From: an uncultured Enterobacterales bacterium
GTDB taxonomy: Bacteria > Myxococcota_A > UBA796 > CAJQPC01
Assembly: GCA_964610645.1 (NCBI GenBank)
Contig: CAZSZE010000016.1
Span: 617 to 64,616, forward strand
Length of the DNA stretch: 64,000 bases
Direction of reading: 5' to 3'
The notes beneath the pieces were generated by a model. The model ran no database searches and was not told the origin of the DNA. It was given only the letters and a program-made list of their open reading frames with translations. Made by a program: the position numbers and the translations under genes. Below are positions 1 to 64,000 of the stretch, piece after piece (positions within the stretch are counted from its first letter, which is position 1; each line of letters starts with the position of its first letter).

Positions 1-1
1 C

Positions 2-373
2 CCGGCCCTGGAGGGGACGCCCCAGGTGGAGCTGGCGGTCGAGAAGACGCCCCTGGACACCACCTTGCTGGCAGCGCGATCCCTCTTGTACGGCGGTGTG
101 GGGGTTGCTGTCCTTGGGGGTGGGCTGGCCTACAAGGCCCGCTCAGAGGGCATGGGCATTTATGGCAAGATGGAAGATGCAGCGGACAACGACGCCTACG
201 ATGCCCTGGTGGAACCCTACCTGGCTGCCGCCACCCAGACCCGGAACATGGGGCTGGTCGCTGTGGCCGGCATCGCCCTCGCCGGGGCGGGGTTTGCACT
301 GGACAGTCCGGTTGCTGCCGCTGGTTGGATGAACAGCCAGGAAGCCGGGGTCACGCTGACCTGGCTACGGTGA
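2..373 (+). CDS. hypothetical protein, C-terminal fragment (5' end outside the window)
   Basis: The frame is open from the first bases of the window to the TGA at 371-373. Gly/Ala-rich hydrophobic stretches (GVGVAVLGGGLAY, GLVAVAGIALAGAGFAL) are present. No family motif recognised. Confidence 0.35.
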   Translation, partial: PALEGTPQVELAVEKTPLDTTLLAARSLLYGGVGVAVLGGGLAYKARSEGMGIYGKMEDAADNDAYDALVEPYLAAATQTRNMGLVAVAGIALAGAGFALDSPVAAAGWMNSQEAGVTLTWLR

Positions 374-1924
374 CACCCCATGCCGCTTCCAGGGCCGCTC
401 GATGGTCTTGTTGCGGGTCACTTCCAGGCCGCGAATCAGCTGGTTGCGGGTCTCCCGCGGATCGATGACCTCGTCCACGAGTCCCAGGCGGGCCACCTGG
501 TAGGGGGTGATGTAGGCCTTGATCATCTCCACTAACTGGGCCTTCATCGCCTCTGGGTCCTCCGCCGCGTGGAGCAGCTTGCCCCCAGCGATGCCGAGCA
601 TTCCCTCGGCGCCCATGACGGAGATCTCCGCGGTGGGCCAGGCCAGGATTAGATCCGGCTCAAACGCCCGGCCACACATGACGTAGTAGCCAGCCCCATA
701 CGCCTTGCGCAGGATGATCGTGAACTTGGGCACCGTGGCCCGGGCCACGGCGTACAGCATGCGCGACCCATGGCGGATGATGCCGCTCTTTTCGGCGTGG
801 CTGCCCACGATGAATCCGGGCACATCCTCCAGGAAGACCAGGGGGATCTGAAAGGCATCGCACAGGTTCACGAACCGGGCGGCCTTGTCGGCTGCATCGG
901 AATCCAACACGCCGCCGAGGTACCTGGGGTTGTTGGCCACAATTCCCACGGAGTAGCCGCTGATGCGGGCGAACCCGGTCACGAGCGACTTGGCCCACTT
1001 CGCCTTCATCTCAAAGAACTTCCCGTCATCCACGATGAACGGAATGACCTTGCGCACGTCGTAGGTTCGGCGGGTGTCGTCCGGCAGGACGGACAGGATC
1101 TCGTCGTCGATGAGGTAGGGCCCCGGCGCATTCTCCATGCGGGGAGGCTTCTCATCACAGCTCTGGGGGAAGTAGGACAAGTAGTCCCGCACGGCCTGCA
1201 GGCAGGCTGCATCGTCTTCCACCTCCATGTCCGCGCAACCCGATTGGGCGCAGTGCACCTGGGAGCCCCCCAGTTCGACTTCGTTGATGTCTTCTCCCAC
1301 CGCTGCTTTGACCAGGGCAGGACCGGCCAGGGCCATGGAGCTGGTGCCCTTCACCATGGGGACAAAGTCTGCGAGGCCGGGAATGTAGGCGGTTCCAGCA
1401 GCTCCGGGACCCACCATGGCGGAGATCTGCGGCACCACGCCACTCATCACCACCTGCTCACGAAAGAGGTAGCCCGAGTCGGCGAATGTCGGGATCCGCT
1501 CCATGGCACCGGGGCTCGGGTTCAAGCGGGCACCCGCCGAATCCACCAGCCAGATCATGGGAATGCGATCCCGCAGGGCGATCTCCCGCATGCGGGTGAC
1601 CTTGACCTCGCTCACCTGGCCAATGGTGCCCCCCAGGACCGTGAAGTCATAGGCGGCGATGCACACGAGGCGCCCATCGATCTTGCCCGTGCCGGTGATG
1701 ACCCCATCGGCTGCCAGCAAGGGGGCTGCGGTCTCACTGCCGTGAATGCCCAACTCCATGAAGGAGCCTTCATCACAAAGGGCATCGACGCGCTCCCGGG
1801 CGGTCAGCTTGCCGCGGCCATGTTGGCGGGCAATTCTCTTCTCGCCGCCCATCTCCAGGGCCTTCTCCCGGCGTGCGGTCAGCTCGGTGATGCGTTCCTG
1901 CATGGACACGATGCCATGGGTCAT
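365..1924 (-). CDS. acyl-CoA carboxylase carboxyltransferase (beta) subunit, PccB/MccB/AtuC-like
   Basis: 520 aa from the ATG at 1924, with an ATGA overlap onto the upstream stop. The N-terminal GKLTARERVDALCDEGSFMELG and the C-terminal PLVFLEDVPGFIVGSHAEKSGIIRHGSRMLYA...AWPTAEISVMGAEG are typical of the carboxyl transferase family. Confidence 0.9.
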   Translation of the reverse strand: MTHGIVSMQERITELTARREKALEMGGEKRIARQHGRGKLTARERVDALCDEGSFMELGIHGSETAAPLLAADGVITGTGKIDGRLVCIAAYDFTVLGGTIGQVSEVKVTRMREIALRDRIPMIWLVDSAGARLNPSPGAMERIPTFADSGYLFREQVVMSGVVPQISAMVGPGAAGTAYIPGLADFVPMVKGTSSMALAGPALVKAAVGEDINEVELGGSQVHCAQSGCADMEVEDDAACLQAVRDYLSYFPQSCDEKPPRMENAPGPYLIDDEILSVLPDDTRRTYDVRKVIPFIVDDGKFFEMKAKWAKSLVTGFARISGYSVGIVANNPRYLGGVLDSDAADKAARFVNLCDAFQIPLVFLEDVPGFIVGSHAEKSGIIRHGSRMLYAVARATVPKFTIILRKAYGAGYYVMCGRAFEPDLILAWPTAEISVMGAEGMLGIAGGKLLHAAEDPEAMKAQLVEMIKAYITPYQVARLGLVDEVIDPRETRNQLIRGLEVTRNKTIERPWKRHGVSP

Positions 1925-4359
1925 GCGGAGGTCCTCACCTCGGCGATGCCGTTTGTAATCACCGGGTCGTTGTTCTGGTTCAAGGTCAGCAGTGAAAGGG
2001 TCTGCACGCCGTTCTCCTCGCCCTGGAGCCAGCCGCGGGTGGTGAGCACGTCCCCTGGAAGCACGGGCCTCGCGAACCGGCACGCCAGGCGCTGGACACG
2101 CGTGTAGTCCCCGTCCAGGTGATCCTCGATGACCGCCTGGCCCACAAACGCCAGGGTGCACAGGCCGTGCAGGATGATGCCTGGGTGTCCCGCAGCCTTG
2201 GCCGTGGCATCGTCCATGTGGATCGGGTTCTTGTCGCCGCTGGCATTCCCATAGGCGATGGGCTGCTTCTCACCGACCGTCACGGTCCTCGTGAACAGGG
2301 GCTCGCCGGGGGGGTCCTCCCGGGGGGGCTTGGGCTTGGAGGGTCCGTCTCCCTCCTTCTTCGTGGCGCGAATGAAGTACCCACTGATGGTCTCGCAGGC
2401 GAGTTCGCCATCGATCATCAGGTTCTGCTGCACCTTGAGCAGCTCCCCCGAGGATTTCTTCTCGATGGAGTGGATGATCGCCCGCGGTGCGACCAGGTCT
2501 CCGGGTTGGATGACGCGGTGGAACCGCATGTCCTGCTCGCCATGCAACAGGCGCATCAGATCGGCGTTGAGGTCCTTGTCCAGGACAGCCTGCCCGATCA
2601 CATCCATGTAGGGCACGACCGGAAAGAGCAGGGGCACGGCTGCACCGGAGGTGAACTGCTCGTTGGGATCGCCGCTTGCCTGGGCATAGGCGATGGCGGC
2701 CTCTGTTGTGACGAACCGCGCCTGGGCCCGGGAAACCTTGCCAATGCAGGCCTCGTTCATGCCGTCGCTGGCGGGGGCGGCGGGGGTTCCACCGGCCTTT
2801 GCCTGCTCCCGCACCTTCGCTGCTTGTTTCATGTCGATACAAGCCGCGAACTTCATGAGGATCTGCATGTTGTCGGCTTTGATCTTGCCGGCCATGAACG
2901 CCTGCTGGGCATCGGTCTTGCCCTCGGCAATGGCCAGGAAGGTGTCGACCGTTTCGTAGGTGATCGTGCAGTCCGGCGACTCGGGGGCACCCTTGGCGGT
3001 GGTGCATTCCTGGTTGCGGATGGTCACCGTGTAGGAGGCCTCGCCGCCCAGGTCGAAATGGATGTCGGCATCCACGCCGCTGGCACGCTCGGCCACAAAG
3101 GCATCGGGCATCTTCTGGAAGACCGTGTCCAGCTTGTTGCCGCCGCTGGTGTCGTCTTTGGCGGCCGCCGCAGATGCAGCCTTGCTCATGTCGAACACCG
3201 TGGCGAACTTCATGAGGATGGTCATGTTGTCGGCCTTGATCTTGCCGGCCATGAACGCCTGCTGCGAATCCACGGTGCCGCCCACCATGCCCAGCCAGGT
3301 GTCGGCGGAGTCAAAGGTGATGGTGCAGTCCGGGCTGTCCTGGGCACCGTTCATGCCCTCACAGGTGCCGCTGTCGATCTTCACGCTCCAGGTACCCTCC
3401 TCCCCGATCACAAAGTGGATCATGGCGGACATGTCGCCGGCTTTTGCAGGCAGGAAGGCCTCGGGCATGCGGGCAAAGATCTCGTTCAAGGTGTCCGTCA
3501 CGGAGCCGCTGCTGCTCTCCTCGGCTGCTGCTGCACCGGGAAGGGCGGAGATCTCATCCAGGCGCTCCGAGAGAAGCTGGGGCGTCCACTTTCCGTCCAG
3601 CTTCACGCCGTCGGTGGGAATCATGTGGTACTCGAAGACCTGGGGTCCGTGGGCACCGAAGATGCGGCCGTTCAGGTCGCCTGAAAGATCGCTGCACAGC
3701 CACAGGGCCACAGGGGCGATCAAGTCTGGCGTGATGTCCTCGCTGACCATGTCGATGTCTTCGGTCATGCGGGTCTTGGCCATGGGGGCGATGCAATTCA
3801 CCCGCACGTTGTACCTGGTGAGCTCCTTGGCGCAGACCCGGGTGAAGCCGGCGATGCCAGCCTTGGCGGCCCCGTAGTTGGCCTGGCCAAAGTTGCCGAT
3901 CAGCCCGGAAAAGCTGGAGGTGTTCAGAATCACGCCCGACTGCTGGGTCTTCATGACCCGGGCTGCAGCGCGGGTGCACTGGAAGGTACCGCGCAGGTGG
4001 ACCGCCACGACCGAATCCCACATGTCGTCATCGATCTTGAGCATGGTCTTGTCCCGGAGGATGCCGGCGTTGTTGACCAGGATGTCCACCTGGCCCCACT
4101 TTTCCGTGGCGGTGGCCACGATGGCGTCTCCTTCGGTGACCACGTTGTGGTAATCGGCGATGGCTTCGCCACCTGCGGCGTTGATCTCCTTGGCGACCGC
4201 ATCGGCCATGGAGGTGCTGCCCTCGCTGCCGTGGCAGTCGCCCCCGAGGTCGTTCACGACGACCCGGGCGCCTTCGCTGGCGAAGAGCAGGGCGTATTCA
4301 CGGCCGAGACCGCCGCCGGCCCCGGTGATGATGGCGACTTTTCCGTCGAGCATTCCCAT
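1921..4359 (-). CDS. multifunctional beta-oxidation enzyme: SDR (3-hydroxyacyl-CoA dehydrogenase type) + two tandem SCP2 domains + MaoC/hydratase-2 double hot-dog
   Basis: 812 aa from the ATG at 4359. SDR motifs ITGAGGGLGREYA and NYGAAKAG (YxxxK). Two SCP2 repeats, each ending QQAFMAGKIKADNM(T/Q)ILMKFA. Hydratase-2 motif YGNASGDKNPIHMD. The gene abuts the thiolase stop. Confidence 0.9.
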   Translation of the reverse strand: MGMLDGKVAIITGAGGGLGREYALLFASEGARVVVNDLGGDCHGSEGSTSMADAVAKEINAAGGEAIADYHNVVTEGDAIVATATEKWGQVDILVNNAGILRDKTMLKIDDDMWDSVVAVHLRGTFQCTRAAARVMKTQQSGVILNTSSFSGLIGNFGQANYGAAKAGIAGFTRVCAKELTRYNVRVNCIAPMAKTRMTEDIDMVSEDITPDLIAPVALWLCSDLSGDLNGRIFGAHGPQVFEYHMIPTDGVKLDGKWTPQLLSERLDEISALPGAAAAEESSSGSVTDTLNEIFARMPEAFLPAKAGDMSAMIHFVIGEEGTWSVKIDSGTCEGMNGAQDSPDCTITFDSADTWLGMVGGTVDSQQAFMAGKIKADNMTILMKFATVFDMSKAASAAAAKDDTSGGNKLDTVFQKMPDAFVAERASGVDADIHFDLGGEASYTVTIRNQECTTAKGAPESPDCTITYETVDTFLAIAEGKTDAQQAFMAGKIKADNMQILMKFAACIDMKQAAKVREQAKAGGTPAAPASDGMNEACIGKVSRAQARFVTTEAAIAYAQASGDPNEQFTSGAAVPLLFPVVPYMDVIGQAVLDKDLNADLMRLLHGEQDMRFHRVIQPGDLVAPRAIIHSIEKKSSGELLKVQQNLMIDGELACETISGYFIRATKKEGDGPSKPKPPREDPPGEPLFTRTVTVGEKQPIAYGNASGDKNPIHMDDATAKAAGHPGIILHGLCTLAFVGQAVIEDHLDGDYTRVQRLACRFARPVLPGDVLTTRGWLQGEENGVQTLSLLTLNQNNDPVITNGIAEVRTSA
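2806..3459 (-). repeat. internal tandem duplication encoding two SCP2 sterol-carrier domains (period 357 nt)
   Basis: About 60 nt is near-identical between 2846-2907 and 3203-3264 (gcgaacttcatgaggat...catgttgtcggc.ttgatcttgccggccatgaacgcctgctg). The two protein repeats are about 119 aa apart. Confidence 0.85.
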
Positions 4360-4361
4360 GG

Positions 4362-5474
4362 TCAGACCCTCTCGATGATGGTGGCGATCGCCATGCCCCA
4401 GCCGATGCACAGGGTAGCGAGTCCGGTGTTGGCATCACGCCGCTCCATTTCATTGAGCAAGGTCGTGACGAGTCGGGCGCCCGAACATCCCAGGGGGTGG
4501 CCCAGGGCGATGGCGCCTCCGTTTACGTTGGTTTTGTCCAGGTCTCCGCCGGTTTCCCGGGACCAGACCAGGGGCACGACGCCAAAGGCCTCGTTGACCT
4601 CGAAGACATCGATGTCGTCTATGGTCATGCCAGCCTTGGCCAGCGCCCGGTTGGTGGCCTCGATGGGACCGGTCAGCATGAGGGTCGGGCAGCTGCCCAC
4701 GACCGCCATGGAGGTGATGCGGGCCCGGGGGGTCGCCCCAAGGCGCTCGATGCCGTTTGCGTTTGCAAGCATGACCGCAGCCGCACCGTCGCTGATCTGG
4801 CTGGAGCTGGCCGCTGTGATGAGGCCGTCGTCCTTGAACGCCGGGCGCAAAGTCGCAAGCTTCTCCAGGGTGGAGCCGGCCCGGGGGCCTTCATCGGTGG
4901 TCACGCCATCCACCGCGTGAATCTCCTGGGCGAATCGGCCCTCTTCCCTGGCGGCAAGGGCCCGGCGGTGGGACTCCAGGGCCAGGGTGTCCAGCTCGTT
5001 GCGGGTGATGCCCCACTTTGAGACCATCAGCTCGGCGGACAGTCCCTGGGGAATCACGTCAAAGCGGTCCAGGACCGCATCGGAGAAGGAGCCGCCGTCG
5101 GAGCCCATGGGACACCGGGACATGCTCTCCACCCCGGCTCCGATGGCCAGGTCCATGGCCCCAGAGGCCACGGCCTGGGCCGCGAAGTTCACCGCCTGCA
5201 GCGAGGAGCCGCAGAGACGGTTGACTGTCGTGCCGGGCACCGAAATCGGAAACCCGGCCGACAGCACCGCCAGTCTGGCGACGTCGAGCGCTTGCTCGCC
5301 CGTCTGGGTCACACACCCCATCACCACGTCCTCGACCTCGGAAGCTGGAACTCCCGCGCGATCCACGACGGCTTTCAGGTTCTCGGCAGCGAGAATGTCA
5401 GGCCGAATGTGGGAGAGGACCCCATCGCGCTTTCCGATGGGGGTGCGAGTGGCTGCAAGGATGTATGCGTCCAT
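4362..5474 (-). CDS. acetyl-CoA C-acyltransferase (thiolase)
   Basis: 370 aa. N-terminus AATRTPIGKRDG, active-site Cys context VNRLCGSSLQA, C-terminal NGGAIALGHPLGCSGARL. Confidence 0.9.
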   Translation of the reverse strand: MDAYILAATRTPIGKRDGVLSHIRPDILAAENLKAVVDRAGVPASEVEDVVMGCVTQTGEQALDVARLAVLSAGFPISVPGTTVNRLCGSSLQAVNFAAQAVASGAMDLAIGAGVESMSRCPMGSDGGSFSDAVLDRFDVIPQGLSAELMVSKWGITRNELDTLALESHRRALAAREEGRFAQEIHAVDGVTTDEGPRAGSTLEKLATLRPAFKDDGLITAASSSQISDGAAAVMLANANGIERLGATPRARITSMAVVGSCPTLMLTGPIEATNRALAKAGMTIDDIDVFEVNEAFGVVPLVWSRETGGDLDKTNVNGGAIALGHPLGCSGARLVTTLLNEMERRDANTGLATLCIGWGMAIATIIERV

Positions 5475-5496
5475 TTTCTGTCCTGAGAATCGCTGT

Positions 5497-5856
5497 CTAG
5501 GCGTGGGTGTCGTCCGAGGTCTTGTCGTTCGAGGTCTTGCGGAAGAGGCGGGTGTCCTGCAGCTTCATGACGTCAGCCATGTTGCCGGCAATCTTGATCT
5601 GGCCGGACATGAACGCCTGCATGGGGTTCACGGAGCCGGTGATCATGCCAATCCAGGTGTCGGCGTTGGTGTTGATGGTGGCGGTCGCGTTGTCCGCGGT
5701 GCCTTCTTCAACGGTACAGGTGCCGTCGGCCACGTTGAGGATCCAGTTCTCGTCGTCGAAGTGAAACTGGACACAGGTGGTCCAGGAGCCAGCGGCCTCG
5801 GAGTTGAATCGGCCGGGCATGGCCTCGAAGATGTCTTTGATGGTGATGTCTGCCAT
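5497..5856 (-). CDS. SCP2 sterol-carrier/lipid-transfer domain protein
   Basis: 119 aa. ADTWIGMITGSVNPMQAFMSGQIKIAGNMADVMKL matches the SCP2 signature and the two SCP2 repeats at 2806-3459. Confidence 0.85.
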   Translation of the reverse strand: MADITIKDIFEAMPGRFNSEAAGSWTTCVQFHFDDENWILNVADGTCTVEEGTADNATATINTNADTWIGMITGSVNPMQAFMSGQIKIAGNMADVMKLQDTRLFRKTSNDKTSDDTHA

Positions 5857-5914
5857 GGATTTGTCTCCAATATGGGGGGTGGGTTGAAAGAGTCCTTAGG
5901 ACTAACAGTTGAAG

Positions 5915-5933
5915 TGTGGGGTGCCACCTGATG
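5915..5933. promoter_or_regulatory. candidate operator, palindrome TGTGGGGTG-C-CACCTGATG
   Basis: One of six intergenic copies of the AGGTG-N-CACCT-core palindrome. It lies 59 nt upstream of the SCP2 operon start. Confidence 0.55.
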
Positions 5934-5949
5934 CTCGGCCAAGGGCCTG

Positions 5950-7557
5950 TCAATCAGCGGTGGGCGCGGCTCCGTCGGGGAGAAGAGCAGCGGGGTCGCT
6001 CGGGTTGGAGGACGGTTCTGCCACGGGGGAGAGGCGACCGAATCCGCGGCCGAACAAGAGCGACACGATGCGACGAATCACGGAGAATCCGCCGCGGGAG
6101 TAGGGGTACCACCAGATCTCGCGGGAAAGGGGGTTGGGAATGAGGGCGTGGTTCACGTGGTGGGTGCGACACATGTCCCGCATGGAGTCGTCCGAGTGGA
6201 TGCGGCCGAGCCCGCTGTTCTTGATGCCGGCCCACGGGGTCTCCGGCATGGAGTAGGTGCTCAAGACGTCATCCACCATGACCATCCCGGACTCGATGCG
6301 TTTTGCCACCTGGACCCCACCCGGGCCGAAGACATAGGCCATGAGCCCCAGGTGGGAGTCGTTGGCCAGGGCGATGGCCTCGTCCACGTCGTCAAAGGCA
6401 AGAATGGGCAGCAAGGGCGCGAACGACTCTTGCTGGACCACGTCCGCATCCTGGGGGACCTCGGTGATCACGGTGGGGGAAAAGAAGGTGCCGTCCAAGT
6501 CGGGGGAAGTACCGCCCGTGCGGATGGTGGCCCCCCGTGCCGTGGCATCCGCCACCTGCGCGTTGGCGTTGTCGATCTGCATGGGGTGGATGATCGCCCC
6601 CACGTCCACAGGGCCTTCGGCGGGGTTTCCCTGGCGCAGGCGCTCGGTCAACTCCACCACCCGGGTCACCAGGGGTTCATAGAGGGAGCGGTGGACATAG
6701 GCCCGCTCGACGGAAACGCAGACCTGGCCGGAGTTCACGAAGGCTCCCCAGACCATGGCCCGGGCAGTGCGCTCCACGTTGGCACCCGGGAGGACCACGA
6801 AGGGCGCTTTGCCCCCGAGCTCGAGGGCGCAGGGGATCAAGCGGCGGGCACAGGCCTCGCCGACTTTCCTTCCCGTGGCCACCGACCCGGTAAAGACGAT
6901 CTTGTCGACGCCGGCCTCAACCAAGGCGGCCCCGGTCTCTCCATACCCATTCACCACCTGCACCAGGTCCGCCGGCACACCGGCCTCCACCAGAAGCTCC
7001 CGCAGCTTCATGGCGATCAGCGGCGTGGTCTCAGAGGGCTTCAACACCACGCCGTTGCCGGCCAGGAGCGCCACCACGATGTCCCCCCCGGGAATGATCA
7101 ACGGGAAGTTCCAGGGGGAAATGACCCCGACAACCCCGCGGGGGGTGTAGTGCAGGAAGCTGCGGCGATGGAGCATCAGGTGCAGGCGGATTCCCCTGGG
7201 CTTCAAGATCCGGTGGGCCCGGCGGGCAAAGTAGGTGGTGAGGTCCAGCAGGGTGAAGACCTCGGCCATGTAGGCTTCCATGACCGGCTTGCCGCACTCC
7301 AGGGACAGCAGTTCGGTCAGTTCGCTCCCGCGCTCTCGCGTAAGGTCCCGAAACCGCATCAGCACCCGGGCCCGCTCCCGGACCGAAAGCGCTGCCCAGG
7401 CGGGCTGCGCTGCCCGAGCGCGATCCACAGCGGCTTGCACGCTGGCGGCGTCGTCTACGGGGACGTGGGCAAAGACTGCACCCGTGGCAGGGGCACGGCA
7501 GGGAATCGGGTCCATTGCCTTGTCTTGTAGTGCGGTGGTGAGTGGCTGGACAGTCAT
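5950..7557 (-). CDS. aldehyde dehydrogenase family protein
   Basis: About 535 aa. ALDH motifs are FTGSVATGRKV, ELGGKAPFVV and FVNSGQVCVSVER. The ATG at 7557 is preferred over the TTG at 7563. Confidence 0.85.
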   Translation of the reverse strand: MTVQPLTTALQDKAMDPIPCRAPATGAVFAHVPVDDAASVQAAVDRARAAQPAWAALSVRERARVLMRFRDLTRERGSELTELLSLECGKPVMEAYMAEVFTLLDLTTYFARRAHRILKPRGIRLHLMLHRRSFLHYTPRGVVGVISPWNFPLIIPGGDIVVALLAGNGVVLKPSETTPLIAMKLRELLVEAGVPADLVQVVNGYGETGAALVEAGVDKIVFTGSVATGRKVGEACARRLIPCALELGGKAPFVVLPGANVERTARAMVWGAFVNSGQVCVSVERAYVHRSLYEPLVTRVVELTERLRQGNPAEGPVDVGAIIHPMQIDNANAQVADATARGATIRTGGTSPDLDGTFFSPTVITEVPQDADVVQQESFAPLLPILAFDDVDEAIALANDSHLGLMAYVFGPGGVQVAKRIESGMVMVDDVLSTYSMPETPWAGIKNSGLGRIHSDDSMRDMCRTHHVNHALIPNPLSREIWWYPYSRGGFSVIRRIVSLLFGRGFGRLSPVAEPSSNPSDPAALLPDGAAPTAD

Positions 7558-7566
7558 TTCCAAAAG

Positions 7567-7592
7567 TGTAATGTGACAGGTGACACTTTACA
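7567..7592. promoter_or_regulatory. candidate operator (TGACAGGTG-A-CACTTTACA at 7574-7592 plus extra half-site TGTAATGTG at 7567)
   Basis: Lies in the divergent ALDH / extended-SDR intergenic region. Same palindrome family as the other five sites. Confidence 0.5.
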
Positions 7593-7630
7593 TACACCGG
7601 GCTACACCGATCATCCACTCTGGAGTTGTC

Positions 7631-8698
7631 GTGGCGGACGTTCTCATCACTGGCGCAGGCGGATTTCTGGGAACTGAGCTGACGCGGGTTTTCCTCGCAT
7701 CGGGCCACCGGGTGAAGGCGGGAGACCTCGAAGGGGTGCCGCTTGACTGGCACGGCAAACAAGGCGCACAGCCGGTGCGCTTGGATGTGCGGGACCTGGA
7801 CAGCCTCAAGGCAGCCTGTGCCGACACGGATGTGGTGGTCCATGCCAGCGGGATCTTTGATCTCACGGTGGACAAGGACGTGCTGTGGGCTGTGAACGCG
7901 GAGGGCGCCAAGAACATGGCCCAGGCGGCCGCCGAGTCTGGGACCAAGCGGTTTGTGATGGTGAGCTCCACGTCGGTGTATGGCCGGTGTGGCCTGGATG
8001 TGACCGAGGAGAGTCCCCGGAACCCGACCCATGCCTACGACCTGTCCAAGGATGCCGGCGAGCGTCTCGCAATTGCGGCCTGCGAGGAGAAGGGGCTTCC
8101 CTGGACAGCCTTGCGGCCGACCCTGATCTACGGACCCCGCGGTCGGTACGGGGTGGCCCAGGCAGCGGCCTTGTTTTCTATGCGGACGCAGTTGGGATTG
8201 AACACCCTGCGCGTCTCCGAGGGGGGGCCCATGGGCCACCATGTCCACGTGACCGATGTGGCCCGCGCGGCGGAGTACCTGGCGAGCCACCCGGATGCGG
8301 TGGGGACGGTATTCAACGTGGCCGACGATGCGCCCTTGAGTGCGGGGGATATGATCCGCGTGCTCTGCAAGAGCGTGGGAATGGAGGTCAAGTCACCGGC
8401 CCTGCCCTGGTGGATGGCAAAGCTCGCCCGCTTCTTCAAGCCCCTTGCCCGGACGTTCCTGGGGAGGGAGAACGCCAAGCTTGCCCATATCTGGGGAAAG
8501 ATCACCGAAAAACTCGGCCTGCAGAACGCGCTGGTCCCGCGCATGGACCTGGACTGGCTGGACTACATGTTCATCGACCACACCTACAAGAACGACCGGA
8601 TCAAGAGCCTGGGTTTTACCTTCAACTACCCGGACTCCTCCCTGGGCATCGATGAGACCCTTCAGTGGTACAAGCAGGAGAAGTGGTTGCCGGAGTAG
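7631..8698 (+). CDS. extended SDR, NAD-dependent epimerase/dehydratase or 3-beta-HSD family
   Basis: N-terminal Rossmann motif VLITGAGGFLG. The GTG at 7631 is preceded by GGAG. The ORF-track start at 7580 would overlap the operator. Confidence 0.8.
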   Translation: MADVLITGAGGFLGTELTRVFLASGHRVKAGDLEGVPLDWHGKQGAQPVRLDVRDLDSLKAACADTDVVVHASGIFDLTVDKDVLWAVNAEGAKNMAQAAAESGTKRFVMVSSTSVYGRCGLDVTEESPRNPTHAYDLSKDAGERLAIAACEEKGLPWTALRPTLIYGPRGRYGVAQAAALFSMRTQLGLNTLRVSEGGPMGHHVHVTDVARAAEYLASHPDAVGTVFNVADDAPLSAGDMIRVLCKSVGMEVKSPALPWWMAKLARFFKPLARTFLGRENAKLAHIWGKITEKLGLQNALVPRMDLDWLDYMFIDHTYKNDRIKSLGFTFNYPDSSLGIDETLQWYKQEKWLPE

Positions 8699-8766
8699 GG
8701 GACCTTATCGTCGGGAGAGTACCGCCTGGTACGTGGTAGAACGCCAGTGTCTTCCCCGAGGTTGTC

Positions 8767-10890
8767 ATGCGTCGCTTTCTCTTGCCTGTCGTCCTTCCCC
8801 TGGTTCTCTTTTCAACCGCCTGTCGTGACACCGACAAGGGGATCGTGCTTGAAACCGGTCAGGTGGAGGACACCAGCGCGGAGGACACCGGGGACACCGA
8901 GGACACCGGGGAGGCCGTGGATGCGGATGGGGACGGCGTGCCGGCCGAGCAGGACTGCGATGACACGAATGCGGAGATCTACCCAGGGGCCGATGAGTCC
9001 TGTGACGGTGCCGACAACGACTGCGACGGGGTGATTGACGAGGACGATGCTGTGGACGTGGTCACGTTCTACGCGGATGGGGACGGCGATGGGTTTGGCG
9101 ACAACGAAACCTCGGTGATGGCCTGCGAGGCGCCAGTGGGTTTCAGCGCCACCGGAGGGGACTGTGATGATGCGGATCCAGCGTTCCACCCGGGGGCGGG
9201 GGAGTCGGACTGCACGGACCCCGCCGACTACAACTGCGATGGATCCGTGGGGTGGGCCGATGCGGATGCCGACGGGTTTGCAGCCTGTGAGGACTGCGAC
9301 GATGCAGACGTGGACGTGAATGACAACGCCACCGAGATCTGCGACACCATCGACAACGACTGCGACGGGCTGGTGGACAGCTACGATCCGAGCGTGACGG
9401 ACGCCTCGACCTGGTATGGCGATGCGGACGGCGACGGCTACGGGGGAAGCCAGTTCCAGACGGCGGCCTGCGTGGCTCCGGCCGGGTATGTCGCCAGCTC
9501 GGATGACTGTGATGACCTGGATGCGACCAGCCATCCCGGAGGCACGGAGGTCTGTGACCTGGCCGACAACAACTGCGATGGTGTGGTCGACGAAGGGGTT
9601 GAGTTCACCTGGTATGCCGATGGGGACGGCGATGGATACGGCGATGCGGCGACCACCACGGACGCCTGCACCCAGCCCCCGGGGTACTCCGCCAACGGCG
9701 ATGACTGCGATGACAACAGCGCCTCCACGAGCCCGGCGGGGCTGGAGGTCTGCGATGGAGCCGACAACAACTGCGATGGGGTGGTTGACGAGGCTGGGGC
9801 ACTGGGGGGAAGCACCTGGTACGTGGATGCAGATGGGGATGGATGGGGTGTGACGACAGGCAGCGTGGTGTCGTGCAGTGCCCCGAGTGGCTACGCAGCG
9901 GTGGATGGTGACTGCAACGATGACCCGGCGGCGGGTGGGGCCGATCAGTACCCGGGCGCGACGGAGACCTGGTACGACGGCATCGACCAGGACTGCGATG
10001 GATTCGATGATGACCAGGACGAGGACGGAGCACTCCTTGCGGACGACTGCGATGACTTGGATGCAGCCTCGACGATCGTGTCCGAGGACGGCGACTGCGA
10101 CGGGATTCTGACGGCAGCCGATTGCGACGATGCAGATGCCACCTCCACCGCAATCGCGGACGACGCGGACTGCGACGGGATCCTCACGGCTGCGGATTGT
10201 GACGACGGCGATGCGGCCTCCACGGCGGTGGCCGACGATGCGGACTGCGATGGTGTGCTCACGGCAGTGGATTGCGACGACACCGACCCGGCCCAATCCT
10301 GGTGCCGCACCTGCAACGACATTCTCGCAGCGGGTCTCTCCGTTGGTGACGGGGACTACACCATCGATCCCGTCGGAGGTGATGCCTTTGTTGTGACCTG
10401 CGACATGACCACCGATGGCGGCGGCTGGACGGAGATCGCCTACACCCAGGACCTGGACTTCCTGGGACATGGCGGTCCAGGCGACAACTGGGAGTGGCTG
10501 TCGAGTGACTTCTCCCTGGAGCTTACCGATGCCCGGATCCAGGCGATCCAAGGGCTCTCCACCGAGGGCAAGCAGCGCTACGTGGGCATCTGCAACAATG
10601 TGATCCACTACTACTACAACGCCGGTTCCACCTACAGCTACGCCTTCGGATTCCGGTTCCTGGACGGGACGGAGACCCCGAATGGCACCTCGAACTACAG
10701 CCCACACGTGATCACGGTTCCCCAGGATGGCTGCGCCTCAAACGACTCGGCGGGCAACACCGCTGCGACAGGCACCTGGTTCGACATCGAGAGCGTGCTC
10801 GTGCCGGTCATAAATGTATACAGCCGCGACAACGAGCCCAGTGAGCCGTATGGATCCTCCCTCACCGCCAACCCTGCTTGGTTGCGGTAG
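8767..10890 (+). CDS. secreted lipoprotein with Cys-rich Asp-rich repeats and C-terminal fibrinogen-like (CDMxxDGGGWT) domain
   Basis: Lipobox LVLFSTAC. It carries about 8 modules of D.DGDG...CDD.....PGA.E.CDG.DNDCDG..DE. The C-terminal part reads CNDILAAGLSVGDGDYTIDPVGGDAFVVTCDMTTDGGGWTEI. Confidence 0.75.
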   Translation: MRRFLLPVVLPLVLFSTACRDTDKGIVLETGQVEDTSAEDTGDTEDTGEAVDADGDGVPAEQDCDDTNAEIYPGADESCDGADNDCDGVIDEDDAVDVVTFYADGDGDGFGDNETSVMACEAPVGFSATGGDCDDADPAFHPGAGESDCTDPADYNCDGSVGWADADADGFAACEDCDDADVDVNDNATEICDTIDNDCDGLVDSYDPSVTDASTWYGDADGDGYGGSQFQTAACVAPAGYVASSDDCDDLDATSHPGGTEVCDLADNNCDGVVDEGVEFTWYADGDGDGYGDAATTTDACTQPPGYSANGDDCDDNSASTSPAGLEVCDGADNNCDGVVDEAGALGGSTWYVDADGDGWGVTTGSVVSCSAPSGYAAVDGDCNDDPAAGGADQYPGATETWYDGIDQDCDGFDDDQDEDGALLADDCDDLDAASTIVSEDGDCDGILTAADCDDADATSTAIADDADCDGILTAADCDDGDAASTAVADDADCDGVLTAVDCDDTDPAQSWCRTCNDILAAGLSVGDGDYTIDPVGGDAFVVTCDMTTDGGGWTEIAYTQDLDFLGHGGPGDNWEWLSSDFSLELTDARIQAIQGLSTEGKQRYVGICNNVIHYYYNAGSTYSYAFGFRFLDGTETPNGTSNYSPHVITVPQDGCASNDSAGNTAATGTWFDIESVLVPVINVYSRDNEPSEPYGSSLTANPAWLR
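10084..10295 (+). repeat. 75-nt (25-aa) tandem repeat x ~2.8 inside the lipoprotein gene
   Basis: The peptide reads EDGDCDGILTAADCDDADATSTAIA / DDADCDGILTAADCDDGDAASTAVA / DDADCDGVLTAVDCDDTDP. Confidence 0.8.
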
Positions 10891-10925
10891 TTCCTCGTGT
10901 GACGACGCGGCGATCCCCCGGGCGG

Positions 10926-12149
10926 TCAGTACCCCCGCGGAAGCCCCAGTTCGTGCTCGCTGACGAAGTTCAGGATCATCTCGGCTGTGATCGGCGCGGT
11001 CCGCAGCAGGCGGGCGGACTCGTAGTAATGGATGATTCCGTACTCCTCTGAGAAGCCGTAGCCGCCGAGGGTCTGGATCGCCCGGTCCACGGCTTCAATC
11101 GCCATCTCCCCGGCCTTGTATTTCGCCATGTTGGCGTAGGTTCCGACCTTGCCGGGATGCTCCCCCTGGTCAAAGGCCCAGGCGGCCCGGTAGGTGAGCA
11201 GGCGCACGGCGTCTAGCTCAATGCGGACCTTCGCCAACGGATGCGAGATCGCCTGGTAGGCGCCGATGGGGCGGTCCTTGAAGACGGTGCGCTCCTTGGC
11301 ATAGCTCACGGCCTTGTCCAGGCAGTTCTGGGTCATGCCGCAGGCGGTGGCGGCCGCCAGGATCCGCTCCGGGTTCAGGGAGTTGAACAGCGCCATGCCC
11401 CCCATGTCGGCCTCGCCCACCAGCTCGGTGGCCGGCACCCGGACATCGTCCATGTAGACCGTGTACTGGGTCATGCCCTCGATGCCCCGGGTCGGGATGG
11501 GCTTGAGATCAATGCCGGGCAGCTTGGGATCGAGAATGAACAGCGCCAGGCCAAAGGCCTTGGGCAGGCCCTGTTCCTCGCATTGCTCCCGGGAGGTGGT
11601 GCGGCACACGAGCAGCAGGCGATCCGCCACATCGGCTCCGGTGATGAACACCTTCTGGCCGCTGATCAGGTAGTCATCGCCATCTTTCTTGGCGAGGGTC
11701 TGGATGCGGAAGGCGTTCGAGCCGGCGTTGGGCTCGGTGAGCGCAAAACCAAACTTCATCTCCCCGCTGGCCATCTTGGGCAGGTAGCGGCGCTTCATCT
11801 CCTCGGAGCCGTTGCGCAGGATGCACGACGCATCCATGGTGGTCAGCACGAAAAGGGCGTTTCCGAACCCCATAGTGGCCAGGGTCTCCAGGCCGATGGT
11901 GGTGGCCAGCAGTCCCATGTCGTTGCCGCCATATTCCTCGGGAATCACGCAGCCCATCAGCCCGGTGGAGCAGATGGCATCCCAGACCTCCTGGGGGAAG
12001 ATCTTGTCCTTCAACACCATCTTCACCAGCTCTTCCCGGCGGCCCTTGAACGGCTCCAGGCACTTCTTCATGGAGTCCTGGATCATGAGATGTTCTTCGG
12101 AGAATTCGAAATCGAGGGCCATGGGGCGCTCCGGTGGCAGAGGTGTCAT
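10926..12149 (-). CDS. acyl-CoA dehydrogenase
   Basis: 407 aa with typical ACAD architecture: FALTEPNAGSNAF, the middle domain ISGQKVFITGA, and C-terminal QTLGGYGFSEEYGIIHYY. Confidence 0.9.
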   Translation of the reverse strand: MTPLPPERPMALDFEFSEEHLMIQDSMKKCLEPFKGRREELVKMVLKDKIFPQEVWDAICSTGLMGCVIPEEYGGNDMGLLATTIGLETLATMGFGNALFVLTTMDASCILRNGSEEMKRRYLPKMASGEMKFGFALTEPNAGSNAFRIQTLAKKDGDDYLISGQKVFITGADVADRLLLVCRTTSREQCEEQGLPKAFGLALFILDPKLPGIDLKPIPTRGIEGMTQYTVYMDDVRVPATELVGEADMGGMALFNSLNPERILAAATACGMTQNCLDKAVSYAKERTVFKDRPIGAYQAISHPLAKVRIELDAVRLLTYRAAWAFDQGEHPGKVGTYANMAKYKAGEMAIEAVDRAIQTLGGYGFSEEYGIIHYYESARLLRTAPITAEMILNFVSEHELGLPRGY

Positions 12150-12166
12150 CCTGAGATTTCATCAAG

Positions 12167-12185
12167 TGTAAGGTGACACCTCATG
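12167..12185. promoter_or_regulatory. candidate operator TGTAAGGTG-A-CACCTCATG within promoter TTGCCG-17-TACACT
   Basis: Lies 18 nt upstream of the ACAD start. On the gene strand the palindrome sits in the spacer between -35-like and -10-like hexamers. Confidence 0.6.
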
Positions 12186-12250
12186 CTCGGCAAGGGGGGC
12201 TCGACCCTCAAGGTCTCCGAGGTTGCTGGAGGCCCTGGAAAAGCCCTCGG

Positions 12251-13855
12251 TCAGGGTCCGCCGTAGAAGAGAAAGGCCGCCCCTGGGTGCCCCAATTCGC
12301 TGCCATGGTAGGAGACGCCAATCACGAAGTCGTCGTAGGAATCGTTGTTGATGTCTCCGAGTCCCGCCAAATCAACGTTGGCGTACATTCCTGTCTCCCC
12401 CACGAACTTTGCATCCGCGTCAGACAGGTCAACGACGCCCGCCAACGGTCCATAGAGGAGATGTGCTGCTCCTGCGTCGTGTCCATCGGTTTGATTGACC
12501 CGGCCACCTACCAAGACATCGCCGAGACCATCCCCGTCAACATCGCCCGCATCCGAAACGACTCCACCCGCGTAATCTCCAGCATTCTCGCCCACCAATT
12601 TTGCAGTGGCGAGAGACAGGCTGAATTCCCCTTCAACTCTGTCTGTTACTAAGTAGGCCGCGCCGGCGTTGATTCCACCAGTCCATTCCCGTGGTGCCCC
12701 TACCAGCAGGTCCGGAGTTCCGTCTCCGTTCACGTCTCCGGTGCCTGACACGTCGTAGCCGGCATAGTCGCCGGTTTCTTCACCTGTCAGGGTGGCGTCT
12801 GCTCGTTCACTGACCGCATGGGTTCCGACGACTGGCCCCCAAAGGACAAAGGTCCTGCCCGGTCACCCGGGGGCACTCACGATGATGTCGGCAAGGCCAT
12901 CGCCGTTCAGGTCGCCGGCGGCAGAGACTGAGGTCCCCAACCGGCCGCCATACAGGTAGCCAAGGAGATGGGCGGTGGGTTTGTAGACATTTTCTGGCTC
13001 GGTCGGCGGCTCTGTATACAGGTAGACTGAGCCTCCATCAAGGGAGTCATTAACGTCGCCGTGACGATCGCTTGACCGGCCGATCAAGATGTCGGCCAGG
13101 CCATCGCCGTCCACATCTCCGGCTCCAGCTATCCCGGTACCTCCAATAATATTACCATGCTGGTTTTCAAAAAGAGCGCCTGCGTCCGAGAGGCTGCTGC
13201 TACCGCGCTTGGGACTCTTGAGGAGAACCACCCCCTGGTTGCTTCCAATCAATAAATCGTCGAAACCGTCGGCGTCGACATCCCCGACTCCAGCGACCTG
13301 GTGGCCAGTAAAACTCCTCTCTTCTGAGCCAAGGATTGTTGCGACGGCCGCCTCAGAAAGTTCGGCGATTCCTCGAACTGCGCCTGTCACTAAATAGGCT
13401 GCACCTGCATTCTCCCATGGGAGATCTTCGTAAGGAGCAACAACGATCAAATCGGGTCGACCGTCTGCATCGACGTCGCCGACCGCCGCGACTGCATCTC
13501 CAGCGCCACCGAGTGGTTGTTTTCCAATCAGGGCTGCGTCGGCGGTTTCTGGGCTGAGGAACCCTTTTGGCCTCGTGTAACAACCCTCGTCGATTCGTCC
13601 GTCGCAGTTCGTGTCGTGGCCGTCACAGACCTCCGCAGCACTGGGGTTCACTGCTGCATCCGAATCGTCACAGTCAGATTCGTTTGGGTACCCGTCGCCG
13701 TCGCCGTCGTGGTCGGGATCCCAGTTCGTGTTGGCTGCTGTGTCTACGGGCTCTTCCTGCCTTTGTACGGACCGCTTTGTCTCAGCGTCTCTCAAGTCCT
13801 CACAGGCCGCCACCAGGAGAATCGTGATCGCCAGGGAGTGGGAGTTGCGTTCCAT
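12251..13855 (-). pseudogene. FG-GAP repeat lipoprotein interrupted by a single in-frame TGA (12863-12865)
   Basis: ORFs 12863-13855 and 12251-12751 are in the same frame. The translation reads ...GDGLADIIVSAPG*PGRTFVLWGPVVGTHAV...GDVNGDGTPDLLVGAP. Lipobox LLVAAC, and GD(V/L)(D/N)GDG FG-GAP repeats occur on both sides of the stop. Confidence 0.7.
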
Positions 13856-13865
13856 CCGGAAGATC

Positions 13866-14201
13866 TCAATGCAAGAGATTCAAGGGGCGAGCCCTGTAAA
13901 CTGGAGGGCCTTCCCCTGGGAACTGGTCGTTTTTCCCGCAAGTGGTCAAGGTGTTGCCGCTTTGTTGCAGCTGAAAAGAGCTTCCTACAACCGGACACTC
14001 CAAGGCCATGAGGGTCCAATCACCCCCCGTGTTGTCTCCGTACATCTCCCAGCCCAGCATTTGGGTGGCCCCTTCGACCTGGATGACTCGGCAGAGATCG
14101 TTGAGGGAAAGGAGCCAATCGCCTGTCGAGTCGACCCCCACAATGAAAAGGACTGAAACAGGGGAGTTCAGTTTCATGGACAATCCGGATGAAATTGTCA
14201 T
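13866..14201 (-). CDS. hypothetical small protein in a lower-GC islet
   Basis: ORF of 111 aa (or 103 aa from the ATG at 14177), ending 8 nt before the FG-GAP gene start. No motif recognised and the start is uncertain. Confidence 0.3.
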   Translation of the reverse strand: MTISSGLSMKLNSPVSVLFIVGVDSTGDWLLSLNDLCRVIQVEGATQMLGWEMYGDNTGGDWTLMALECPVVGSSFQLQQSGNTLTTCGKNDQFPGEGPPVYRARPLNLLH

Positions 14202-14325
14202 ATTGCCAGCACTCGGAGCGCCGCTGCCGTCTGATTCTGAGCCTACATTGTAGATTAAGGCACGGTCAAGGACATTCGACCGCTGCCCATGGAACGCACT
14301 GTAGGGCAGAGCGGACGCCGAGTTT

Positions 14326-14799
14326 TCAGCGCAGAACCTCCCCCTCCATCGCCCTGGAAATCCGCTTCAAGTAGGCGCCGATCTGCTTTTCGGTCATGTC
14401 CCGGGCGATCTTGTTGGCCATGCGCACGATCATCCTCGGCACGGGGAGCACGACCACGAGGCGGTTCTGGAAAACCAGGCGGGTGCCGTCTCCATCGGGG
14501 GTGACCACCCACTGGCCGTCGGCGCGGGTGTTCTTGGATCCGGCGTCCGTGGACCAGGTCACTGTGCCGGCCTCCGGGTCCGGAACGTAGCGGGCGGCAT
14601 AGCTCACGGGAAAGTTGATCTTTCCCACCTTGAAACTGGAGAGGTGCCAGCGGTAGACCCCGTCGCCCAGGTCCTCCAACCGCTGCAGGCCCGGGAAGTG
14701 GGCTGCGGACCGGGGCACGTCTGCCACCATCTCAAATGCCTGCTCCGGGGACCAGTTCACACGCAGGGTGCGGCGGATGTTGACTTCGACTTCAGCCAT
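14326..14799 (-). CDS. SRPBCC (START/polyketide-cyclase/CoxG-like) ligand-binding protein
   Basis: 157 aa from MAEVEVNIRRTL. The SPEQAFEMVADVPRSAAHFPG pattern is typical of the SRPBCC fold. The longer ORF-track N-terminus has no support. Confidence 0.65.
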   Translation of the reverse strand: MAEVEVNIRRTLRVNWSPEQAFEMVADVPRSAAHFPGLQRLEDLGDGVYRWHLSSFKVGKINFPVSYAARYVPDPEAGTVTWSTDAGSKNTRADGQWVVTPDGDGTRLVFQNRLVVVLPVPRMIVRMANKIARDMTEKQIGAYLKRISRAMEGEVLR

Positions 14800-14854
14800 G
14801 GGAATGCTCCAACGTGGGATTGCAGGAGGGGACAGGTGCGTTAGCACGGGACCC

Positions 14855-15466
14855 ATGATGGACCGAATGCTGGCTTTTTTCTTGGCGCTCTTCATCGCCA
14901 CACCTGCGCAGGCCTTTGATGCGTCCAAGGTGGATGGGCCGACCCTGGAGCGCCTGGCGGGTGCCGGGCAGATTGTCGTGGTCGAGGAGGCGCCGAACGG
15001 AAAGCTGACTCTCGTGACCGCGGGCCAGAAGGTCAATGTCCCTCCGGAAACGGTCTGGGCCCTGGTGACCGACTACGGCAACTACCACAAGTGGATGCCC
15101 CAGGTGGACAAGGTCACCACCAGCAACCGAAAGGGGAACACGGTCGATGTCCACTTTGACCTGGACTTCCAGTTCTCGGTGATCTCCAAGGAGGTCACCT
15201 ACTCCATGCGCCACATCGAGACCCCCATGACCAGCATTCGCTGGTTCCTGACCAAGGGGGATTTTTCCTCTTCTCGGGGGAGCTGGCACCTCGTGCCCAC
15301 AGATGGCGGCAAGGCGACCTTGATCTTCTACTCCACCTACACGGACCTGCTGTCCATGGGGTGGATTGTGGCGTCGTTGCTGGAGGAGCAGCCCAGCATG
15401 GAGATGGCGATCCAGGCCTCCACGGCGGTGATGGTGGTCAAGTCCGTCAAGGAAGCGGTGGAGTAG
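14855..15466 (+). CDS. secreted SRPBCC-domain protein
   Basis: 203 aa from MMDRMLAFFLALFIATPAQA (signal peptide). PPETVWALVTDYGNYHKWMPQV is SRPBCC-like. Confidence 0.65.
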   Translation: MMDRMLAFFLALFIATPAQAFDASKVDGPTLERLAGAGQIVVVEEAPNGKLTLVTAGQKVNVPPETVWALVTDYGNYHKWMPQVDKVTTSNRKGNTVDVHFDLDFQFSVISKEVTYSMRHIETPMTSIRWFLTKGDFSSSRGSWHLVPTDGGKATLIFYSTYTDLLSMGWIVASLLEEQPSMEMAIQASTAVMVVKSVKEAVE

Positions 15467-15541
15467 GGCGGGTTCGCCGGCCCGAGCGGACCGGAACGAT
15501 GCCGGAAGGGCTTGACGGGCGGGGCAGGTCCACATACAAAG

Positions 15542-15560
15542 TAATAGGTAACACCTTACA
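15542..15560. promoter_or_regulatory. candidate operator TAATAGGTA-A-CACCTTACA
   Basis: Lies 17 nt upstream of the ligase ATG. The half-site runs into the -10-like TACACT and is followed by GAGGGG. Confidence 0.55.
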
Positions 15561-15576
15561 CTTTGAGGGGCGTTGC

Positions 15577-17067
15577 ATGCTGGTTCCGGACCTCCTTCGA
15601 GAGGCTGCTGCCAAACAGCCGGAACGGGTGGCTGTCCACGTGGATGGTTGCGGGGAAATGACGTACGGGCAGTGGGAATCCCGCTCGAATCGCTTGGCCC
15701 GGGCCCTGGTGGCACTGGGGGTGTGCCCGGGGGACCGGGTGGCCCTGTCCTTCACCAACTTCGATGGACTGGCGTTTCTGGTCAGCTGGTTTGCGATTCA
15801 CAAGGCCGGCGGTGTGGGGGTGCCCACCAATCCGGCGGCCCCGCCCCGGGAGTTGGCGCACATTCTGGCGCACGCCCAGGTGAAGTTGGTGCTGGGTGCC
15901 GAGGGAACGCCCGCCCGCATGGCGGAGGTTCTTCCGGAAGACGCCAGCATTCTCTCGGGGACGCAGTTGGAGGGCTGTTGGACCGACGGGGACGGGGCCT
16001 CCTTCCAGGTCCCCACGGACCCCGATGCCCTCGCGGACATTCTGTACACCTCGGGCACCACGGGGCTGCCGAAGGGCGTGGCCTGCACCCACCGGAACGT
16101 GACCTTTCAGGGCGAGTCCAAGCTGCACAAGTTCTTCAAGGGCCTGCGCTACCTCCATGCGGTTCCGCTGTTCACCTTTGCTGGCTCCCATGCCATGACG
16201 CTGCTGTGCCTGCGCGGCACCATGACCCACGTGATCCAGCCCAGGTTTGAGCCCGGGCGCTTCCTGGATCTGCTGGCCGAGAAGAAGGTCGCCATCGCCT
16301 ATGCAGTCCCAGCCATGTTGCTGCGCTGCCTGGACCACCCGCGAATCAAGGAGGGGGGGTTCGACTTCCTGCGCCTGCTCATGTACGGCACGGCCCCCAT
16401 GCCGCCCCAGGCGATTGTGGGCCTGGCCGAGCACTTCAGCGGCACCTTCCTGGTCAACCTGTATGGGCTGACGGAGGGGGGCGCGGCTGTCTGCTCCCTG
16501 CCGCCCCAGGAGGCCCTGGCCCGCCCGGACTCCATTGGAAAGCCTCTGCCTCCGACCGAGGTGAAGATCGTGGATGAATCGGGTGCGGAGCTTGGACCGG
16601 GGGAACCCGGGGAGATCTGCATCAAGGCGGTTGTCGCGGGCCGCAGCTATTTCCGGGATGAAGGCGCGACCGACAGCACCTGGCAGGACGGCTGGCTGTT
16701 GACCGGGGACATCGGAATCCTGGATGCCGACGGGTACCTGTACCTGGTGGACCGCAAGAAGGACCTGATCATCGTGGGGGGGCACAACGTCTCGGCCCCG
16801 GAGGTGGAGGCGGCCTTGCTGGAACACCCGCAAGTGCGAGAGGCAGCTGTTGTCGGCTTGCACCACCCGGTCATGGGGGAGGTTCCCCAGGCCTTTGTGG
16901 TGGGGCGGGAGGAGACTCCGGCCCCGGATGCGCTTCAGAGTTGGCTCGAGGAGCGCCTCGTGTCCTACAAGGTCCCCCGCACCTACACCTTCCTGGACGA
17001 GCTGCCTCGAAACGCCCTGGGCAAGGTGCTCAAGCGCAAGCTTCGCGCCGAGCGAGCCCCCGCATGA
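15577..17067 (+). CDS. AMP-dependent acyl-CoA synthetase/ligase
   Basis: 496 aa with the AMP-binding motif YTSGTTGLPKGV, then LTGDIG...GYLYLVDRKKDLI and the C-terminal PRNALGKVLKRKL. Confidence 0.9.
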   Translation: MLVPDLLREAAAKQPERVAVHVDGCGEMTYGQWESRSNRLARALVALGVCPGDRVALSFTNFDGLAFLVSWFAIHKAGGVGVPTNPAAPPRELAHILAHAQVKLVLGAEGTPARMAEVLPEDASILSGTQLEGCWTDGDGASFQVPTDPDALADILYTSGTTGLPKGVACTHRNVTFQGESKLHKFFKGLRYLHAVPLFTFAGSHAMTLLCLRGTMTHVIQPRFEPGRFLDLLAEKKVAIAYAVPAMLLRCLDHPRIKEGGFDFLRLLMYGTAPMPPQAIVGLAEHFSGTFLVNLYGLTEGGAAVCSLPPQEALARPDSIGKPLPPTEVKIVDESGAELGPGEPGEICIKAVVAGRSYFRDEGATDSTWQDGWLLTGDIGILDADGYLYLVDRKKDLIIVGGHNVSAPEVEAALLEHPQVREAAVVGLHHPVMGEVPQAFVVGREETPAPDALQSWLEERLVSYKVPRTYTFLDELPRNALGKVLKRKLRAERAPA

Positions 17068-17879
17068 AGACCCACCACGTAGATCTTGGCGAGTACGCCC
17101 TGGCCATACACGAAACCGGGGCAGGACCCACCCTTGTGTTCGGCCACTCCCTGACCTTTGACCACCGCATGTTCCTGGCCCAGGTGGAGGAGCTGTCCAA
17201 GACCTACCGCGTGCTGCTGGTGGACCTCCATGGACAGGGGGAGAGCAGCGCCCCGAACGACTACTTCACCCTCGATGACATGGCGGACGACGTGGAACGG
17301 GCGCTCGCCTCCCTGGACGCCGGCCGGGTCTGCTACCTGGGCCACTCCATGGGGGGCATGGTGGGCATGCGGCTGGCCATTCGACACCCGGAGCGCGTGG
17401 GGGCGCTGGTGCTGATGAACACCAGCGCGGAGGCCGAGCCGCCGCCGGTGCAGGAGCTGTACCACAGCGTCAACGAGGGCTCTCGGGGCAAGCCGTCCAA
17501 CGAGGCGACCGTGGGTTTTCTGATGAATCTCATGTTCTCCCCCGAGTTTCGAGAAGCCTGCCCGGAGCGGGTAGCCTCCTATGAGCACCAGCTGTTCAAC
17601 CCCCCTGACCCCGAGGGGGTCTACTTTGCTGCCCACGCGGTCATCTGGCGGGAGGAAATCCTGCAGGCCTTGTCGAACCTGGAGGTGCCAGCCCTGGTGG
17701 TGGGTGCACAGGAGGACAGCAGCGTGCCACTGAAGCACCAGGAGCAGATCGCTGCCCACCTGCCCGGCGCACACCTCGCCGTCATTGATGCCTGCGGCCA
17801 CATGGCCCCGGTAGAGCAGCCGGACTTGCTGATCGGCCACATGCGGGAGTTCCTCGACACCCATTGGAGTGCGGTATGA
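17064..17879 (+). CDS. alpha/beta hydrolase
   Basis: 271 aa with an ATGA start/stop overlap. HG box VFGHSL and nucleophile elbow GHSMGG. Confidence 0.85.
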   Translation: MKTHHVDLGEYALAIHETGAGPTLVFGHSLTFDHRMFLAQVEELSKTYRVLLVDLHGQGESSAPNDYFTLDDMADDVERALASLDAGRVCYLGHSMGGMVGMRLAIRHPERVGALVLMNTSAEAEPPPVQELYHSVNEGSRGKPSNEATVGFLMNLMFSPEFREACPERVASYEHQLFNPPDPEGVYFAAHAVIWREEILQALSNLEVPALVVGAQEDSSVPLKHQEQIAAHLPGAHLAVIDACGHMAPVEQPDLLIGHMREFLDTHWSAV

Positions 17880-18670
17880 GCACGGTCCTGCTGCAGATCG
17901 AGGAAGGCATCGCCCGAATCACCTTGAACCGACCGGAACGCCGCAACGCCATGGATGCGGAGATGGTGCGGGACTTCCCGGCGGTGGTGGCACAGGTTGC
18001 AGCCGATGATTCGGTGCGGGTGGTGGTGGTGACCGGGGCTGGAAAGTCGTTTTGCTCAGGCGCGGACTTCACCACCTTGCAGTCGCTTTCAAGCGAGAGC
18101 CCGTTGGAAGGCCAGCTGGCGGCCCACAAGTCCATCGAGTCGCTCTACCAGGGGTTTCTGCCGCTTGCGGAGCTGGAGGTGCCGACCATCGCGGCCATCA
18201 ATGGGGCTTGTGTGGGCGGCGGGCTGGGTGTGGCGCTTTTATGCGACATGCGCATCGTGGCGGAGCGGGCGAAGATCGGAGCGAACTTCTCGCGCCTGGG
18301 CATTCACCCGGGCATGGGCATCACCGGCCGGTTGCCGGCGGTCATCGGCTACCCGGCGGCTGCGCGGCTCCTGTTTACTGGGGAGCTGATTCGGGGAAGT
18401 GAAGCGGTGGTCCTTGGCCTGGCCATGGAGGCCGTGGACTTTGATGCGGTGCTGCCGCGAGCCATGGAGCTGGCACAGCAGATTGCCGGGAGCGCTCCTT
18501 TGGCGGTGAAGTGGATCAAGCGCACTCTCAAGAACGTGGTATCGCGGGACATGGGAGATGTCCTGGAGATCGAGGCCATGGCCCAGGCGCTGTTGGCCCA
18601 GTCGGCGGATGCAGCCGAGGGAATCGCTGCGAGCATGCAGGGCCGTCCCCCGCGGTTCAAGGGCAGCTGA
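17876..18670 (+). CDS. enoyl-CoA hydratase/isomerase (crotonase)
   Basis: 264 aa with an ATGA overlap. Motifs LNRPERRNAM, VTGAGKSFCSGADF and AAINGACVGGG. Confidence 0.9.
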   Translation: MSTVLLQIEEGIARITLNRPERRNAMDAEMVRDFPAVVAQVAADDSVRVVVVTGAGKSFCSGADFTTLQSLSSESPLEGQLAAHKSIESLYQGFLPLAELEVPTIAAINGACVGGGLGVALLCDMRIVAERAKIGANFSRLGIHPGMGITGRLPAVIGYPAAARLLFTGELIRGSEAVVLGLAMEAVDFDAVLPRAMELAQQIAGSAPLAVKWIKRTLKNVVSRDMGDVLEIEAMAQALLAQSADAAEGIAASMQGRPPRFKGS

Positions 18671-19644
18671 TGGACTTTGCGTGGACCGAAGAGGAGCAGA
18701 TGGTGCTGGAGTCGGCGGGTACCTTTGCCGAGCGCGCATTGCAGGGGGAGGCGGAGCGGGCGCACGAGGCAGCCGGTGCTCTCTCCCAGGCGGTGCGGGA
18801 CACCTTTGATGCGTCCGGCTTGGGCCAGTTGGCAGCCACGGAGATGGACCCGGATCTGCCGGTGAGTTGGGAAGCGCGGTGCGGGATCCTTCGGATGTTG
18901 GCGCGGGCCGATGGTGCGGCTGCGTTTTCCCTCTGGATGGAGGGTTGGACGGCTTCTGCACTGGCTGCGCTTGGGGCGGAGCCTCGACCGGTGGCCTTTC
19001 AACTGGTGCGGGACAAGGCTGCAATTGCCTGGCCTCTCCCCTGTCTGCCCGTGGGTGCTGCGGAGCATGTCCTGGTCCTCGATGCTGCGGGTGCGTGGGG
19101 GGTGGCCCGCGTTGCTCCCCAATCGATCCAGGCTTTGGGACTCCATGCCGCCGGGCCGGCTCGCTGTGGCTTTGTGGAGTGGGTGGAGGACGGGCAGGCC
19201 CATCCGGAGTTGGCGGATCGCCTCGTGGCCCAGGCCCGGTTGTGGGTGGCGGCGATTCTTGTGGGGTTCAGCGCGGGCGCCACGGACTACACCCACCGGT
19301 ACATCCAGGAGCGGGTGACCTTTGGCCAGCCCCTGTCCCAGCACCAGGGGGCCGCGTTCATGGCGGCCGACATGGCGATTCGGACGGAGGGGGCGGACCT
19401 GTTGTTGCAACGGGCGGCCTGGGGCCTTGAAGCAGACCCGGGCCTGTCGGCCAGCGCCTACATGGAGGCGGTGGAGTCGGCGCTTTTTGTGACCAACACC
19501 GCGGTCCAGCTCCTGGGGGGCCACGGGTACATGAAGGACCACCCGGTGGAGAAGTGGATGCGGGATGCCCGGGCGATTTCATTGATCTGGGGTGGCGTGG
19601 ATGGGGCGCTGGAGAGCGAGGTCGTGGGCGGGAGGGCTGGATGA
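18670..19644 (+). CDS. acyl-CoA dehydrogenase-like small subunit lacking the catalytic Glu
   Basis: 324 aa with a TGATG overlap. ACAD C-terminal domain TDYTHRYIQERVTFGQPLSQHQG. The position of the (Y/V/F)EGT catalytic Glu reads LIWGGVDG. Confidence 0.75.
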   Translation: MDFAWTEEEQMVLESAGTFAERALQGEAERAHEAAGALSQAVRDTFDASGLGQLAATEMDPDLPVSWEARCGILRMLARADGAAAFSLWMEGWTASALAALGAEPRPVAFQLVRDKAAIAWPLPCLPVGAAEHVLVLDAAGAWGVARVAPQSIQALGLHAAGPARCGFVEWVEDGQAHPELADRLVAQARLWVAAILVGFSAGATDYTHRYIQERVTFGQPLSQHQGAAFMAADMAIRTEGADLLLQRAAWGLEADPGLSASAYMEAVESALFVTNTAVQLLGGHGYMKDHPVEKWMRDARAISLIWGGVDGALESEVVGGRAG

Positions 19645-20843
19645 ACTTTGAGATCGACTCCAGCTTCCAGAACCTGCGACAGATGATTGGCATGCTGGGC
19701 AAGGAGCGCCTGCGCCCCCTGGGGCTGGAGGCCGATGCCCAGGGCGGGGCGCTGCCACCGGACCATCCCTTCTTCCAGGAGGTCCTGGACATGGGCCTCA
19801 CCGGAGGATTTCTCGGCAAGACCCCCACCGATCGCCCCGATGACGATGGCCGACCCCGGCGCACCATCCGCCGAGCGGTCGTGATGGCCGAGGAGGCCGC
19901 CTACTGGGACCGGGGCATGGCGACCTCGCTGCCGGGGCCGGGCCTGGGCGGCGCACCCGTGATGCTCATGGGCACGCCGGAGCAGAAGGAGCGCTGGCTG
20001 GCACCGTTCAAGGACCGAAGTCAGCCTCGGTGGAGTGCTTTCGGCATGACCGAGCCAGGGGCGGGCTCCGATGTCGCAAGAATTCGGACCCGTATTCGTG
20101 AGGATGGCGACCATTTCGTCATCGATGGGGAAAAGGTCTTCATCTCCAACGGGGCTCGGGCCTCCTTTGTCGTCTGCTGGGGGACCGTGGACCCGGAAGC
20201 CGGGAGGGACGGCCACCGGGCGGTGGTGGTGGAGGCCGGCACACCGGGGTTCGAGGTAGCCAAGGTGGAAAAGAAGATGGGGCTGTGCGCCTCGGAGACC
20301 GCATCGCTGGTCTTTTCGGAGTGCAGGGTGCCAAAGGAGAACCTGCTGCGGCCCAATACGGACGGGGGAGGGGCCAGCTTCAAGGAGGCCATGAAGACCT
20401 TCGATATGACCCGGCCCATGGTGGCTGCCATGGCGGTGGGAATCGGCCAGGCGGCCCTGGACGAGGCCACGCGGTTTGCCCAGGAGAACTTCACCGGTCC
20501 CGCGGCCTGGCGATTGTCGCGGGTGGAAGATCGCCTGGCCCGCTGTCGCAGAAAACTGGAAATGGGGCGGCTGTATGCCTGGAAGGCAGCTTGGTTGGGG
20601 GACCACAAGCAGCCAAACAGCCTGGCGGCCTCCATGGCCAAGGCGGCCACAGCCCCAATCGCCCTGGAAGTGGCGAGCCTGGGCATGGAAATCCTGGGGG
20701 AGGCCGGGGGGGCCACTGGCCACTTGATCGAGAAGCTGTTCCGGGACGTCAAGGCCCTGGACATCGTAGAAGGCACTGGCCAGATCCAGCGCATTGTCAT
20801 CGCCCGGCGCATGTTCGGGTACAAGGGGAATCGAAATGGCTGA
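19641..20843 (+). CDS. acyl-CoA dehydrogenase, large catalytic subunit
   Basis: 400 aa with an ATGA overlap. Motifs GMTEPGAGSDVA and DGEKVFISNG. The catalytic Glu context DIVEGTGQIQR is present. Confidence 0.9.
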   Translation: MNFEIDSSFQNLRQMIGMLGKERLRPLGLEADAQGGALPPDHPFFQEVLDMGLTGGFLGKTPTDRPDDDGRPRRTIRRAVVMAEEAAYWDRGMATSLPGPGLGGAPVMLMGTPEQKERWLAPFKDRSQPRWSAFGMTEPGAGSDVARIRTRIREDGDHFVIDGEKVFISNGARASFVVCWGTVDPEAGRDGHRAVVVEAGTPGFEVAKVEKKMGLCASETASLVFSECRVPKENLLRPNTDGGGASFKEAMKTFDMTRPMVAAMAVGIGQAALDEATRFAQENFTGPAAWRLSRVEDRLARCRRKLEMGRLYAWKAAWLGDHKQPNSLAASMAKAATAPIALEVASLGMEILGEAGGATGHLIEKLFRDVKALDIVEGTGQIQRIVIARRMFGYKGNRNG

Positions 20844-21960
20844 AATGGGACGAGCCGCGGTCTTTCGCGGAGTGAAGGAACCCTTTGAACTGGCGGAATA
20901 CCCGGTCCCGGATCCGGGCCCGCGGGATCTCGTCGTCAAGATCGAGCGGACCAACATCTGCGGCAGCGATCTCCACATCTGGCGGGGTGACACCAACCTC
21001 GCCAGCATGGGGCTGACCTACGGAATCGTGCTCGGGCACGAAATGACCGGAAAGGTCCACGCCCTGGGTGGCAAGGTACGCACGGATTCCCTCGGGCAGA
21101 CCCTGAAGGAGGGCGACAACGTCGTCTATGCCTACTACTGCCCGTGCTCCCGGTGCCTGCCCTGTCTGAAGGGCGATCCCCACATGTGCATGGCGAGCCT
21201 GAGCAGCCCGGTGCGGCCTTGCGAAATGCCGCCGCATTTTCTGGGTGGTTTTGCCGACTACTACTACGTGAAGGGCCGCCAGGCGGTGTTCAAGGCGCCC
21301 CAGGGCGTGGAGCCAGAGCTGGTGGCTGGCGCCAACTGTGCCTTGTCCCAGGTGATCTACGGGCTTGAGCAGGCCAACCTCCAGTTTGGGGAGTCGGTCG
21401 TGGTGCAGGGCGCAGGGGGCCTGGGGCTCTTTGCCTGTGCGGTGGCCAAGGAGATGGGGGCCGGGAAGGTCATCGCCGTTGATGGCATTGATGCCCGCCT
21501 GGAATTGGCCCGGTCCTTTGGGGCCGACGAGGTGATCTCCATCACCGAGATGACCGATCCCCGTGCCCGGGTTGGCGAGGTCATGAACCTCACCGAGAAT
21601 GCGGGCGCCGACGTGGTGGTGGAGGTGGTTGGCATTCCCGAGGTGGTGCCCGAGGGCGTTCGCATGCTGGCTCGCGGCGGCCGGTACCTGGAAATGGGCA
21701 ACATCAACCCCAAGAAGACCTACAAGGCCGACCCCTCGCTCCTGGTGGGCCAGAACCGGTCCATGATCGGCGTGTCTCTCTACCCGCCCTACACCCTGAA
21801 GCAGGCCCTGGACTTCCTGGTGCGGGCCCGCCACAAGTACCCGTTTGAAAAGCTGCTTTCCCACTCCTTTTCCCTGGACGACATCGACAGTGCGTTTCAG
21901 GAGGCGGATGCCTTTTCCCACCAGCCCGGCGCGGTGGTGCGGGCCTCGGTGGTGCCATGA
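20836..21960 (+). CDS. zinc-dependent alcohol dehydrogenase (MDR family)
   Basis: 374 aa. Motifs GHEMTGKV and GSDLH, structural-Zn cysteines CPCSRCLPCLKGDPHMC, and Rossmann VVVQGAGGLG. Confidence 0.9.
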   Translation: MAEMGRAAVFRGVKEPFELAEYPVPDPGPRDLVVKIERTNICGSDLHIWRGDTNLASMGLTYGIVLGHEMTGKVHALGGKVRTDSLGQTLKEGDNVVYAYYCPCSRCLPCLKGDPHMCMASLSSPVRPCEMPPHFLGGFADYYYVKGRQAVFKAPQGVEPELVAGANCALSQVIYGLEQANLQFGESVVVQGAGGLGLFACAVAKEMGAGKVIAVDGIDARLELARSFGADEVISITEMTDPRARVGEVMNLTENAGADVVVEVVGIPEVVPEGVRMLARGGRYLEMGNINPKKTYKADPSLLVGQNRSMIGVSLYPPYTLKQALDFLVRARHKYPFEKLLSHSFSLDDIDSAFQEADAFSHQPGAVVRASVVP

Positions 21961-23441
21961 GCATCGACCACGGCTGGGCCATTGAAAAGTGCGGCCTTGG
22001 GGGGACACTGCCCATGTGGATTGACGGAGCCCTGGGACCGGCCGATGAAGGCGGTACCCTGGGGGCCACCAACCCCACCACGGGCGAGGAGATCGCCCGC
22101 TTTCCCAACGCCCGGGCATCGGATGTGGGCCGGGCCGTGGCTTCTGCCCGATTGGCGTTCGATACGGGCCCCTGGTGGAACAAGTGGGGCACAAACAAGC
22201 GGGCCCGGTGCCTGAAGAAGCTGGCGGGCCTCGTCAAGGAGCACGAAAAGGTCCTCGCCCGCACCGAGACGATGGACGTGGGCATGCCCTACGGCATGTC
22301 CCTCCGATTTTCTGCGACAGCCCTGCGCAAGAACCTCGAGTACTTTGCGGGCCTGGGCGATGCCCTGCACGGGGAGACCATTCCCCAGGCGTCTCCGACC
22401 CAGCTGGACTACACGCGGCGAGAGCCCCTGGGGGTCGTGGCGGCGATCATTCCCTGGAACACACCGCTCTTGGCCATTGGATCCAAGATCGGCCCGGCGT
22501 TGATGGCCGGGAACACGGTGATTCTCAAGCCATCGGAGAAGGCGAGCCTGTCAGCGCTCAAGGTGGCAGCGCTTGCGGCGGAAGCCGGCTTCCCGGATGG
22601 AGTGCTCCAGGTCATCACGGGCGATGGGGAGACCGGCTCGCTGCTGGTGGGCCACGCGGGCGTGGACAAGGTGAGTTTTACCGGCGGCGGTCGCACGGCG
22701 AGCGCTATTCAGCAGGCCACGGCGGAACAACTGACGCCGCTGACCTTTGAGCTGGGCGGAAAGAGCCCGAACGTGATCTTCGCCGACGCCGACCTGGACA
22801 AGGTGTCCATGCAATCCGCCATGGGGGTCTTTGGGCTCTCGGGGCAGGCCTGCGCAGCGGGCTCCCGGGTGCTTGTCGAGCGATCGATTCATGATCAAGT
22901 CGTGGAAGACCTCGCCCGGGTGGCGGGCAGCCTGGGCCTGGGGGACCCGCTGCAGCCCTACACGATGCTGGGACCCCTCAACAGCGAATCCCATGCCGAA
23001 CACGTGCGATCCATGATCGCGGAAGCCCAGGAGGATGGTGCCACCCTGCACCACGCCACGCCGGTGCCCGAGGAGTGCGGCCCGGCGTTTGTTGGCCCCC
23101 ACCTCTTCACGAACGTCACCCCCGAGATGCGCCTGTGGAAGAACGAGGTCTTCGGTCCCGTGGCCGCGGTCACGGCATTCGACACCGAAGAAGAAGCCCT
23201 CGCCCTGGCCAACGACACGGAGTTCGGCCTCGCCGCCGGCATCTGGACCCGGGATCTCGGCAAGGCCCACCGCATGGCCCACCGCATCCGCGCCGGCGTC
23301 GTCTGGGTCAACTGCTACGGCAGCCTGCCCAACAACGTGCCGTTCGGCGGCTTCAAGAAGAGCGGTGCCGGCCGGGAAGGTGGTATCCACGCCCTGGCGG
23401 AATTCACCCAGGTGAAGAACATCTTGATCGACGTGGGGTAG
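21957..23441 (+). CDS. aldehyde dehydrogenase
   Basis: 494 aa with an ATGA overlap. Motifs FTGGGRTASAI, ELGGKSPNVIF, GLSGQACAAGSR and EVFGPV. Confidence 0.9.
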   Translation: MSIDHGWAIEKCGLGGTLPMWIDGALGPADEGGTLGATNPTTGEEIARFPNARASDVGRAVASARLAFDTGPWWNKWGTNKRARCLKKLAGLVKEHEKVLARTETMDVGMPYGMSLRFSATALRKNLEYFAGLGDALHGETIPQASPTQLDYTRREPLGVVAAIIPWNTPLLAIGSKIGPALMAGNTVILKPSEKASLSALKVAALAAEAGFPDGVLQVITGDGETGSLLVGHAGVDKVSFTGGGRTASAIQQATAEQLTPLTFELGGKSPNVIFADADLDKVSMQSAMGVFGLSGQACAAGSRVLVERSIHDQVVEDLARVAGSLGLGDPLQPYTMLGPLNSESHAEHVRSMIAEAQEDGATLHHATPVPEECGPAFVGPHLFTNVTPEMRLWKNEVFGPVAAVTAFDTEEEALALANDTEFGLAAGIWTRDLGKAHRMAHRIRAGVVWVNCYGSLPNNVPFGGFKKSGAGREGGIHALAEFTQVKNILIDVG

Positions 23442-23721
23442 GGGGGCCGCTACCGTGCGTTCGTGCAGGGTGGTTCGATCTTGGTGTTGCCGCTGGTGCG
23501 CAGGCGGACCGAGTCCGGGGCTGGGGGGGAGCAGCCCGTGGTGAACTCGTCCTGGAAGTACTCGAAGACCCCCAGCTCGTCGCAGCTGTAGTCCCCGTCC
23601 AGCTCGTTGTTCCGGAACTCGTTTCCCCAGGAGGGGCACTCGGGGGTGGGCTTGGTGCAGTCGTCCCGGGCGTCGTGGTTTGGAACGGAGTTGGTGGGGC
23701 TCCGAATGCATCTGATGTTGC

Positions 23722-24312
23722 ATGCGCCTGTTGCGATGCGGCGCAGAAACCTGTTTGTCGATGCGGGAGTGGGGGACCGTGTCTGAGCAGTTCGACCTGT
23801 CCGCAGACACCATTCGGCGGTTGTTCGACCTGTTGGATGGCGAGCTTCGTTCGATGGGGGTTGTGGGCGAGGTCCACCTGGTCGGCGGAGCGGTCATGTG
23901 CCTGGTGTTCGATGCCAGGCCCTCCACGCGGGATGTGAATGCGTGGTTTCATCCTGCCACCGAGCTGCGTGAGGCGGCCGGGCGTGTGGCGGCGGTGGCA
24001 GGGGTACCGGAAGGTTGGCTCAACGATGGAGCGAAGGGCTTTCTCGGTTCGCGGGCGGAATTCGAGCCCTATCTCGACCTGCCAAACCTGCGCCTGTTCA
24101 CGGCTGTACCCGCCTATCTCCTGGCCATGAAGTGCTTGGCAATGCGAATCGGAAAGGGATTTCGCGACGAGGAGGATGTGCGATTCCTGCTGCGGGTACT
24201 CAACATTGAGCGCTACGAGGATGCAGTGGAATTGGTGCTGTCCTACTTCGAGGAGGATCGGATTCCGCCCAAAACATGGCTGGCCCTGGAGGAGATACTG
24301 AGGGGGGATTAG
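23722..24312 (+). CDS. hypothetical protein, possible degenerate nucleotidyltransferase-fold (DUF6036/AbiEii-like)
   Basis: 196 aa. HLVGGAVMCLVFDARPSTRDVN resembles a GG...R.T.D.D minimal NTase motif with the second Asp replaced. The start could be the ATG at 23761. Confidence 0.4.
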   Translation: MRLLRCGAETCLSMREWGTVSEQFDLSADTIRRLFDLLDGELRSMGVVGEVHLVGGAVMCLVFDARPSTRDVNAWFHPATELREAAGRVAAVAGVPEGWLNDGAKGFLGSRAEFEPYLDLPNLRLFTAVPAYLLAMKCLAMRIGKGFRDEEDVRFLLRVLNIERYEDAVELVLSYFEEDRIPPKTWLALEEILRGD

Positions 24313-24322
24313 ACTTGTCGCA

Positions 24323-25513
24323 TCAATTGTCTCGCGGATAGCCGAATTTCCGTCGGGCGAGGATGACGCGCTGGATTTCCCCGGTGCCCTCGAAGATGTC
24401 GAAGACCTTGATGTCCCGGAAGCACTTTTCCACCAGCATGTCGTGGCGCACCCCGACCAGGCCCACCACGTCCATGGCCGCGGTCACCGCGCCGAGTGCT
24501 GCGGGGGGAGAGTAGACCTTGGACATGGAGGCTTCAATCGTGTTGTTCATGCGGTGGTCCATTTTCCAGGCGGCCCGCCAGCACAGGAGGCGGGCTGCAT
24601 CCAGGTGGCGACGGGATTGTGCCAGGCGATCCAGGACCCGGTGCTCCATGGGAGAGGTGGGGTGGGGGCCAAAGGCCTCCCGGGCGACCTCGGCAGCGCG
24701 GTTCCAGGCGCAGCGCCCGATTCCCACCGCCATTGCGGCCACCATGGGACGGGTGATGTCGAAGGTGGCCATGGCCGCCTTGAAGCCCGACTTGCCTGCG
24801 CCGTTGCCGAGCATGTTCTCCGCTGGCACCCGGCAATCCTCCAGGAACAGGGTGGCCGTCTCAGAGGCCGTGAGGCCCATCTTCTTTTCGATTCGCCCCA
24901 GGGTGAATCCTGGGGTGTCCTTTTCCACGATGAAGGCTCGCTGGCCCGCCCGTCCGGCATCGGGATCCACCGTCGCGAAAATCACCACCCAGGAGGCGCG
25001 GCCCCCGTTGGTGATGAACATTTTGTTCCCATCGAGAATGTAGTGGTCCCCGTCCTTGCGGGCGGTGGTGCGGATGCGGGCGATGTCGCTGCCCGCAGCG
25101 GCTTCGGTGGTGGCGTATGCCCCCCAGGCCGGCTTGAGCGGATCCTTGAAAGGGGCCTCCAGGAAGCGCTCCTTTTGTGTATCGGTGCCCAGGATGCGGA
25201 TCGGGGGTCCCCCCAGGCCGGCACCGGGCAAGGACATACAAGCACCCTGGTCCCAGAAGGCCATCTCCTCGGCAGCCAGGATTGCGGACCGGTTGATGCG
25301 GGAGGGTCCCTCTTTGGCGGAGTGTTGTCCGATTCCCACGGCGCCGAAGGTGAGCCCGGTGCGATTGAACTCCACGAACATGGGGTCATCCACAGGGATC
25401 GGTCCCCCGCGGCGTTCTGCGGCGAGCCCTGCCGGGCGGAGCATGGTCCGGCCCACGTAGCGCATCATGCGCAGGACGTTGTGAAAGCCTGCATCGAGTG
25501 TGGTGTCGATCAT
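24323..25513 (-). CDS. acyl-CoA dehydrogenase, large catalytic subunit (paralog of 19641-20843)
   Basis: 396 aa that aligns along its length with the other large subunit. The catalytic Glu context DIFEGTGEIQR is present. Confidence 0.9.
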   Translation of the reverse strand: MIDTTLDAGFHNVLRMMRYVGRTMLRPAGLAAERRGGPIPVDDPMFVEFNRTGLTFGAVGIGQHSAKEGPSRINRSAILAAEEMAFWDQGACMSLPGAGLGGPPIRILGTDTQKERFLEAPFKDPLKPAWGAYATTEAAAGSDIARIRTTARKDGDHYILDGNKMFITNGGRASWVVIFATVDPDAGRAGQRAFIVEKDTPGFTLGRIEKKMGLTASETATLFLEDCRVPAENMLGNGAGKSGFKAAMATFDITRPMVAAMAVGIGRCAWNRAAEVAREAFGPHPTSPMEHRVLDRLAQSRRHLDAARLLCWRAAWKMDHRMNNTIEASMSKVYSPPAALGAVTAAMDVVGLVGVRHDMLVEKCFRDIKVFDIFEGTGEIQRVILARRKFGYPRDN

Positions 25514-26496
25514 CCGTCCACCTCCAGCGGGTCGGAGAGGGTGAGGATGCCCAGGGCGGCATCGTGTTCACTGCGCAGGACACCGCCATAGAGGGCGGCC
25601 ACACAGCGCACATCCCGCATGCGCTTTTCCACCCGGTGGTCATAAAGGTAGCCGTGTCCGCCCAGGGCCTGGACGCTGCGTTCGCAGACCCGGTCCGCCA
25701 CTTCCACAGCCAGGGCGTGGGCATTGGCTGTCTCGATTGGGCACCCCGCGCTGGCCTCCACCAGGAGCCGGGCCGCCGTGAGGTCGGTGGCTGCATCGGC
25801 CAGTTGGAAGGCCATGCCCTGGTGGTGGGCGATGGGGCGACCAAAGACCACGCGCTCCTGGGTGTAGAGGGCTGCGGCGTTGTGGGCATCCTGTGCGGCC
25901 CCAATCAGCACGGTGGCTGCAAGTCGCCGGCACTCGGCCAGGGCATCCCTCGACGCATCCTCATCACCGATGCGCGTGCAGAGGGTGTTCTCCAGGACCA
26001 CCTCCACGCCCCCGCAGGCTTGCAGGCCGCATGGGCGGTCAGCCAGTGCCCGGCAGTCCGGCGTGTCCACGAGGTACAGCCCCTCCTGGGCGACCAGCAC
26101 CAGCCAGTCCAGGGAGTGGCGGGGAATCCAGGGCACAACTCCAGTCACAGCCCCGTCGACGATTTCCAGTCCCTCAGTGGTGCAGAAGGCACCGGTGCCG
26201 GCGGGAAGGTTGGGCACCATCGCCCCCCCAGGCCCCACGGGATCCAGACCGAAGGGGGCTGCGGGGTCTGCCTCGGCCAGGGCCGACCAGACCGCGAGCC
26301 GGTGGCAAGGCTCCAGGCCGGTTTCCGCGCGGTTGAGGTCCGCAAGGCCCAGATCCGCGTAGGCGGCCGCGATCCCGGCAGGAAAGGCCTGGGCCTTTTC
26401 ATGGTCCCGCTCGGCATCTCGCAGGTGTTCCGCGGCGAAACGTGCTGCGGTGTCCTTTAGAAGCTCTTCTTCTTCTTGAATGGCAAAGTCGATCAT
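25510..26496 (-). CDS. acyl-CoA dehydrogenase-like small subunit lacking the catalytic Glu (paralog of 18670-19644)
   Basis: 328 aa with an ATGA overlap onto the large subunit. The catalytic position reads ALYGGVLR. Confidence 0.75.
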   Translation of the reverse strand: MIDFAIQEEEELLKDTAARFAAEHLRDAERDHEKAQAFPAGIAAAYADLGLADLNRAETGLEPCHRLAVWSALAEADPAAPFGLDPVGPGGAMVPNLPAGTGAFCTTEGLEIVDGAVTGVVPWIPRHSLDWLVLVAQEGLYLVDTPDCRALADRPCGLQACGGVEVVLENTLCTRIGDEDASRDALAECRRLAATVLIGAAQDAHNAAALYTQERVVFGRPIAHHQGMAFQLADAATDLTAARLLVEASAGCPIETANAHALAVEVADRVCERSVQALGGHGYLYDHRVEKRMRDVRCVAALYGGVLRSEHDAALGILTLSDPLEVDG

Positions 26497-26507
26497 GATT
26501 TCTTGTG

Positions 26508-27365
26508 TCAGTGGGAGTGATCTTGGAGAAAGGACAGCAGCGCCTCGTTGAACACCGATTCACACTCCACAGAGATGTTGTGTCCCGCTCCCTTGAAGCT
26601 GACCCACTCGGAGCCGGTGAGTCCATCATGCAGAAGCTGTCCGGCCACGTAGGGAATGATCATGTCCCGCGTGCCATGGAGCACCAGGGAGGGGCAGTGG
26701 ATTTCGGCGAGACGTTCCCGAGTCGAGTAGCCAACCGTGGCGTGCCAGGCATAGGCCCGGGCCGGGTCGGCGGTTTGGGTCATGCGCTTGATCAACTTGA
26801 GCAGCCGCTCACCGTTCGGCAGCTCCTCGGAGATCGTGCCGTTCAGCTCCGCCCGGACCGTGGGATCCGCCAGGAAGTCCACCGCCCACTCCACCTTGGA
26901 GCGAAAGGACGTATCTTCCATGGCTTTGTCGAACCCGTGGTGGGCCAGGTGGCTCAGGGCAGCCCCATAGGCGGAACCCCGTTGGCCACTGTGGGAGGTG
27001 GTGGAGGCCAGGACCAGGGAGGTCACCCGTTCCGGATGGGCCAGGGTGTACTGCTGGGCACACATGCCCCCGAGAGAGTGACCGACCAGGTGGAATTTCT
27101 CCAGTCCCGCGGCTTTCCGAACGGCTTCCAGGTCGGCTGCCAACTGCTCGATGGTGAAGTTGCTGGTGGCGGGATCCGAGTCCCCGAATCCCCTGAGATC
27201 GCAGGCCAGAACTCGGAAACCAGCGGAAAGGAGGACATTTTGCTGGGAGGCCCAGAGCTCGCGGCCAAAGCCCAGGCCGTGGAGGAGCACCACCGCCGGG
27301 CCATCTCCGGAGCATTCCGCTGCCAACTGGAGTCCGTCCGCGCTGGTTGCAGTCAATCGGGACAA
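26508..27365 (-). CDS. alpha/beta hydrolase (paralog of 17064-17879)
   Basis: 285 aa. HG box LLHGLGF and nucleophile elbow GHSLGG. Confidence 0.85.
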   Translation of the reverse strand: MSRLTATSADGLQLAAECSGDGPAVVLLHGLGFGRELWASQQNVLLSAGFRVLACDLRGFGDSDPATSNFTIEQLAADLEAVRKAAGLEKFHLVGHSLGGMCAQQYTLAHPERVTSLVLASTTSHSGQRGSAYGAALSHLAHHGFDKAMEDTSFRSKVEWAVDFLADPTVRAELNGTISEELPNGERLLKLIKRMTQTADPARAYAWHATVGYSTRERLAEIHCPSLVLHGTRDMIIPYVAGQLLHDGLTGSEWVSFKGAGHNISVECESVFNEALLSFLQDHSH

Positions 27366-27413
27366 GCCATTGTGCCTTGACAGAAGGGTTTCAGGGTGCG
27401 AAGAAGTATAAAC

Positions 27414-27432
27414 TGTAAGGTGTCACCTTGCA
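27414..27432. promoter_or_regulatory. candidate operator TGTAAGGTG-T-CACCTTGCA (best palindrome of the six)
   Basis: Lies in the divergent region between the hydrolase-ACAD operon and the MerR-crotonase operon. On the minus strand it is followed by TATACT. Confidence 0.6.
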
Positions 27433-27574
27433 CTTTCTAAGAATGGCGATCTCATGAAGTCTGGCCCTTTCTACCTGTTTGAGACCCTGGCGGACGCGTC
27501 TACAGCGGCAGGTGCCACCCCATAGTTTGCTTGACCTGGCCGCCGGGTCGTTCTACTTGAGTCGAGGATTGTCC

Positions 27575-28327
27575 ATGCGCAAGGAAACGGCGGACCCGAT
27601 GGCAGAGGGGATCAAGATCGGCGAGTTGGTGAAGCGCACCGGGGTGACCCGGGCGACGGTGCACCATTACGTGCGGGAGGGCCTCCTTCCGGAGCCGAAG
27701 AAGACCTCGCGCAACATGGCGTTGTACGACCCGAGCTGCGTGGACCGCGTGCTGCTCATCAAGGGGCTTCAGGCCCAGACGCGGCGCTCCCTGGCCGAGG
27801 TCAAGGGCCTGCTGGAAGATGCCACCGGCAACGAGGGCATTGGCCGGCTCCAGGACCTGCTGGAGAACGAGGCCATGCGGGCCCAGGTCTCCCCGTTGAA
27901 CCCGGAAAAGAGCCGCTCCCCCCTGACGTTGAAGCAGCTGTGCGATCGCAGTGGGTTTGGCCGGACGGACATCGAGGAGTTCTGTGAGCACGACCTGATC
28001 GTGCCGACCGGCACCGGTCGGAATCGCAGGTTTGGTCCCCTGGACGTGGCGGTGGTCGATGCCCTGGCGGGACTTCGGGAAGCGGGCTTTGACGAGACCC
28101 ATGGTTTCAGGCCGGCCCATGCCGCCATCTACCTGCATGCCATGCGGGACCTTCTGCACACGGAGATCTCCAGCTTTCTGGCAACCGCGTCGAGCTACGA
28201 CGATCCCGATGAGCTTCTGCGCCTCGCGGAGATGGGCATCGAGCGGGTCACGCCGCTGATGCTGGCCTTGCGCCGGCGGGTCATGCACGAGCTGATTGCT
28301 GCAACGCCCCTTGCCAACGGCAACTGA
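27575..28327 (+). CDS. MerR-family transcriptional regulator (LiuR-like context)
   Basis: 250 aa from the ATG at 27575, with GAGG 8-9 nt upstream. MerR HTH: IKIGELVKRTGVTRATVHHYVREGLL. Confidence 0.85.
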   Translation: MRKETADPMAEGIKIGELVKRTGVTRATVHHYVREGLLPEPKKTSRNMALYDPSCVDRVLLIKGLQAQTRRSLAEVKGLLEDATGNEGIGRLQDLLENEAMRAQVSPLNPEKSRSPLTLKQLCDRSGFGRTDIEEFCEHDLIVPTGTGRNRRFGPLDVAVVDALAGLREAGFDETHGFRPAHAAIYLHAMRDLLHTEISSFLATASSYDDPDELLRLAEMGIERVTPLMLALRRRVMHELIAATPLANGN

Positions 28328-29124
28328 TGGCACAGGAGATCCCTCCGTTTGAGAGCTTGATCTACGAGCTGGAGGGGCATGTCTGCACCCTGACCCTGAA
28401 CCGGCCGGAGAAGCGAAACGCCCTGTCGGGACAGCTTGTGAATGAGTTGATCGTGGCCCTGGAAACCGCCGGGGAAGACCCGGATGTCCGGGTGGTGGTG
28501 CTGACCGGTGCTGGCAGTGCCTTTTGCGCCGGGGCGGATCTCTCCCAGATGAGCGGAGCTGCTGCCAGTGGGGACTCCCCCATCGCGTGGCGGGGTGGCT
28601 TTCAGGAGTTGAATCTCGCGTTCACCGAAATCGGCAAGCCGGTCCTCTGCAAGGTCCGTCGCTACGCCCTGGCGGGTGCCCTGGCCCTGGTGTGCAACAG
28701 CACCTTTGTGCTGGCCGAGGACAACGCCACCTTCGGTGCCCCGGAGATCGACCGGGGCATCTTTCCCATGATGGTGATGGCCAGCCTGTTCCGCACGGTG
28801 CCCAAGCGAAAGGGCCTGGAGCTGGTGCTGTCCGGCGAGCGCATCTCCGCTGCCGAGGCCGCCCAGATGGGCCTGATCACCCGGGCGGTTCCCTCCGAAG
28901 ACCTGGACGACGCTGTGGCGACCCTGGCCGCCACCCTCGCTGCCAAGCCGCCGGCCGCCGTGCGCCTGGGCCTGGAGGCCTACCACGCCCAATCCGAAAA
29001 AGACTTTGCCGAAGCCCTGCCCTACCTCCAGGAAATGCTGATGAAGTGCCTCAGCACCGAGGACGCCCAGGAAGGCGTGATGGCCTTCCTGCAAAAGCGC
29101 GAGCCGGTCTGGAAGGGGCGCTGA
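28327..29124 (+). CDS. enoyl-CoA hydratase/isomerase (crotonase)
   Basis: 265 aa with a TGATG overlap onto the MerR stop. Motifs LNRPEKRNAL and LTGAGSAFCAGADL. Confidence 0.9.
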   Translation: MAQEIPPFESLIYELEGHVCTLTLNRPEKRNALSGQLVNELIVALETAGEDPDVRVVVLTGAGSAFCAGADLSQMSGAAASGDSPIAWRGGFQELNLAFTEIGKPVLCKVRRYALAGALALVCNSTFVLAEDNATFGAPEIDRGIFPMMVMASLFRTVPKRKGLELVLSGERISAAEAAQMGLITRAVPSEDLDDAVATLAATLAAKPPAAVRLGLEAYHAQSEKDFAEALPYLQEMLMKCLSTEDAQEGVMAFLQKREPVWKGR

Positions 29125-29182
29125 CGGGCGGGCTGGTCTGGAAGGGGCGCTGACGGGCGGGCTGGTCTGGAAGGGGCGCTGA
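29106..29182 (+). repeat. 29-bp tandem repeat x2.7 duplicating the last 5 codons plus stop of the crotonase gene
   Basis: GGTCTGGAAGGGGCGCTGACGGGCGGGCT occurs at 29106 and 29135, with a partial third copy at 29164. Every copy contains ...VWKGR-TGA. Confidence 0.9.
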
Positions 29183-29191
29183 AGCGCCAGG

Positions 29192-29389
29192 TTCGCCACA
29201 ACTGCGGGGGGATACGCTATCCCCCCCCAAAGCTGGCGAGGTGGGCGACCGTTCATGGAGGCGTGTTCCACCGGGTTCGCCAGTTTGGGGAGGGTATGGA
29301 ATGACTCCCCCCAATTCTGGCGACATCGAGGGGTCGATGTTCGCCACTTTGGCGGGGGGATACGCTATCTCCCCCTCAAACTGGCGAGG
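29192..29389. repeat. three copies of a ~50-bp hairpin (REP/MITE-like) element
   Basis: Copies lie at 29192-29241, 29276-29323 and 29340-29389. Each is TTCGCCA...GGGGGGATA-CGC-TATCCCCCC...TGGCGA, with long imperfect inverted arms. Confidence 0.8.
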
Positions 29390-29522
29390 TTTGGGTGGTC
29401 TGGGTCGCCAGATCAAGGGGGGTATAAAGTGACACACCGTGAATTTGGCTGACGTACCCTTGTTTCGGGGGACAATTCTGGTGTGACATGGTCGTCATCT
29501 TGGACCTGAGGCAGAGCGGATC

Positions 29523-29888
29523 ATGAGTCGATGCGGAATCGAGTTGCTAACGTATGTGCGACAACGGTGGCCGGTAGATACGGGAACCTCCCGGGCAGCG
29601 TGGGCTTGGGAGATCTGTGCGGCGCCCGGCAAGTGTTCAATCACACTCGAGAATCCGATGTTCTACGCCTCTGATATCACCCGCGACGGTTTGCCAGACG
29701 ACGAACCGCTTTGGTCGGAGTTGATTGCTGAAGCTTGGGCGAGCATTGGCCAGTCCTTCTACGAGCAGATATTGCCGGAAGTGGACAAGGAGCAGGATGC
29801 AATTGAGGCGGCTGTAGCTGGCGGCATGGACAGGGAAAGAGCCGGGTTCTTTGTTCTCAACCCATACGACGGCCTGGTTCGAGCCTGA
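29523..29888 (+). CDS. hypothetical protein (weak resemblance to HK97-gp10-type phage head-tail proteins)
   Basis: 121 aa in a lower-GC stretch. The WPVDTGTSRAAW...NP.FYA pattern is reminiscent of phage gp10-family proteins. This is weak. Confidence 0.4.
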   Translation: MSRCGIELLTYVRQRWPVDTGTSRAAWAWEICAAPGKCSITLENPMFYASDITRDGLPDDEPLWSELIAEAWASIGQSFYEQILPEVDKEQDAIEAAVAGGMDRERAGFFVLNPYDGLVRA

Positions 29889-29910
29889 CTTTCATGTCGA
29901 GTGCGGCGCG

Positions 29911-30594
29911 TTATCCCCGAATCTCCCCCATCACCGCCGCCAGCACCTCTGGATCTCGGAGCATTTCCGTGTGGCGCAGTCCACGCATTACCTGGCACCG
30001 CACCTGGTTGTCGTCTGCGAAAGGAACCATGCCGAAGGGGTGGATGCACAGTGGGTCGCGCTTGCTCACGATGGATAAAAGTGACACGTCCTCCGGCCAG
30101 GGGGCCTGGTTCAGGCGGCGAATGGCTGGGGAGAGGGGGACCATCTGGTAGGGGGCGCTGCTGAGGACGCCCAGGCCCACGAACAGGCCGGCGATGGCGG
30201 CGGGGGTGCCCCGGTGGGGGGTGCCGATGGTGATCAGGCCGCGCACAAAGCGGCCAGCTCCTTCCTCCTGGATGGCCCAGCGGGCGATGATGCCGCCGAT
30301 GGAGTGGGCCACGAGCCAGGGGCGGTGGCCGTCGGGGAGGGTCGAGAGGTACTGCTCCAGGCGGCGGCCGCCGGTCTTGATGCCCCGGGTCTGCAGGTAG
30401 CCGAAGAGGCCGCCGAGGGGGGCGGCCGCTGCGTTCAGACCTTCTTGGGACAGGTGCTTTCGCACCGAGTTCATGGCCCGGGAGGAGTTGCCGAAGCCCT
30501 GGATCAGGATCACGTCCGGCGTGCCGCTCCCACTGCCCTTTCGCTGCGGCAGGTAGAAGCCAGGTGTGCCGAAGTTGTCTGTGAGGAACTTCAT
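29911..30594 (-). CDS. alpha/beta-fold lipase/esterase
   Basis: 227 aa from MKFLTD, with an ATGA overlap onto the upstream GH gene. Nucleophile elbow AHSIGG (the A-x-S-x-G lipase variant), then GTPHRG. Confidence 0.75.
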   Translation of the reverse strand: MKFLTDNFGTPGFYLPQRKGSGSGTPDVILIQGFGNSSRAMNSVRKHLSQEGLNAAAAPLGGLFGYLQTRGIKTGGRRLEQYLSTLPDGHRPWLVAHSIGGIIARWAIQEEGAGRFVRGLITIGTPHRGTPAAIAGLFVGLGVLSSAPYQMVPLSPAIRRLNQAPWPEDVSLLSIVSKRDPLCIHPFGMVPFADDNQVRCQVMRGLRHTEMLRDPEVLAAVMGEIRG

Positions 30595-31949
30595 CGCGCC
30601 CCCGCCACGTGAACAAACACCGGCGAGGAGGAAAGACCAAGGGCAAAGGCCCCTCTGCGGGACCGAATCGTTGTTTCGGTGCTGTTGAGGTCCCAGTGGG
30701 TGGCCTTCCCCCGCCCGGGCAGCAGCAATTCGCTGGTTTCCTCCAGGGTCCAGAAAACATGGGTCTCGCCTGTGCCCCCGGTGAGACGCAGGGCCCAGGT
30801 GTTCTCGTCCAGCCCCAGCCACTCGGAGAGGTCTTCTACAGTGTCGTGGTCCGCCAAGGCCCGAGACAACGCCGAAAAGGCGTGGGCGGCCGGCTTGGGA
30901 GAGGCTTCGTCGTTGTCCAGTGGGTCGTCGTCGTAGTCATACAGCCCAAACATGTGCTCCTGGTTCTGCGGGTCCTCGCCTGAATCCCGGAAGGTGTACC
31001 AGTCGAAGATCTCCACCCCCTGGGAGAAGGCCACGAGCGCCCCCCGGACCAGCAGCGCGGCCTGGTCCTCGGGAGATACCCCCACGGCAATGGCCTCCGG
31101 GGCCGTGTGCCAGCCCATTTCGGTGATCCACAGGGGAAGATCCGGAACGCCGATTTCCGCGACAAGCTCCCGGGCTTCGCAGGCCGTGGTCGTAAGCGAG
31201 TCCTGGGTGTCGGTCTGCGCCTCGGGTGCGGAGAACGGGTAGCGGTACGGGTGGTAGGAAAGGGCATCGATGTGGTCGGCGAGGTCCGGCACAAACCCGT
31301 GCACCTCCCGCACAAAATCGAATCCCCCGGTGTTCAACAAGAGCCGCGGCAGAAAGACCCCGCCAAAGGAGATCAGCGCGTCGGAATCCACAGCGCGGAT
31401 CCGGGCCGAGGCCTCCACCAGCAGCTCCCCGTAGCCTTGGGGGTCTTCCTCCGGGCGCCAGAACGCCAGGCCCGCGTTGGGTTCGTTCCAGATCTCGTAC
31501 ATAAGGATCTCATCGCCGTAGTCCGTGGCGATGCGCTCGACGAAGGCACCAAAATCCGCCACGTCGTCCGGGGGGCGGTGCCCATCGTCATACTCGGGGC
31601 TTGCCCACTGGTTGCCATATGCCATCAGCGCCATGAGGTCGGCGTCCACGGTGTCCAGGGCGTCGAACAGGCGATCCATGAGCGCCAGGTCCCAGGTGCC
31701 TCGCTCCGGCTCCAGGTCCCGCCACAAGACGTCCCGACGCACGTTGCCGGGACCCAGGGCCCCCCACTGGTCGACCTCGAATTCCCGGCGGGCCGTGGAG
31801 GCCTCGTCGTCCTCCCACTCCAGGTGAGAGGAGAGGCCAAGGCCCCGGGCAAGGCCATGGGGGATTGTTGCGACATCCACGCAGCCCTTGGATACGCCGT
31901 CCCCCGGGGGGGTGTAGTTGCTGCAACCCAAGAGGAGAAGGGCAAACAC
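30591..31949 (-). CDS. glycoside hydrolase, clan GH-A (GH5/GH39-like) lipoprotein
   Basis: 452 aa. Lipobox LLLLGCS, acid/base context YEIWNEPN, nucleophile context WITEMGW. Confidence 0.75.
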   Translation of the reverse strand: MFALLLLGCSNYTPPGDGVSKGCVDVATIPHGLARGLGLSSHLEWEDDEASTARREFEVDQWGALGPGNVRRDVLWRDLEPERGTWDLALMDRLFDALDTVDADLMALMAYGNQWASPEYDDGHRPPDDVADFGAFVERIATDYGDEILMYEIWNEPNAGLAFWRPEEDPQGYGELLVEASARIRAVDSDALISFGGVFLPRLLLNTGGFDFVREVHGFVPDLADHIDALSYHPYRYPFSAPEAQTDTQDSLTTTACEARELVAEIGVPDLPLWITEMGWHTAPEAIAVGVSPEDQAALLVRGALVAFSQGVEIFDWYTFRDSGEDPQNQEHMFGLYDYDDDPLDNDEASPKPAAHAFSALSRALADHDTVEDLSEWLGLDENTWALRLTGGTGETHVFWTLEETSELLLPGRGKATHWDLNSTETTIRSRRGAFALGLSSSPVFVHVAGAR

Positions 31950-31952
31950 GGA

Positions 31953-33884
31953 CTACTGCACCTGCTCCGCGAGGTGCTCGGCAGCCCGGTGGGCCCAGGC
32001 CATGATGGAAAGCTGTGGGTTGACCCCGAGGGAGGTGGGGAAGATGCCCCCATCCACCACGTACAGCCCGGGAAGCTCCCAGGACTGCAGGTTGGAGTCC
32101 ACCACGCCCCCGCGGGCCGATGTGGACATGCGGGCGGTTCCGAGGGGGTGAAACGCCATCAGCTCCAGGGCCCAGGGATCCAGGGGCTTGGCGAGCACGT
32201 CGAGGGCTTCCTCCAGCGTGTCCTGGGACTCGGCGCCTGCCAGGGGAAGAAAGATCCGCTCTGCCCCGGCAGCAAAAAAGACCCGGGCCAGGATCTTCAG
32301 ACCCTTGCCCACCTGCGCCAGGTCTTTTCGGGACATCCAGTAATAGAGAATGGCCTTTCCATCCGGCCCCCGAAAGACACGGCCGTTGGGTCCATCTGAC
32401 ACAAAAAGTCCAAACATCGCCAGGTGTTGGAATCGCTCCATGACCTCCGTGTAGGCTCGGCCCACAAAGGGCACGGCGATGCTGGAGTAGGCAGGAGGGA
32501 GAAATGCCCCTTCGAACATGAGTCCCTCGTCGGCGTACTCGGTGATGCCGTAGCCCTGGGGCGTGTCTTCCCAGCCATTGACGACTTCAGGCATGAGCGC
32601 GGCGATCTTGGCGGCGGGGTGCAGTGTCAGGTGGCGACCGAGGTGGCGGTTCTTGAGACCGACTCCCTTGAGAAAGGGCACACCTGAGATGCTGCCGCAA
32701 GCGCTTACGACTGCGTCGGCGCGGACGGTCAGGGCGGGGCCGCCCCCCTGGGGAGAGGCGATCAGACCGCCGGCCCGGCTGCCGTCTCGAATCACCGTGT
32801 GGGCCCGCAGTCCCGTGAAGAGCCGGGCACCCGCCCGCAATGCATCAGGCACGTAGGTCACATTCATGGACTGCTTGGCTTCGCGCGGGCAGCCAAAGGC
32901 ACAGACCGCACTGCCTTCGCAGCCCTTGATGTTGCGCTTCAGGGGCCCGTGCTCGAGATTCAAGGCGGCTGCTCCCCGGGCGATCACACGGCTGGAGCCT
33001 CCCAAGAGCGAGTCGGGCACTGGCTTCACGGAGAGCCTTTCTTCCACAGATCGGAAGTGGCGGGCCACCTCGTCGCGATCCACGGGCAGCCCCAGCTCCT
33101 CCCACACTTTCAGGACCCGCTCCGGCGTGCGAAAGCAGGTGCCGGAGTTGATGGTGGTGGTCCCTCCCACGGTCATGCCCAGGGGAACGGGCAGGGCGGG
33201 TCGACCCAGGGCCAGGGTGGTGCCGCCTTCCCGGTAGGTGGTGCGCAGGGCTCGCATGGGATCCCCGCCAAATTCCTCTGTGCCGTGGATGCGCCCCTCC
33301 TCCACGAGGACCACGTCGATGCCCTTTTCTGCAAGCTCCGCAGCCACCACCGCCCCTCCGGCACCAGATCCCACCACAGCGACCTGGCAGCGCACCTCCG
33401 TGTCCCGTTCCAGGACCGAGACCACGTCTTCCATGGGCAGCTTCATGGGCTCCCGGGGCTGCACGCCTTCCAAGCGATCCGGGGGATGCCCGATGGAGGC
33501 CTGCACCGCGCGGCGCCCGATGTGCACCGGCTTCACCAGGGTCAGCAGCAGGCGTGCAGCCTGTCGGATCAGGAAGATGCGGGACTCGGCCCACCTGTCC
33601 ACCCAGCGGATTTGGGCTGGCCCATCCAAGGAGGTGAACGGGCGGGCATGAAAGAGCAGACTTCCCCATTCAAAGAACCACAGGACCAGCCGCACCGCGA
33701 TGCGCCCCTCTGGGGGCATGCTGGTCAGGGTCAGGCCCAGCTTGTGAATCAGGTCGTCGCTGTCTACGGGCAGGTTCAGCACCTCCCCCGGCGGGATGGC
33801 TGCCTCGACAATTGCCTGGAACAGCCGGGCGTGGCGCCGGGAGATGGGCGTGGGTTCCAGGGTTTCTAGTGCCATGTGGGTCAC
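31953..33884 (-). CDS. GMC-family FAD oxidoreductase with ~160-aa N-terminal extension (long-chain alcohol oxidase-like layout)
   Basis: 643 aa. FAD motif VAVVGSGAGGAVVAAELAEKG and C-terminal GMC motif FHPLGTARM. The stop lies 3 nt before the GH gene start. Confidence 0.85.
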   Translation of the reverse strand: MTHMALETLEPTPISRRHARLFQAIVEAAIPPGEVLNLPVDSDDLIHKLGLTLTSMPPEGRIAVRLVLWFFEWGSLLFHARPFTSLDGPAQIRWVDRWAESRIFLIRQAARLLLTLVKPVHIGRRAVQASIGHPPDRLEGVQPREPMKLPMEDVVSVLERDTEVRCQVAVVGSGAGGAVVAAELAEKGIDVVLVEEGRIHGTEEFGGDPMRALRTTYREGGTTLALGRPALPVPLGMTVGGTTTINSGTCFRTPERVLKVWEELGLPVDRDEVARHFRSVEERLSVKPVPDSLLGGSSRVIARGAAALNLEHGPLKRNIKGCEGSAVCAFGCPREAKQSMNVTYVPDALRAGARLFTGLRAHTVIRDGSRAGGLIASPQGGGPALTVRADAVVSACGSISGVPFLKGVGLKNRHLGRHLTLHPAAKIAALMPEVVNGWEDTPQGYGITEYADEGLMFEGAFLPPAYSSIAVPFVGRAYTEVMERFQHLAMFGLFVSDGPNGRVFRGPDGKAILYYWMSRKDLAQVGKGLKILARVFFAAGAERIFLPLAGAESQDTLEEALDVLAKPLDPWALELMAFHPLGTARMSTSARGGVVDSNLQSWELPGLYVVDGGIFPTSLGVNPQLSIMAWAHRAAEHLAEQVQ

Positions 33885-33925
33885 GGGGACTTTAACCCGA
33901 TGCTGGGCAGTGGTAGCCTCGGTTC

Positions 33926-34429
33926 ATGGTTCTCTTCGATGTTGGTTTCAGCTTCGTGGCGGCAGGCGCAATGGCCTGGCGTGCCCAGGGCACCCGCCCA
34001 GACCTGCCGCTGGTCTTCACAGGCTGTGGTCTCGCTCCAATCGGATTGATCTTCCTGGAGCGCTATCCGGCCTGGGATTGGCAGTACCTCGTGGATCCAG
34101 CCACGACGCCGGACATCACGCCGACGCTGTTTGTCGGGGCCATCGGGGTCGCAGCGGTGGCGGGCCACAAGGTGGGGAGTCGCTCGGTGAAACCCATCGC
34201 CGTGGCGGCGGGTCTGCTGGGCTTGTTCTGCCTGGTGCTGATCAAACAGATGCTCTTTGTGGGTACCTATGCCCAGTACCAGGCGGGAGAGGCGGCCCTG
34301 CTGCCCATGGAGTTCCTTGTCTTTGCTGTGCCCTGGTTGTCGCTGGGCGGCGGCATGCTGGGGGCATGCTTCTGGTGGTCTGAGAAGGCGGGTCGTGCAG
34401 CCCGTGGTTCCTCGCCGGGTGGAGGCTGA
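33926..34429 (+). CDS. hypothetical polytopic membrane protein
   Basis: 167 aa with about 4 hydrophobic segments. No family recognised. Confidence 0.5.
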   Translation: MVLFDVGFSFVAAGAMAWRAQGTRPDLPLVFTGCGLAPIGLIFLERYPAWDWQYLVDPATTPDITPTLFVGAIGVAAVAGHKVGSRSVKPIAVAAGLLGLFCLVLIKQMLFVGTYAQYQAGEAALLPMEFLVFAVPWLSLGGGMLGACFWWSEKAGRAARGSSPGGG

Positions 34430-34435
34430 CCGATC

Positions 34436-35269
34436 ATGCGTGGTGCCAGCCGAACCGCTGTGCTCGTGGCGGCCCTTCGGGCTCGGGCGACCTCCCGTGA
34501 AGACCCGATCTGCGTGGATCCCTGGGCCAAGTGGTTGTGTGGCGCGGAAGGGGAGGCCATGGCGGAGCGCACCCTGGAGTTCTTCCCGCCGGCGGAGCTG
34601 TGGGTTGCCCTGCGGACCGCCTTTCTGGATGGATTCCTGCGCCGTCGGTTGAAGGAAGGGGTGGACCAGGTCGTGGTTCTCGGTGCTGGGCTCGACACCC
34701 GGGCGGTGCGGCTCCAGGCGCCGGAGGTGCGCTTCTTTGAGGTCGACCATCCGGACACGCAGGCGGCGAAGATCGAAGGGTTGAACGCCCTGGGGGACTA
34801 CCCGGTGGAGGCTGCCACCTATGTGTCCTGCGATTTCACCCACCAGACGCCCGTGGAGCGGCTGATCGCCGCGGGGATGGACCCGAACCGGCCGACGGCG
34901 GTGCTGTGGGAGGGGGTGGTGCCCTACCTGGATCGGGAAGCGGTGGTGGCCACACTGACGCAGCTGCAAACGGGATTGCACGGGGAGAGCGTGGTGGCGT
35001 TCGACCTGGTAAACAAGGCGCTGGTGGAGGGGCGCTCCTCCATGTCTTCGGATGAGCAGCTCGTCGGCATGGTGGACGAGGTGGGCGAGCCGTTTCGCTA
35101 CGGGGTGAATGACCCGATGCCGCTCTTGGTGGAGTCGGGCTACCGCCACGTGCGCACCTTGTCTTTTGATGAGATCTGCCTGGAGGTCACCGGGTCCTAC
35201 AAGCGGGAGCGTGCCTTTCGCTTCCAGTCCGTGGTGCTGGCCAGCCGGGCCCGCCGGTTGAACTTCTGA
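34436..35269 (+). CDS. class I SAM-dependent methyltransferase (leucine carboxyl methyltransferase/TIGR00027-like)
   Basis: 277 aa. Motifs SRTAVLVAALRA, VVVLGAGLDTRAVRL, FFEVDHPDTQ and VLWEGVVPYL. Confidence 0.85.
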   Translation: MRGASRTAVLVAALRARATSREDPICVDPWAKWLCGAEGEAMAERTLEFFPPAELWVALRTAFLDGFLRRRLKEGVDQVVVLGAGLDTRAVRLQAPEVRFFEVDHPDTQAAKIEGLNALGDYPVEAATYVSCDFTHQTPVERLIAAGMDPNRPTAVLWEGVVPYLDREAVVATLTQLQTGLHGESVVAFDLVNKALVEGRSSMSSDEQLVGMVDEVGEPFRYGVNDPMPLLVESGYRHVRTLSFDEICLEVTGSYKRERAFRFQSVVLASRARRLNF

Positions 35270-35273
35270 AGGA

Positions 35274-37088
35274 CTATGCCCGGGGCGTCGCGTAGAGCGC
35301 CTCGATCTGGTCCGCGTAGAGACTCGCGATCTCCTTGCGCCGAAGCTTCATGGTGGGGGTGAGGGTGGCCTCTTCGATGGAGAAGTCCCGGGGCAGAATC
35401 GCGTGGCGCTTGATCTGCTCGAACCGTGCCAGCCGGGCGTTGGTCTTCTCGATGGCGGTCTCCATGCGGGCCAGCACGTTCGGGTGGGAGGGGAGGTCGT
35501 CCTCGGTACAACCCAGCTCCTCGGCCACCCGGGGCGCTTCCCGCTCATCCAGGGTCAAGAGCGCCACCACATAGGGTTTCCGGTCTCCATGCACGTACAC
35601 CTGGCTCACCAGGGGCTCCTCTTTCACCAGGGCCTCCAGGCGGGCCGGCACCACATACTTGCCGCCAGCGCTCTTGATCAGGCTCTTCTTGCGATCCGTG
35701 ATGCGCAGGAATCCGTCCGCATCGATCTCCCCGATGTCCCCGGTGCGGAGGTAGCCGTCCTCATCGAACAAGGCAGCATTCTCGTCAGGCAGGTTGTGGT
35801 AGCCCGCAAAGACCGTCGGCCCCTTGAGCAGAATCTCCCCGTCCTCGGCCACCTTGACGTCGACCCCCGGAATGGCCTGTCCCACGGTGCCCAGCCGGGT
35901 GTTGTCCAGTCGGTTCGCAAAGGAAATGGCGGTGGCTTCAGACAGTCCGTAGACCTCGATGATCTGCAGCCCCATGCCGTAGAAGAACTCCAGGATCTCC
36001 AGTTGGATCGGTGCGGATCCCGTGACGAAGACCTTCACCCTCCCGCCAAAGACCGCGCGAATCCGAGTGTAGACGAGCTTGTCGGCGAGGTTCCACTGCA
36101 GGCGCCGACCCAGGGGCATGGGTGCGCCGCCCATTGCGCTGTGGGTCTTCTCGAGGGACAGGCTCTTGGCCCAGTTGAAAATCGCCTGGCGTCGGGGGTT
36201 GGCCTTGGCCACCTCCTCGTGGATTCGGCCGTACATCTTTTCAAAGATGCGGGGAACTGCACCAAAATAGGTGGGGCGAATCTCCCCCATTTCCTCCAGG
36301 AGCGTGTCGTAGCTGGTGGCGTAGGCGGTCGCGAGACCGATGTTGATGCGTCCGAAGAACCCGGGCACGTGCTCCGCCACGTGGGCCATGGGCAGAAAGG
36401 AGATCGTGATGTCGTCGGCGGTAATGTCCTCCACCATTCCCTCGCCGGCGCGAAGGCTGGAGAGGATGTTCTGGTGGGTCAGGGGCACGCCCTTCGGTCG
36501 GCCGGTGGTTCCCGAGGTGTAGACGGTCAGGGCGGGACTTGTGGGGTCCACGTGCTCGCTGGCCCGGCGGATTCGGTCCCCATCTTCCTCGAGGGCGCTG
36601 GTGCCGCGGGCCACCAGGTCCTCCATCTGCACGACGCCGGGCTGCGCATCGGGCGCGTGGTCCCAGACGACGATGTGCTCCAGGCAGCCGACTTCCGCAA
36701 GGAGCGGTGCAACGCGCTCGAAATACTCCTGTCCCTGGACAAAGAGCACCCGGGTGCCGGAGTCCGCAAGGATGAACGAGACCTGGTCTGGCAAGAGGGT
36801 CTGATAGATGCCCAGATTCATGGCCCCCAGCATCATGGTGGCCAGGTCAATGCAGCACCACGCGGGCACCGTGTCCGCCAGGATCGCCACCGTGTCCCCG
36901 TTGCCGACGCCCAGCTCCTGCAGCCCTGCGGCCAGGGTCTGTACCTCGTCCGAGAACTCTCCCCACGTGGTGGAGGTCCATTCTCCGCGCTCGTTTCGCA
37001 CCCGGTAGGTTTCCACGTCCCGGGAGACATCCACCCGGCGCCAGAAGAGATCGCAGAGGGTGGTGGATTCGGGGGCGAGCATCTTCAT
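35274..37088 (-). CDS. long-chain-fatty-acid--CoA ligase (AMP-forming)
   Basis: 604 aa from MKMLAPE, with an ATGA overlap onto the DUF35 stop. Motifs YTSGTTGRPKGV, TGDIGEIDADGFLRITDRKKSLIK and PTMKLRRK. Confidence 0.9.
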   Translation of the reverse strand: MKMLAPESTTLCDLFWRRVDVSRDVETYRVRNERGEWTSTTWGEFSDEVQTLAAGLQELGVGNGDTVAILADTVPAWCCIDLATMMLGAMNLGIYQTLLPDQVSFILADSGTRVLFVQGQEYFERVAPLLAEVGCLEHIVVWDHAPDAQPGVVQMEDLVARGTSALEEDGDRIRRASEHVDPTSPALTVYTSGTTGRPKGVPLTHQNILSSLRAGEGMVEDITADDITISFLPMAHVAEHVPGFFGRINIGLATAYATSYDTLLEEMGEIRPTYFGAVPRIFEKMYGRIHEEVAKANPRRQAIFNWAKSLSLEKTHSAMGGAPMPLGRRLQWNLADKLVYTRIRAVFGGRVKVFVTGSAPIQLEILEFFYGMGLQIIEVYGLSEATAISFANRLDNTRLGTVGQAIPGVDVKVAEDGEILLKGPTVFAGYHNLPDENAALFDEDGYLRTGDIGEIDADGFLRITDRKKSLIKSAGGKYVVPARLEALVKEEPLVSQVYVHGDRKPYVVALLTLDEREAPRVAEELGCTEDDLPSHPNVLARMETAIEKTNARLARFEQIKRHAILPRDFSIEEATLTPTMKLRRKEIASLYADQIEALYATPRA

Positions 37089-37513
37089 GTTGCAGCTCCT
37101 GCCGGGCGAAACCGCCAGGCGCACAGGCCTTCGTGGATGTCGAGGACTTCCGGCTCCAGGGCATCCCCGATGGAGAGGGACTCCTGGGTGCCAGCAATCG
37201 GACTCATGACCAGGCCCACGCCGGGAATCTCGACCACGCCGATCACGTCCGGGTAGGTAAAGCGCAGGCCGCGGTTCTGGGTGGTGAAGGCGTACAGGGT
37301 GGCGCCGGACCCGATCTCCCGCCAGCTGACCGTGTCGGAAAAGCAGGTGGGGCAGAACTCCCGGGGGGGGAAGGTGGTCAAATCGCAGGCGTCGCAGTGG
37401 GTGGCGCACAGGGTGCGGTCCGTTGCGAGGCGTCGTTGCAGCTCCTTGGAGGCCCGGGTTCCATACTGGTCCAGGGCCTGGAGGGCGAATTCCTGGAGGG
37501 GATTGCCGCCCAT
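37085..37513 (-). CDS. DUF35 Zn-ribbon/OB-fold protein (thiolase-like partner)
   Basis: 142 aa. Cys4 ribbon C.THC..C....FPPREFCPTC followed by an OB-fold region. Confidence 0.85.
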   Translation of the reverse strand: MGGNPLQEFALQALDQYGTRASKELQRRLATDRTLCATHCDACDLTTFPPREFCPTCFSDTVSWREIGSGATLYAFTTQNRGLRFTYPDVIGVVEIPGVGLVMSPIAGTQESLSIGDALEPEVLDIHEGLCAWRFRPAGAAT

Positions 37514-37514
37514 G

Positions 37515-38702
37515 TCAGCTCCTGTTCTCGAAGGCCATGACCACCGAGCCGTTCATCATGCCGTGTTCCGCGTGGACCAGTCCTACCCGGGCGTTCTCCA
37601 CCTGGCGGCCCGGGGCCTGGCCCCAGAGCTGTCGGACCACCTCGGCCACCTCGTAGAGGGGAGTTGCGCCCGCTGGATGCCCAAAGCTCATGCGGCCGCC
37701 GGTGGGGTTGATCACCACGTCGCCCCCCCAGGTACTCCCGCCATCCGCCAGGAAGTGGGCGGCTTCGCCTTTCGGACAGAACCCCAGGTCCTCGTAGAGG
37801 ATCAGCTCCGTGGCGCCGAAGACCCCGTAGACCTCGGCGACATCGACGTCGTCGGGGGTGATGCCAGCCTCCTCGCAGGCCTGTTTTCCGGCCTCCACCA
37901 CGGACTCGAAGCGGGTGATGCTGCCCTTTCGGGGAATGAAGTGGCTGGGGTGGTGGTGCTCGCCGTAGCCGGTGATTCGGACCACATCTCGCCCGTTGTC
38001 GCACCGATCCGCAGAGGTCACCACGACGGCCACAGCCCCGGAGGAAATGCTGGCAGCTTGCAGCAGGTGAATCGGCGGGGAGAGCCACTTGGAGGACAGG
38101 ACGTCGTCGACGGTGATCGGGTCTCGGAACTGCGCCAGGGGGTGGTTCGCCGCGTGTTCCCGCAGGCGGACGCTGGAGAGTGCGACCTGGGCCTCGTCGA
38201 CCCCGAACTCGTGCATGTAGCGCTGGTGGGACAGGGCGTAGAGCGGAATGGGCGGGCCGTGGCCCAAGATGGAGTTTACGCCGCCGTAGAGGGCAGCCGT
38301 GGTGAAGGCCACGTGGCGCACAAAGGACTCGAAGTGGTTGGTGTCGAGCGTGGGCCGCGTGTCGGAGGCCACCACCAGGGCGGCTTTGCAGCGGCCCAGC
38401 GCGACGGCATCCATGGCGGACCGGAGGGCCAACAGCGCTGAGGCTCCGCCGTTCTCCACCAGCACGAGTCCCTTGGTTGTCAGGCCCAGGTGCTCTGCAA
38501 AATTGGCAGCGAACATGAGCCAGGGTTCACCGGACAACGCGGCTGGGGTCAGAAAGAGGCCGTCGATGTCAGCGGGCTTCAGTCCAGCATCCAGCACGGC
38601 CTCGCGGGCGACGGTGGAGCAGGTGTCCAGCACCGTTTCGTCCAGATCCCTTTGCACGGGGGTGGTGGAAAGACCTGCGATGGCAAGGGGGGAGCCGGTC
38701 AC
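37515..38702 (-). CDS. thiolase-like protein (SCP-x/lipid-transfer-protein Ltp type)
   Basis: About 396 aa from the GTG at 38702, with GAGG upstream. The longer ORF-track start would swallow the operator. Thiolase-fold C-terminus NPTGGRMSFGHPAGATP. It ends 1 nt before the DUF35 gene. Confidence 0.85.
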   Translation of the reverse strand: MTGSPLAIAGLSTTPVQRDLDETVLDTCSTVAREAVLDAGLKPADIDGLFLTPAALSGEPWLMFAANFAEHLGLTTKGLVLVENGGASALLALRSAMDAVALGRCKAALVVASDTRPTLDTNHFESFVRHVAFTTAALYGGVNSILGHGPPIPLYALSHQRYMHEFGVDEAQVALSSVRLREHAANHPLAQFRDPITVDDVLSSKWLSPPIHLLQAASISSGAVAVVVTSADRCDNGRDVVRITGYGEHHHPSHFIPRKGSITRFESVVEAGKQACEEAGITPDDVDVAEVYGVFGATELILYEDLGFCPKGEAAHFLADGGSTWGGDVVINPTGGRMSFGHPAGATPLYEVAEVVRQLWGQAPGRQVENARVGLVHAEHGMMNGSVVMAFENRS

Positions 38703-38718
38703 GGGCGCCTCACAAAAG

Positions 38719-38737
38719 TATAAGGTGGCACCTGATA
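38719..38737. promoter_or_regulatory. candidate operator TATAAGGTG-G-CACCTGATA
   Basis: Lies 17 nt upstream of the thiolase-like GTG. On the gene strand the half-site merges with TATACT. Confidence 0.55.
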
Positions 38738-38855
38738 CATACTGCTTGTACCGTGAGAGGGCAACCCGCAGGGGTTTAGTGGAACATCTCTCCATCCGAC
38801 CCTTGGGGTGCTGCTGGCAGGCGCATGCCCGGGGGGGTGCGACACCAATGGGACA

Positions 38856-38888
38856 GGAAGTTTTTCCTAGAGGTAGGAAATAACTTCC
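38856..38888. promoter_or_regulatory. AT-rich 33-bp imperfect palindrome GGAAGTTTTTCCTA-GAGG-TAGGAAATAACTTCC
   Basis: Inverted arms with one bulge. It is conspicuously AT-rich against the GC-rich background and lies about 40-70 nt upstream of the sigma-54-type promoter. Confidence 0.5.
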
Positions 38889-38928
38889 AAATTGGGGGTG
38901 TTTCACCATCCCGAACCTGGGGAATCCC

Positions 38929-38944
38929 TGGCACGGTAAATGCA
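38929..38944 (+). promoter_or_regulatory. sigma-54-type (-24/-12) promoter TGGCACGGTAAATGCA
   Basis: Matches TGGCACG-N4-TTGCW with one mismatch and correct GG-N10-GC spacing. It lies 40 nt upstream of the sigma-factor ATG. Confidence 0.6.
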
Positions 38945-38983
38945 AGAACAAGACAGTGGTCCCGTACGGCTTCCGGAGGATTG

Positions 38984-39865
38984 ATGCTTTCCACTTCCAG
39001 CGCTTCTACCCGTAGAGCGCGAGATTCCCAAGATGCTCCTGTCCGCTCCTACCTGCAGCGGATGGGGTCTATTCCGCTTCTGACGCGAGAAGAAGAGGTT
39101 GCCCTGGCCAACATGATTCGGCGCGGTGGGCCCGATGCAGACCTGGCACGCATGAGCTTCATCAAGGCCAATCTCCGCCTGGTGGTCTCCATTGCCAAGC
39201 AGCACACCTACCGTGGACTTCCGCTCTCGGACCTGATTCAGGAAGGAAACATCGGGCTGATGACCGCTGTGGAGAAGTTCGACCCGGACAAGGGCTTCAA
39301 GTTCTCGACCTATGCCTCCTGGTGGATTCGCCAGTCCATCACCCGGGCCATTGAGTCGAAGATCCGGACCATTCGCATCCCGGTCTACAAACTGGAGATG
39401 ATCAACCGCGTTCGCCAGTCCCAGCGGGCTCTGTACCAGTCGCTCGGGCGTGAGCCGACACTCGACGAGATCTCCGCCCAGGTGGACATCGAGCCAGAGA
39501 AGATCGAGGGCCTCATGCGCCTCAACAAGGAGCCCATGAGCTTGGATGCCCCGCGGGCAGATGACCCCACCTCCACCATTGGTGACTTCATCGAGAACCC
39601 CGACGCGGTGCTTCCCAATGAGTCGCTGGAGGCGCGCTCCCTGGCCGGCGAGATTCCGGAGGTGCTCGGGACCCTGACGCCGCGAGAGGAAAAGGTCATT
39701 CGCATGCGGTTCGGCATCGGCGAACCCACGACCTACTCTCTGGAGCAGGTGGGATCCGAGTTCAACCTGACCCGGGAACGCATCCGCCAGATCGAGATCA
39801 AGGCGCTGCGCAAGCTTCGCAGGGCGGCCCGCCGTCGTGGGCTGGCGGAAGAGCGCGTCGCGTAG
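38984..39865 (+). CDS. RNA polymerase sigma-70 family factor (group 1/2-like, RpoD/RpoS type, short)
   Basis: 293 aa from the ATG at 38984 (GGAGGA RBS). Region 2 DLIQEGNIGLMTAVEKFDPDKGFKFSTYASWWIRQSITRAI and region 4 SLEQVGSEFNLTRERIRQIEIKALRKLR. Confidence 0.9.
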   Translation: MLSTSSASTRRARDSQDAPVRSYLQRMGSIPLLTREEEVALANMIRRGGPDADLARMSFIKANLRLVVSIAKQHTYRGLPLSDLIQEGNIGLMTAVEKFDPDKGFKFSTYASWWIRQSITRAIESKIRTIRIPVYKLEMINRVRQSQRALYQSLGREPTLDEISAQVDIEPEKIEGLMRLNKEPMSLDAPRADDPTSTIGDFIENPDAVLPNESLEARSLAGEIPEVLGTLTPREEKVIRMRFGIGEPTTYSLEQVGSEFNLTRERIRQIEIKALRKLRRAARRRGLAEERVA

Positions 39866-40849
39866 CTACGCCTGGGAGCGGTAGATTCCCTCGGCTGCGG
39901 TCCAGTCGGGATGGGGGTGGCAGTTCTCCCCCAACGGCATGCGGCTGTCCAGGAATTCCAGTTCCCCCTCGTCCGATGTGTGGACGTGGCCCCGGTGTTT
40001 GACCCGGACCTGGGCAAACTTGGTACAGCGGCAGAGGACCCGCCCCCCCTGGGGCTGCCGGTAGATGAGGTGCACAAAGTCCTCGGGCTCGGCGCGTGCA
40101 GAGACTTGCATCAGGGGGAATCTCATCTTCACCTGGCAGGCGCCGGGATCCCCGCCGGACCAGAACCCCACGCCGATGCGCCGGTGGTCACCGTCGGAGT
40201 CCCGCAGGGTGACCCGTCGAAAGGTGGGCATCCAGAGGCGGGGTTGGGCAACGAATCCCTCCAGGGCGCGTCCAGGGCCATCGGACCACTTGTTTACCGC
40301 CAACCACGTGTAGCGAAAGGCATGCTCGTGGCTCCAGTTGTGGCCGCGCAGGCCCACCCATCGCTCCAGGTCCCAGGTGCGGGCACCGCACTGGAGAATG
40401 CCATCGAACACGAGGTTGGTGGCGGGGGTGAGGGCCTTGGCAGTGGGGGACTTGGCGCTGTACAGCCACCGCCATGGAAGGTGAATCAGTGGTCCGAGGC
40501 CGCCGCTCAAGGTGAGCTCCCAGCGCACGTCTGACATGGATCCCCACGCACTGTCCGATTCCAGGCGAGCGTGCTTGCTGTTGATGTAGGGACCGGGGCC
40601 GACCTCGATCTCCGTCCAGGGGATCTCCATCTTGGCGACCACCGGGCGGTATCCCCGCTCGAAGATCATGGCCCACAGCTCAAGAATTCGTTGCTCCGGC
40701 GCCGGGCCAAAGCACAACAGGGTGTGCTTGAACCAAAAAGCCCGGCTTCCATCGGGACTGTTGCCCTTCAGGTAGTGGGACTCGTAGAGGGGCCGCCGCC
40801 AATGGACCGCCACCACCTCCTCATGGTTTTTCACTGTCTTGTTCGACAC
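39866..40849 (-). CDS. hypothetical protein (possible tocopherol-cyclase/CrtC-like fold, weak)
   Basis: 327 aa with a GTG start. The N-terminal ESHYLKGNSPDGSRAFWFKHTLL weakly recalls E.WY..G......fwf motifs of those families. Not secure. Confidence 0.5.
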   Translation of the reverse strand: MSNKTVKNHEEVVAVHWRRPLYESHYLKGNSPDGSRAFWFKHTLLCFGPAPEQRILELWAMIFERGYRPVVAKMEIPWTEIEVGPGPYINSKHARLESDSAWGSMSDVRWELTLSGGLGPLIHLPWRWLYSAKSPTAKALTPATNLVFDGILQCGARTWDLERWVGLRGHNWSHEHAFRYTWLAVNKWSDGPGRALEGFVAQPRLWMPTFRRVTLRDSDGDHRRIGVGFWSGGDPGACQVKMRFPLMQVSARAEPEDFVHLIYRQPQGGRVLCRCTKFAQVRVKHRGHVHTSDEGELEFLDSRMPLGENCHPHPDWTAAEGIYRSQA

Positions 40850-40891
40850 GCTGTGATTCTACGATGGACGCGCCAGGGATATCATGGGGAC

Positions 40892-42319
40892 ATGCGCTCC
40901 TACGCCTTTGTGGCCTTTCTGTTGGGCTACATGCTGCTTGTAGGGGCTCGCACTGCTGGGTTTGCGTGGGTGTGGGATGACCGCCCCCTGGTGCAGGAAG
41001 CGGCGCTTTCCCCGGTGGGGGAGGCCCTGGGCACCGCATGGACGGAGGACTTCTGGGCCTTGGCACCGGAGGGGGACCGGTTTTCTTCGGGCATGTACCG
41101 TCCGGTTGTGACCAGCACCTACGTGTTGGAGCGGGCCCTGGGAGTGGGGCCGGGCGGTGCACACGTAATGAACCTCGGGTTGCACGTGGCCGTGGCGCTC
41201 GCCGCCGGATGGCTGGCAGTGGGGATCGGTTTCTCGGGTCCGTGGACCGCGGCACTGGTGCTGTTGCATCCCCATGCGGCGGGCTTGTTGGGGAACGTGG
41301 CAGGTCGCACGGATCTGCTGGCCACCCTGGGCGTGGTGTTGGCCCTGGGGTGCCAGGTGCGGGGCCGGTTGGCCTGGGGCGCGCTGGCGTTGTTGCTCGC
41401 GTGCCTGTCCAAGGAGACCGCACTTGCAGGCGCGCTGCTGTGGTGCATCTGGGCGATTCCAAAGGAGGGGCTGCGAGGCGCACGCGTGCCGGGTGCAATT
41501 GCGTTGGGGGTGCTTGTCTGGCGCACGGTGTGCGTGGGCGCCCCGCCCCCCTCCCAACTGGAAGGTGCCGGGGGGATTCTGACCGGCCTCTCCTCGACTG
41601 GTTGGGCGTTTTTCGACCTGGTGGTGCCCCTGGATGCCGGGCCCTGGCCGGCGCCCCATGCGCTTGTTCCCGGCCTGTTCTGGATGCTGTTGGCGGCGGT
41701 GGCGGTTCGCTGGGCCCACACGGGACTGATCTGGGTGTTGGTGACCTGGGCACTCATGGCCGGCTGGGTGGGGCTGGACGTGCGGCATGCTCGGGCCCTG
41801 TTGTACCTGCCGGCCATTGGGCTGGCCCTGGTGGTGGGCCAGGCGATGCTGAACAGGAGTCGCCGAGTGCAGGGAGTTGCCTCGGCGCTTGGGCTTCTTC
41901 TCCTGGGCATGCAGATGCAGGCGCTCTCCCACTGGAAGAATCCCGAGACCCTGTGGATGTTTGGGGTGGAAAAGAACCCGACGTCGCCCTTGCCCCAGGT
42001 CAACCTGGGCCGGGTACACGCGGAGTCGGGCCGCTACGATGCCGCCCGGGTGCACTACACAAACGCTGCCTCCCTGGCCATGGCACAGGAGGACGCTACT
42101 TTCTTTGTGAAGGCAGCCCATTCTCTGGGGGAACTTGCCCTGCTCGACGGCGACACCGAGGAGGCGCTCCTCTACTTTCAGGATGCCGTCAGCGTGGCGG
42201 GACCTGGGAGCGCTCCTGAGACGGAGCGCGCCCTTCGGGCGCTGCCGTCAGACCCTACGCCGCCGGAGCCCGATTCCAAGCAGCAGGAGCCAGCCGATCC
42301 TGGGGGCGATGGGGACTGA
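40892..42319 (+). CDS. polytopic membrane protein with C-terminal TPR repeats
   Basis: 475 aa from MRSYAFVAFLLGY. About 9-10 hydrophobic segments are followed by TPR-like LGRVHAESGRYDAARVHYTNA...LGELALLDGDTEEALLYFQDA. The 3' end overlaps the convergent gene by 72 nt. Confidence 0.65.
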   Translation: MRSYAFVAFLLGYMLLVGARTAGFAWVWDDRPLVQEAALSPVGEALGTAWTEDFWALAPEGDRFSSGMYRPVVTSTYVLERALGVGPGGAHVMNLGLHVAVALAAGWLAVGIGFSGPWTAALVLLHPHAAGLLGNVAGRTDLLATLGVVLALGCQVRGRLAWGALALLLACLSKETALAGALLWCIWAIPKEGLRGARVPGAIALGVLVWRTVCVGAPPPSQLEGAGGILTGLSSTGWAFFDLVVPLDAGPWPAPHALVPGLFWMLLAAVAVRWAHTGLIWVLVTWALMAGWVGLDVRHARALLYLPAIGLALVVGQAMLNRSRRVQGVASALGLLLLGMQMQALSHWKNPETLWMFGVEKNPTSPLPQVNLGRVHAESGRYDAARVHYTNAASLAMAQEDATFFVKAAHSLGELALLDGDTEEALLYFQDAVSVAGPGSAPETERALRALPSDPTPPEPDSKQQEPADPGGDGD

Positions 42320-43261
42320 ACTGCAGCCCACCAGGGTGAGTTCCTCTCGCATCACATCCGGTGCAAGGTCGTCCTGCCCGGAAATGCCCAGCTGGCGATC
42401 CACCCAGTAGAACGGCGTCTCGCAGGCCCCGGTCTGGTAGCTGCCCTCCTCGGGGAAGCGGCTGGTTCGCTGGGAATCCACGGCGATGAAAAAGTACTCG
42501 TGGCACTCCCGGTCCTCTGGGAGGTTCATCGAGGTGCGCCAGACCCCCTCGTTTTGATCGCCCCACTCGAGGTCCAGTGCGTGGGGAACCCCGTTGACCA
42601 CGACTCGAAAGGACTCGGGGCCAGGTCCTTGGTAGTCCGCCATGAACCGAACGCCCCACCCGGCGCCAGCTGCCGCAGGGGTGTGGACGCCCATGGCAAT
42701 GGCGGACTGGCTGTCCTGAGTGCCGGCTCCAAAGTCCTGGGTGTAGTAGCGATACCAGTCGGTGACGCCTTCGAAGTTGGTGCCGGTACCGAGCTCTGTC
42801 CAGTCCGCTTGCATGATGTTGGATCGGTGGCCGGGAGAACACATCCAACCGTGCATGACCGTGTCGAATCCATCCACGTAGCCATAGGCAATGTTCTCGC
42901 CAATGTAGGAGGTCTCCGTGTAGTAGCGGGCCGTGCGATCGGAAAAGGAGGTGCCATCCGAGCTGTCATGGTCGAACCACTGGTTCTCCTGCATGTCGTC
43001 CGAGTGAAACCGGGCGGCTTCATTCAACGTGCGGCTGTAGTAGATCGGGGACTTGGGTTCCTTCTCCGAGGGTTCGAAATCCGCCAGGGTGCAGGGATCC
43101 GGTCCGCTGTCGTACTCCTCTTCAAAGGCTGCTGGATCCACCCGCACAGCGTTGGTCCAGAGATGCAGATCCCGCTCGCCGTGGCTTGGATAGCCGTCCT
43201 CATCCACGTCGCCATAGCCGGCGATGAGTGCGAGGAGCACAGCGGTGGTCATTGCTTCCAT
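42248..43261 (-). CDS. CAP/SCP (PR-1-like) domain protein with MYXO-CTERM-like tail
   Basis: 337 aa from MEAMTTAVLLALIAG. CAP motifs LNEAARFHSDDM, GENIAYG and HGWMCSPGHRSNIM. C-terminus GCSSVPIAPRIGWLLLLGIGLRRRRV. Confidence 0.75.
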   Translation of the reverse strand: MEAMTTAVLLALIAGYGDVDEDGYPSHGERDLHLWTNAVRVDPAAFEEEYDSGPDPCTLADFEPSEKEPKSPIYYSRTLNEAARFHSDDMQENQWFDHDSSDGTSFSDRTARYYTETSYIGENIAYGYVDGFDTVMHGWMCSPGHRSNIMQADWTELGTGTNFEGVTDWYRYYTQDFGAGTQDSQSAIAMGVHTPAAAGAGWGVRFMADYQGPGPESFRVVVNGVPHALDLEWGDQNEGVWRTSMNLPEDRECHEYFFIAVDSQRTSRFPEEGSYQTGACETPFYWVDRQLGISGQDDLAPDVMREELTLVGCSSVPIAPRIGWLLLLGIGLRRRRV

Positions 43262-43392
43262 GGGGCCCGCCCGATGCGTGCAGTTTGGCAGATCCGGGGC
43301 GGACTGTCGAAAGAGTGCGAGGCAATGGGCAAAACACCTTCTGTGCTGTGCTCCGGGGGATATGTTGTCGTCCGCGCTGACGGGAGCCCGCC

Positions 43393-46300
43393 ATGTCACT
43401 CTCCATCTTGTCCTTGCTCGCCTTTCCCCTGGCACATGGGGAAGTGCCCCTGCCCCTCTACCCGGAGTGCGGGGAGGCGTACCGACCTGACCTCTGCCCG
43501 CCGGATCTCGGAGATCGTTGGTGGATGATTTCCTACATCCCGGAGCATGCTCTGGAGAGCGTTCGCGCGGCGGAAATCCCCCTGGGCAGCGGCGCCTCGG
43601 TGGATCGTGCCCTTCGCACCACCACAGGCAACTGGAATGTGATCGTGGCGGTGGGGGATTCGGGGATTCAGTGGAAGGAGGAGGACCTGGCCAACAAGAT
43701 CCACCTGAACGTGCAGGAGCTGCCCGCGCCCTGGTGGGTAGACGGAGACGGGGCGGTCGTGGAGACCGCTTGCGACGCCGGCCAGTCCCGGGAGGATTGC
43801 TACGATCTGGATGGCAACGGGCTGGTGAACCTGGCGGACTACGCGCAGGACCCGCGGGTCCTCGTGGATGCGGGAGTGGCGGAGTCCGACCACATGTTGG
43901 ACCCGTCGGATCTCATCTACACGTTCTCGGATGGTCTAGACGACGATGCCAATGGCTACATGGATGACATCGCCGGCTGGGACTTCTTTGCCGACGACAA
44001 CGACCCCTACACCACCCTGAACAGCGGCCATGGAACCCATGGCACTGGTGTTTTGGAGGACATTGGGGCCGAGGGAGGCAACGGGCACGGGATCGGAGTC
44101 TGTCCGGGGTGCTCTCTTTTGCCTGTTCGCGTGGGGGACACCTTTGTGGTGGACGGCACGCGGGTTGCCCAGGGCATCGCCTTTGCGGCGGACTCCGGGG
44201 CGCGGGTCATGAACCTCTCGGTTGGGGCCTTGTCGGATCCGGACCTGGCCCGGCAAGCCGTGGACTATGCCCGGGTCAAGGGCATGGTCCTGGTGGGGGC
44301 CGCCGGCGATGAAAACGCCTACCACCACAACATGCCGGCGATGCACGCGGACTTTCTCTATGTCCACTCGGTGCACTACGACACCGCGGACCGGGACGGC
44401 GACGTCTACAGCTACCTGAACTTCTTCAACTGCAACAACTACGGTCCGCGCATGGATATCGTGGCGGGGTCCGATGCCTGCGCCACGGGGGCTGCTGCCA
44501 TCACCTCGGCCGCTGCGGGCATGATCTTCTCGGTTTCCGAGGAGCTGGGGCTGGATCTTGATGCGGATGAAGTGCGGCAGATTCTCATCTCCAATCTCGA
44601 CGACATCTGGCTGACCGCGTCCGAGACCGAGGAAGCCAAGACCTACCCCTCCTCTGAGGGGTGGGACCCATTCTATGGATATGGACGAGTCAACGTAGCC
44701 AAGATGGTGGAGGCCACAGCGGCCGAGGAGATCCCACCGGTGGGCCGGATTCTGAGCCCCCGTTGGTTTGAACTTGTCGACCCGGGTCAGGGGGGCACCC
44801 TTGAGGTGGCCTTTGAAGCCCGGGCGCAGCGGGCCAACAGCTTTACGTGGGAGATGTCGTGGGGGCAGGGATGGGAACCGTCGGACTGGACGGTCCTGGA
44901 GACCGGTTCGGGGACCTCCCCCCTGGAAGACGTTCGGGTCACCCTGGACCTCTCTGACGTGGACCTTTCCCAGCTTCTTGAGCCAGATGTCTTCGAGGGT
45001 GTGGTGGAGCGGGTGGAGCGGGTCCACGGCCCGGCCGTGAACTTTCGGCTTCGGGTCACGGACGACTCTGGGCGGGTCGGGGAGTCTCGTCGCACTGTGT
45101 TTGTCTATGAAGACCCGGATCTGCTCTCCGGGTTCCCGCTGGACCTGGGGGGATCCGGTGAGTCGAGCCCGGTGCTCGCGGACTTGGATGGGGATGGGGT
45201 GTTTGAAATCCTGTTGGCCACCGCCAGCGGCGAGGTGTTGGCCCTCAAGGGAGATGGCAGCTTTCTGCCCGGCTGGCCGGTCACCGTGCCCACCCAGGCC
45301 TCGATCCTCGCCCATGCGGAGGCACCAGCCTTTGCCGACGGGTACCTGGACTCCGACCAACCCCCCGGCATCATCGCCACGGTGGCCGTGGGGGACCTGG
45401 ATGGAGATGGAAGCCCGGAGGTGGTGGCAGCAGATGGCACGGGCGGGCTGCATGTCTTTTCCGCAGAGGGTGCTGTGGTGGAGGGTTTTCCGGTGGCCAT
45501 CCTGGACCGGGGGCCGGAGGAATTCGATGGGAACCACTCCTACGACAACGGTTTTGCAGGCGCCCCCACCCTCTACGATCTGGACAGCGATGGGGACCTG
45601 GAAATCCTCGTGCCAGGGCTGGATTCGCGCCTGTATGTCTGGCACCACGATGGCTCGGAATTTGACGGCTACCCCATGGAAATCTGCCACCCGGAGAACT
45701 GTGGCACCCGGGGTCACCGCATCATCACGTCGGTCACGGTCGGAGACGTGGATGGCGACGGGGATCCGGACATTGGCTTTGGCTCCAACGAGACGGTGCG
45801 GGATGACTCCTACTCCGTGACCCACCTGTTCGATGCGCTGTCCGGCGTGCCCCTGGAGGGATGGCCCCGAGAGGAAAACGGGCTGGTCAACGAGGCCGCG
45901 CTTCTGCCCATCATCGGGGAGGGGCATCCGGCGTCCTTGGCTTTTGGGGACATGGATGGGGATGGGGACCTGGAGATCATCGATGCGGTCATGCTGGGCC
46001 AGGCCGATGTGTTGGATCACCGGGGGGAGGTGGCCCTGGAGCTGCACTACGCGGCGGATCAGTTCGGCCTGGAGACCAACTCCGACGAGCCCTCCTTTGT
46101 GGCCATGTCCAACAACCCGGCCTTTGGGGACCTGGACTGCGATGGAGTCCTGGACCCGCTCATGGGTGGTGCCGGGACCTTTGCCCTCGTGGGATTGGCC
46201 CTGACCACGGCTGTGGACTTCCAGCACGTGCTGGGGGGGTGGCGCGGGGCGACAGGGGAGTTTTTCGAAGGATGGCCCCGGCAGGTGGAGGACTTCCAGT

Positions 46301-46740
46301 TCCTGGTTGCGCCGGCGGTAGCGGATGTCAGCGGGGATGGCGTGCCGGAAGTGGTCTACACCTCGGCGGGGGGGGTGCTGCATGCGTGGGACAAGGACGG
46401 CGACGCCCCGGACCGATGGCCCAAGTTCACGGGCCAGTGGTTCCTGGGTTCCCCGGCGCTTGGGGACATTGATGGGGATGGCTGGTTGGATGTGGTGGCC
46501 ACGACCCGGGAGGGATGGCTCTATGCCTGGACCACCCGGGGGCGTGCGGACCAGAAGGTTCAGTGGGCTGGTCTGCACCACGATCCCCAGAACACGGGAA
46601 ACTACGAGACCCCGCTGGTGCGCCAGGAAGGACCGGAGGAAGTGGCCGGCGGGTGCTGCAAGAAGCGCAAGAATGCCGACAAGGCATGGCTCCTGGTGCC
46701 CGTCTTGCTTCTTTCTACTTTGCGCCGAAGGCGGTTCTAG
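43393..46740 (+). CDS. subtilisin-like (S8) peptidase fused to FG-GAP/VCBS beta-propeller repeats, MYXO-CTERM-like tail
   Basis: 1115 aa with signal peptide MSLSILSLLAFPLAHG. Asp box VAVGDSGI, His box GHGTHGTG, Asn box MNLSVG, and at least 8 GD(L/V/M/I)DGDG repeats. C-terminus GGCCKKRKNADKAWLLVPVLLLSTLRRRRF. Confidence 0.85.
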   Translation: MSLSILSLLAFPLAHGEVPLPLYPECGEAYRPDLCPPDLGDRWWMISYIPEHALESVRAAEIPLGSGASVDRALRTTTGNWNVIVAVGDSGIQWKEEDLANKIHLNVQELPAPWWVDGDGAVVETACDAGQSREDCYDLDGNGLVNLADYAQDPRVLVDAGVAESDHMLDPSDLIYTFSDGLDDDANGYMDDIAGWDFFADDNDPYTTLNSGHGTHGTGVLEDIGAEGGNGHGIGVCPGCSLLPVRVGDTFVVDGTRVAQGIAFAADSGARVMNLSVGALSDPDLARQAVDYARVKGMVLVGAAGDENAYHHNMPAMHADFLYVHSVHYDTADRDGDVYSYLNFFNCNNYGPRMDIVAGSDACATGAAAITSAAAGMIFSVSEELGLDLDADEVRQILISNLDDIWLTASETEEAKTYPSSEGWDPFYGYGRVNVAKMVEATAAEEIPPVGRILSPRWFELVDPGQGGTLEVAFEARAQRANSFTWEMSWGQGWEPSDWTVLETGSGTSPLEDVRVTLDLSDVDLSQLLEPDVFEGVVERVERVHGPAVNFRLRVTDDSGRVGESRRTVFVYEDPDLLSGFPLDLGGSGESSPVLADLDGDGVFEILLATASGEVLALKGDGSFLPGWPVTVPTQASILAHAEAPAFADGYLDSDQPPGIIATVAVGDLDGDGSPEVVAADGTGGLHVFSAEGAVVEGFPVAILDRGPEEFDGNHSYDNGFAGAPTLYDLDSDGDLEILVPGLDSRLYVWHHDGSEFDGYPMEICHPENCGTRGHRIITSVTVGDVDGDGDPDIGFGSNETVRDDSYSVTHLFDALSGVPLEGWPREENGLVNEAALLPIIGEGHPASLAFGDMDGDGDLEIIDAVMLGQADVLDHRGEVALELHYAADQFGLETNSDEPSFVAMSNNPAFGDLDCDGVLDPLMGGAGTFALVGLALTTAVDFQHVLGGWRGATGEFFEGWPRQVEDFQFLVAPAVADVSGDGVPEVVYTSAGGVLHAWDKDGDAPDRWPKFTGQWFLGSPALGDIDGDGWLDVVATTREGWLYAWTTRGRADQKVQWAGLHHDPQNTGNYETPLVRQEGPEEVAGGCCKKRKNADKAWLLVPVLLLSTLRRRRF

Positions 46741-47153
46741 GCTTCGAGGACGGCGTCCAGAGCGCCGATCTCGCGGAGGGTGTCCTCCTCGTCTTCCGTA
46801 AAGAAGTCCTCGGGTCCCACGCGGGCGAGGATCTGCGGCTCGTCGGTCTTGCGGTTCAAGGTGCGTCGCCGCTCCTCGAAGTCCCGGAGGCGCCGTTCCA
46901 CCTTGTCCACCAACAGGTCGATGGCCGCGTAGGCATCTTCATGGTGGGCGGAGGCGGTAAGGGTGGGGCCACTTGCGCTGACGACGCGGGCACGTATCTC
47001 GACTTCTTCTCCTTCCTGCCGGCCGTCTACATCCACGGTGGTGGTGTCGTCATCGAGCTGGTGCCGTCGCAGGGGGCGCGTGAGCTTTTCCTCGCAGTAT
47101 TCGCGCAGAGCATTTGTGAACAGGTCGTTTTGTGTATGGATCGTGAGCTGCAA
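46737..47153 (-). CDS. hpf: ribosome hibernation promoting factor (HPF/RaiA family)
   Basis: 138 aa from the TTG at 47153, which lies 6 nt after AAGGAG. LQLTIHTQNDLFTNALREYCEEKLTRPL and DAYAAIDLLVDKVERRLRDFEERR match the family pattern. Confidence 0.75.
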   Translation of the reverse strand: MQLTIHTQNDLFTNALREYCEEKLTRPLRRHQLDDDTTTVDVDGRQEGEEVEIRARVVSASGPTLTASAHHEDAYAAIDLLVDKVERRLRDFEERRRTLNRKTDEPQILARVGPEDFFTEDEEDTLREIGALDAVLEA

Positions 47154-47287
47154 TCCAGTCTCCTTGGTACGGGGAAGGGCGTCTGGGGAAAGGCCAGGGA
47201 CTTCGCGTGCCGTGAAGGCCCAGCCCTCCAAGTCTACAACAGAAGTCGGATTCTGCAGAGAAACTCGTTGGCGGCCTCTACCGCATT

Positions 47288-47680
47288 GTGGGAGGGCCGC
47301 TTATACTTCGGGCCATGTTGATCATGATTTTCTTGTTGGGCGGATGTGGAAACGGTGACGGCACGGGGGACTGCTTTCGTCCTGATGAGTGGCGCGATGC
47401 CGTGGTCATGGACGAAATGGTACACACCGTGGTGATTGCCGAGGATTGTGGCAATGATCTGGAGATCACGGAGGCTGCCCTGCTGGGGACCGGCTTTACA
47501 GCGGATCTTCCAGAGGTCGGGGACATAATCGACGCGGGAGACTTCTCCATTGACGTGGAGTGGCTCGACCAGGTGGACACGTCGGGTTCCTACTCGGCCA
47601 CCTTGAAGATCAGCGCCGTGGGGTTGAACGACCAGCCTCCCAAGGATCTGTCCTATACGGTCGAAGGGGATTCGGAGTAG
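47288..47680 (+). CDS. hypothetical lipoprotein
   Basis: Lipobox IFLLGGCG. The start is ambiguous (GTG 47288 or ATG 47315/47324). The gene ends 3 nt before tyrS. Confidence 0.5.
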   Translation: MGGPLILRAMLIMIFLLGGCGNGDGTGDCFRPDEWRDAVVMDEMVHTVVIAEDCGNDLEITEAALLGTGFTADLPEVGDIIDAGDFSIDVEWLDQVDTSGSYSATLKISAVGLNDQPPKDLSYTVEGDSE

Positions 47681-47683
47681 GTC

Positions 47684-48886
47684 TTGGACGCTTTTGAGGT
47701 CCTGGCGGGCCGCGGATTCGTTCAGCAGCAGACCGATGGGGCGCCCGCCCTTCTTCGGGAGTCCGCTGTGTTCTACGTGGGCTTCGATCCCACAGCCGAT
47801 TGCCTGCACGTGGGGCACCTTCTGCCGATCATGGGCATGGCGCACCTGCAGAGCGCCGGGCACACCCCCATCGTCCTGGTGGGGGGAGGCACGGCGATGG
47901 TCGGCGATCCTTCGGGCAAGGACGAAGCCCGACAGCTGCTGACAAACGAGCAGATCCAACACAACAAGGAAGCCCAGAAGAAGCTGCTGGCCCGGTTTCT
48001 GGACTTTGGCCCCGGGGGAGCCACCCTGGTGGACAACGCCGACTGGCTGCTCGACCTCAACTACATCGGGTTTCTGCGGGACATGGGGCGGCACTTTTCC
48101 GTGAACACCATGCTGTCCAAGGCATCGGTCAAGCTCCGCCTGGAACGGGGACTTTCCTTCCTGGAGTTCAACTACCAGCTGCTCCAGGCCTATGACTTCC
48201 TGGAGCTGTTTCGACGCCACGGGTGTCGCCTCCAGCTGGGGGGGGATGACCAGTGGGGGAACATCACGGCGGGCATTGACCTGGTGCGCCGGGTGGAGGG
48301 TGCGGACGCCCATGGACTGACTTTTCCCCTGCTCACCACGGCCAGTGGCGCCAAGATGGGCAAGACTGCGGCCGGAGCGGTGTGGATCGATGCGGACCGG
48401 CTACCCGTGTACGACTACTACCAGTTCTGGGTCAACGTGGAGGATGCCGACGTGGGGCGCTTCCTGAAGCTATTTACGTTCCTGTCCCTGGAGGAAATCG
48501 CCGATCTTGAGGCCCTGGAGGGCGCAGACATTCGGCAAGCCAAGGAGCGCCTGGCTCTGGAAGCGACGACCATCGCCCATGGCCGCACCGAAGCCTTGCG
48601 TGCGCAGGCAGGTGCCAAGGCGGCTTTTGGGGGCGGTGGCGATGTGGATGCAATCCCCCAGCACGCCGTCGCCCTGCCGGTGCCGCTGATCACCCTCCTG
48701 GCGGACAGCGGCCTGTGCCAGTCCAAGTCGGATGCCCGGCGACAGATTCGTGGGGGGGCCGTGAAAGTGGCGGGAGAAAAGGTGGAGTCCGAGGACTTTG
48801 AGCTGAGCGCGGATCACCTGGATGCCGAGGGGTTTGTCCTCGTCTCCCGGGGAAAGAAGAAGAAGCTGCGGGTGTGCGCGGGGTGA
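47684..48886 (+). CDS. tyrS: tyrosine--tRNA ligase
   Basis: 400 aa with a TTG start. HIGH motif HVGHLLPI, then GGGTAMVGDPSGK, KMSKS variant KMGKT, and a C-terminal S4 domain SKSDARRQIRGGAVKV. Confidence 0.92.
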   Translation: MDAFEVLAGRGFVQQQTDGAPALLRESAVFYVGFDPTADCLHVGHLLPIMGMAHLQSAGHTPIVLVGGGTAMVGDPSGKDEARQLLTNEQIQHNKEAQKKLLARFLDFGPGGATLVDNADWLLDLNYIGFLRDMGRHFSVNTMLSKASVKLRLERGLSFLEFNYQLLQAYDFLELFRRHGCRLQLGGDDQWGNITAGIDLVRRVEGADAHGLTFPLLTTASGAKMGKTAAGAVWIDADRLPVYDYYQFWVNVEDADVGRFLKLFTFLSLEEIADLEALEGADIRQAKERLALEATTIAHGRTEALRAQAGAKAAFGGGGDVDAIPQHAVALPVPLITLLADSGLCQSKSDARRQIRGGAVKVAGEKVESEDFELSADHLDAEGFVLVSRGKKKKLRVCAG

Positions 48887-48901
48887 CCTGCGCCGCGAGG
48901 G

Positions 48902-49726
48902 TCAGTACTCCGGTGGCACCACGATCACGCCGGACATCCAGTCCCACTCGTTGAGGGGCTCGGCTGTAATGACTCCCGTGCTGTCGGCTGGCGTGCTCCA
49001 GTGGAATTCGTACACCTCGCCGTGCACCACCAGGGCCATGTGCATGCCACCGCGGGCAGCAAGCACGCCGAAGGGAATGTCCTTCAAGGACTCAAACCCC
49101 GTGTTGTCCAGGGCCGTGGGGGTCTTTCCTTCCTCCGCGCCCGTCGGCTTGTAGTTCACGATGGATCGGTCGGTATCCACGGGCAGGCCGTAGTAGGTGC
49201 CCTTCTTGTTCACGATGTAGTTGGTGTAGGGGTGCTCGCCGTCTCCATCCCCCGGATTCTTGGTGTCGGGGTTCCAATAGAGCCCGGTCCAGCCCGCCTT
49301 TTCCAGGGCCTTCAGCAACTCCAGCCCCTTGAAGAGTCCGTTGCTGGTCCTGATGGACTCGCGAAAGATCTCCTGCCATTCGTCGGGCAGTCCGGCCTCA
49401 CCGAATGCGGACTTCAGTACCTCCAGAATGAAGGTGGTGCAGTCCTCGGGCGTGGCCCCGGGCCACTTGTCGCCGGGGGACAGGCGGTTTCCATAGTAGA
49501 GGCCGTAGCCGCGGTCCTTGATGGCTGCGTCGTGCCCCGCCTTCATGGACATGGCCTTGTTCGCAGCTGCTTCCCCCAGCACTTTTCCCGAGTTCAGCTC
49601 ATCTGAAACGCTTCGCAGATCCTCGACGCAGTCTTCCACGTCGCCACAGTGGTTTGTGGCCAGAGCCGGTGACGAACCGAGAATCAGTCCGCACAGGATT
49701 GCGAAGCAGGGGGTGTGCCCTCTCAT
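48902..49726 (-). CDS. hypothetical secreted protein
   Basis: 274 aa from MRGHTPCFAILCGLILGSSPALA (signal peptide), with GGAG 8 nt upstream. No family recognised. Confidence 0.55.
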   Translation of the reverse strand: MRGHTPCFAILCGLILGSSPALATNHCGDVEDCVEDLRSVSDELNSGKVLGEAAANKAMSMKAGHDAAIKDRGYGLYYGNRLSPGDKWPGATPEDCTTFILEVLKSAFGEAGLPDEWQEIFRESIRTSNGLFKGLELLKALEKAGWTGLYWNPDTKNPGDGDGEHPYTNYIVNKKGTYYGLPVDTDRSIVNYKPTGAEEGKTPTALDNTGFESLKDIPFGVLAARGGMHMALVVHGEVYEFHWSTPADSTGVITAEPLNEWDWMSGVIVVPPEY

Positions 49727-49849
49727 GGGGAAGGCTCCGTTGGTGCCGAACACGCCCGGAGAATGGTCTGTAGAAGAGGCACTGTCAACAAGTGAATTGG
49801 GAATGGGAGAAAAGGTGTGCGTGCCTTAGAATATCGGATGGGAGCGTTC

Positions 49850-50359
49850 ATGATCTGGTTGATTGTATTTGCCTGTGCAGGACCCGGCGCCTCGCCCGAT
49901 GTTGCGGAGGCTGCACCGGTGGAGGCAGGCGACCGCGCGCTGCTGGCCACTCGACCGTTCCAGGGGGGAGAAGCGCTCTTCTTTGGGGAGCGACTTCCCA
50001 AGGGTTTGAACGCCTGGTTTGGCGTGCGGGAGGTGCAATTCCGCCTGGGAAAGGCAACGCCCCGGGCGTTTGTGCCCAAGGGCCGGGTGGAGGACACGGA
50101 CTGGCGGTTTGAAATCGTCTCGCCCGATGGCGGGTGGGTGGTGCTTCCCCAGGATCACTACGGGCCGTACCACGTGGTCGCTACCCAGCGGCTGGGTGCC
50201 TATCTCTCCGGGGGAAAGGCGGATCACGTGCTGCACCAGAAGCCCACTGCGGAAAATGCCGGGGCGTGGGTCCATGCGGATGCCCGTTGGGACGGACAGG
50301 CTGTGACTTACAAGGCTGGCCTCACAGACATGATGGACTTCCGCTTCGAGCTTCCCTGA
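49850..50359 (+). CDS. hypothetical lipoprotein
   Basis: Lipobox LIVFACAG. The ATG at 49850 lies 5 nt after GGGAG. No family recognised. Confidence 0.5.
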   Translation: MIWLIVFACAGPGASPDVAEAAPVEAGDRALLATRPFQGGEALFFGERLPKGLNAWFGVREVQFRLGKATPRAFVPKGRVEDTDWRFEIVSPDGGWVVLPQDHYGPYHVVATQRLGAYLSGGKADHVLHQKPTAENAGAWVHADARWDGQAVTYKAGLTDMMDFRFELP

Positions 50360-50366
50360 CGGGGGC

Positions 50367-51185
50367 CTACCTGGTGTAGCGAGCCTGCAGTGCCACGAAG
50401 GGACGGGTGGCATCGAAGACCCGATCCTGCAGGTACGGCTGTATGAGAAGCACGTAGGAGAGGGGGTTGTCCGGCTGGCTGGCCTTGACCAGGGGCCCGG
50501 TGCGGAGGAGGGAGTCGCCTGATACGGCCGCCTGGCGCCAGGTGGTCAGGACCCCGGCAAGCACATGCCAGGAACCCAGGTCCCCATCCCAGGCCAGGAG
50601 ATTTGTGCCCTGGGTCACCTGGTCCTGGTGGGCCAGCAACAGCTGGGACTCGGGTTCAAAGTAGTAGGGCTCCGTGACCTGGTCAGCGGAGAGGTTGATC
50701 CACTGCTGCCCGGCGGCAAATACCACCACCACCGGTCCGGCCTTGGCCTTGAGCACGGGCGTGGCGCTCAGTCGGGTGGATCGTCCACTCTGCTTTTCCA
50801 GGGGTTTGCGATCCGCGGGCCCGTAGATGTCCCCTGGGTCATCAAACCCCACCAGGGTGTGCACGTTGCCGAAATAATTGGCCATGGAACCGTGAATCTT
50901 CAAGTCCAGGATCGCCAGAGGCGCCAGGGTCAGCTCGCCCCCCACGCGCAGAAAGTCGGGGGTGATCTGGACCAGAGCGCCCGTCAAAATGTGTGTGTCC
51001 CGGAGCAGCACACTGCCTTCAGAGTCACTGCCCTCAGAGTCGCTGTCTTCCGCATCCCAGAGAGGCTGTCGCCAGCCCGGCCGGACAAAGAGCGCCAGGC
51101 CCGTGTCGAAGACCGTGGCTGCAGCATCCACCTGGAGCACGGGCTCCCCGGCTACAGCCAGTCCGAGAAGCAAGGGGACAAGCAT
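50367..51185 (-). CDS. hypothetical secreted protein (possibly beta-rich/outer-membrane)
   Basis: 272 aa with signal-like MLVPLLLGLAVAG. It contains a short DSDSEGSDSEGS repeat and lies 45 nt downstream of the VWA gene. Confidence 0.5.
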   Translation of the reverse strand: MLVPLLLGLAVAGEPVLQVDAAATVFDTGLALFVRPGWRQPLWDAEDSDSEGSDSEGSVLLRDTHILTGALVQITPDFLRVGGELTLAPLAILDLKIHGSMANYFGNVHTLVGFDDPGDIYGPADRKPLEKQSGRSTRLSATPVLKAKAGPVVVVFAAGQQWINLSADQVTEPYYFEPESQLLLAHQDQVTQGTNLLAWDGDLGSWHVLAGVLTTWRQAAVSGDSLLRTGPLVKASQPDNPLSYVLLIQPYLQDRVFDATRPFVALQARYTR

Positions 51186-51230
51186 GGAATCCTCCTGGGC
51201 GAAGCCAGGGGGAACCCTACCACCGACGAT

Positions 51231-52394
51231 CTACAGGATGGCTTCGCGGATGACGCGTTCCAGCAAGTCGTTCAGGAACTCCACCTGGAAGTCCCCAACG
51301 GTGGGCTCCAGGTGGTCGTTGCCGATGCCAGAGTCATCCGTGAGGAAGATGTAGGTACCGCCGGTCATGATGTCCAGGGAGCGCAGCAGGAACTCCGTGG
51401 AGGCATCCACGCCGCTTGCCCCAATCGGGAGAATCCGGATGCCGTCCTTGGCCGCCTGGGCGGTCACCTCCTGCAGCAAGGCAATGTTGGATTCTGTCTG
51501 GTGGGGAGGGGCATCCAGCAGGGGGAAGAGCAGGCGGGCCCGGGCGTTCTCGCTCCACTGGTGGTTGTGCACGGCATCGTCCAGTGCTGCTGCAAGTGCC
51601 TCGGGGTAGTCCCCGCCACCGCCAGCGGACTGGTCGCTCAACTGGGACTGCACCTGGCTCATGTTGCGGGTGAAGGGGAAGGAGCGGACCTCGTAGGCAT
51701 CTCCCTCGTCCCGGTAGAAGTTCACGCTCAAGCGGAGATCGATTCCAATTCCCTTGACCCGCTGGACGACATCCGTCAGCTCGGCCTCCAGATAGGTCAA
51801 CTCGTCGGACATGGAGCCGGTGGTGTCGATGACGAACATGAGGTCGAGCAGTGCCTGTGGGGACTGCACGTCTTCCACCTGGATCTCAATGCGCTCCTGG
51901 CTCCCGACGACCACGTCTGTCTCGCTCACCAGGAATCCACCATCGTCGACCTCCACTCGGAGGAGCAGGTCCGCGCCGGAAGGAGCAAACAGTTCTGCGT
52001 GGCCCTTGTTGTCGGTGCGGGCGGTCCACAGCACGGTGTCGGAGTCGTCCACAAGACGAACCTCGACGTCCACGGCCCGTTCCTGTCCCCAGTTCAACTG
52101 CACCGGCACCCGGTGTGCGGTGTCGAATCCCCATCCCGTCTCGATCTCTCCCCAGGGCTGGCTGGAGTCGTCCATGAGGCCGCGCCAGAAGTCCCAGTTT
52201 TCCAGGTCACTCCATTCGCCGGCCGTCAGTTGCCCGGACTGGACTTCCCCGCCCGTGTCGGCATCGTCTTCCGAGCCTCCGAGGCTCATGGGTGCGGACT
52301 CGCCGCCCCCTCTCGAGGAGCCGTTCGACTTGTCCATGGCGATTCCGCCCGAGGAACAGCCTGTCAGGAGTGTGGAAACCAGTAGCGCACGCAT
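51231..52394 (-). CDS. von Willebrand factor A domain lipoprotein
   Basis: 387 aa. Lipobox LLTGCSS. A beta-sandwich-like region (VDVEVRLVDDSDTVLWTARTDNKGHAELF) precedes the MIDAS motif VIDTTGSMSDEL. Confidence 0.8.
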   Translation of the reverse strand: MRALLVSTLLTGCSSGGIAMDKSNGSSRGGGESAPMSLGGSEDDADTGGEVQSGQLTAGEWSDLENWDFWRGLMDDSSQPWGEIETGWGFDTAHRVPVQLNWGQERAVDVEVRLVDDSDTVLWTARTDNKGHAELFAPSGADLLLRVEVDDGGFLVSETDVVVGSQERIEIQVEDVQSPQALLDLMFVIDTTGSMSDELTYLEAELTDVVQRVKGIGIDLRLSVNFYRDEGDAYEVRSFPFTRNMSQVQSQLSDQSAGGGGDYPEALAAALDDAVHNHQWSENARARLLFPLLDAPPHQTESNIALLQEVTAQAAKDGIRILPIGASGVDASTEFLLRSLDIMTGGTYIFLTDDSGIGNDHLEPTVGDFQVEFLNDLLERVIREAIL

Positions 52395-52419
52395 GGGACC
52401 TCCGTGTGCATGAGGTCAT

Positions 52420-52435
52420 CGCACGCATCGTGCCA
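52420..52435 (-). promoter_or_regulatory. sigma-54-type promoter TGGCACGATGCGTGCG (minus strand)
   Basis: GG-N10-GC spacing is correct and the -24 element TGGCACG is perfect. It lies 25 nt upstream of the VWA ATG, with GGAGG between them. Confidence 0.55.
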
Positions 52436-52527
52436 AGAGCAGTGGCCCGTGATTTCAGTGGTTTGCTTGGATCGGGTCGCCCAATGAACTCCCGGACCAC
52501 GACATCAATGTCCGGACTGGAACCAGG

Positions 52528-55068
52528 CTACAGGGACTCCAGCCGCTGGATCATGGACTTCTTCTGGTCTGGAAGGCTGGCTGTTTCCGCAGCGGTGATG
52601 CCTTCGTTCAGCAACTCTCGGGCCCGCTCCGTTTCCCCGGCCTTGGCGCAGATGGTGGCCAGCTGGTCACAGGTGGCAGCCAACTTTGCGTGGTCCTTGG
52701 CATGGCGTGCGGCAGGCAGGGCAGCATCGAAAGCCTCCCGGGCAGCCTCGTCCTCGCCGCTTCGGCTCGCGGCCAGCCCCGTGTTGAACAGCAGCTCCTT
52801 GGCGAAGTGCACGTCTTGCTGCAGGTTGGCTCCGGATCGGGATGCGCGGAAGTTCTCCAGGGCATCCGAGGGCTTCCCGGACATCAACTGGAAAAAGCCC
52901 AGGTTGTAGAGGTCGACCGGCTCCAGCTGGGCCAGCTTCAATTCCCGGGTGAGGCGCAGGGTGTTCTGGGCGGTTTCCATGGCCTCGGTGTAGCGCTTGA
53001 GGCCCCCCTGGGCCTGGCCCAGCAGGGCAGAGGCAGCCCGCTCGCGCATTGGGTTGCGCAAGGAGCGGGCGATGACCTGGACACGTCCCAGGACCTCCAC
53101 CGCCTTGGTGGCCTGGCCGGACATCAGCAGCGCTTCGCCATAGCCAAGGCCCGACTCCAGGGCGACCCCGGCCTGGCCCGTGCTCCCAGCGATTTCATTG
53201 GCCTTTTGAAAGTGCTCCGCGGCCTTGGCAGGCTCGTTGTCCTGCTTGGCAGCCAGTCCGCGAATGAACTCGCCCTGGGCAGCCACCTGGGGCAATGCCC
53301 GGTCTCCTTCGGGCGTCTCAATGCGTCCGAGTTTTAGGGCCTCCTCCACGTGTTGCAGGGCGACGTCCGGTTGGCCATCGGACAAGGCGATCAGGCCCAG
53401 GTGGTTCTCCACCTCGGCGACCTTGCGTTCGTCCTCGCCTGCCCGGAACAGGGTGCGGGCATCCTGTGCCCGGTCCTTCGCCCGGTAGAAGTCCTGGCGG
53501 CGGTAGTCCAGGCGAGAACCTGCAAAGAGCAGCCACGCCTTCATGGGGCGGTCCTCCCGCTCATCGGCCCATGCCATGGCCTCGTCGCAAAGGGGCTCGG
53601 CCCGCTGAAAATCGCCGGCCTGAACCATGCGATCCAGCAGGTTCATGTAGATCGTGCGCCGCATGGCATCGGGCCAGTCCAACTCCAGGCTGCGAATCAT
53701 GTCCTGGGCCATGGCCCAGACCTCGGGCCGGTCCCCGCCCAGGGCCATGGAGCGGAGCATGCGGGCCCGGTTGGGGTCCCCCATGGCCGCGTAAAGGCGG
53801 GCGGTACGCACCACGAAGTCGTAGCTCTGGGGGACCAGAAACCGCTCCAGGAAAAACGCAGTGCGCCGGCCCATCTCCCGGCCTTCCTCTGCGCGGGCAG
53901 CGTCGGCCAGGTACAGATCGCGGGCGCCCTGGAACCAGATGGCATGGGAAAACTGGTACAGCCAGGTCTGCAGTGGCTTGGAAAACTGGAGCTCCTTGAA
54001 CAGCGGAGCGGTGGCATCCAGGACATCATCCACGCTGTCCCGATCATATCCACCGATGTCGGCCAGCAGGCCCGAGGGAAAGGCGCGACCCAACAGGGCA
54101 GCTCGAAAGATAATCTCCTCCAGGTTGTTGGGTTCGGCGATCTTCCGCTTGGTGTCTGGATACCCGTCCGAGTCGAACTCGTCGTGGTCGAAGTCCTTTG
54201 GAAACAAGGTGGCGAGGCTTTCGCCGGAGAGGTCGTTCTGGAGACGGCCCTCAGAGGCCAGTACCTCGACCAGCTCGGCAACAAACCCTGGCCGTCCCTG
54301 GGCGATGCGGGCCACGTCTGCGGCGTTGGCCTCGATCTCCTTGGAGGACAGGTAGAGCTCCACTTCCTCCTCGCCCCACGGGGCCAACTCCCAGCGCTCG
54401 ATGGAGTCTCCCTTTCTCTCCAACAGGTCCAGCCAAGGAGAGGGGTGGGTGGCCTTCTGGGTTTCGGTTTGGGTTTCGGAGCCCAGGATCAGCAGGAGCT
54501 GCCCGTCGGCGCATTCCTCTTGCAGGGCCTCAAGCAATCCGTGAATGGCCAGGGAATGGCACAGGTGTGTGTTCTGGACTTCCAACACCACGGGAATCTT
54601 GCGAGCGATGCCCGCCGTGATGTGGACCAGTCCCAGGAGTGGGTTGTCCCGGGGGAGGCGCACCTGGATCGACTCGGGGGTCTTTCCGGCGGGCGCGGCC
54701 TTCAGGGTCTCCACAAAGCCCTGGTACCAGCCCTGCACCCGCTTGGTCTGTTGCGGAATCTGGGCATTGAGGATCATCTCCACCCGGCCCTTGAGGAGCG
54801 GGTCTTTCTGGAGGGTGGTCAGCAGTCCCGCATACAAGCGCAGGAGCGCCCGCATGCCGTCTTCTTCGTCGAGCAGGTTGTTCCGCCAGACAAGGACACC
54901 CTGCTCGGTCCCTTCTAGGGTCTTGGCGAAGGAGCCCACCAGCGCCCGCTTGCCACCGCCAAGCGGGGACTCCAACAAAACGGTCTGGGCCGTGCCGCCG
55001 TTGGCAGCATCGAAATGGCCCCGGAGCCGCTTGAGATCGGCAGGACGAGCAACGAAGAGATTGGCCAC
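52528..55068 (-). CDS. P-loop NTPase (AAA_16/STAND-like) with long TPR array
   Basis: 846 aa with a GTG start. N-terminal Walker A-like LLESPLGGGKRALVG. The C-terminal ~450 aa are TPR-like repeats. No DNA-binding or effector domain recognised. Confidence 0.75.
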   Translation of the reverse strand: MANLFVARPADLKRLRGHFDAANGGTAQTVLLESPLGGGKRALVGSFAKTLEGTEQGVLVWRNNLLDEEDGMRALLRLYAGLLTTLQKDPLLKGRVEMILNAQIPQQTKRVQGWYQGFVETLKAAPAGKTPESIQVRLPRDNPLLGLVHITAGIARKIPVVLEVQNTHLCHSLAIHGLLEALQEECADGQLLLILGSETQTETQKATHPSPWLDLLERKGDSIERWELAPWGEEEVELYLSSKEIEANAADVARIAQGRPGFVAELVEVLASEGRLQNDLSGESLATLFPKDFDHDEFDSDGYPDTKRKIAEPNNLEEIIFRAALLGRAFPSGLLADIGGYDRDSVDDVLDATAPLFKELQFSKPLQTWLYQFSHAIWFQGARDLYLADAARAEEGREMGRRTAFFLERFLVPQSYDFVVRTARLYAAMGDPNRARMLRSMALGGDRPEVWAMAQDMIRSLELDWPDAMRRTIYMNLLDRMVQAGDFQRAEPLCDEAMAWADEREDRPMKAWLLFAGSRLDYRRQDFYRAKDRAQDARTLFRAGEDERKVAEVENHLGLIALSDGQPDVALQHVEEALKLGRIETPEGDRALPQVAAQGEFIRGLAAKQDNEPAKAAEHFQKANEIAGSTGQAGVALESGLGYGEALLMSGQATKAVEVLGRVQVIARSLRNPMRERAASALLGQAQGGLKRYTEAMETAQNTLRLTRELKLAQLEPVDLYNLGFFQLMSGKPSDALENFRASRSGANLQQDVHFAKELLFNTGLAASRSGEDEAAREAFDAALPAARHAKDHAKLAATCDQLATICAKAGETERARELLNEGITAAETASLPDQKKSMIQRLESL

Positions 55069-55167
55069 TGAAAACTCCTGAATCTGCGCACAGAAAGGAC
55101 CACGGGAATAACGCGGCGAGACCCCCCGCGGGTGGGTGTTATGGTTTCGGACCGAGGAGGGTGCAAC

Positions 55168-55740
55168 GTGATCCTGGGAGCCATCAGCCTGCTGGGCTTT
55201 TCAATGGGGTGCGGAGGGGAGGATCTGGATCCTCTGGGTGCCCACTACAACATGCACCTCGTGGGGGTGAAGGACGATTGCCATTCCGGGGACGATGAGC
55301 AGACATTCGAGGAGACGGACTTTGTCTACTCCGTGACCTTTCCCGGGGGAAGCGATGCCGTGATCTCCCTGGGGGGGCATTCCTTTGCCCGATCCTCCAC
55401 CCTCGCCGGTTGTTCTATCGACAGCTACTACTCGCCGGTCTTCAAGGAAGAGGCCCCCGGCAACGATGAGGAACACTGGGTGCAGTGGGAGCTGGAGGGG
55501 ACTGCTTCCTTCCAGCAGGGAGGGGGCGGCTGTGGCATTGAGGCCGAGGCCTTCGAGTTGATGTCGGAGTACGAGTTCACGGATTGGGGGAAAACCAACG
55601 TGGAAGTGGAACCCAAGAACCTGGACTGGATCGGCATCGAGATCTTCCGAATCGTGGGAATGGGCGAGTCGGTCACCGACCTGGAGATCAACTGCGAGTA
55701 CCACGTGATGACAACGGGAGTCGAACTCTCCGAGGAGTAA
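55168..55740 (+). CDS. hypothetical lipoprotein
   Basis: Lipobox LLGFSMGCG. The GTG at 55168 lies 6 nt after GAGGAGGG. The ORF-track start is 55132. Confidence 0.5.
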   Translation: MILGAISLLGFSMGCGGEDLDPLGAHYNMHLVGVKDDCHSGDDEQTFEETDFVYSVTFPGGSDAVISLGGHSFARSSTLAGCSIDSYYSPVFKEEAPGNDEEHWVQWELEGTASFQQGGGGCGIEAEAFELMSEYEFTDWGKTNVEVEPKNLDWIGIEIFRIVGMGESVTDLEINCEYHVMTTGVELSEE

Positions 55741-55749
55741 ACGTCACTG

Positions 55750-57291
55750 GTGGAGAACCTCTCCCATCTGACCCTTGGTGGGGTCCTGAAACACCAGGCA
55801 GCCCGCTGTGCCGACAGGCCGGCTCTGCTCTCTCATGCGCGCTCGCTGACCTGGGCCGAACTCGATGACGAGGTGGATCGCCTGGTCTCCTTGCTGCATG
55901 GGCTTGGGGTGCGGGCAAACGATGCGGTGGGGATTCTGCTGAACAAGCGCCCGGAAGTGGTGACCGGATTTCTTGCCTGTGCCCGCTTGGGAGCGATTGT
56001 GGCCCCCGTGAACTTCAAGCTGGGCATCGACGACGTGCGACGCACCCTTGAGCTTGCCCAGGTCCGCACCGTGCTGGTGGAGCGGGAATTCGACCCGCTG
56101 CTCCACGGGCTCCTGGGCCAGCTTCCGGATCCCGCCCGCATTCTCTACGTGGGAGGAAAGGGAAGCTACGGGGAGTCGGTCTACGAGGCCATCGAGGATG
56201 TAGAGATTCTCGCGGTGGACATGCCGGACCCGAACAGCCCCGTCTACTACAACTTCACGTCGGGCACGACCGGCCGCCCCAAGGGAGCGGTGACTACCCA
56301 CCGGCAGATTCTCGCCAACGCGCTGACCGCTTTTGATCGAGACGGGGCCGATGGCCTCGGTTTCACGGAAGACGACACTTTTCTGTGCCTCTTTTCCGTG
56401 TTTTCCCATCCCCATGAGATCTTCCACCGATCTCTGTTGTGTGGAGGTGCGTTTCTGGTGTTGGACACCCTCTCCCCCCGGGTGGTGGCCCAGGCCGTGG
56501 AGAAGTTCGGCGTGTCCTGGATGATGGCGGTGCCCAGCTTCTACGAGATGCTTCTGGACCATGTGGGGGACCTTGGATGCGACCTGAGCTCGCTGCGTCG
56601 CCTGGAGGCGGGGGGGGCAGCCCTGTCCGCGGGTCGGTTGGAGCACCTGGAGGCAGCCTTTGGGGCGGATCTGCTGCCGGTCTGGGGATCCACAGAGACC
56701 ACCGGGGTGGCGTTGGCCCTTCGACCGGATCGGCCGCGGGAACCGGGCACCACGGGCCGCCCCCTGTCCGGCTACGAGGTGCGGGTAGTGGACCACCGGG
56801 GGCGTGACTGTGCGCCGGGCGTGGTGGGGGAGATGTGGGTGCGCGGGGAGGGGGTCTGTAGCGGCTACGTGGACAACCCGGATGAAACGGCGGCCTTGTT
56901 CGAGGCGGGTTGGTATGCCACCCGGGACCTGGTGCGTTGGACCGACGGGGGTTTCGTGGAGTTTGTCGGGCGGCGATCGGAAATGCTGAAAATCGGTGGG
57001 ATCCGGGTCTATCCGCTGGAGATCGAGCAGGTTCTGCGGCAACATCCTGGAGTGCGGAACGTGGTGGTGGTCCGGGCCGAGGAGCGGGTGCGCGGAGAGA
57101 TTGCCCGGGCGGTGGTGCAGGCCCGCACAGGGGAGCAGCTGGAGCCCAAGAAGCTGGCTCGCTACTGCCGGGACCGCATGCCGGTGTTCAAGGTGCCGCG
57201 GATCATTGAGGTCTGGGAGGAGATCCCACGGCTGCCCAATGGCAAGGTGGACAAGAAACAGATCCTTGCGTTGGCGGGGGCGGGCGGGTGA
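55750..57291 (+). CDS. AMP-dependent acyl-CoA/acyl-carrier ligase
   Basis: 513 aa with a GTG start. Motifs FTSGTTGRPKGAV, WYATRDLV and PRLPNGKVDKKQI. Confidence 0.9.
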   Translation: MENLSHLTLGGVLKHQAARCADRPALLSHARSLTWAELDDEVDRLVSLLHGLGVRANDAVGILLNKRPEVVTGFLACARLGAIVAPVNFKLGIDDVRRTLELAQVRTVLVEREFDPLLHGLLGQLPDPARILYVGGKGSYGESVYEAIEDVEILAVDMPDPNSPVYYNFTSGTTGRPKGAVTTHRQILANALTAFDRDGADGLGFTEDDTFLCLFSVFSHPHEIFHRSLLCGGAFLVLDTLSPRVVAQAVEKFGVSWMMAVPSFYEMLLDHVGDLGCDLSSLRRLEAGGAALSAGRLEHLEAAFGADLLPVWGSTETTGVALALRPDRPREPGTTGRPLSGYEVRVVDHRGRDCAPGVVGEMWVRGEGVCSGYVDNPDETAALFEAGWYATRDLVRWTDGGFVEFVGRRSEMLKIGGIRVYPLEIEQVLRQHPGVRNVVVVRAEERVRGEIARAVVQARTGEQLEPKKLARYCRDRMPVFKVPRIIEVWEEIPRLPNGKVDKKQILALAGAGG

Positions 57292-58331
57292 GCGGTTCGG
57301 TGGGACGACACCTGAAGGACCTGGTGTCACTTGGCTTCTTTGGTCCTGGCCGACCTCTGCTCTCCCGCCTGTCGAGGAAGCAGTTGGACCAGTTGGCGGC
57401 GACTTTGGCGGGGGTGGGAACCCGCATGGACAAGGAGCGCACCGTCCTGGCCCGGGAAGAGCTCCGGCGCTGCTTCCCCGAGGGGGGTCTTCCCCGAGGG
57501 GAGGACGACATCTTGAGGGATGCGTGGCACCTGGCCTCTTTCAATGAACTGGAAGTGCTGCGGTACCCGGCCATGAATCCGGACAACGTGGGGGAGGTCT
57601 GCACTGTGGAGGGGATGGCCCACCTGGAGGAAGCCCGGGCAGCCGGGCGCGGGGCCATTCTGGCGATCGGCCACCTGGGGGCAAACCAGATGATCATGCC
57701 GGCACTGGGCCACAGGGGGTTTGCCATGAACCAACTCTCCGCTCCGCCCACTGTTTGGGCGGAGATTCACCGGGATGGGCGGACCACGCCGGCCTATCGA
57801 CGCGTCCTCGCCCATCGTTGGAGCCTGGAGCAAGCCCTGCCCGTGCGACACATCAATGTGTTTCGCTTTCTGCGACCGGCGCTTGAGTGCCTTGCAGCCG
57901 GCGAGGTGCTGGGGCTGGCGTTTGATGGCGGCGGCGGCAAGCGCTGGGCACGGGTGGAGTTCCTCGGCCGACAGGCCAATGTCTCGGTCCAGTCTGTGCA
58001 ATTGGCGAAGAAGACGGGGGCAGCGCTGCTACCGACCCGTGTGGGACGGGTTCCCGGGGAGCCGAAACACCGCATTGAAATCCACGCCCCCATCGACCTG
58101 GGGGACGAGCAAGCCACGCTGCAGGCGGTGGCCGACCAGTTCACATCCTGGATTCGCGACCAGCCTGAGCAGTACGTGCCCTTTCTCGTGGTGCGGCGGC
58201 AGATGGCATCCATGGATGTGCAGCCGTTTTTTGCGGATTACCCGGAGCAGCCCGACGCGGGAGGGGCGGAGGCAGCGGTCGCCCGTTTGCGGGCTGCAGC
58301 GGAGCGGGCAGGCGTGGCGGGGCCGACATGA
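57288..58331 (+). CDS. lysophospholipid/lipid A biosynthesis acyltransferase family protein (LpxL/HtrB-like)
   Basis: 347 aa with a GTGA overlap. RGAILAIGHLGANQM sits at the position of the H(F/L)GNWE box, followed by GLAFDGGGG...VEFLGRQA. Confidence 0.65.
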   Translation: MSGSVGRHLKDLVSLGFFGPGRPLLSRLSRKQLDQLAATLAGVGTRMDKERTVLAREELRRCFPEGGLPRGEDDILRDAWHLASFNELEVLRYPAMNPDNVGEVCTVEGMAHLEEARAAGRGAILAIGHLGANQMIMPALGHRGFAMNQLSAPPTVWAEIHRDGRTTPAYRRVLAHRWSLEQALPVRHINVFRFLRPALECLAAGEVLGLAFDGGGGKRWARVEFLGRQANVSVQSVQLAKKTGAALLPTRVGRVPGEPKHRIEIHAPIDLGDEQATLQAVADQFTSWIRDQPEQYVPFLVVRRQMASMDVQPFFADYPEQPDAGGAEAAVARLRAAAERAGVAGPT

Positions 58332-59677
58332 GTCTGCTGGCGTTTGGGTGGTTGTGGTGGGGGTGCGGATCCCCCGCCCCCGAGGAAGTGCCCGGCTCCA
58401 GAGAGGCACCCCCGTGCCAGGGTGCGGCTTGCTTGGAGGCGACGGTGCCGGATGGCTCCCCCCCGGGCCTGGTGGTCTTTGCGGTGCTGGACACGGTCCG
58501 GGCCAGCAGCACGTCCATCTGCGGGCACGACCGGCCCACGACGCCTTTTCTGCAGTCCCTGGTGGAAGCCGGCGCCTCGCACTCCTGCCGAGCAGAAACT
58601 CCCTCCAGTTGGACCATTCCAAGCCATGCGAGCTTCTTCACCGGGGCCAATGTGCCGACACATGGCACCCACCGGGTCGGGGAAACCGTCCGCCCGCTGG
58701 ATGCACAGTGGGAGACCCTGGCCGAGAGGTACCAGGCGCGGGGCTACGACACCCTGTGCATTTCTGCGAACTCTTTTGTCTCGGACGTGACCGGGCTTAC
58801 CCAGGGGTGTGATTTTGTGCGACCCGGACGGCGAAACCTCACCGGTTCGGAGGTGGTTCAGACTCTGAAGGAGCAGATGGCCGGGCGCACCCCCGGGGAG
58901 CGCGGGTTGTTTGTGTTCCTCAACTTCTACGAGGCCCATGATCCCTGGCAGCCAATCCCCAAAGGAGTGGAGTGGGTGGAGGCGCGGCAGCTCCCACAGG
59001 AGGATGCTTCCAAGCGCTGGGCATTCGTCCGGGGGGAGATGAAGGAGGCTGAAGCCTCCCGCTACCTGGCCCACGTGACGGATCTCTATGACCACGGCAT
59101 TTTCCTTGCCGACCAGTTCCTGGGAGAGTCCTTTGAAGTGTTGCGCCTGGCCGGCTGGATGGACGGCGGTACCCGCTGGGTGATCACGTCGGACCACGGG
59201 GAGTTCCTGGGGGAGCACGGCCTGTTGAACCATGGAAAGACGCTGTTTGAGCCGGTCACGCGGGTGCCTGTGGTGGCGTTTTCCTGGCCCCGGGTGGCCG
59301 TCGACTTTGGGACCGCTCCGTTTTCGGCCACGTCGGTGTTCCAACTTGCCCTGGATGGAACCCTGGGCACGGTGCCCGCTGTCGCGGTGGACCTTCCCTC
59401 TCCCCATTGGAACGAGAACACACAGGGCCGATGGGGAGGTGGTTCGTACGTGGCCGCCTGGGAGGGCGCCCGAAAGCTCCTTTGGCAGGACGGCCAGATG
59501 ACCGAGACACACCTCGACGCGGATCCCCGGGAGGAGAGCTGGACCCCGGTGGAGGCAGGCATTCCCGACTCGCTGTCCTCTGCTGTGGAGGCCGTCCTGG
59601 GAAGAGTGGGGGAGTCCGATGCCCAGATTGATCCCCAGATGCTGGAAATGCTCCAGGCCCTGGGCTACGCGAACTGA
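58328..59677 (+). CDS. sulfatase-like hydrolase/transferase (alkaline-phosphatase superfamily), lipoprotein
   Basis: 449 aa with an ATGA overlap. Lipobox-like WLWWGCGS, then VFAVLDTVRA. The nucleophile region reads SSWTIPSHASFFTG, that is Thr-x-Pro-x-His instead of Cys/Ser-x-Pro-x-Arg. Confidence 0.8.
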   Translation: MSLLAFGWLWWGCGSPAPEEVPGSREAPPCQGAACLEATVPDGSPPGLVVFAVLDTVRASSTSICGHDRPTTPFLQSLVEAGASHSCRAETPSSWTIPSHASFFTGANVPTHGTHRVGETVRPLDAQWETLAERYQARGYDTLCISANSFVSDVTGLTQGCDFVRPGRRNLTGSEVVQTLKEQMAGRTPGERGLFVFLNFYEAHDPWQPIPKGVEWVEARQLPQEDASKRWAFVRGEMKEAEASRYLAHVTDLYDHGIFLADQFLGESFEVLRLAGWMDGGTRWVITSDHGEFLGEHGLLNHGKTLFEPVTRVPVVAFSWPRVAVDFGTAPFSATSVFQLALDGTLGTVPAVAVDLPSPHWNENTQGRWGGGSYVAAWEGARKLLWQDGQMTETHLDADPREESWTPVEAGIPDSLSSAVEAVLGRVGESDAQIDPQMLEMLQALGYAN

Positions 59678-59728
59678 CGGGCCCCAACGCTGGGGCGTTT
59701 GACTAACGGGCCCCAACGCCGGGGCGTT
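59676..59728 (+). repeat. two tandem copies of a 24-nt GC hairpin (ACGGGCCCCAACGC(T/C)GGGGCGTT)
   Basis: Copies lie at 59676-59699 and 59705-59728, directly after the sulfatase-like stop. Stem GCCCCA/TGGGGC. Terminator-like, but without a U-tract. Confidence 0.6.
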
Positions 59729-59741
59729 AGAGTGCAGTGCC

Positions 59742-60224
59742 ATGCGGTTGTTGCTTCCAGTCCTGACCTTCCCGTATCTCGCGGGGTGCATTCCCCAGCC
59801 CACCGAGGAGAGGACCCCGGAAGACACCGGGGTCGAGGACACGGGGGATCCCGTTTCCTGTGGCGAGGAGGACCTGGTCTTCGGCGCACTGGTGGAGGAT
59901 GCCGCGGGCCCTTGCGACAGCTGTCCCCATGGATTGGACCTGACTTTCTACGGCACAGTGGCCAATCCCTGTGAACACGAGGTGACATTCACCACCTCCG
60001 CAGCGTGGATCGTAGGGACCTACACCCTGGAGCCGCTGGGGTGGGAGTCGATCCAGCCGGATCGCGACGAACTCCACCCGTGGGTCATGCAACCAGGGGA
60101 GGTCATGCGGGAGGAACTCCTGGAGACGACACTTTCCCAGGGGAGCTACTTGTTGGGGGTGCAATTCACCGACCTGCCCGCGCCCCACTCTGTGACGGCC
60201 GCCTTTGATGTCGTGACCCAGTGA
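59742..60224 (+). CDS. hypothetical lipoprotein
   Basis: 160 aa. Lipobox FPYLAGC. No family recognised. Confidence 0.55.
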   Translation: MRLLLPVLTFPYLAGCIPQPTEERTPEDTGVEDTGDPVSCGEEDLVFGALVEDAAGPCDSCPHGLDLTFYGTVANPCEHEVTFTTSAAWIVGTYTLEPLGWESIQPDRDELHPWVMQPGEVMREELLETTLSQGSYLLGVQFTDLPAPHSVTAAFDVVTQ

Positions 60225-60235
60225 ACTGACGAACC

Positions 60236-61972
60236 ATGCAGAGAAGCTTGGGATTCGCCCTTTCCCTGGGGGTATTTGCCACCGGCCTGGAGCTCTGGGT
60301 GCGGGACCCTGGCCACGGTGCCCTCGGTGCAATGGACTGGGCTGTGCTGGTGGTTGTTGGGATTCTGCTCACCACTGGGCTTGCCCTTATCGGTGGCCTT
60401 GTGGAAGGGGGACTGAACAGACTCCGGCTTCCCTTTCCCGCCCAGGGCCTGGTCTTAGGGCTTCCCGTGGCGGCCCATGGAGCCGTCTGGGTCCGATTTG
60501 AGTGGTTGCGCACCTGGTCTGCCTCCGAGCCCAGGCTCCTGGCTGCGTTGGCGGGATCCATCGGCGTGGCGATGCTTGGCTCCATCTTGTTGGCCCGGTG
60601 GTTGTCGGGACATCGCCCGGTCTGGGTGGGGCTGGGCTTGTTGGGGTTGGCCGGGGCCGGATGGCAAGCACGATTGCCCTCCCTGGAAGCCCCGCCGGAG
60701 AGTGGAACTCCCGTCCTGCTCGTGACGCTGGACACGGTCCGCATGGATCGGCTGGGGGTGTACGGCGGGCCGGTTCCCACGCCCCATCTCGACGCTTTGG
60801 CCAGGGAGGGGGTGGTCTTTGAGCAGGCCATTGCCCCGGCGCCTCTGACCCAGTCCTCGCACCTGGCGATGATGACTGGAGTGCCCGCCCACGAATCGGG
60901 CGTGGTGTCCAATGGCACCCATATCGGGAATCGTCCCGCCATGGTGCAGCATGCGTTTTCAGCGGCGGGCTGGGACACGGCCGCCTTTGTCTCGGGATTT
61001 CCGCTGCACTCCCGGTTTGGCTGGGCCCAGGGATTCCGGCGCTATGACGATGACTTCGGCAGGATTCCCGGATTGGAGCAACTGGGGCTCGCCCGGGCTG
61101 TGATCTCGCTTGGGGGGAGCGCACCCATCCCGCAGCGGGCGGGCGATGTGACCGTTTCCCGGTTCCGAAAGCATGTCCAGCGCACAGGAGAGAGACCCTG
61201 GTTTGCCTGGGTACACCTCTTTGATGCCCATGCGCCGTACGAGGCGGTGGATCCGGGGCCCGCGGACACGTCCGGCCCCCCCTTGTTGTTGCCCGACTAC
61301 TGGCCAGCCTCCCACAGGGCCATCACGGACACCGCGGTGTTTGAAGCTGCCTACGATGCAGGCCTCGCCTATCTGGACTCCCTCCTGGGGGAGATGCTGG
61401 AGGCAGTGGGGAAGGACGTGGCGGTGGTGGTGGTGGGGGACCACGGGGAGTCACTGACCGAGCACGGGTACCTGTTTGATCACGGGGATCACCTGTACGA
61501 CGCTTCGCTGCGAGTGCCGCTCCTGGTGCGTGCTCCCATCGCTGCGGCGGGTACCCGGGTGCCTTGTCAGTTCCCCGGGGTGGACCTGGCTGCAATGCTG
61601 CTGGAAATCGGTGGGCTGCCGGGGGCTTCCTCGGGTTGGAAAGAGGCGCTTGGGGGAGGGGACTGTGCGGACCGGCCTGCTCTTTCCACCACCGTGGGGG
61701 CCCGGTACCAGCACAATCCGCCCATCGACCATGCGCTGCGCCACCCGGGAGAAAAGGTCATTCGGGGGGAGGAAGGCTGGGTCGAGCGCTACGACCTCCT
61801 GGCCGATCCGGGGGAGACGGTGGACCTCGCCGTGACGGATCCCGCTGCAACCCGGGCTGCCGTCGCGCGCCTGCAGGCGGGCCTGGCCGGGGAAGTCATC
61901 CCTCTGGCCCCCGAGCGCGACCCGGACATCGAGGCCGCCCTTGGGGCCTTGGGGTATGTCGAAGGCAACTAG
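60236..61972 (+). CDS. membrane-anchored sulfatase-like phosphotransferase (LtaS/EptA/OpgB-type architecture)
   Basis: 578 aa. About 5 N-terminal TM segments are followed by VLLVTLDTVRMDRLG and the nucleophile region PLTQSSHLAMMTG (Thr). Confidence 0.8.
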   Translation: MQRSLGFALSLGVFATGLELWVRDPGHGALGAMDWAVLVVVGILLTTGLALIGGLVEGGLNRLRLPFPAQGLVLGLPVAAHGAVWVRFEWLRTWSASEPRLLAALAGSIGVAMLGSILLARWLSGHRPVWVGLGLLGLAGAGWQARLPSLEAPPESGTPVLLVTLDTVRMDRLGVYGGPVPTPHLDALAREGVVFEQAIAPAPLTQSSHLAMMTGVPAHESGVVSNGTHIGNRPAMVQHAFSAAGWDTAAFVSGFPLHSRFGWAQGFRRYDDDFGRIPGLEQLGLARAVISLGGSAPIPQRAGDVTVSRFRKHVQRTGERPWFAWVHLFDAHAPYEAVDPGPADTSGPPLLLPDYWPASHRAITDTAVFEAAYDAGLAYLDSLLGEMLEAVGKDVAVVVVGDHGESLTEHGYLFDHGDHLYDASLRVPLLVRAPIAAAGTRVPCQFPGVDLAAMLLEIGGLPGASSGWKEALGGGDCADRPALSTTVGARYQHNPPIDHALRHPGEKVIRGEEGWVERYDLLADPGETVDLAVTDPAATRAAVARLQAGLAGEVIPLAPERDPDIEAALGALGYVEGN

Positions 61973-61978
61973 GCCGGG

Positions 61979-62425
61979 CTAATCGGTGCGGCCGAAGGGC
62001 ACGTTGATGTCGTCTCCCGCCTTGAGCCAGAGCTTGTCCACGGTGCCGGGGAGGCACAGCGGCAGGGGGTCGAGGGTGGCGGTGTTCCAGCCAAGTTCCT
62101 CTCCCGCAAGCGTGATTTCAGCGCCCTCGGCCTCGGAAGCATGGGAGAAGTTGGTGGGACAGCCAAGAGACCATTCCTCCCGCTCCCAGCGCTCCATCGT
62201 GAAGGGAAGGGCGACCCCTTCCACCTCGAGCTCCCCGTCGTCCTCGTCCAGGATCAGCGTGGCATCCTGCAGCGCCTCGGGCACCTCCGCCAGAATGTCG
62301 TCGGCGTCCGGGACACCGTCCAGGAAGGCCTCGACGGTGAAGGTGCCGGGATCCAGCGTCTCTTCCGGGGTGCCGCAGCCGGTGAATGCGAGGAATGAGG
62401 CAAGTGGAAACAGTACTCGGGTCAT
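61979..62425 (-). CDS. hypothetical lipoprotein
   Basis: 148 aa from MTRVLFPLASFLAFTGCG, with GGAGGGA upstream of the ATG at 62425. Confidence 0.55.
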   Translation of the reverse strand: MTRVLFPLASFLAFTGCGTPEETLDPGTFTVEAFLDGVPDADDILAEVPEALQDATLILDEDDGELEVEGVALPFTMERWEREEWSLGCPTNFSHASEAEGAEITLAGEELGWNTATLDPLPLCLPGTVDKLWLKAGDDINVPFGRTD

Positions 62426-62644
62426 GATCCCTCCAGATCTTCCTGACCTTGCCATTGTTGCGATCAGAATTGAAGCTGTGCAATTCCCCAAGTACAAAGG
62501 CAAGAAGCCGCGAGCAGTCCCATCACGAAGAGCGCGGTGGTCTTTCGGCTCGCGGATTGGACCAGGGCCAGCAGTTGCACATCGATCTTCTGTCCCAGGC
62601 GATCCTACTATGGTTTGGCCCAACCCCCCGACATGAAGGGGGCG

Positions 62645-64000
62645 CTAACTTCCCCCCAGAAACAGCGTCGTCTCTCCCCGGATTTCGTCCGCCTGGTAGG
62701 CGCCGACCCAGAAATCTGTGACACCGTCGCCGTTTGTGTCCCCCGCCGAGCTGGATGAGTAGCCAAAGGCCGTGCCGGCGCTCTCACCGTACAGGCTGGC
62801 GGTGGCCTGAGAGAACAGCAAGGTACCGCTCGGCTCGCTGAACAGGTGAACCGCGCCGTAGCGCTCTGTGTCCGAGCCTTCCGGACTCGCCGCCCCGTAC
62901 TCCCCCACGAGAAGGTCGGGTTTGCCGTTTCCCGTGGCATCGTCCAGCCAGGACAGGGAGATCCCGCCATAGCCGTACTGGGTTTCTCCATCGAGGAGGG
63001 TGAGAGAATCCTCCAGTCCGCCCACCCCGTTGGCCGTCCCGGGCAGCACGTAGACCCGCCCCCCGCGGTCCGTGTGGGTGCTCACCCAGTAGGCGGACAC
63101 CGCTAAATCCGGGAGTCCGTCGCCGTCCAGGTCGGCACCGGCCGCCATGGCCCGGCCCAGGTGGTCCGCGGGACTGGCTTCCCCATGGCGGGAGTCCGCA
63201 TCGGCAATGGAAGTGTTGCCTGCCAGTGGCCCAAGCTTCACTGCCACCACGGCGTTGCCATCCCCGGCGGGTCCCTCGCCGCCGCCTCCAATCGCCAGGT
63301 CGAACATCCCGTCCCCATTGAAATCCGACAGGGCCTGGGACGTGCCCAGGTGTTGACCCGTGGCATCGCCGAGAATGACAGCGGAAGAGATGTCCGTCGC
63401 CCAGGAACCGGTGGGGGGATTGTGGTAGACCCAGATGGCGCCAGCATCCTCGTGGGTGGTGGTCCAGTAGGGGGATCCCAAGGTCACGGTGCCGCCCTCG
63501 GCTGGGCAGGCAATCGAACCCCCGAGGGCTGCATCGGATCCAGGGCCGATGATCTTCCAGGTTGTGTTGCTGGCGGGCAGGGTGCCGGTGGCGGGCAGGT
63601 TCACGCCATAGGCGGCGCCGGCCCCGCTTCCTCCTGCCGGGTGGGCGCTGGCACCGGCCCAGAGTTCGGGCTGCCCATCGCCGTTTGCATCGCAAATCGC
63701 CAGCCCGGTCCCCAGGTAGTCAAAGGGCCCCTCGGAAACCAGCGTCAGCACCGCATCGGCAACAAATCGCGGCTCTCCATCCGTGGTGCCGTAGAGCAGG
63801 TGCACAGCCCCCCCCATGGGTTCCAGGCTGCTGTCCTGCTGCGCGGCCAGGGCCACCTCGGGCAGCCCATCTCCATTGAGGTCGGGCACGGCCCGTACCT
63901 TGAACCCCGTCATACTGCCTGCGTGCACGCCGAGGATGGTCTGGGCGATCTCCCCAAGATCGGGGAGCGGGGTGTCGGTGTCCGCGTCTGCGTCTGCGTC
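62645..64000 (-). CDS. FG-GAP repeat protein, N-terminus outside the window
   Basis: The frame is open to the window end. There are at least 6 repeats of the type D(L/F/A)NGDG.P(E/D)L. The track start at 63928 is an internal GTG. Confidence 0.75.
   Translation of the reverse strand, partial: DADADADTDTPLPDLGEIAQTILGVHAGSMTGFKVRAVPDLNGDGLPEVALAAQQDSSLEPMGGAVHLLYGTTDGEPRFVADAVLTLVSEGPFDYLGTGLAICDANGDGQPELWAGASAHPAGGSGAGAAYGVNLPATGTLPASNTTWKIIGPGSDAALGGSIACPAEGGTVTLGSPYWTTTHEDAGAIWVYHNPPTGSWATDISSAVILGDATGQHLGTSQALSDFNGDGMFDLAIGGGGEGPAGDGNAVVAVKLGPLAGNTSIADADSRHGEASPADHLGRAMAAGADLDGDGLPDLAVSAYWVSTHTDRGGRVYVLPGTANGVGGLEDSLTLLDGETQYGYGGISLSWLDDATGNGKPDLLVGEYGAASPEGSDTERYGAVHLFSEPSGTLLFSQATASLYGESAGTAFGYSSSSAGDTNGDGVTDFWVGAYQADEIRGETTLFLGGS

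Follow-up and report, generated by a model that had tools for sequence, protein, structure and literature searches.

The window analysed here, a 64-kb stretch of DNA from a Myxococcota-like uncultured bacterium, carries two pairs of adjacent acyl-CoA dehydrogenase (ACAD) genes, each encoding a small beta and a large alpha subunit. Each pair probably forms an obligate beta-alpha heteromer, most likely alpha2beta2, within a predicted MerR-controlled lipid regulon. The alpha subunits (400 and 396 aa) would supply the isoalloxazine/ribityl residue set and the catalytic Glu, and the beta subunits (324 and 328 aa) the ADP set. Split ACADs are already known from Mycobacterium tuberculosis; here they appear to belong to a lipid-degradation regulon.

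All eight open reading frames described in the initial annotation were recovered by translating their coordinates, with overlaps and Glu-less motifs as described, and their family assignments agree with Pfam. The module 1 operon, on the plus strand, opens with an AMP-binding acyl-CoA synthetase identified by Pfam (15578..17067). Its mechanical reading frame begins at 15361; inspection of the sequence gives the ATG at 15578 as the likely start. It is followed by an alpha/beta-fold serine hydrolase (hyd1; 17064..17879; 271 aa, GHSMGG elbow), a crotonase-fold protein (crot1; 17876..18670; 264 aa), the small base-less subunit beta1 (18670..19644) and the large catalytic subunit alpha1 (19641..20843). 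The junctions, read directly in the sequence, are ATGA at 17064, 17876 and 19641 and TGATG at 18670. Independent gene callers predicted the same 271-, 264-, 324- and 400-aa genes on four other metagenome contigs. Downstream on the same strand lie a Zn-dependent medium-chain dehydrogenase (20845..21960; alternative start 20836) and an NAD(P)-dependent aldehyde dehydrogenase (21957..23441). A Zn-dependent dehydrogenase gene sits directly 3' of alpha in those Myxococcota and Nitrospirota loci that were inspected. Assignment of the aldehyde dehydrogenase to the CoA-acylating MmsA type was rejected, as it is generic BADH/StyD-like. In module 2 the minus strand carries hyd2, a second alpha/beta-fold serine hydrolase (26508..27365; 285 aa, GHSLGG, TTG start), the small base-less beta2 (25510..26496) and the large catalytic alpha2 (24323..25513). 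An 11-nt gap separates hyd2 from beta2, and beta2 overlaps alpha2 through a minus-strand ATGA at 25510-25513. On the plus strand, a MerR-family regulator gene (about 27575..28327; 250 aa, a MerR HTH at the N-terminus followed by a long C-terminal extension) is translationally coupled by TGATG at 28327 to crot2, the second crotonase-fold gene (28327..29124; 265 aa).

The two modules had been proposed to be paralogous as a whole. This stands for the ACAD pairs, with 50% identity between the alphas and 33% between the betas. The hydrolases (26%) and crotonases (29%) show only ordinary superfamily background, so that, judged by these identities, paralogy is limited to the ACAD pairs and the remaining genes are kin at superfamily level only.

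We checked the catalytic residues by HMMER alignment to solved ACADs. The motifs DIVEGTGQIQR and DIFEGTGEIQR of the large subunits and LIWGGVDG and ALYGGVLR of the small ones all fall at MCAD Tyr375-Glu376-Gly377-Thr378, bearing out the earlier claim that the large subunits keep the catalytic Glu and the small ones have lost it. Alpha1 retains T137-E138-P-G-A-G-S143-D144, F167-I-S169-N170-G and catalytic E377; alpha2 retains T136, E137, S142 and D143, F166, T168 and N169, and catalytic E375. The contacts that reach in trans to the partner's FAD are gone from both, replaced by N283, E350 and E354 in alpha1 and by A280, D348 and L352 in alpha2. The betas show the reverse. Beta1 retains the trans FAD-ADP contacts (R215, F218, G219, Q226, Q280, G283 and G284) and lacks the TEPxxGSD loop, the WITNG strand and Glu376, with W307-G308-G309 at the Glu376 position. 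Beta2 likewise retains R215, F218, G219, Q226, Q276, G279 and G280, with Y303-G304-G305 at that position. An alternative base was sought in the betas at MCAD 255, the position used by IVD and LCAD, and no Glu was found there.

Both chains of a normal ACAD dimer take part in holding each FAD, one contributing the isoalloxazine/ribityl contacts and the catalytic Glu and its partner the contacts to the ADP part. We compared these residues, in MCAD numbering, in 35 beta-alpha pairs drawn from many phyla. T136, E137, P138, G141, S142 and D143, then F/W166, T/S168, N169 and G170, and finally E376, G377 and T378 are kept in 32-35 alphas and gone in the betas. Conversely R281, F284, G285, Q292, Q349 and G353 are invariant in 33-35 betas; the alphas have N/H/A/E, E/D and E/P/D at beta-invariant positions. 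Since alpha holds only the first residue set and beta only the second, there should be one FAD and one active site per alpha-beta dimer, and alpha-alpha or beta-beta dimers should not hold FAD properly. With each subunit lacking the opposite half of the flavin site, function as a heteromer only seems almost certain from the residue patterns. The division agrees with that published for ChsE4-ChsE5, where the Glu and the isoalloxazine-binding site lie in alpha and the ADP-ribose is bound by beta (PMC11153573; PMC8399759).

Pairing is also conserved. Among 58 beta-like loci fetched, 37-38 have an alpha gene less than 100 nt downstream, 17 of these with 4- or 1-nt overlaps, and the loci come from Myxococcota, Planctomycetota, Nitrospirota, Binatia and Bacillota. 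Of the 58, 18 have no alpha directly downstream; some of these are contig ends or a motif-filter failure (L003) and others have alpha elsewhere. The correlation between the alpha and beta distance matrices is r = 0.83. The heteromer proposed in the initial annotation from the coupling of a full ACAD to a short one lacking the base is thus backed, at the level of sequence, by conserved pairing, reciprocal FAD-site loss, the lack of another base and purifying selection on beta.

That selection bears on an alternative reading of the small ACADs, as pseudogenes in decay or truncated leftovers of a tandem duplication. They fall short of normal ACADs by 60-75 aa and have no base, and Pfam finds a C-terminal ACAD domain and a weak N-terminal match with no match to the middle domain in either. 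However, beta dN/dS is 0.14 against the orthologue in L001, which indicates purifying selection and not a pseudogene. Twenty columns are invariant over 48 beta homologues. AF2 models beta confidently (pLDDT 93.9) as an ACAD fold of three domains whose beta-domain is shortened to a pruned beta-barrel; about 45-50 residues across the TEPGAGSD loop are absent. Beta is matched at E <= 1e-30 by at least 1331 representative clusters, and among the best 150 listed, all 129 scorable proteins lack both the catalytic EG[TS] and TEPxxGSD. The start/stop overlap with alpha is kept across phyla. Together these effectively refute decay, which we regard as barely credible. A recent duplication is also opposed by identity, as alpha (36%) and beta (30%) are each nearer to canonical ACADs than to each other (24%). 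A different alternative makes alpha an MCAD-like dehydrogenase sufficient in itself as a homotetramer, with beta in an accessory role outside the FAD site, such as chaperone, regulator or acyl-CoA binder. Alpha is MCAD-like by its scores: its best matches in both sequence and fold are homotetrameric MCADs (236 bits, TM 0.85-0.90, 34-37% identity), and it shares the catalytic Glu, flavin loop and R256 of the homotetrameric MCAD/SCAD type (1ukw, human MCAD). Yet R281, Q349 and G353, which complete the neighbour's FAD site and are kept by every canonical ACAD in the alignment, are gone from alpha, whilst beta lacks the flavin loop and base of that type. The loss of these three residues in alpha and their invariance in beta make little sense unless it is beta that completes the FAD site of alpha, and an accessory beta is decidedly unlikely.

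The pairs had been likened to the steroid side-chain enzymes ChsE1-ChsE2 and ChsE4-ChsE5. Steroid alpha2beta2 ACADs as a group, IpdE1-IpdE2 included (PDB 4x28, 6wy8), share the architecture of two adjacent genes with short betas, a single catalytic Glu per alpha-beta, and proposed bulky substrates with proline-induced helix E unwinding. In LCAD and ChsE4, helix E is described as unwound by proline; in the alpha1 model this helix spans just 10 residues and there is an SLPGPG coil. The base of ChsE2 and ChsE4 is a helix-G Glu (E241/E247), unlike the window base at the Glu376 position. Orthology to the steroid dehydrogenases could draw on the SCP2 protein, MFE-2-like (Hsd4A/Hsd4B-like) protein, Ltp-type thiolase and GMC oxidoreductase in the window, and on sub-threshold matches of the EchA19 model to the crotonases and of long-chain, FadD3 and steroid-24-oyl-CoA ligase NCBIfam models to the ligase. 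By contrast, the IpdE2 model scored 36-38 bits (cut-off 450) and the PimC/PimD models 20-62 bits (cut-offs >620). Against beta, chains of 4x28 and 6wy8 reached 22-35 bits and canonical ACADs 84 bits. Neither the 60 top sequence matches of alpha nor its 50 top fold matches include a steroid chain, and neither ring-degradation genes nor a KstR-type steroid ring-degradation context was found in the 64 kb. Scores thus place the pairs outside the steroid ChsE/IpdE and PimCD lineages, and a steroid side-chain role by orthology is highly improbable.

The nearest described complex is instead probably M. tuberculosis FadE23-FadE24 (Rv3140-Rv3139), an alpha2beta2-type ACAD complex, reached through a Gordonia proxy pair. 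This pair is sister to both alpha and beta clades in an NJ tree, is syntenic with the M. tuberculosis impC-pflA-fadE24-fadE23 locus and appears orthologous to FadE24-FadE23. It has the same gene order, beta (FadE24-like) then alpha (FadE23-like), an MCAD-type alpha with a DIFEGT catalytic Glu, and the same reciprocal cis/trans FAD-site pattern as the window's pairs. Identity is only about 37-38% for alpha and 28-39% for beta in the C-terminal domain. The actinobacterial beta is 455-470 aa, with an N-terminal extension, a Pfam-detectable middle domain and Glu at 376, whereas the window betas have a pruned barrel and no acidic residue there; with this Glu kept in the FadE24-like beta of Gordonia, base loss is not universal in the wider family. 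Context also differs, with a MerR/LiuR-like regulator, ligase, hydrolase and alcohol/aldehyde dehydrogenases here and SigE control and fadB4 in M. tuberculosis. A passage of PMC11980559 treats FadE23-FadE24 as a complex and remarks on 'a different catalytic activity'.

That remark fits a heteromer that is not an alpha,beta-dehydrogenase of beta-oxidation, and is instead an oxidase, an isomerase-type ACAD-fold enzyme, or one acting on acyl-carrier-protein or other thioesters. No ETF genes were found within the 64-kb window, and the adjacent crotonase-fold proteins lack hydratase glutamates: crot1 both (GGGLG..., ...ANFSRLGIHPG) and crot2 the first, keeping the second (FGAPEIDRG). The crotonase label therefore holds for the fold, matched by Pfam, and neither protein reads as a canonical hydratase by its motifs. 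Against this, alpha has the complete MCAD catalytic apparatus (E376, G377, T378, R256 and flavin loop), and the gene context abounds in acyl-CoA ligases and thiolases and includes an MFE-2-like hydratase/dehydrogenase; a non-dehydrogenase activity is unlikely. For a dehydrogenase heteromer, gene context and the AF2 model suggest a bulky or branched lipid acyl-CoA substrate. The dead second site and the Pro/Gly-rich, unwound start of helix E in alpha may widen the acyl pocket.

Both pairs are predicted to lie in one regulon, in which the LiuR-like MerR-family regulator would act via a 25-bp palindrome that also ties in the third ACAD, the thiolases and the SCP2/MFE-2-like operon. One operator-like copy, CAAAGTAATAGGTAACACCTTACACTTTG (15535..15567), lies about 10-45 nt upstream of the probable ligase start; another, TATAAACTGTAAGGTG-T-CACCTTGCACTTTCTA (27407..27439), lies in the divergent hyd2/MerR intergenic region. 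The core AGGTGNCACCT, with one mismatch allowed, occurs 9 times against 2.67 +/- 1.79 expected, a count reached in 0/100 shuffles. Promoter-like positions and common extended flanks mark 6 of the 9 sites. The palindrome is kept in orthologous loci L001-L005, and MerR homologues adjoin beta-alpha pairs in L018, L027 and L032. On the minus strand, a palindrome at 5913-5935 stands ahead of a candidate operon (365..5935) whose candidate members, with approximate starts, are an SCP2 protein (5497-5856), a thiolase (4362-5474), an MFE-2-like SDR+SCP2+MaoC fusion (1921-4410) and a propionyl-CoA-carboxylase-type carboxyltransferase (365-2161). Another (38717-38739) precedes the conserved part of an SCPx/'lipid-transfer protein'-type thiolase (37515..38739, minus). 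Like LiuR, the MerR-family repressor of branched-chain acyl-CoA catabolism in Proteobacteria, the regulator gene sits within an ACAD/crotonase/carboxyltransferase/thiolase set with palindromes ahead of several catabolic operons, to which binding is predicted. It differs in its 250-aa length and C-terminal extension, the likeness being one of family and gene context. The regulon would comprise the acyl-CoA ligase, serine hydrolases (hyd1 being predicted esterase/enol-lactonase-like), non-canonical crotonase-fold proteins, Zn-dehydrogenase and aldehyde dehydrogenases, with thiolases, SCP2 and the MFE-2-like enzyme as further members. These enzymes could convert a lipid alcohol, aldehyde or ester to a CoA ester and then pass it through a modified beta-oxidation. 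The third ACAD is full-length (10926-12149, minus), with a palindrome (12165-12187) 20-34 nt upstream of its start, and its base is of IVD/LCAD type, with MCAD position 255 occupied by Glu and 376 by Pro.

Translation of the window reproduced the gene layout proposed in the initial annotation, including its ATGA and TGATG junctions, and the protein families it named agreed with Pfam. Module 1 lies on the plus strand and consists of a hydrolase (hyd1, 17064-17879), a crotonase (crot1, 17876-18670), a small acyl-CoA dehydrogenase (ACAD) of 324 aa (beta1, 18670-19644) and a large ACAD of 400 aa (alpha1, 19641-20843). Module 2 places alpha2 (396 aa, 24323-25513), beta2 (328 aa, 25510-26496) and hyd2 (26508-27365) on the minus strand, with a MerR-family gene (about 27575-28327) and the TGATG-coupled crot2 (28327-29124) on the plus strand. 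In the Pfam search the small ACADs matched the ACAD C-terminal domain only. Beta and alpha genes overlap by 4 nt in both pairs, and the same four module 1 genes were called by other gene callers on other contigs. Proteins identical to those of the window occur on metagenome contigs only. Its closest relatives are MAGs of marine and groundwater origin that carry the label Deltaproteobacteria or Myxococcota, and its G+C content is ~65%. Large secreted-type proteins with MopE-like Cu-binding motifs, FG-GAP repeats and a subtilase domain are encoded at 8767-10890, 12251-13855, 43393-46740 and 62645-63928. They fit a Myxococcota-like host and have no bearing on the ACAD pairs.

The small subunits had been described as lacking the catalytic glutamate, and HMMER comparison with solved ACADs bore this out. 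The MCAD motif I-Y375-E376-G-T aligned with LIWGGV in beta1 and ALYGGV in beta2, neither with Glu at 376, and with DIVEGT and DIFEGT in the large subunits, which keep it. The catalytic Glu is E377 in alpha1 and E375 in alpha2; W307/G308 (beta1) and Y303/G304 (beta2) stand in its place. In an alignment of 35 beta-alpha pairs with MCAD residues 79-390 (from the 1ege alignment) and canonical ACADs, all 35 alphas had Glu at 376 and no beta did, six full-length planctomycete betas having Asp there. At the alternative base position of IVD and LCAD (MCAD 255) the betas had no Glu, only I/A/L/K/V/T, and therefore a base elsewhere in the small subunit, which the initial annotation had set against the base-less reading, found no support there.

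Loss of the FAD site was reciprocal. We sorted MCAD positions into cis (flavin-side) and trans (ADP part of the partner chain's FAD) contacts, a division which we take to follow from the MCAD structure and which is supported by the invariance of these positions in canonical sequences. The cis set (T136-E137-P138, G141-S142-D143, [F/W]166-x-[T/S]168-N169-G170, E376-G377-T378) was kept in 32-35 of the 35 alphas and was gapped or variable in the betas. The trans set (R281, F284, G285, Q292, Q349, G353) was invariant in 33-35 of the 35 betas, the alphas having N/H/A/E at 281, E/D at 349 and E/P/D at 353. Beta1 retains R215, F218, G219, Q226, Q280, G283 and G284, and beta2 retains R215, F218, G219, Q226, Q276, G279 and G280; the lost trans positions read N283, E350 and E354 in alpha1 and A280, D348 and L352 in alpha2. 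Neither chain thus carries the cis contacts, trans contacts and base found in each chain of a canonical homotetramer: alpha lacks the trans set and beta lacks both the cis set and the base.

The FAD of ACADs lies at the dimer interface (PMC11153573), and in the solved steroid alpha2beta2 ACADs the isoalloxazine, Glu and substrate site belong to alpha whilst beta contacts the ADP-ribose (PMC11153573; PMC8399759). Judged from sequence, one complete FAD site is predicted to assemble only in the alpha-beta dimer, the mirror-image site being destroyed from both sides. Alpha would bind the isoalloxazine and beta would give the ADP-ribose contacts, so that the complex would hold half as many FAD sites as usual. 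The proposal that each small and large ACAD form a heteromer is well supported for both pairs by the reciprocal cis/trans loss in 35 pairs and by the conserved adjacency of the genes. From this signature follows a simple annotation rule, by which such a pair is recorded as a single enzyme and not as two: alpha keeps TEPxxGSD, [FW]I[TS]NG and EGT, and beta keeps ERxxFG, HQ and QxLGGxG.

The beta subunit is a maintained protein and not debris. Against the orthologue in L001, a locus whose beta is 77% identical, dN/dS was 0.14 for beta and 0.06 for alpha, and 20 alignment columns were invariant among 48 beta homologues. The AlphaFold model of beta1 was confident (pLDDT 93.9); its N-terminal helices are followed by a shortened beta-domain (residues 109-176) and then by a C-terminal helical domain. 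Selection, invariant columns and fold all speak against truncated pseudogenes, the other outcome by which the initial annotation would have been overturned. Profile-profile alignment placed the deletion relative to alpha at 45-50 residues across the TEPGAGSD loop. Searching 1.84 billion representatives with the beta profile returned at least 1331 clusters at E <= 1e-30; among the best 150 of these, both EG[TS] and TEPxxGSD were absent from all 129 scorable proteins.

Discussion of heteromeric ACADs usually centres on Actinobacteria and Proteobacteria that degrade steroids, as a speciality of theirs. The present branch is sequence-distinct and widespread, with its at least 1331 clusters spanning Myxococcota, Planctomycetota, Nitrospirota, Binatia and Bacillota. 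Hosts of the 58 beta-like loci examined include Myxococcota, Planctomycetota, Nitrospirota, Binatia, Alicyclobacillus, Neobacillus, Bacillus and Symbiobacterium. Alpha lay no more than 100 nt downstream of beta in 37-38 of these loci (with a 4- or 1-nt overlap in 17), and alpha and beta distance matrices were correlated (r = 0.83). Both partners go by the RefSeq name 'acyl-CoA dehydrogenase family protein'. Betas ranged from 295 to 400 aa, so those of the window (324-328 aa) represent a pruned form.

The full module 1 operon (ligase, hydrolase, crotonase, beta, alpha, Zn-dehydrogenase, ALDH) is kept in five loci (L001-L005), down to 45-50% beta identity, and module 2 is also present in L001. 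In remoter loci the partners change: L018, L027 and L032 have a MerR gene, ligase, luciferase-like monooxygenase, hydrolase and ALDH as neighbours (L032 also a thiolase and a DUF35-type protein), and Bacillota loci have a ligase, a canonical crotonase and an SDR. The recurrent core is therefore the ACAD pair, a ligase and a crotonase-fold protein. Of the two companions whose co-occurrence with the pairs in other genomes the initial annotation proposed to check, the crotonase-fold protein recurs and the hydrolase is clade-specific. In some Myxococcota and Binatia loci a luciferase-like monooxygenase gene lies between beta and alpha or directly before them (L009, 9046-10161; L011, between the two; L018, 6288-7493). 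Four candidates for a beta-alpha 'Rosetta-stone' fusion (P0217, P0222, P0233 and P0235, ~770 aa) were rejected as generic two-domain ACADs with a flavin loop in both halves. In the ~770-aa tandem ACADs P0217, P0233 and P0239 the first half has IGAG[TS] instead of YEGT, as do both halves of P0233; this is another way to unequal halves and is unrelated to the window family.

The initial annotation had likened the pairs to the ChsE enzymes of M. tuberculosis. The likeness holds for architecture, with one Glu and a split FAD site, but not for sequence lineage. The IpdE2 model scored only 36-38 bits against the window ACADs (cut-off 450), and beta scored 22-35 bits against the steroid chains 4x28_D and 6wy8_A compared with 84 bits against canonical ACADs. 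Steroid ACAD chains were absent among the best 60 sequence matches and best 50 fold matches of alpha, the top matches being MCADs at 34-37% identity. Lipid genes that might have suggested steroid catabolism are present but generic (MFE-2-like, SCP2, Ltp-type thiolase, GMC oxidoreductase), and ring-degradation genes (KstD, Ksh, Hsa, ChsH-Ltp2 context) were not found in the 64-kb window. We thus rejected membership of the ChsE/IpdE lineage. The pimeloyl-CoA dehydrogenase lineage was likewise rejected, the PimC and PimD models (TIGR03204 and TIGR03203), whose cut-offs are 624 and 653 bits, giving scores of 20-62 bits.

A pair from Gordonia proved more informative. Its beta, P0096 (455 aa; L085, 4001-5368), was a weak match of the beta search and is followed by a gene for a 410-aa ACAD. 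This pair shows the same reciprocal cis/trans pattern as the window pairs: TEPSFGSD and DIFEGTQQIQ are present in the alpha, from which the trans residues are gone, and the beta has REAFG, RQ and QLLGGHG without a flavin loop. In a tree where the Gordonia pair served as proxy for actinobacterial FadE24/FadE23, each of its chains came out as sister to the respective clade (alpha or beta) without falling within it, canonical ACADs lying outside. Orthologues of P0096 (455-470 aa) occur across Mycobacteriales, and none of the homologues reached in the homologue search was named FadE24. An IMPase-family gene lies upstream of the Gordonia pair, resembling the M. tuberculosis order impC-pflA-fadE24-fadE23-fadB4 (PMC2834668). 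From length, Mycobacteriales-wide distribution and synteny, we infer that the Gordonia pair is orthologous to FadE24/FadE23. Wipperman (2013) reportedly assigns both fadE23-24 and fadE17-18 to the alpha2beta2 family. In PMC11980559, FadE23-FadE24 is spoken of as a SigE-controlled complex, with Wipperman et al. 2013 as the reference.

The heteromeric ACAD class itself is already known. Given the reciprocal pattern, the sister position and the FadE23/24-like synteny of the Gordonia pair, the window pairs are best filed provisionally, on sequence grounds, as divergent members of its FadE23/24-type branch. They appear to form a sequence-distinct sister group to FadE23-FadE24 of M. tuberculosis, itself a poorly understood pair. 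P0096, the Mycobacteriales FadE24-like beta, keeps Glu at MCAD 376 (IGEGIVVL, at the very C-terminus) and has no flavin loop, so that beta seems to have lost the FAD site before it lost the base.

The description of two paralogous modules needed narrowing. It stands for the ACAD pairs (50% identity between the alphas, 33% between the betas) but not for the hydrolases (26%) and crotonases (29%), which are no more alike than unrelated superfamily members. The nearest relatives of alpha1 and beta1 differ from those of alpha2 and beta2, and the pairs are old paralogues, not a recent duplication. PDB sequence searches did not identify the hydrolases, hyd1 and hyd2 matching only generic esterases, enol-lactonases and MCP hydrolases. 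We aligned the crotonases to 3-hydroxypropionyl-CoA dehydratase and EchA8 and read the equivalents of rat ECH E144 and E164; neither crotonase has the two glutamates of a canonical enoyl-CoA hydratase. In crot1, Gly and Phe replace both (GGGLG...; ...ANFSRLGIHPG), a replacement kept in eight orthologues (L001-L005, L027, L039, L046) as GGG[LFM]G...ANFxRLGIH. Crot1 thus represents a distinct, probably non-hydratase subfamily of the crotonase fold and could be a non-hydratase enzyme or an acyl-CoA-binding protein. In crot2, Ala replaces the first Glu and the second is kept; it could be an isomerase-type enzyme.

A 33-bp palindrome lies in the divergent hyd2/MerR intergenic region (27407-27439). 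Its core, AGGTGNCACCT, occurs nine times in the window at no more than one mismatch, where 2.67 +/- 1.79 occurrences would be expected; no shuffle out of 100 gave as many as nine, and exact copies elsewhere were confined to the orthologous loci L001-L005. An extended 25-bp form, AAGTGTAAGGTGnCACCTTACACTT, is common to six sites in promoter position: the hyd2/MerR site, upstream of the ligase heading module 1 (15535-15567; likely start ATG 15578), upstream of a third ACAD (12165-12187), upstream of an SCPx-type thiolase (38717-38739), between an ALDH and an SDR-type reductase (7572-7594), and upstream of a gene string on the minus strand (5913-5935). This string comprises a stand-alone SCP2 protein (5497-5856), a thiolase (4362-5474), an 829-aa fusion of SDR, SCP2 and double-hot-dog MaoC parts that is similar to peroxisomal multifunctional enzyme 2 (1921-4410) and a propionyl-CoA-carboxylase-type carboxyltransferase (365-2161). 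Gene string 365-5856 is unusually 'peroxisome-like' for a bacterium. The third ACAD (10926-12149, minus strand) is full length with Glu at MCAD 255 and Pro at 376, placing its predicted base in the rarer IVD/LCAD-type helix-G position.

The regulator (27575-28327) carries a MerR_1 domain (Pfam, 9.9e-21), and the 25-bp palindrome is probably its operator. In architecture, a MerR helix-turn-helix with a palindrome upstream of acyl-CoA catabolic operons, it resembles LiuR, a MerR-family protein controlling acyl-CoA catabolism (PMC3223726). The six shared palindromes and the LiuR precedent indicate that modules 1 and 2 probably belong to one regulon, and this shared predicted regulon is a stronger functional link between them than paralogy. 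The 250-aa regulator also has a C-terminal half resembling a second, degenerate MerR-type helix-turn-helix, and residues 24-176 weakly match FtsR (NCBIfam).

Operon and regulon contexts supply candidate substrates for an ACAD-pair family without an assigned function. No scanned protein reached an NCBIfam equivalog cut-off, and only subfamily-level models were reached, for the thiolase at 4362-5474 and a methyltransferase (34436-35269). From gene context, an ester, alcohol or aldehyde would be converted to an acid and then an acyl-CoA, which would undergo alpha,beta-desaturation followed by modified beta-oxidation releasing propionyl-CoA. The genes that bear on such a route encode ligases, serine hydrolases, one Zn-dehydrogenase, two ALDHs, three ACADs, two types of thiolase, SCP2, the MFE-2-like SDR-SCP2-MaoC fusion and the carboxyltransferase, together with the GH5, lipase-like and GMC-oxidoreductase proteins nearby. 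A valine- or propionate-type pathway (ACAD, hydratase, thioester hydrolase, 3-hydroxyacid dehydrogenase, methylmalonate-semialdehyde dehydrogenase) was rejected, the ALDH being generic BADH/StyD-like and not MmsA.

Our best guess, with about an even chance of being correct, is that the substrate is a bulky or methyl-branched lipid acyl-CoA. In LCAD and ChsE4, proline-induced unwinding opens the pocket for bulky substrates (PMC11153573). The alpha1 model, with a SLPGPG coil and a helix E of only 10 residues, may recall this unwinding of helix E; the likeness is kept to the short helix in the model, and P98-G-P100 is not equated with LCAD Pro132. More speculatively, and rather doubtfully, the MerR-controlled set of ~40 kb might constitute an undescribed pathway of marine Myxococcota-like bacteria for a bulky, methyl-branched or polycyclic lipid, with FadE23/24-type heteromeric ACADs as specialised desaturases. 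The set comprises the two alpha-beta ACADs, the Glu-less crotonase-fold protein, serine hydrolases, ADH/ALDH, the MFE-2-like enzyme, SCP2, the SCPx-type thiolase and the propionyl-CoA-type carboxyltransferase. Candidate substrates would be a glycolipid aglycone or a sterol, hopanoid or isoprenoid side chain. If true, this would provide a first clue to the function of the orphan FadE23-FadE24 complex of M. tuberculosis. By-products of the analysis as a whole are the annotation rule, the evidence that the FadE23/24-type branch is widespread, the predicted regulon of the MerR-family protein and the two crotonase-fold proteins of non-canonical type.

Just beyond module 2, on the minus strand, lie nearby genes for a lipase-like (PGAP1) protein, a GH5 glycosidase and a 643-aa GMC oxidoreductase (29911-33884). 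A GH5 gene also lies beside the beta-alpha pair in L018 (13000-14634), and its presence beside pairs in both places hints at a glycolipid substrate.

Follow-up and report, generated by a model that had tools for sequence, protein, structure and literature searches.

The 64,000-nt window (the whole stretch of DNA analysed) belongs to an uncultured myxobacterial lineage. It contains a rearranged version of a four-gene operon, conserved and uncharacterised, which encodes an AMP-forming ligase, an acyltransferase and two sulfatase-like proteins, sulfB and sulfC. We propose, with a probability of about 0.45, that this module decorates a membrane-anchored envelope glycolipid or a lipid-linked glycan, by acyl-CoA-dependent O-acylation followed by periplasmic phosphoester chemistry. 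The features of the locus are the following:

55132 to 55740, plus strand: predicted lipoprotein of 202 aa with an S-M-G-C lipobox, candidate first gene of the operon
55750 to 57291, plus strand: AMP-forming acyl ligase of the ANL superfamily (PF00501 and PF13193), FadD-like, 513 aa, cytoplasmic
57288 to 58331, plus strand: PatA-like membrane acyltransferase (PF03279) with an invariant H129-x-G-A-N-Q134 motif and an invariant D213
58328 to 59677, plus strand: sulfA, lipoprotein of the alkaline-phosphatase superfamily (PF00884) with L-D-T-V-R, T-I-P-S-H...T-G and S-D-H-G-E motifs
59676 to 59728, plus strand: duplicated GC-rich hairpin, read in the sequence, within the 64 nt that separate sulfA from the small lipoprotein gene
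59742 to 60224, plus strand: lipoprotein of 160 aa with a canonical L-A-G-C lipobox
60236 to 61972, plus strand: sulfB, core operon member, with five N-terminal membrane helices and a periplasmic domain of S1-sulfatase fold

The five open reading frames from 55750 to 61972 are present as originally predicted, with both 4-nt overlaps: the letters, read directly, are GTGA at 57288-57291 (ligase/acyltransferase) and ATGA at 58328-58331 (acyltransferase/sulfA). The motifs HLGANQ, TIPSH and TQSSH were also found, and Pfam and NCBIfam profile searches bear out the family assignments. The gene of the 202-aa lipoprotein, for which the profile search returned no Pfam family, stops 9 nt short of the ligase start and is perhaps the first of the operon; homologs (28-88% identity) exist in related loci, where MoxR-DUF58-TgpA genes usually lie between it and the ligase, so that its membership in the module is doubtful. 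On the other side, the next gene 3' of sulfB encodes a lipoprotein on the minus strand, in convergent orientation, which indicates that the block ends at 61972.

The idea that the five genes form a conserved block holds in part: a block is conserved, but the true unit consists of the ligase, the acyltransferase, sulfB and sulfC. In the most divergent Myxococcota families (f8 and f10), these four genes form a tight operon whose products are 40-49% identical. SulfC is a paralog of sulfB, encoded on another contig in the genome of the window, and each of the two forms a well-supported orthologous clade in the tree. SulfA and the small lipoprotein, on the contrary, are confined to the closest relatives, and are recent, lineage-specific additions. 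SulfA, whose orthologs have in common a short hydrophobic leader with G-C-G-S at its end, lies in a separate long-branch clade, the only members of which are the window and loci L006 and L007; the 160-aa lipoprotein, which has no match in Pfam and NCBIfam searches, has homologs only in L006 (66%) and L007 (40%).

The ligase gene is immediately 5' of the acyltransferase gene, in the same orientation, in 64/64 related loci. The ligase matches AMP-binding (PF00501, 269.5 bits) and AMP-binding_C (PF13193); its best NCBIfam model is the long-chain-fatty-acid--CoA ligase PRK06187 (346 bits, under the cut-off of 476), and its best solved relative is FadD5 from M. tuberculosis (E 7e-59). This FadD-like enzyme would activate a fatty acid in the cytoplasm, most likely to acyl-CoA. 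The ligase could instead activate an amino acid, with which the LpxL-family enzyme would esterify a lipid. It is so in V. cholerae, where AlmE/AlmF/AlmG attach glycine to lipid A; AlmG, a relative of the late acyltransferases of lipid A, is paired with an adenylating enzyme (work cited in PMC6286764 as ref. 143). The ligase does score 227 bits on the amino-acid adenylation model TIGR01733. However, its best models are fatty-acid-CoA ligases, its A4 region lines up with FadD5 at the fatty-acyl-CoA ligase motif, the Asp in the F-D-G-S motif of gramicidin synthetase falls opposite a gap, and no carrier-protein gene was seen near the ligase-acyltransferase pair at any locus inspected, which makes aminoacylation very improbable.

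Regarding the acyltransferase (Lip_A_acyltrans, PF03279, 83.7 bits), its alignment places it in a distinct PF03279 subfamily, in which the H-x-G-A-N-Q motif and an Asp never vary. The remark that Gln takes the place of the Glu of LpxL was correct, and this Gln is invariant throughout the subfamily alignment. It is no defect, since the histidine of PatA, like that of A. baumannii LpxM, is partnered by a different acid (PMC8519569, PMC6286764), whose equivalent here, Asp213, is invariant. The nearest relative of the enzyme is PatA, rather than LpxL: PatA is the closest structure to the model (pLDDT 89; Foldseek E 2e-14, TM 0.79) and the top sequence match in the PDB (E 3e-9), although identity is 24% and the NCBIfam score, 58.9 bits, is under the cut-off of 209. 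H129 and D213, both invariant in the subfamily, align with H126 and E200 of PatA, a mycobacterial sugar acyltransferase which uses palmitoyl-CoA as donor and a His126/Glu200 relay (PMC8519569). The window enzyme differs from this phosphatidylinositol-mannoside acyltransferase (Rv2611c / MSMEG_2934), with which it shares PF03279, in that HX4Q replaces HX4D, in that it has no PIM pathway context, and in that its gene is accompanied by those of a dedicated ligase and of periplasmic Thr-enzymes. It lacks a signal peptide and any full transmembrane helix, as would suit a monotopic membrane protein. On the cytoplasmic side of the inner membrane, the His129/Asp213 dyad would move the acyl chain onto a hydroxyl belonging either to a sugar or to a hydroxy-acyl chain.

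A specific sub-case of envelope decoration is an alternative or conditional late acylation of lipid A, in the manner of LpxL, LpxM or LpxXL, with a donor supplied by the ligase and a coupled EptA-like phospho-modification. LpxL and LpxM share the PF03279 fold, LpxM of A. baumannii ranks second among the structural matches, the presence of KdtA/LpxK and MsbA indicates that lipid A is made, and the five-helix Thr-enzyme architecture of sulfB resembles that of EptA and YejM (PMC7576196). This sub-case is nevertheless quite unlikely: the LpxL/LpxM NCBIfam models give 36.8 bits, far under the cut-off of 297.8, an invariant HX4Q replaces HX4E/D, and the operon acyltransferase is found in only a small fraction of the Myxococcota genomes searched (28/301). 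Distant members of the subfamily are tied to Wzx/Wzy glycan clusters, not to lipid A genes. In rhizobia, dedicated acyl-donor genes lie beside that of LpxXL, a similar supply logic; here there is no acyl carrier protein gene. The window enzyme is not the housekeeping LpxL either: a canonical LpxL with HX4E is encoded on another contig, in the Kdo operon with PMT_2, MsbA and KdtA/LpxK, which also counts against the lipid A sub-case.

Another hypothesis is that the ligase and the acyltransferase repair membrane lipids by re-acylating lysophospholipids, the Thr-type enzymes being phospholipid-consuming head-group transferases, or unrelated. The pairing is exactly the logic of E. coli Aas (2-acyl-GPE acyltransferase / acyl-ACP synthetase), which combines an AMP-forming ligase with an acyltransferase from the lysophospholipid-acyltransferase superfamily; Aas, however, is a single polypeptide with a PlsC-type (PF01553) domain, whereas two genes and a PatA-type PF03279 enzyme are found here. 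No source assigns a function to the orthologs; the names are generic, and that of the acyltransferase at NCBI, 'lysophospholipid acyltransferase family protein', would suit repair. So would a weak match to NF006487 of NCBIfam (35.6 bits, cut-off 281), a distant likeness of the model to the LPA acyltransferase PlsC (E 1.4e-4), and a second ligase-acyltransferase pair on contig C22. On the contrary, fold and sequence are nearest to the glycolipid-acylating PatA and LpxM, not to PlsC (2e-14 against 1.4e-4), there is no adjacent LplT-like transporter gene, and distant members of the subfamily lie in clusters with Wzy, Wzx, PF01663 and B12-radical-SAM genes, some being fused to Wzx or B12-radical-SAM domains. 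We consider such repair unlikely.

The Pfam Sulfatase model matches sulfA (52.9 bits) and sulfB (105.7 bits). In a phmmer alignment, the LTQSSH of sulfB lies opposite the L-C-S-P-S-R of an S1 sulfatase, so that Thr205 occupies the formylglycine position; the metal is putatively bound by D166, D402 and H403. Thr205, His209, D166 and D402-H403 are invariant in sulfB orthologs, which also keep polar residues of the membrane domain. The original argument against formylglycine sulfatases, based on the Thr nucleophile, stands: the C/S-x-P-x-R motif is absent from sulfA, sulfB and sulfC. Compared with the C-x-P-x-R of S1 sulfatases, T-x-P/S-x-H has Thr for Cys/Ser and His for Arg, so that formylglycine cannot form, and Thr (L-D-T-x-R) stands in for the second metal-binding Asp. 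As judged from these motifs, true sulfatase chemistry is unlikely for all three proteins.

The assignment to enzymes of the EptA/LtaS/OpgB kind has to be revised. Like EptA/MCR-1, LtaS, OpgB and YejM (PbgA), sulfB has an extracytoplasmic PF00884 domain, a Thr nucleophile, an Asp...Asp-His metal site, a probable envelope-lipid setting and the five-helix anchor, which the AlphaFold model confirms as five long N-terminal helices (this domain has no Pfam match). Its catalytic domain, however, C-terminal subdomain included, is nearest to formylglycine S1 sulfatases and phosphonate monoester hydrolases (VIA Z 30-35, residues 156-567), with which it shares the fold and the x-x-P/S-x-x...T-G motif skeleton, the membrane anchor being added; EptA and LtaS are absent among the 50 structural matches listed. 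The NCBIfam models of EptA/MCR-1, LtaS, OpgB and YejM type give 14-21 bits for sulfB and 18-33 bits for sulfA (cut-offs about 490-1250). The kinship of sulfB with EptA and LtaS is thus an analogy of architecture, and membership is not demonstrated.

According to the reading that we prefer, sulfB, sulfC and the lipoprotein sulfA, which face the periplasm, would, after export of the acylated molecule, add or remove a phosphoester-linked group, rather than hydrolyse sulfate esters; we infer which molecules serve as acyl donor, as acceptor and as phosphoester substrate. In lipid A maturation LpxL/LpxM precede MsbA, and EptA comes last. The logic of the module would parallel this order, and periplasmic glucan decoration, with proteins from different subfamilies. 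The constant ligase adjacency, the operon of divergent families, the co-occurrence of the acyltransferase with sulfB, the orthologous clades of sulfB and sulfC, the PatA-like fold, the LpxL encoded elsewhere, the Wzx/Wzy context, the lack of a nearby carrier-protein gene and the invariant residues of sulfB all count for envelope decoration; the absence of a flippase and of a glycosyltransferase from the Myxococcota operon counts against it, as do the variable position of sulfB and the many sulfatase-like paralogs described below.

It may also be that synteny does not reflect a shared pathway: the ligase and the acyltransferase would be one pair, and the sulfatase-like genes independent periplasmic phosphoesterases, devoted for instance to organic phosphate scavenging. 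The genome encodes about 24 Thr-type sulfatase-like paralogs, so that the Thr motif is not special to this cluster and chance adjacency is likelier. SulfB is immediately 3' of the pair in only 9/38 loci with enough flank (within 8 kb in 22/38), unrelated genes (PDZ protease, RF3, GT2) sometimes lie between the acyltransferase and sulfB, sulfC is relocated in the window genome, and PF00884 genes are missing from most of the distant homolog loci. Conversely, families f8 and f10 keep the four genes together at about 40% identity. Among 301 Myxococcota genomes (a single set, in which related genomes are non-independent observations), all 28 that have the acyltransferase also have a sulfB ortholog, which occurs without it in only 2; presence and absence are concordant in 299/301, including the patchy families f2 (2/18) and f3 (4/6). 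As a paralog locus that is not linked to the operon shows the same phyletic pattern, this co-occurrence may be that of a gene set common to the lineage, and not of one pathway. All in all, synteny alone seems a rather unlikely explanation. The association also recurs: a second HX4Q paralog in the same genome is flanked by a five-helix sulfatase-like gene and a PF01663 gene, an arrangement kept within the order that also counts for envelope decoration, and an alkaline-phosphatase-superfamily gene lies beside an HX4Q acyltransferase in clusters from Nitrospirota and Desulfobacterota.

All five genes attributed to the cluster in the original prediction are reproduced by a six-frame ORF list and its translations, and the two 4-nt overlaps can be read directly in the DNA (GTGA at 57288-57291, ATGA at 58328-58331). 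HMM searches against Pfam and NCBIfam return the predicted families, namely an AMP-forming ligase, a PF03279 (Lip_A_acyltrans) acyltransferase and two PF00884 (sulfatase-like) proteins, here called sulfA and sulfB. The genes and their immediate neighbors are:

52528-55068 (-): 846-aa AAA_16/TPR protein, divergent from the cluster
202-aa lipoprotein gene, separated from the ligase start by 9 nt
55750-57291 (+): AMP-forming ligase
57288-58331 (+): PF03279 acyltransferase
58328-59677 (+): sulfA, a lipoprotein
59742-60224 (+): small lipoprotein of 160 aa
60236-61972 (+): sulfB
61979-62623 (-): lipoprotein gene convergent with sulfB, with an F-T-G-C lipobox after an internal Met

The 160-aa ORF has an L-A-G-C lipobox and matches no family in Pfam or NCBIfam. 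The ORF at 61986-62636 (+) was rejected as a gene, as it is a low-complexity, Ser/Pro-rich shadow frame of the minus-strand lipoprotein gene. A scan for promoters and terminators found nothing. A GC-rich hairpin (G-C-C-C-C-A...T-G-G-G-G-C) occurs twice, in near-identical copies 29 nt apart, between sulfA and the gene for the small lipoprotein (59676-59728). Most relatives retain the gene for the AAA_16/TPR protein, a possible regulator, in synteny with the ligase and acyltransferase genes (46-94% identity).

The window belongs to a MAG of 4.7 Mb (96% complete), whose relatives are Myxococcota MAGs, many of them from lakes. Scanning one genome per species, we found 80 loci that encode a relative of the acyltransferase. 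Among these, 64 Myxococcota-type loci include enough sequence upstream of the acyltransferase, and every one of them has the ligase gene as the immediate upstream neighbor in the same orientation, at a distance of 0-168 nt. A sulfB-like gene is present at most 8 kb downstream in 22 of the 38 loci with full flanks (on the same strand in 20, immediately adjacent in 9); unrelated genes encoding a PDZ protein, RF3 and GT2 intervene in some loci. In families f8 and f10, the carriers that diverge most (40-49% identity), the ligase, the acyltransferase, sulfB and sulfC, which is a second paralog with five transmembrane helices, form a tight operon. In a quick maximum-likelihood tree (IQ-TREE) of the sulfatase-like proteins, the sulfB and sulfC clades have supports of 97 and 96, and each spans all families. 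The sulfC of the window's genome is encoded on contig C105. The sulfA of the window and of two related loci (L006 and L007) forms a separate long branch. The ancestral unit therefore consists of four genes (ligase, acyltransferase, sulfB and sulfC). The arrangement in the window is a recent variant in which sulfA and the small lipoprotein gene were inserted and sulfC moved away. What is conserved is thus this four-gene unit, and not the five-gene block of the original prediction, two members of which are recent insertions.

The genes that flank the operon vary among relatives. We considered MoxR-DUF58-TgpA, encoded upstream in many relatives, as a part of the module and rejected it, since the TgpA query used found no homolog in the window's genome and a TPR/cNMP protein takes its place in f10.

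The phyletic distribution was examined in 301 sampled Myxococcota genomes. The acyltransferase has an ortholog in 28 of them and sulfB in 30 (the same 28 plus two), and the presence or absence of the two agrees in patchy families too (2/18 genomes in f2, 4/6 in f3), related genomes being non-independent observations. A second acyltransferase of the window's genome, encoded on contig C42, occurs in exactly the same 30 genomes as sulfB, which suggests that the shared distribution may be the signature of an envelope gene set common to the lineage and not of the operon alone. One rival explanation is indeed that sulfB is an independent phosphoesterase, linked to the acyltransferase by plain synteny; the intervening genes and this shared distribution are compatible with it, and the tight operons of f8 and f10 argue for a functional link.

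The C42 acyltransferase is itself part of a second module. Its gene arrangement is conserved within the order, and several relatives carry it on one contig with the ligase-acyltransferase locus, 33-52 kb away:

C42:7522-11977 (locus L087:4535-8978): gene for a Thr-type sulfatase-like protein with five transmembrane helices, PF03279 acyltransferase with an HX4Q motif, PF01663 phosphodiesterase

The acyltransferase of the window scores 83.7 bits against PF03279 (gathering cut-off 22.3) and stays below the cut-offs of the NCBIfam models for LpxL and LpxM (36.8 vs 297.8 bits for TIGR02207, 27.8 vs 336 for TIGR02208). The HX4(D/E) motif of these enzymes is absent; the protein reads H-L-G-A-N-Q, as predicted, and Gln134 is invariant in an alignment of 27 homologs from four phyla (Myxococcota, Nitrospirota, Desulfobacterota and Planctomycetota). 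Several elements are invariant in this alignment: H129-x-G-A-N-Q134-M-x-M-P-A-x-G, Q-x-S-A-P, L-P-V-x-H and D213-G-G-x-G. Among solved structures, PatA has the closest sequence (E 3e-9), and it is also the best match of the AlphaFold model (pLDDT 89; Foldseek 5f2z, E 1.9e-14, TM 0.79), followed by LpxM from Acinetobacter baumannii; the cut-off of the PatA equivalog PRK07920 is not reached (58.9 vs 209 bits).

With palmitoyl-CoA as donor, PatA places palmitate on a hydroxyl of mannose, using a His126/Glu200 relay (PMC8519569). The His122 of A. baumannii LpxM forms a hydrogen bond with Asp192, and the Glu of the HX4E motif, Glu127, is 7.6 A away (PMC6286764). Since the catalytic His pairs with another acid in both enzymes, the presence of Gln134 does not imply that the protein is inactive. 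H129 aligns with His126 of PatA and D213 with Glu200, and by analogy His129 and Asp213 are likely to be the catalytic dyad.

The genome encodes five PF03279 paralogs, and a canonical lipid A operon:

C16 (the window): H-L-G-A-N-Q
C17: H-A-G-A-W-E (HX4E), canonical late acyltransferase
C42: H-M-G-P-A-Q (HX4Q)
C22: H-A-G-N-F-M
C2: H-L-G-N-A-D, in a 603-aa fusion with GT2
C17:3511-9522 (L089), minus strand: PMT_2 (ArnT-like), MsbA, 710-aa KdtA-LpxK fusion, LpxL

That the window enzyme could be the housekeeping LpxL was rejected, since the canonical copy is on C17. On C22 (46210-49706; L086:4211-7707, minus strand), a second acyltransferase-ligase pair lies just downstream of gyrA: the PF03279 protein precedes an 843-aa protein in which an AMP-ligase is fused to a xylose-isomerase-like TIM barrel. 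On C2 (1222-6968; L088, minus strand), the GT2-PF03279 fusion lies beside a 1312-aa protein with MMPL and acyl-CoA:6-APA acyltransferase-like domains.

The window's enzyme belongs to a conserved, unassigned PF03279 subfamily with an invariant HX4Q motif, for which a profile search against 1.84 billion cluster representatives recovers 345 clusters (50% identity) at E<=1e-30; a protein atlas search gave generic PF03279 clusters and nothing more specific. Homologs at 32-37% identity, from Nitrospirota, Desulfobacterota and Planctomycetota, are found in Wzx/Wzy-type clusters. A composite of two such loci (L075 and L079, neither of which has every gene) contains Wzy, Wzx, a PF01663 phosphodiesterase, the acyltransferase, three to four B12-radical-SAM genes, a GDSL/AlgX protein, a carbamoyltransferase and a second PF03279 gene; this type of cluster with an HX4Q acyltransferase appears to be uncharacterized. 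One distant locus reads sugar-phosphate transferase, ligase, Zn-dependent dehydrogenase, acyltransferase, and another has an AMP-binding gene just upstream. Members of the subfamily are also fused to B12-radical-SAM domains (twice), to a Wzx-type flippase and to a flavin amine-oxidase-like domain. The Wzx/Wzy context and the fusions point to a lipid-linked glycan or a glycolipid as the acceptor, and suggest that HX4Q enzymes, which are automatically annotated as lipid A lauroyl transferases, acylate glycans or glycolipids. In these other phyla (loci L075, L076, L079, L083 and L085; proteins P0193, P0228, P0206 and P0272), the subfamily is most consistently linked with pairs of B12-binding radical SAM enzymes (40-60% identity).

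The ligase has the domains PF00501 and PF13193, and the core motifs of the ANL superfamily are intact, including the C-terminal catalytic Lys (T-S-G-T-T-G-R-P-K-G, G-S-T-E, G-R-R-S-E-M-L-K-I-G-G and P-N-G-K). Its best NCBIfam model is the long-chain-fatty-acid--CoA ligase PRK06187 (346 bits vs a cut-off of 476), and it stays below the cut-off of every curated equivalog. Among solved structures the fatty-acid-CoA ligase FadD5 is closest, with a continuous alignment over 494 residues, in which the A4 region matches the fatty-acyl motif. In the adenylation domain of gramicidin synthetase an Asp binds the alpha-amino group; the ligase alignment has a gap at this residue. The lack of this Asp and the match to FadD5 make an amino-acid substrate, as in AlmE, unlikely. 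An aminoacylation system like AlmEFG would need an amino-acid-specific adenylation pocket and a dedicated carrier. The A4 Asp is absent by alignment, no acyl carrier protein gene is near any locus examined, and none of the small ORFs by the ligases of loci L071, L084 and L080, which we considered as carrier candidates, matches Pfam. The adjacent CoA-ligase-like gene and the absence of a carrier gene lead us to propose that the donor would be an acyl-CoA and the acceptor a sugar hydroxyl of a membrane glycolipid. The ligase and the acyltransferase could also be a pair that re-acylates lysophospholipids, like Aas; such a pair would fit the strict coupling of the two genes, and the resemblance to PatA and the glycan context of distant homologs favor glycolipid acylation.

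As predicted, the sulfatase-like proteins have a Thr at the position of the nucleophile. In a phmmer alignment, L-T-Q-S-S-H of sulfB faces L-C-S-P-S-R of an S1 sulfatase (6pt6), with the Thr opposite the Cys. The formylglycine motif C/S-x-P-x-R is absent from sulfA (T-I-P-S-H), sulfB (T-Q-S-S-H) and sulfC (T-A-P-A-H), which share the motifs T-x-P/S-x-H...T/S-G and D-H-G-E. The genome encodes about 24 PF00884-like paralogs, a large expansion, many with T-x-P/S-x-H...T-G and D-H-G-E and none with C/S-x-P-x-R, and we rejected the hypothesis of a true sulfatase on this ground.

sulfB scores 105.7 bits against PF00884. Its AlphaFold model (pLDDT 85) has five long helices (residues 2-145), which match no Pfam family, followed by the catalytic domain. 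In 18 orthologs, the invariant residues of this domain are L-D166-T-x-R-x-D, T205, H209, H258, H327, D330, H332, D402-H403-G-E, H410 and D415-H416-G, and those of the membrane domain G12, R87 and P99. Several segments of the sulfC frame are hydrophobic, which would fit about five membrane helices; sulfA is a lipoprotein without a multi-helix membrane domain. The catalytic domain of sulfB is closest to formylglycine sulfatases and phosphonate monoester hydrolases (Foldseek E 1e-18; VIA-align Z 30-35 across residues 156-567, rmsd 2.6-3.8 A over 333-375 residues), and the 50 VIA-align entries listed include neither EptA nor LtaS. These proteins therefore form a branch of the sulfatase fold with Thr in place of formylglycine and His in place of Arg, a large branch that is routinely mis-annotated as "sulfatase".

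The original prediction had classed them with EptA, LtaS and OpgB. The Thr, the Asp...Asp-His site and the multi-helix N-terminal membrane domain of sulfB do recall EptA/MCR, LtaS and OpgB, and the sulfatase-like proteins have the same metal ligands (Asp, Thr, Asp-His) as phosphoryl-transfer members of the superfamily, for instance EptA, LtaS and YejM (PMC7576196). Against the NCBIfam EptA/MCR models, sulfB scores 14-21 bits and sulfA 18-33 (cut-offs about 490-1250). Another rival explanation, a conditional system for the late acylation of lipid A that works together with an EptA-like enzyme, would account for the active-site resemblance to EptA and for the structural match to LpxM, and the scores against the LpxL and LpxM models speak against it.

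The analysis shows the families, folds, catalytic residues, topologies and gene linkage; donor, acceptor and chemistry are inferred from them, most economically as three steps. The ligase would supply an acyl thioester, with which the PatA-like enzyme would O-acylate a glycolipid or lipid-linked glycan anchored in the membrane, at its cytoplasmic face. In the periplasm, the Thr-enzymes would afterwards attach or take off a phosphoester-linked substituent. All the proteins are members of known superfamilies, and the scheme is similar to known cases of envelope remodelling. The HX4Q subfamily, the Thr-type enzymes of sulfatase fold with their own five-helix anchor, and their conserved coupling to a ligase nevertheless lack an assigned function. 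The orthologs have only generic database names, and literature searches on the gene combination found no report. The most far-reaching version of this reading, to which we give about one chance in four, is an undescribed envelope-decoration pathway in which converted S1-fold enzymes (Cys to Thr, Arg to His) are phospho-group transferases with a new lipid-binding domain of five helices, and have as obligate partner an HX4Q PatA-like acyltransferase with its own acyl-CoA ligase; the C16 and C42 loci would jointly make a single novel glycolipid or glycan, acylated and phospho-substituted, as a hallmark of this freshwater Myxococcota lineage. If such a distinct envelope molecule exists, it would represent a new route of outer-envelope remodelling in diderms, and the four-gene unit is a concrete target for heterologous expression.

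Last, we note that the organism names given to many public contigs of Myxococcota-like MAGs are implausible, for example Klebsiella pneumoniae, Bifidobacterium breve or, as here, "uncultured Enterobacterales"; the mislabelled records include loci L006, L008, L009, L020, L021, L047, L057 and others.
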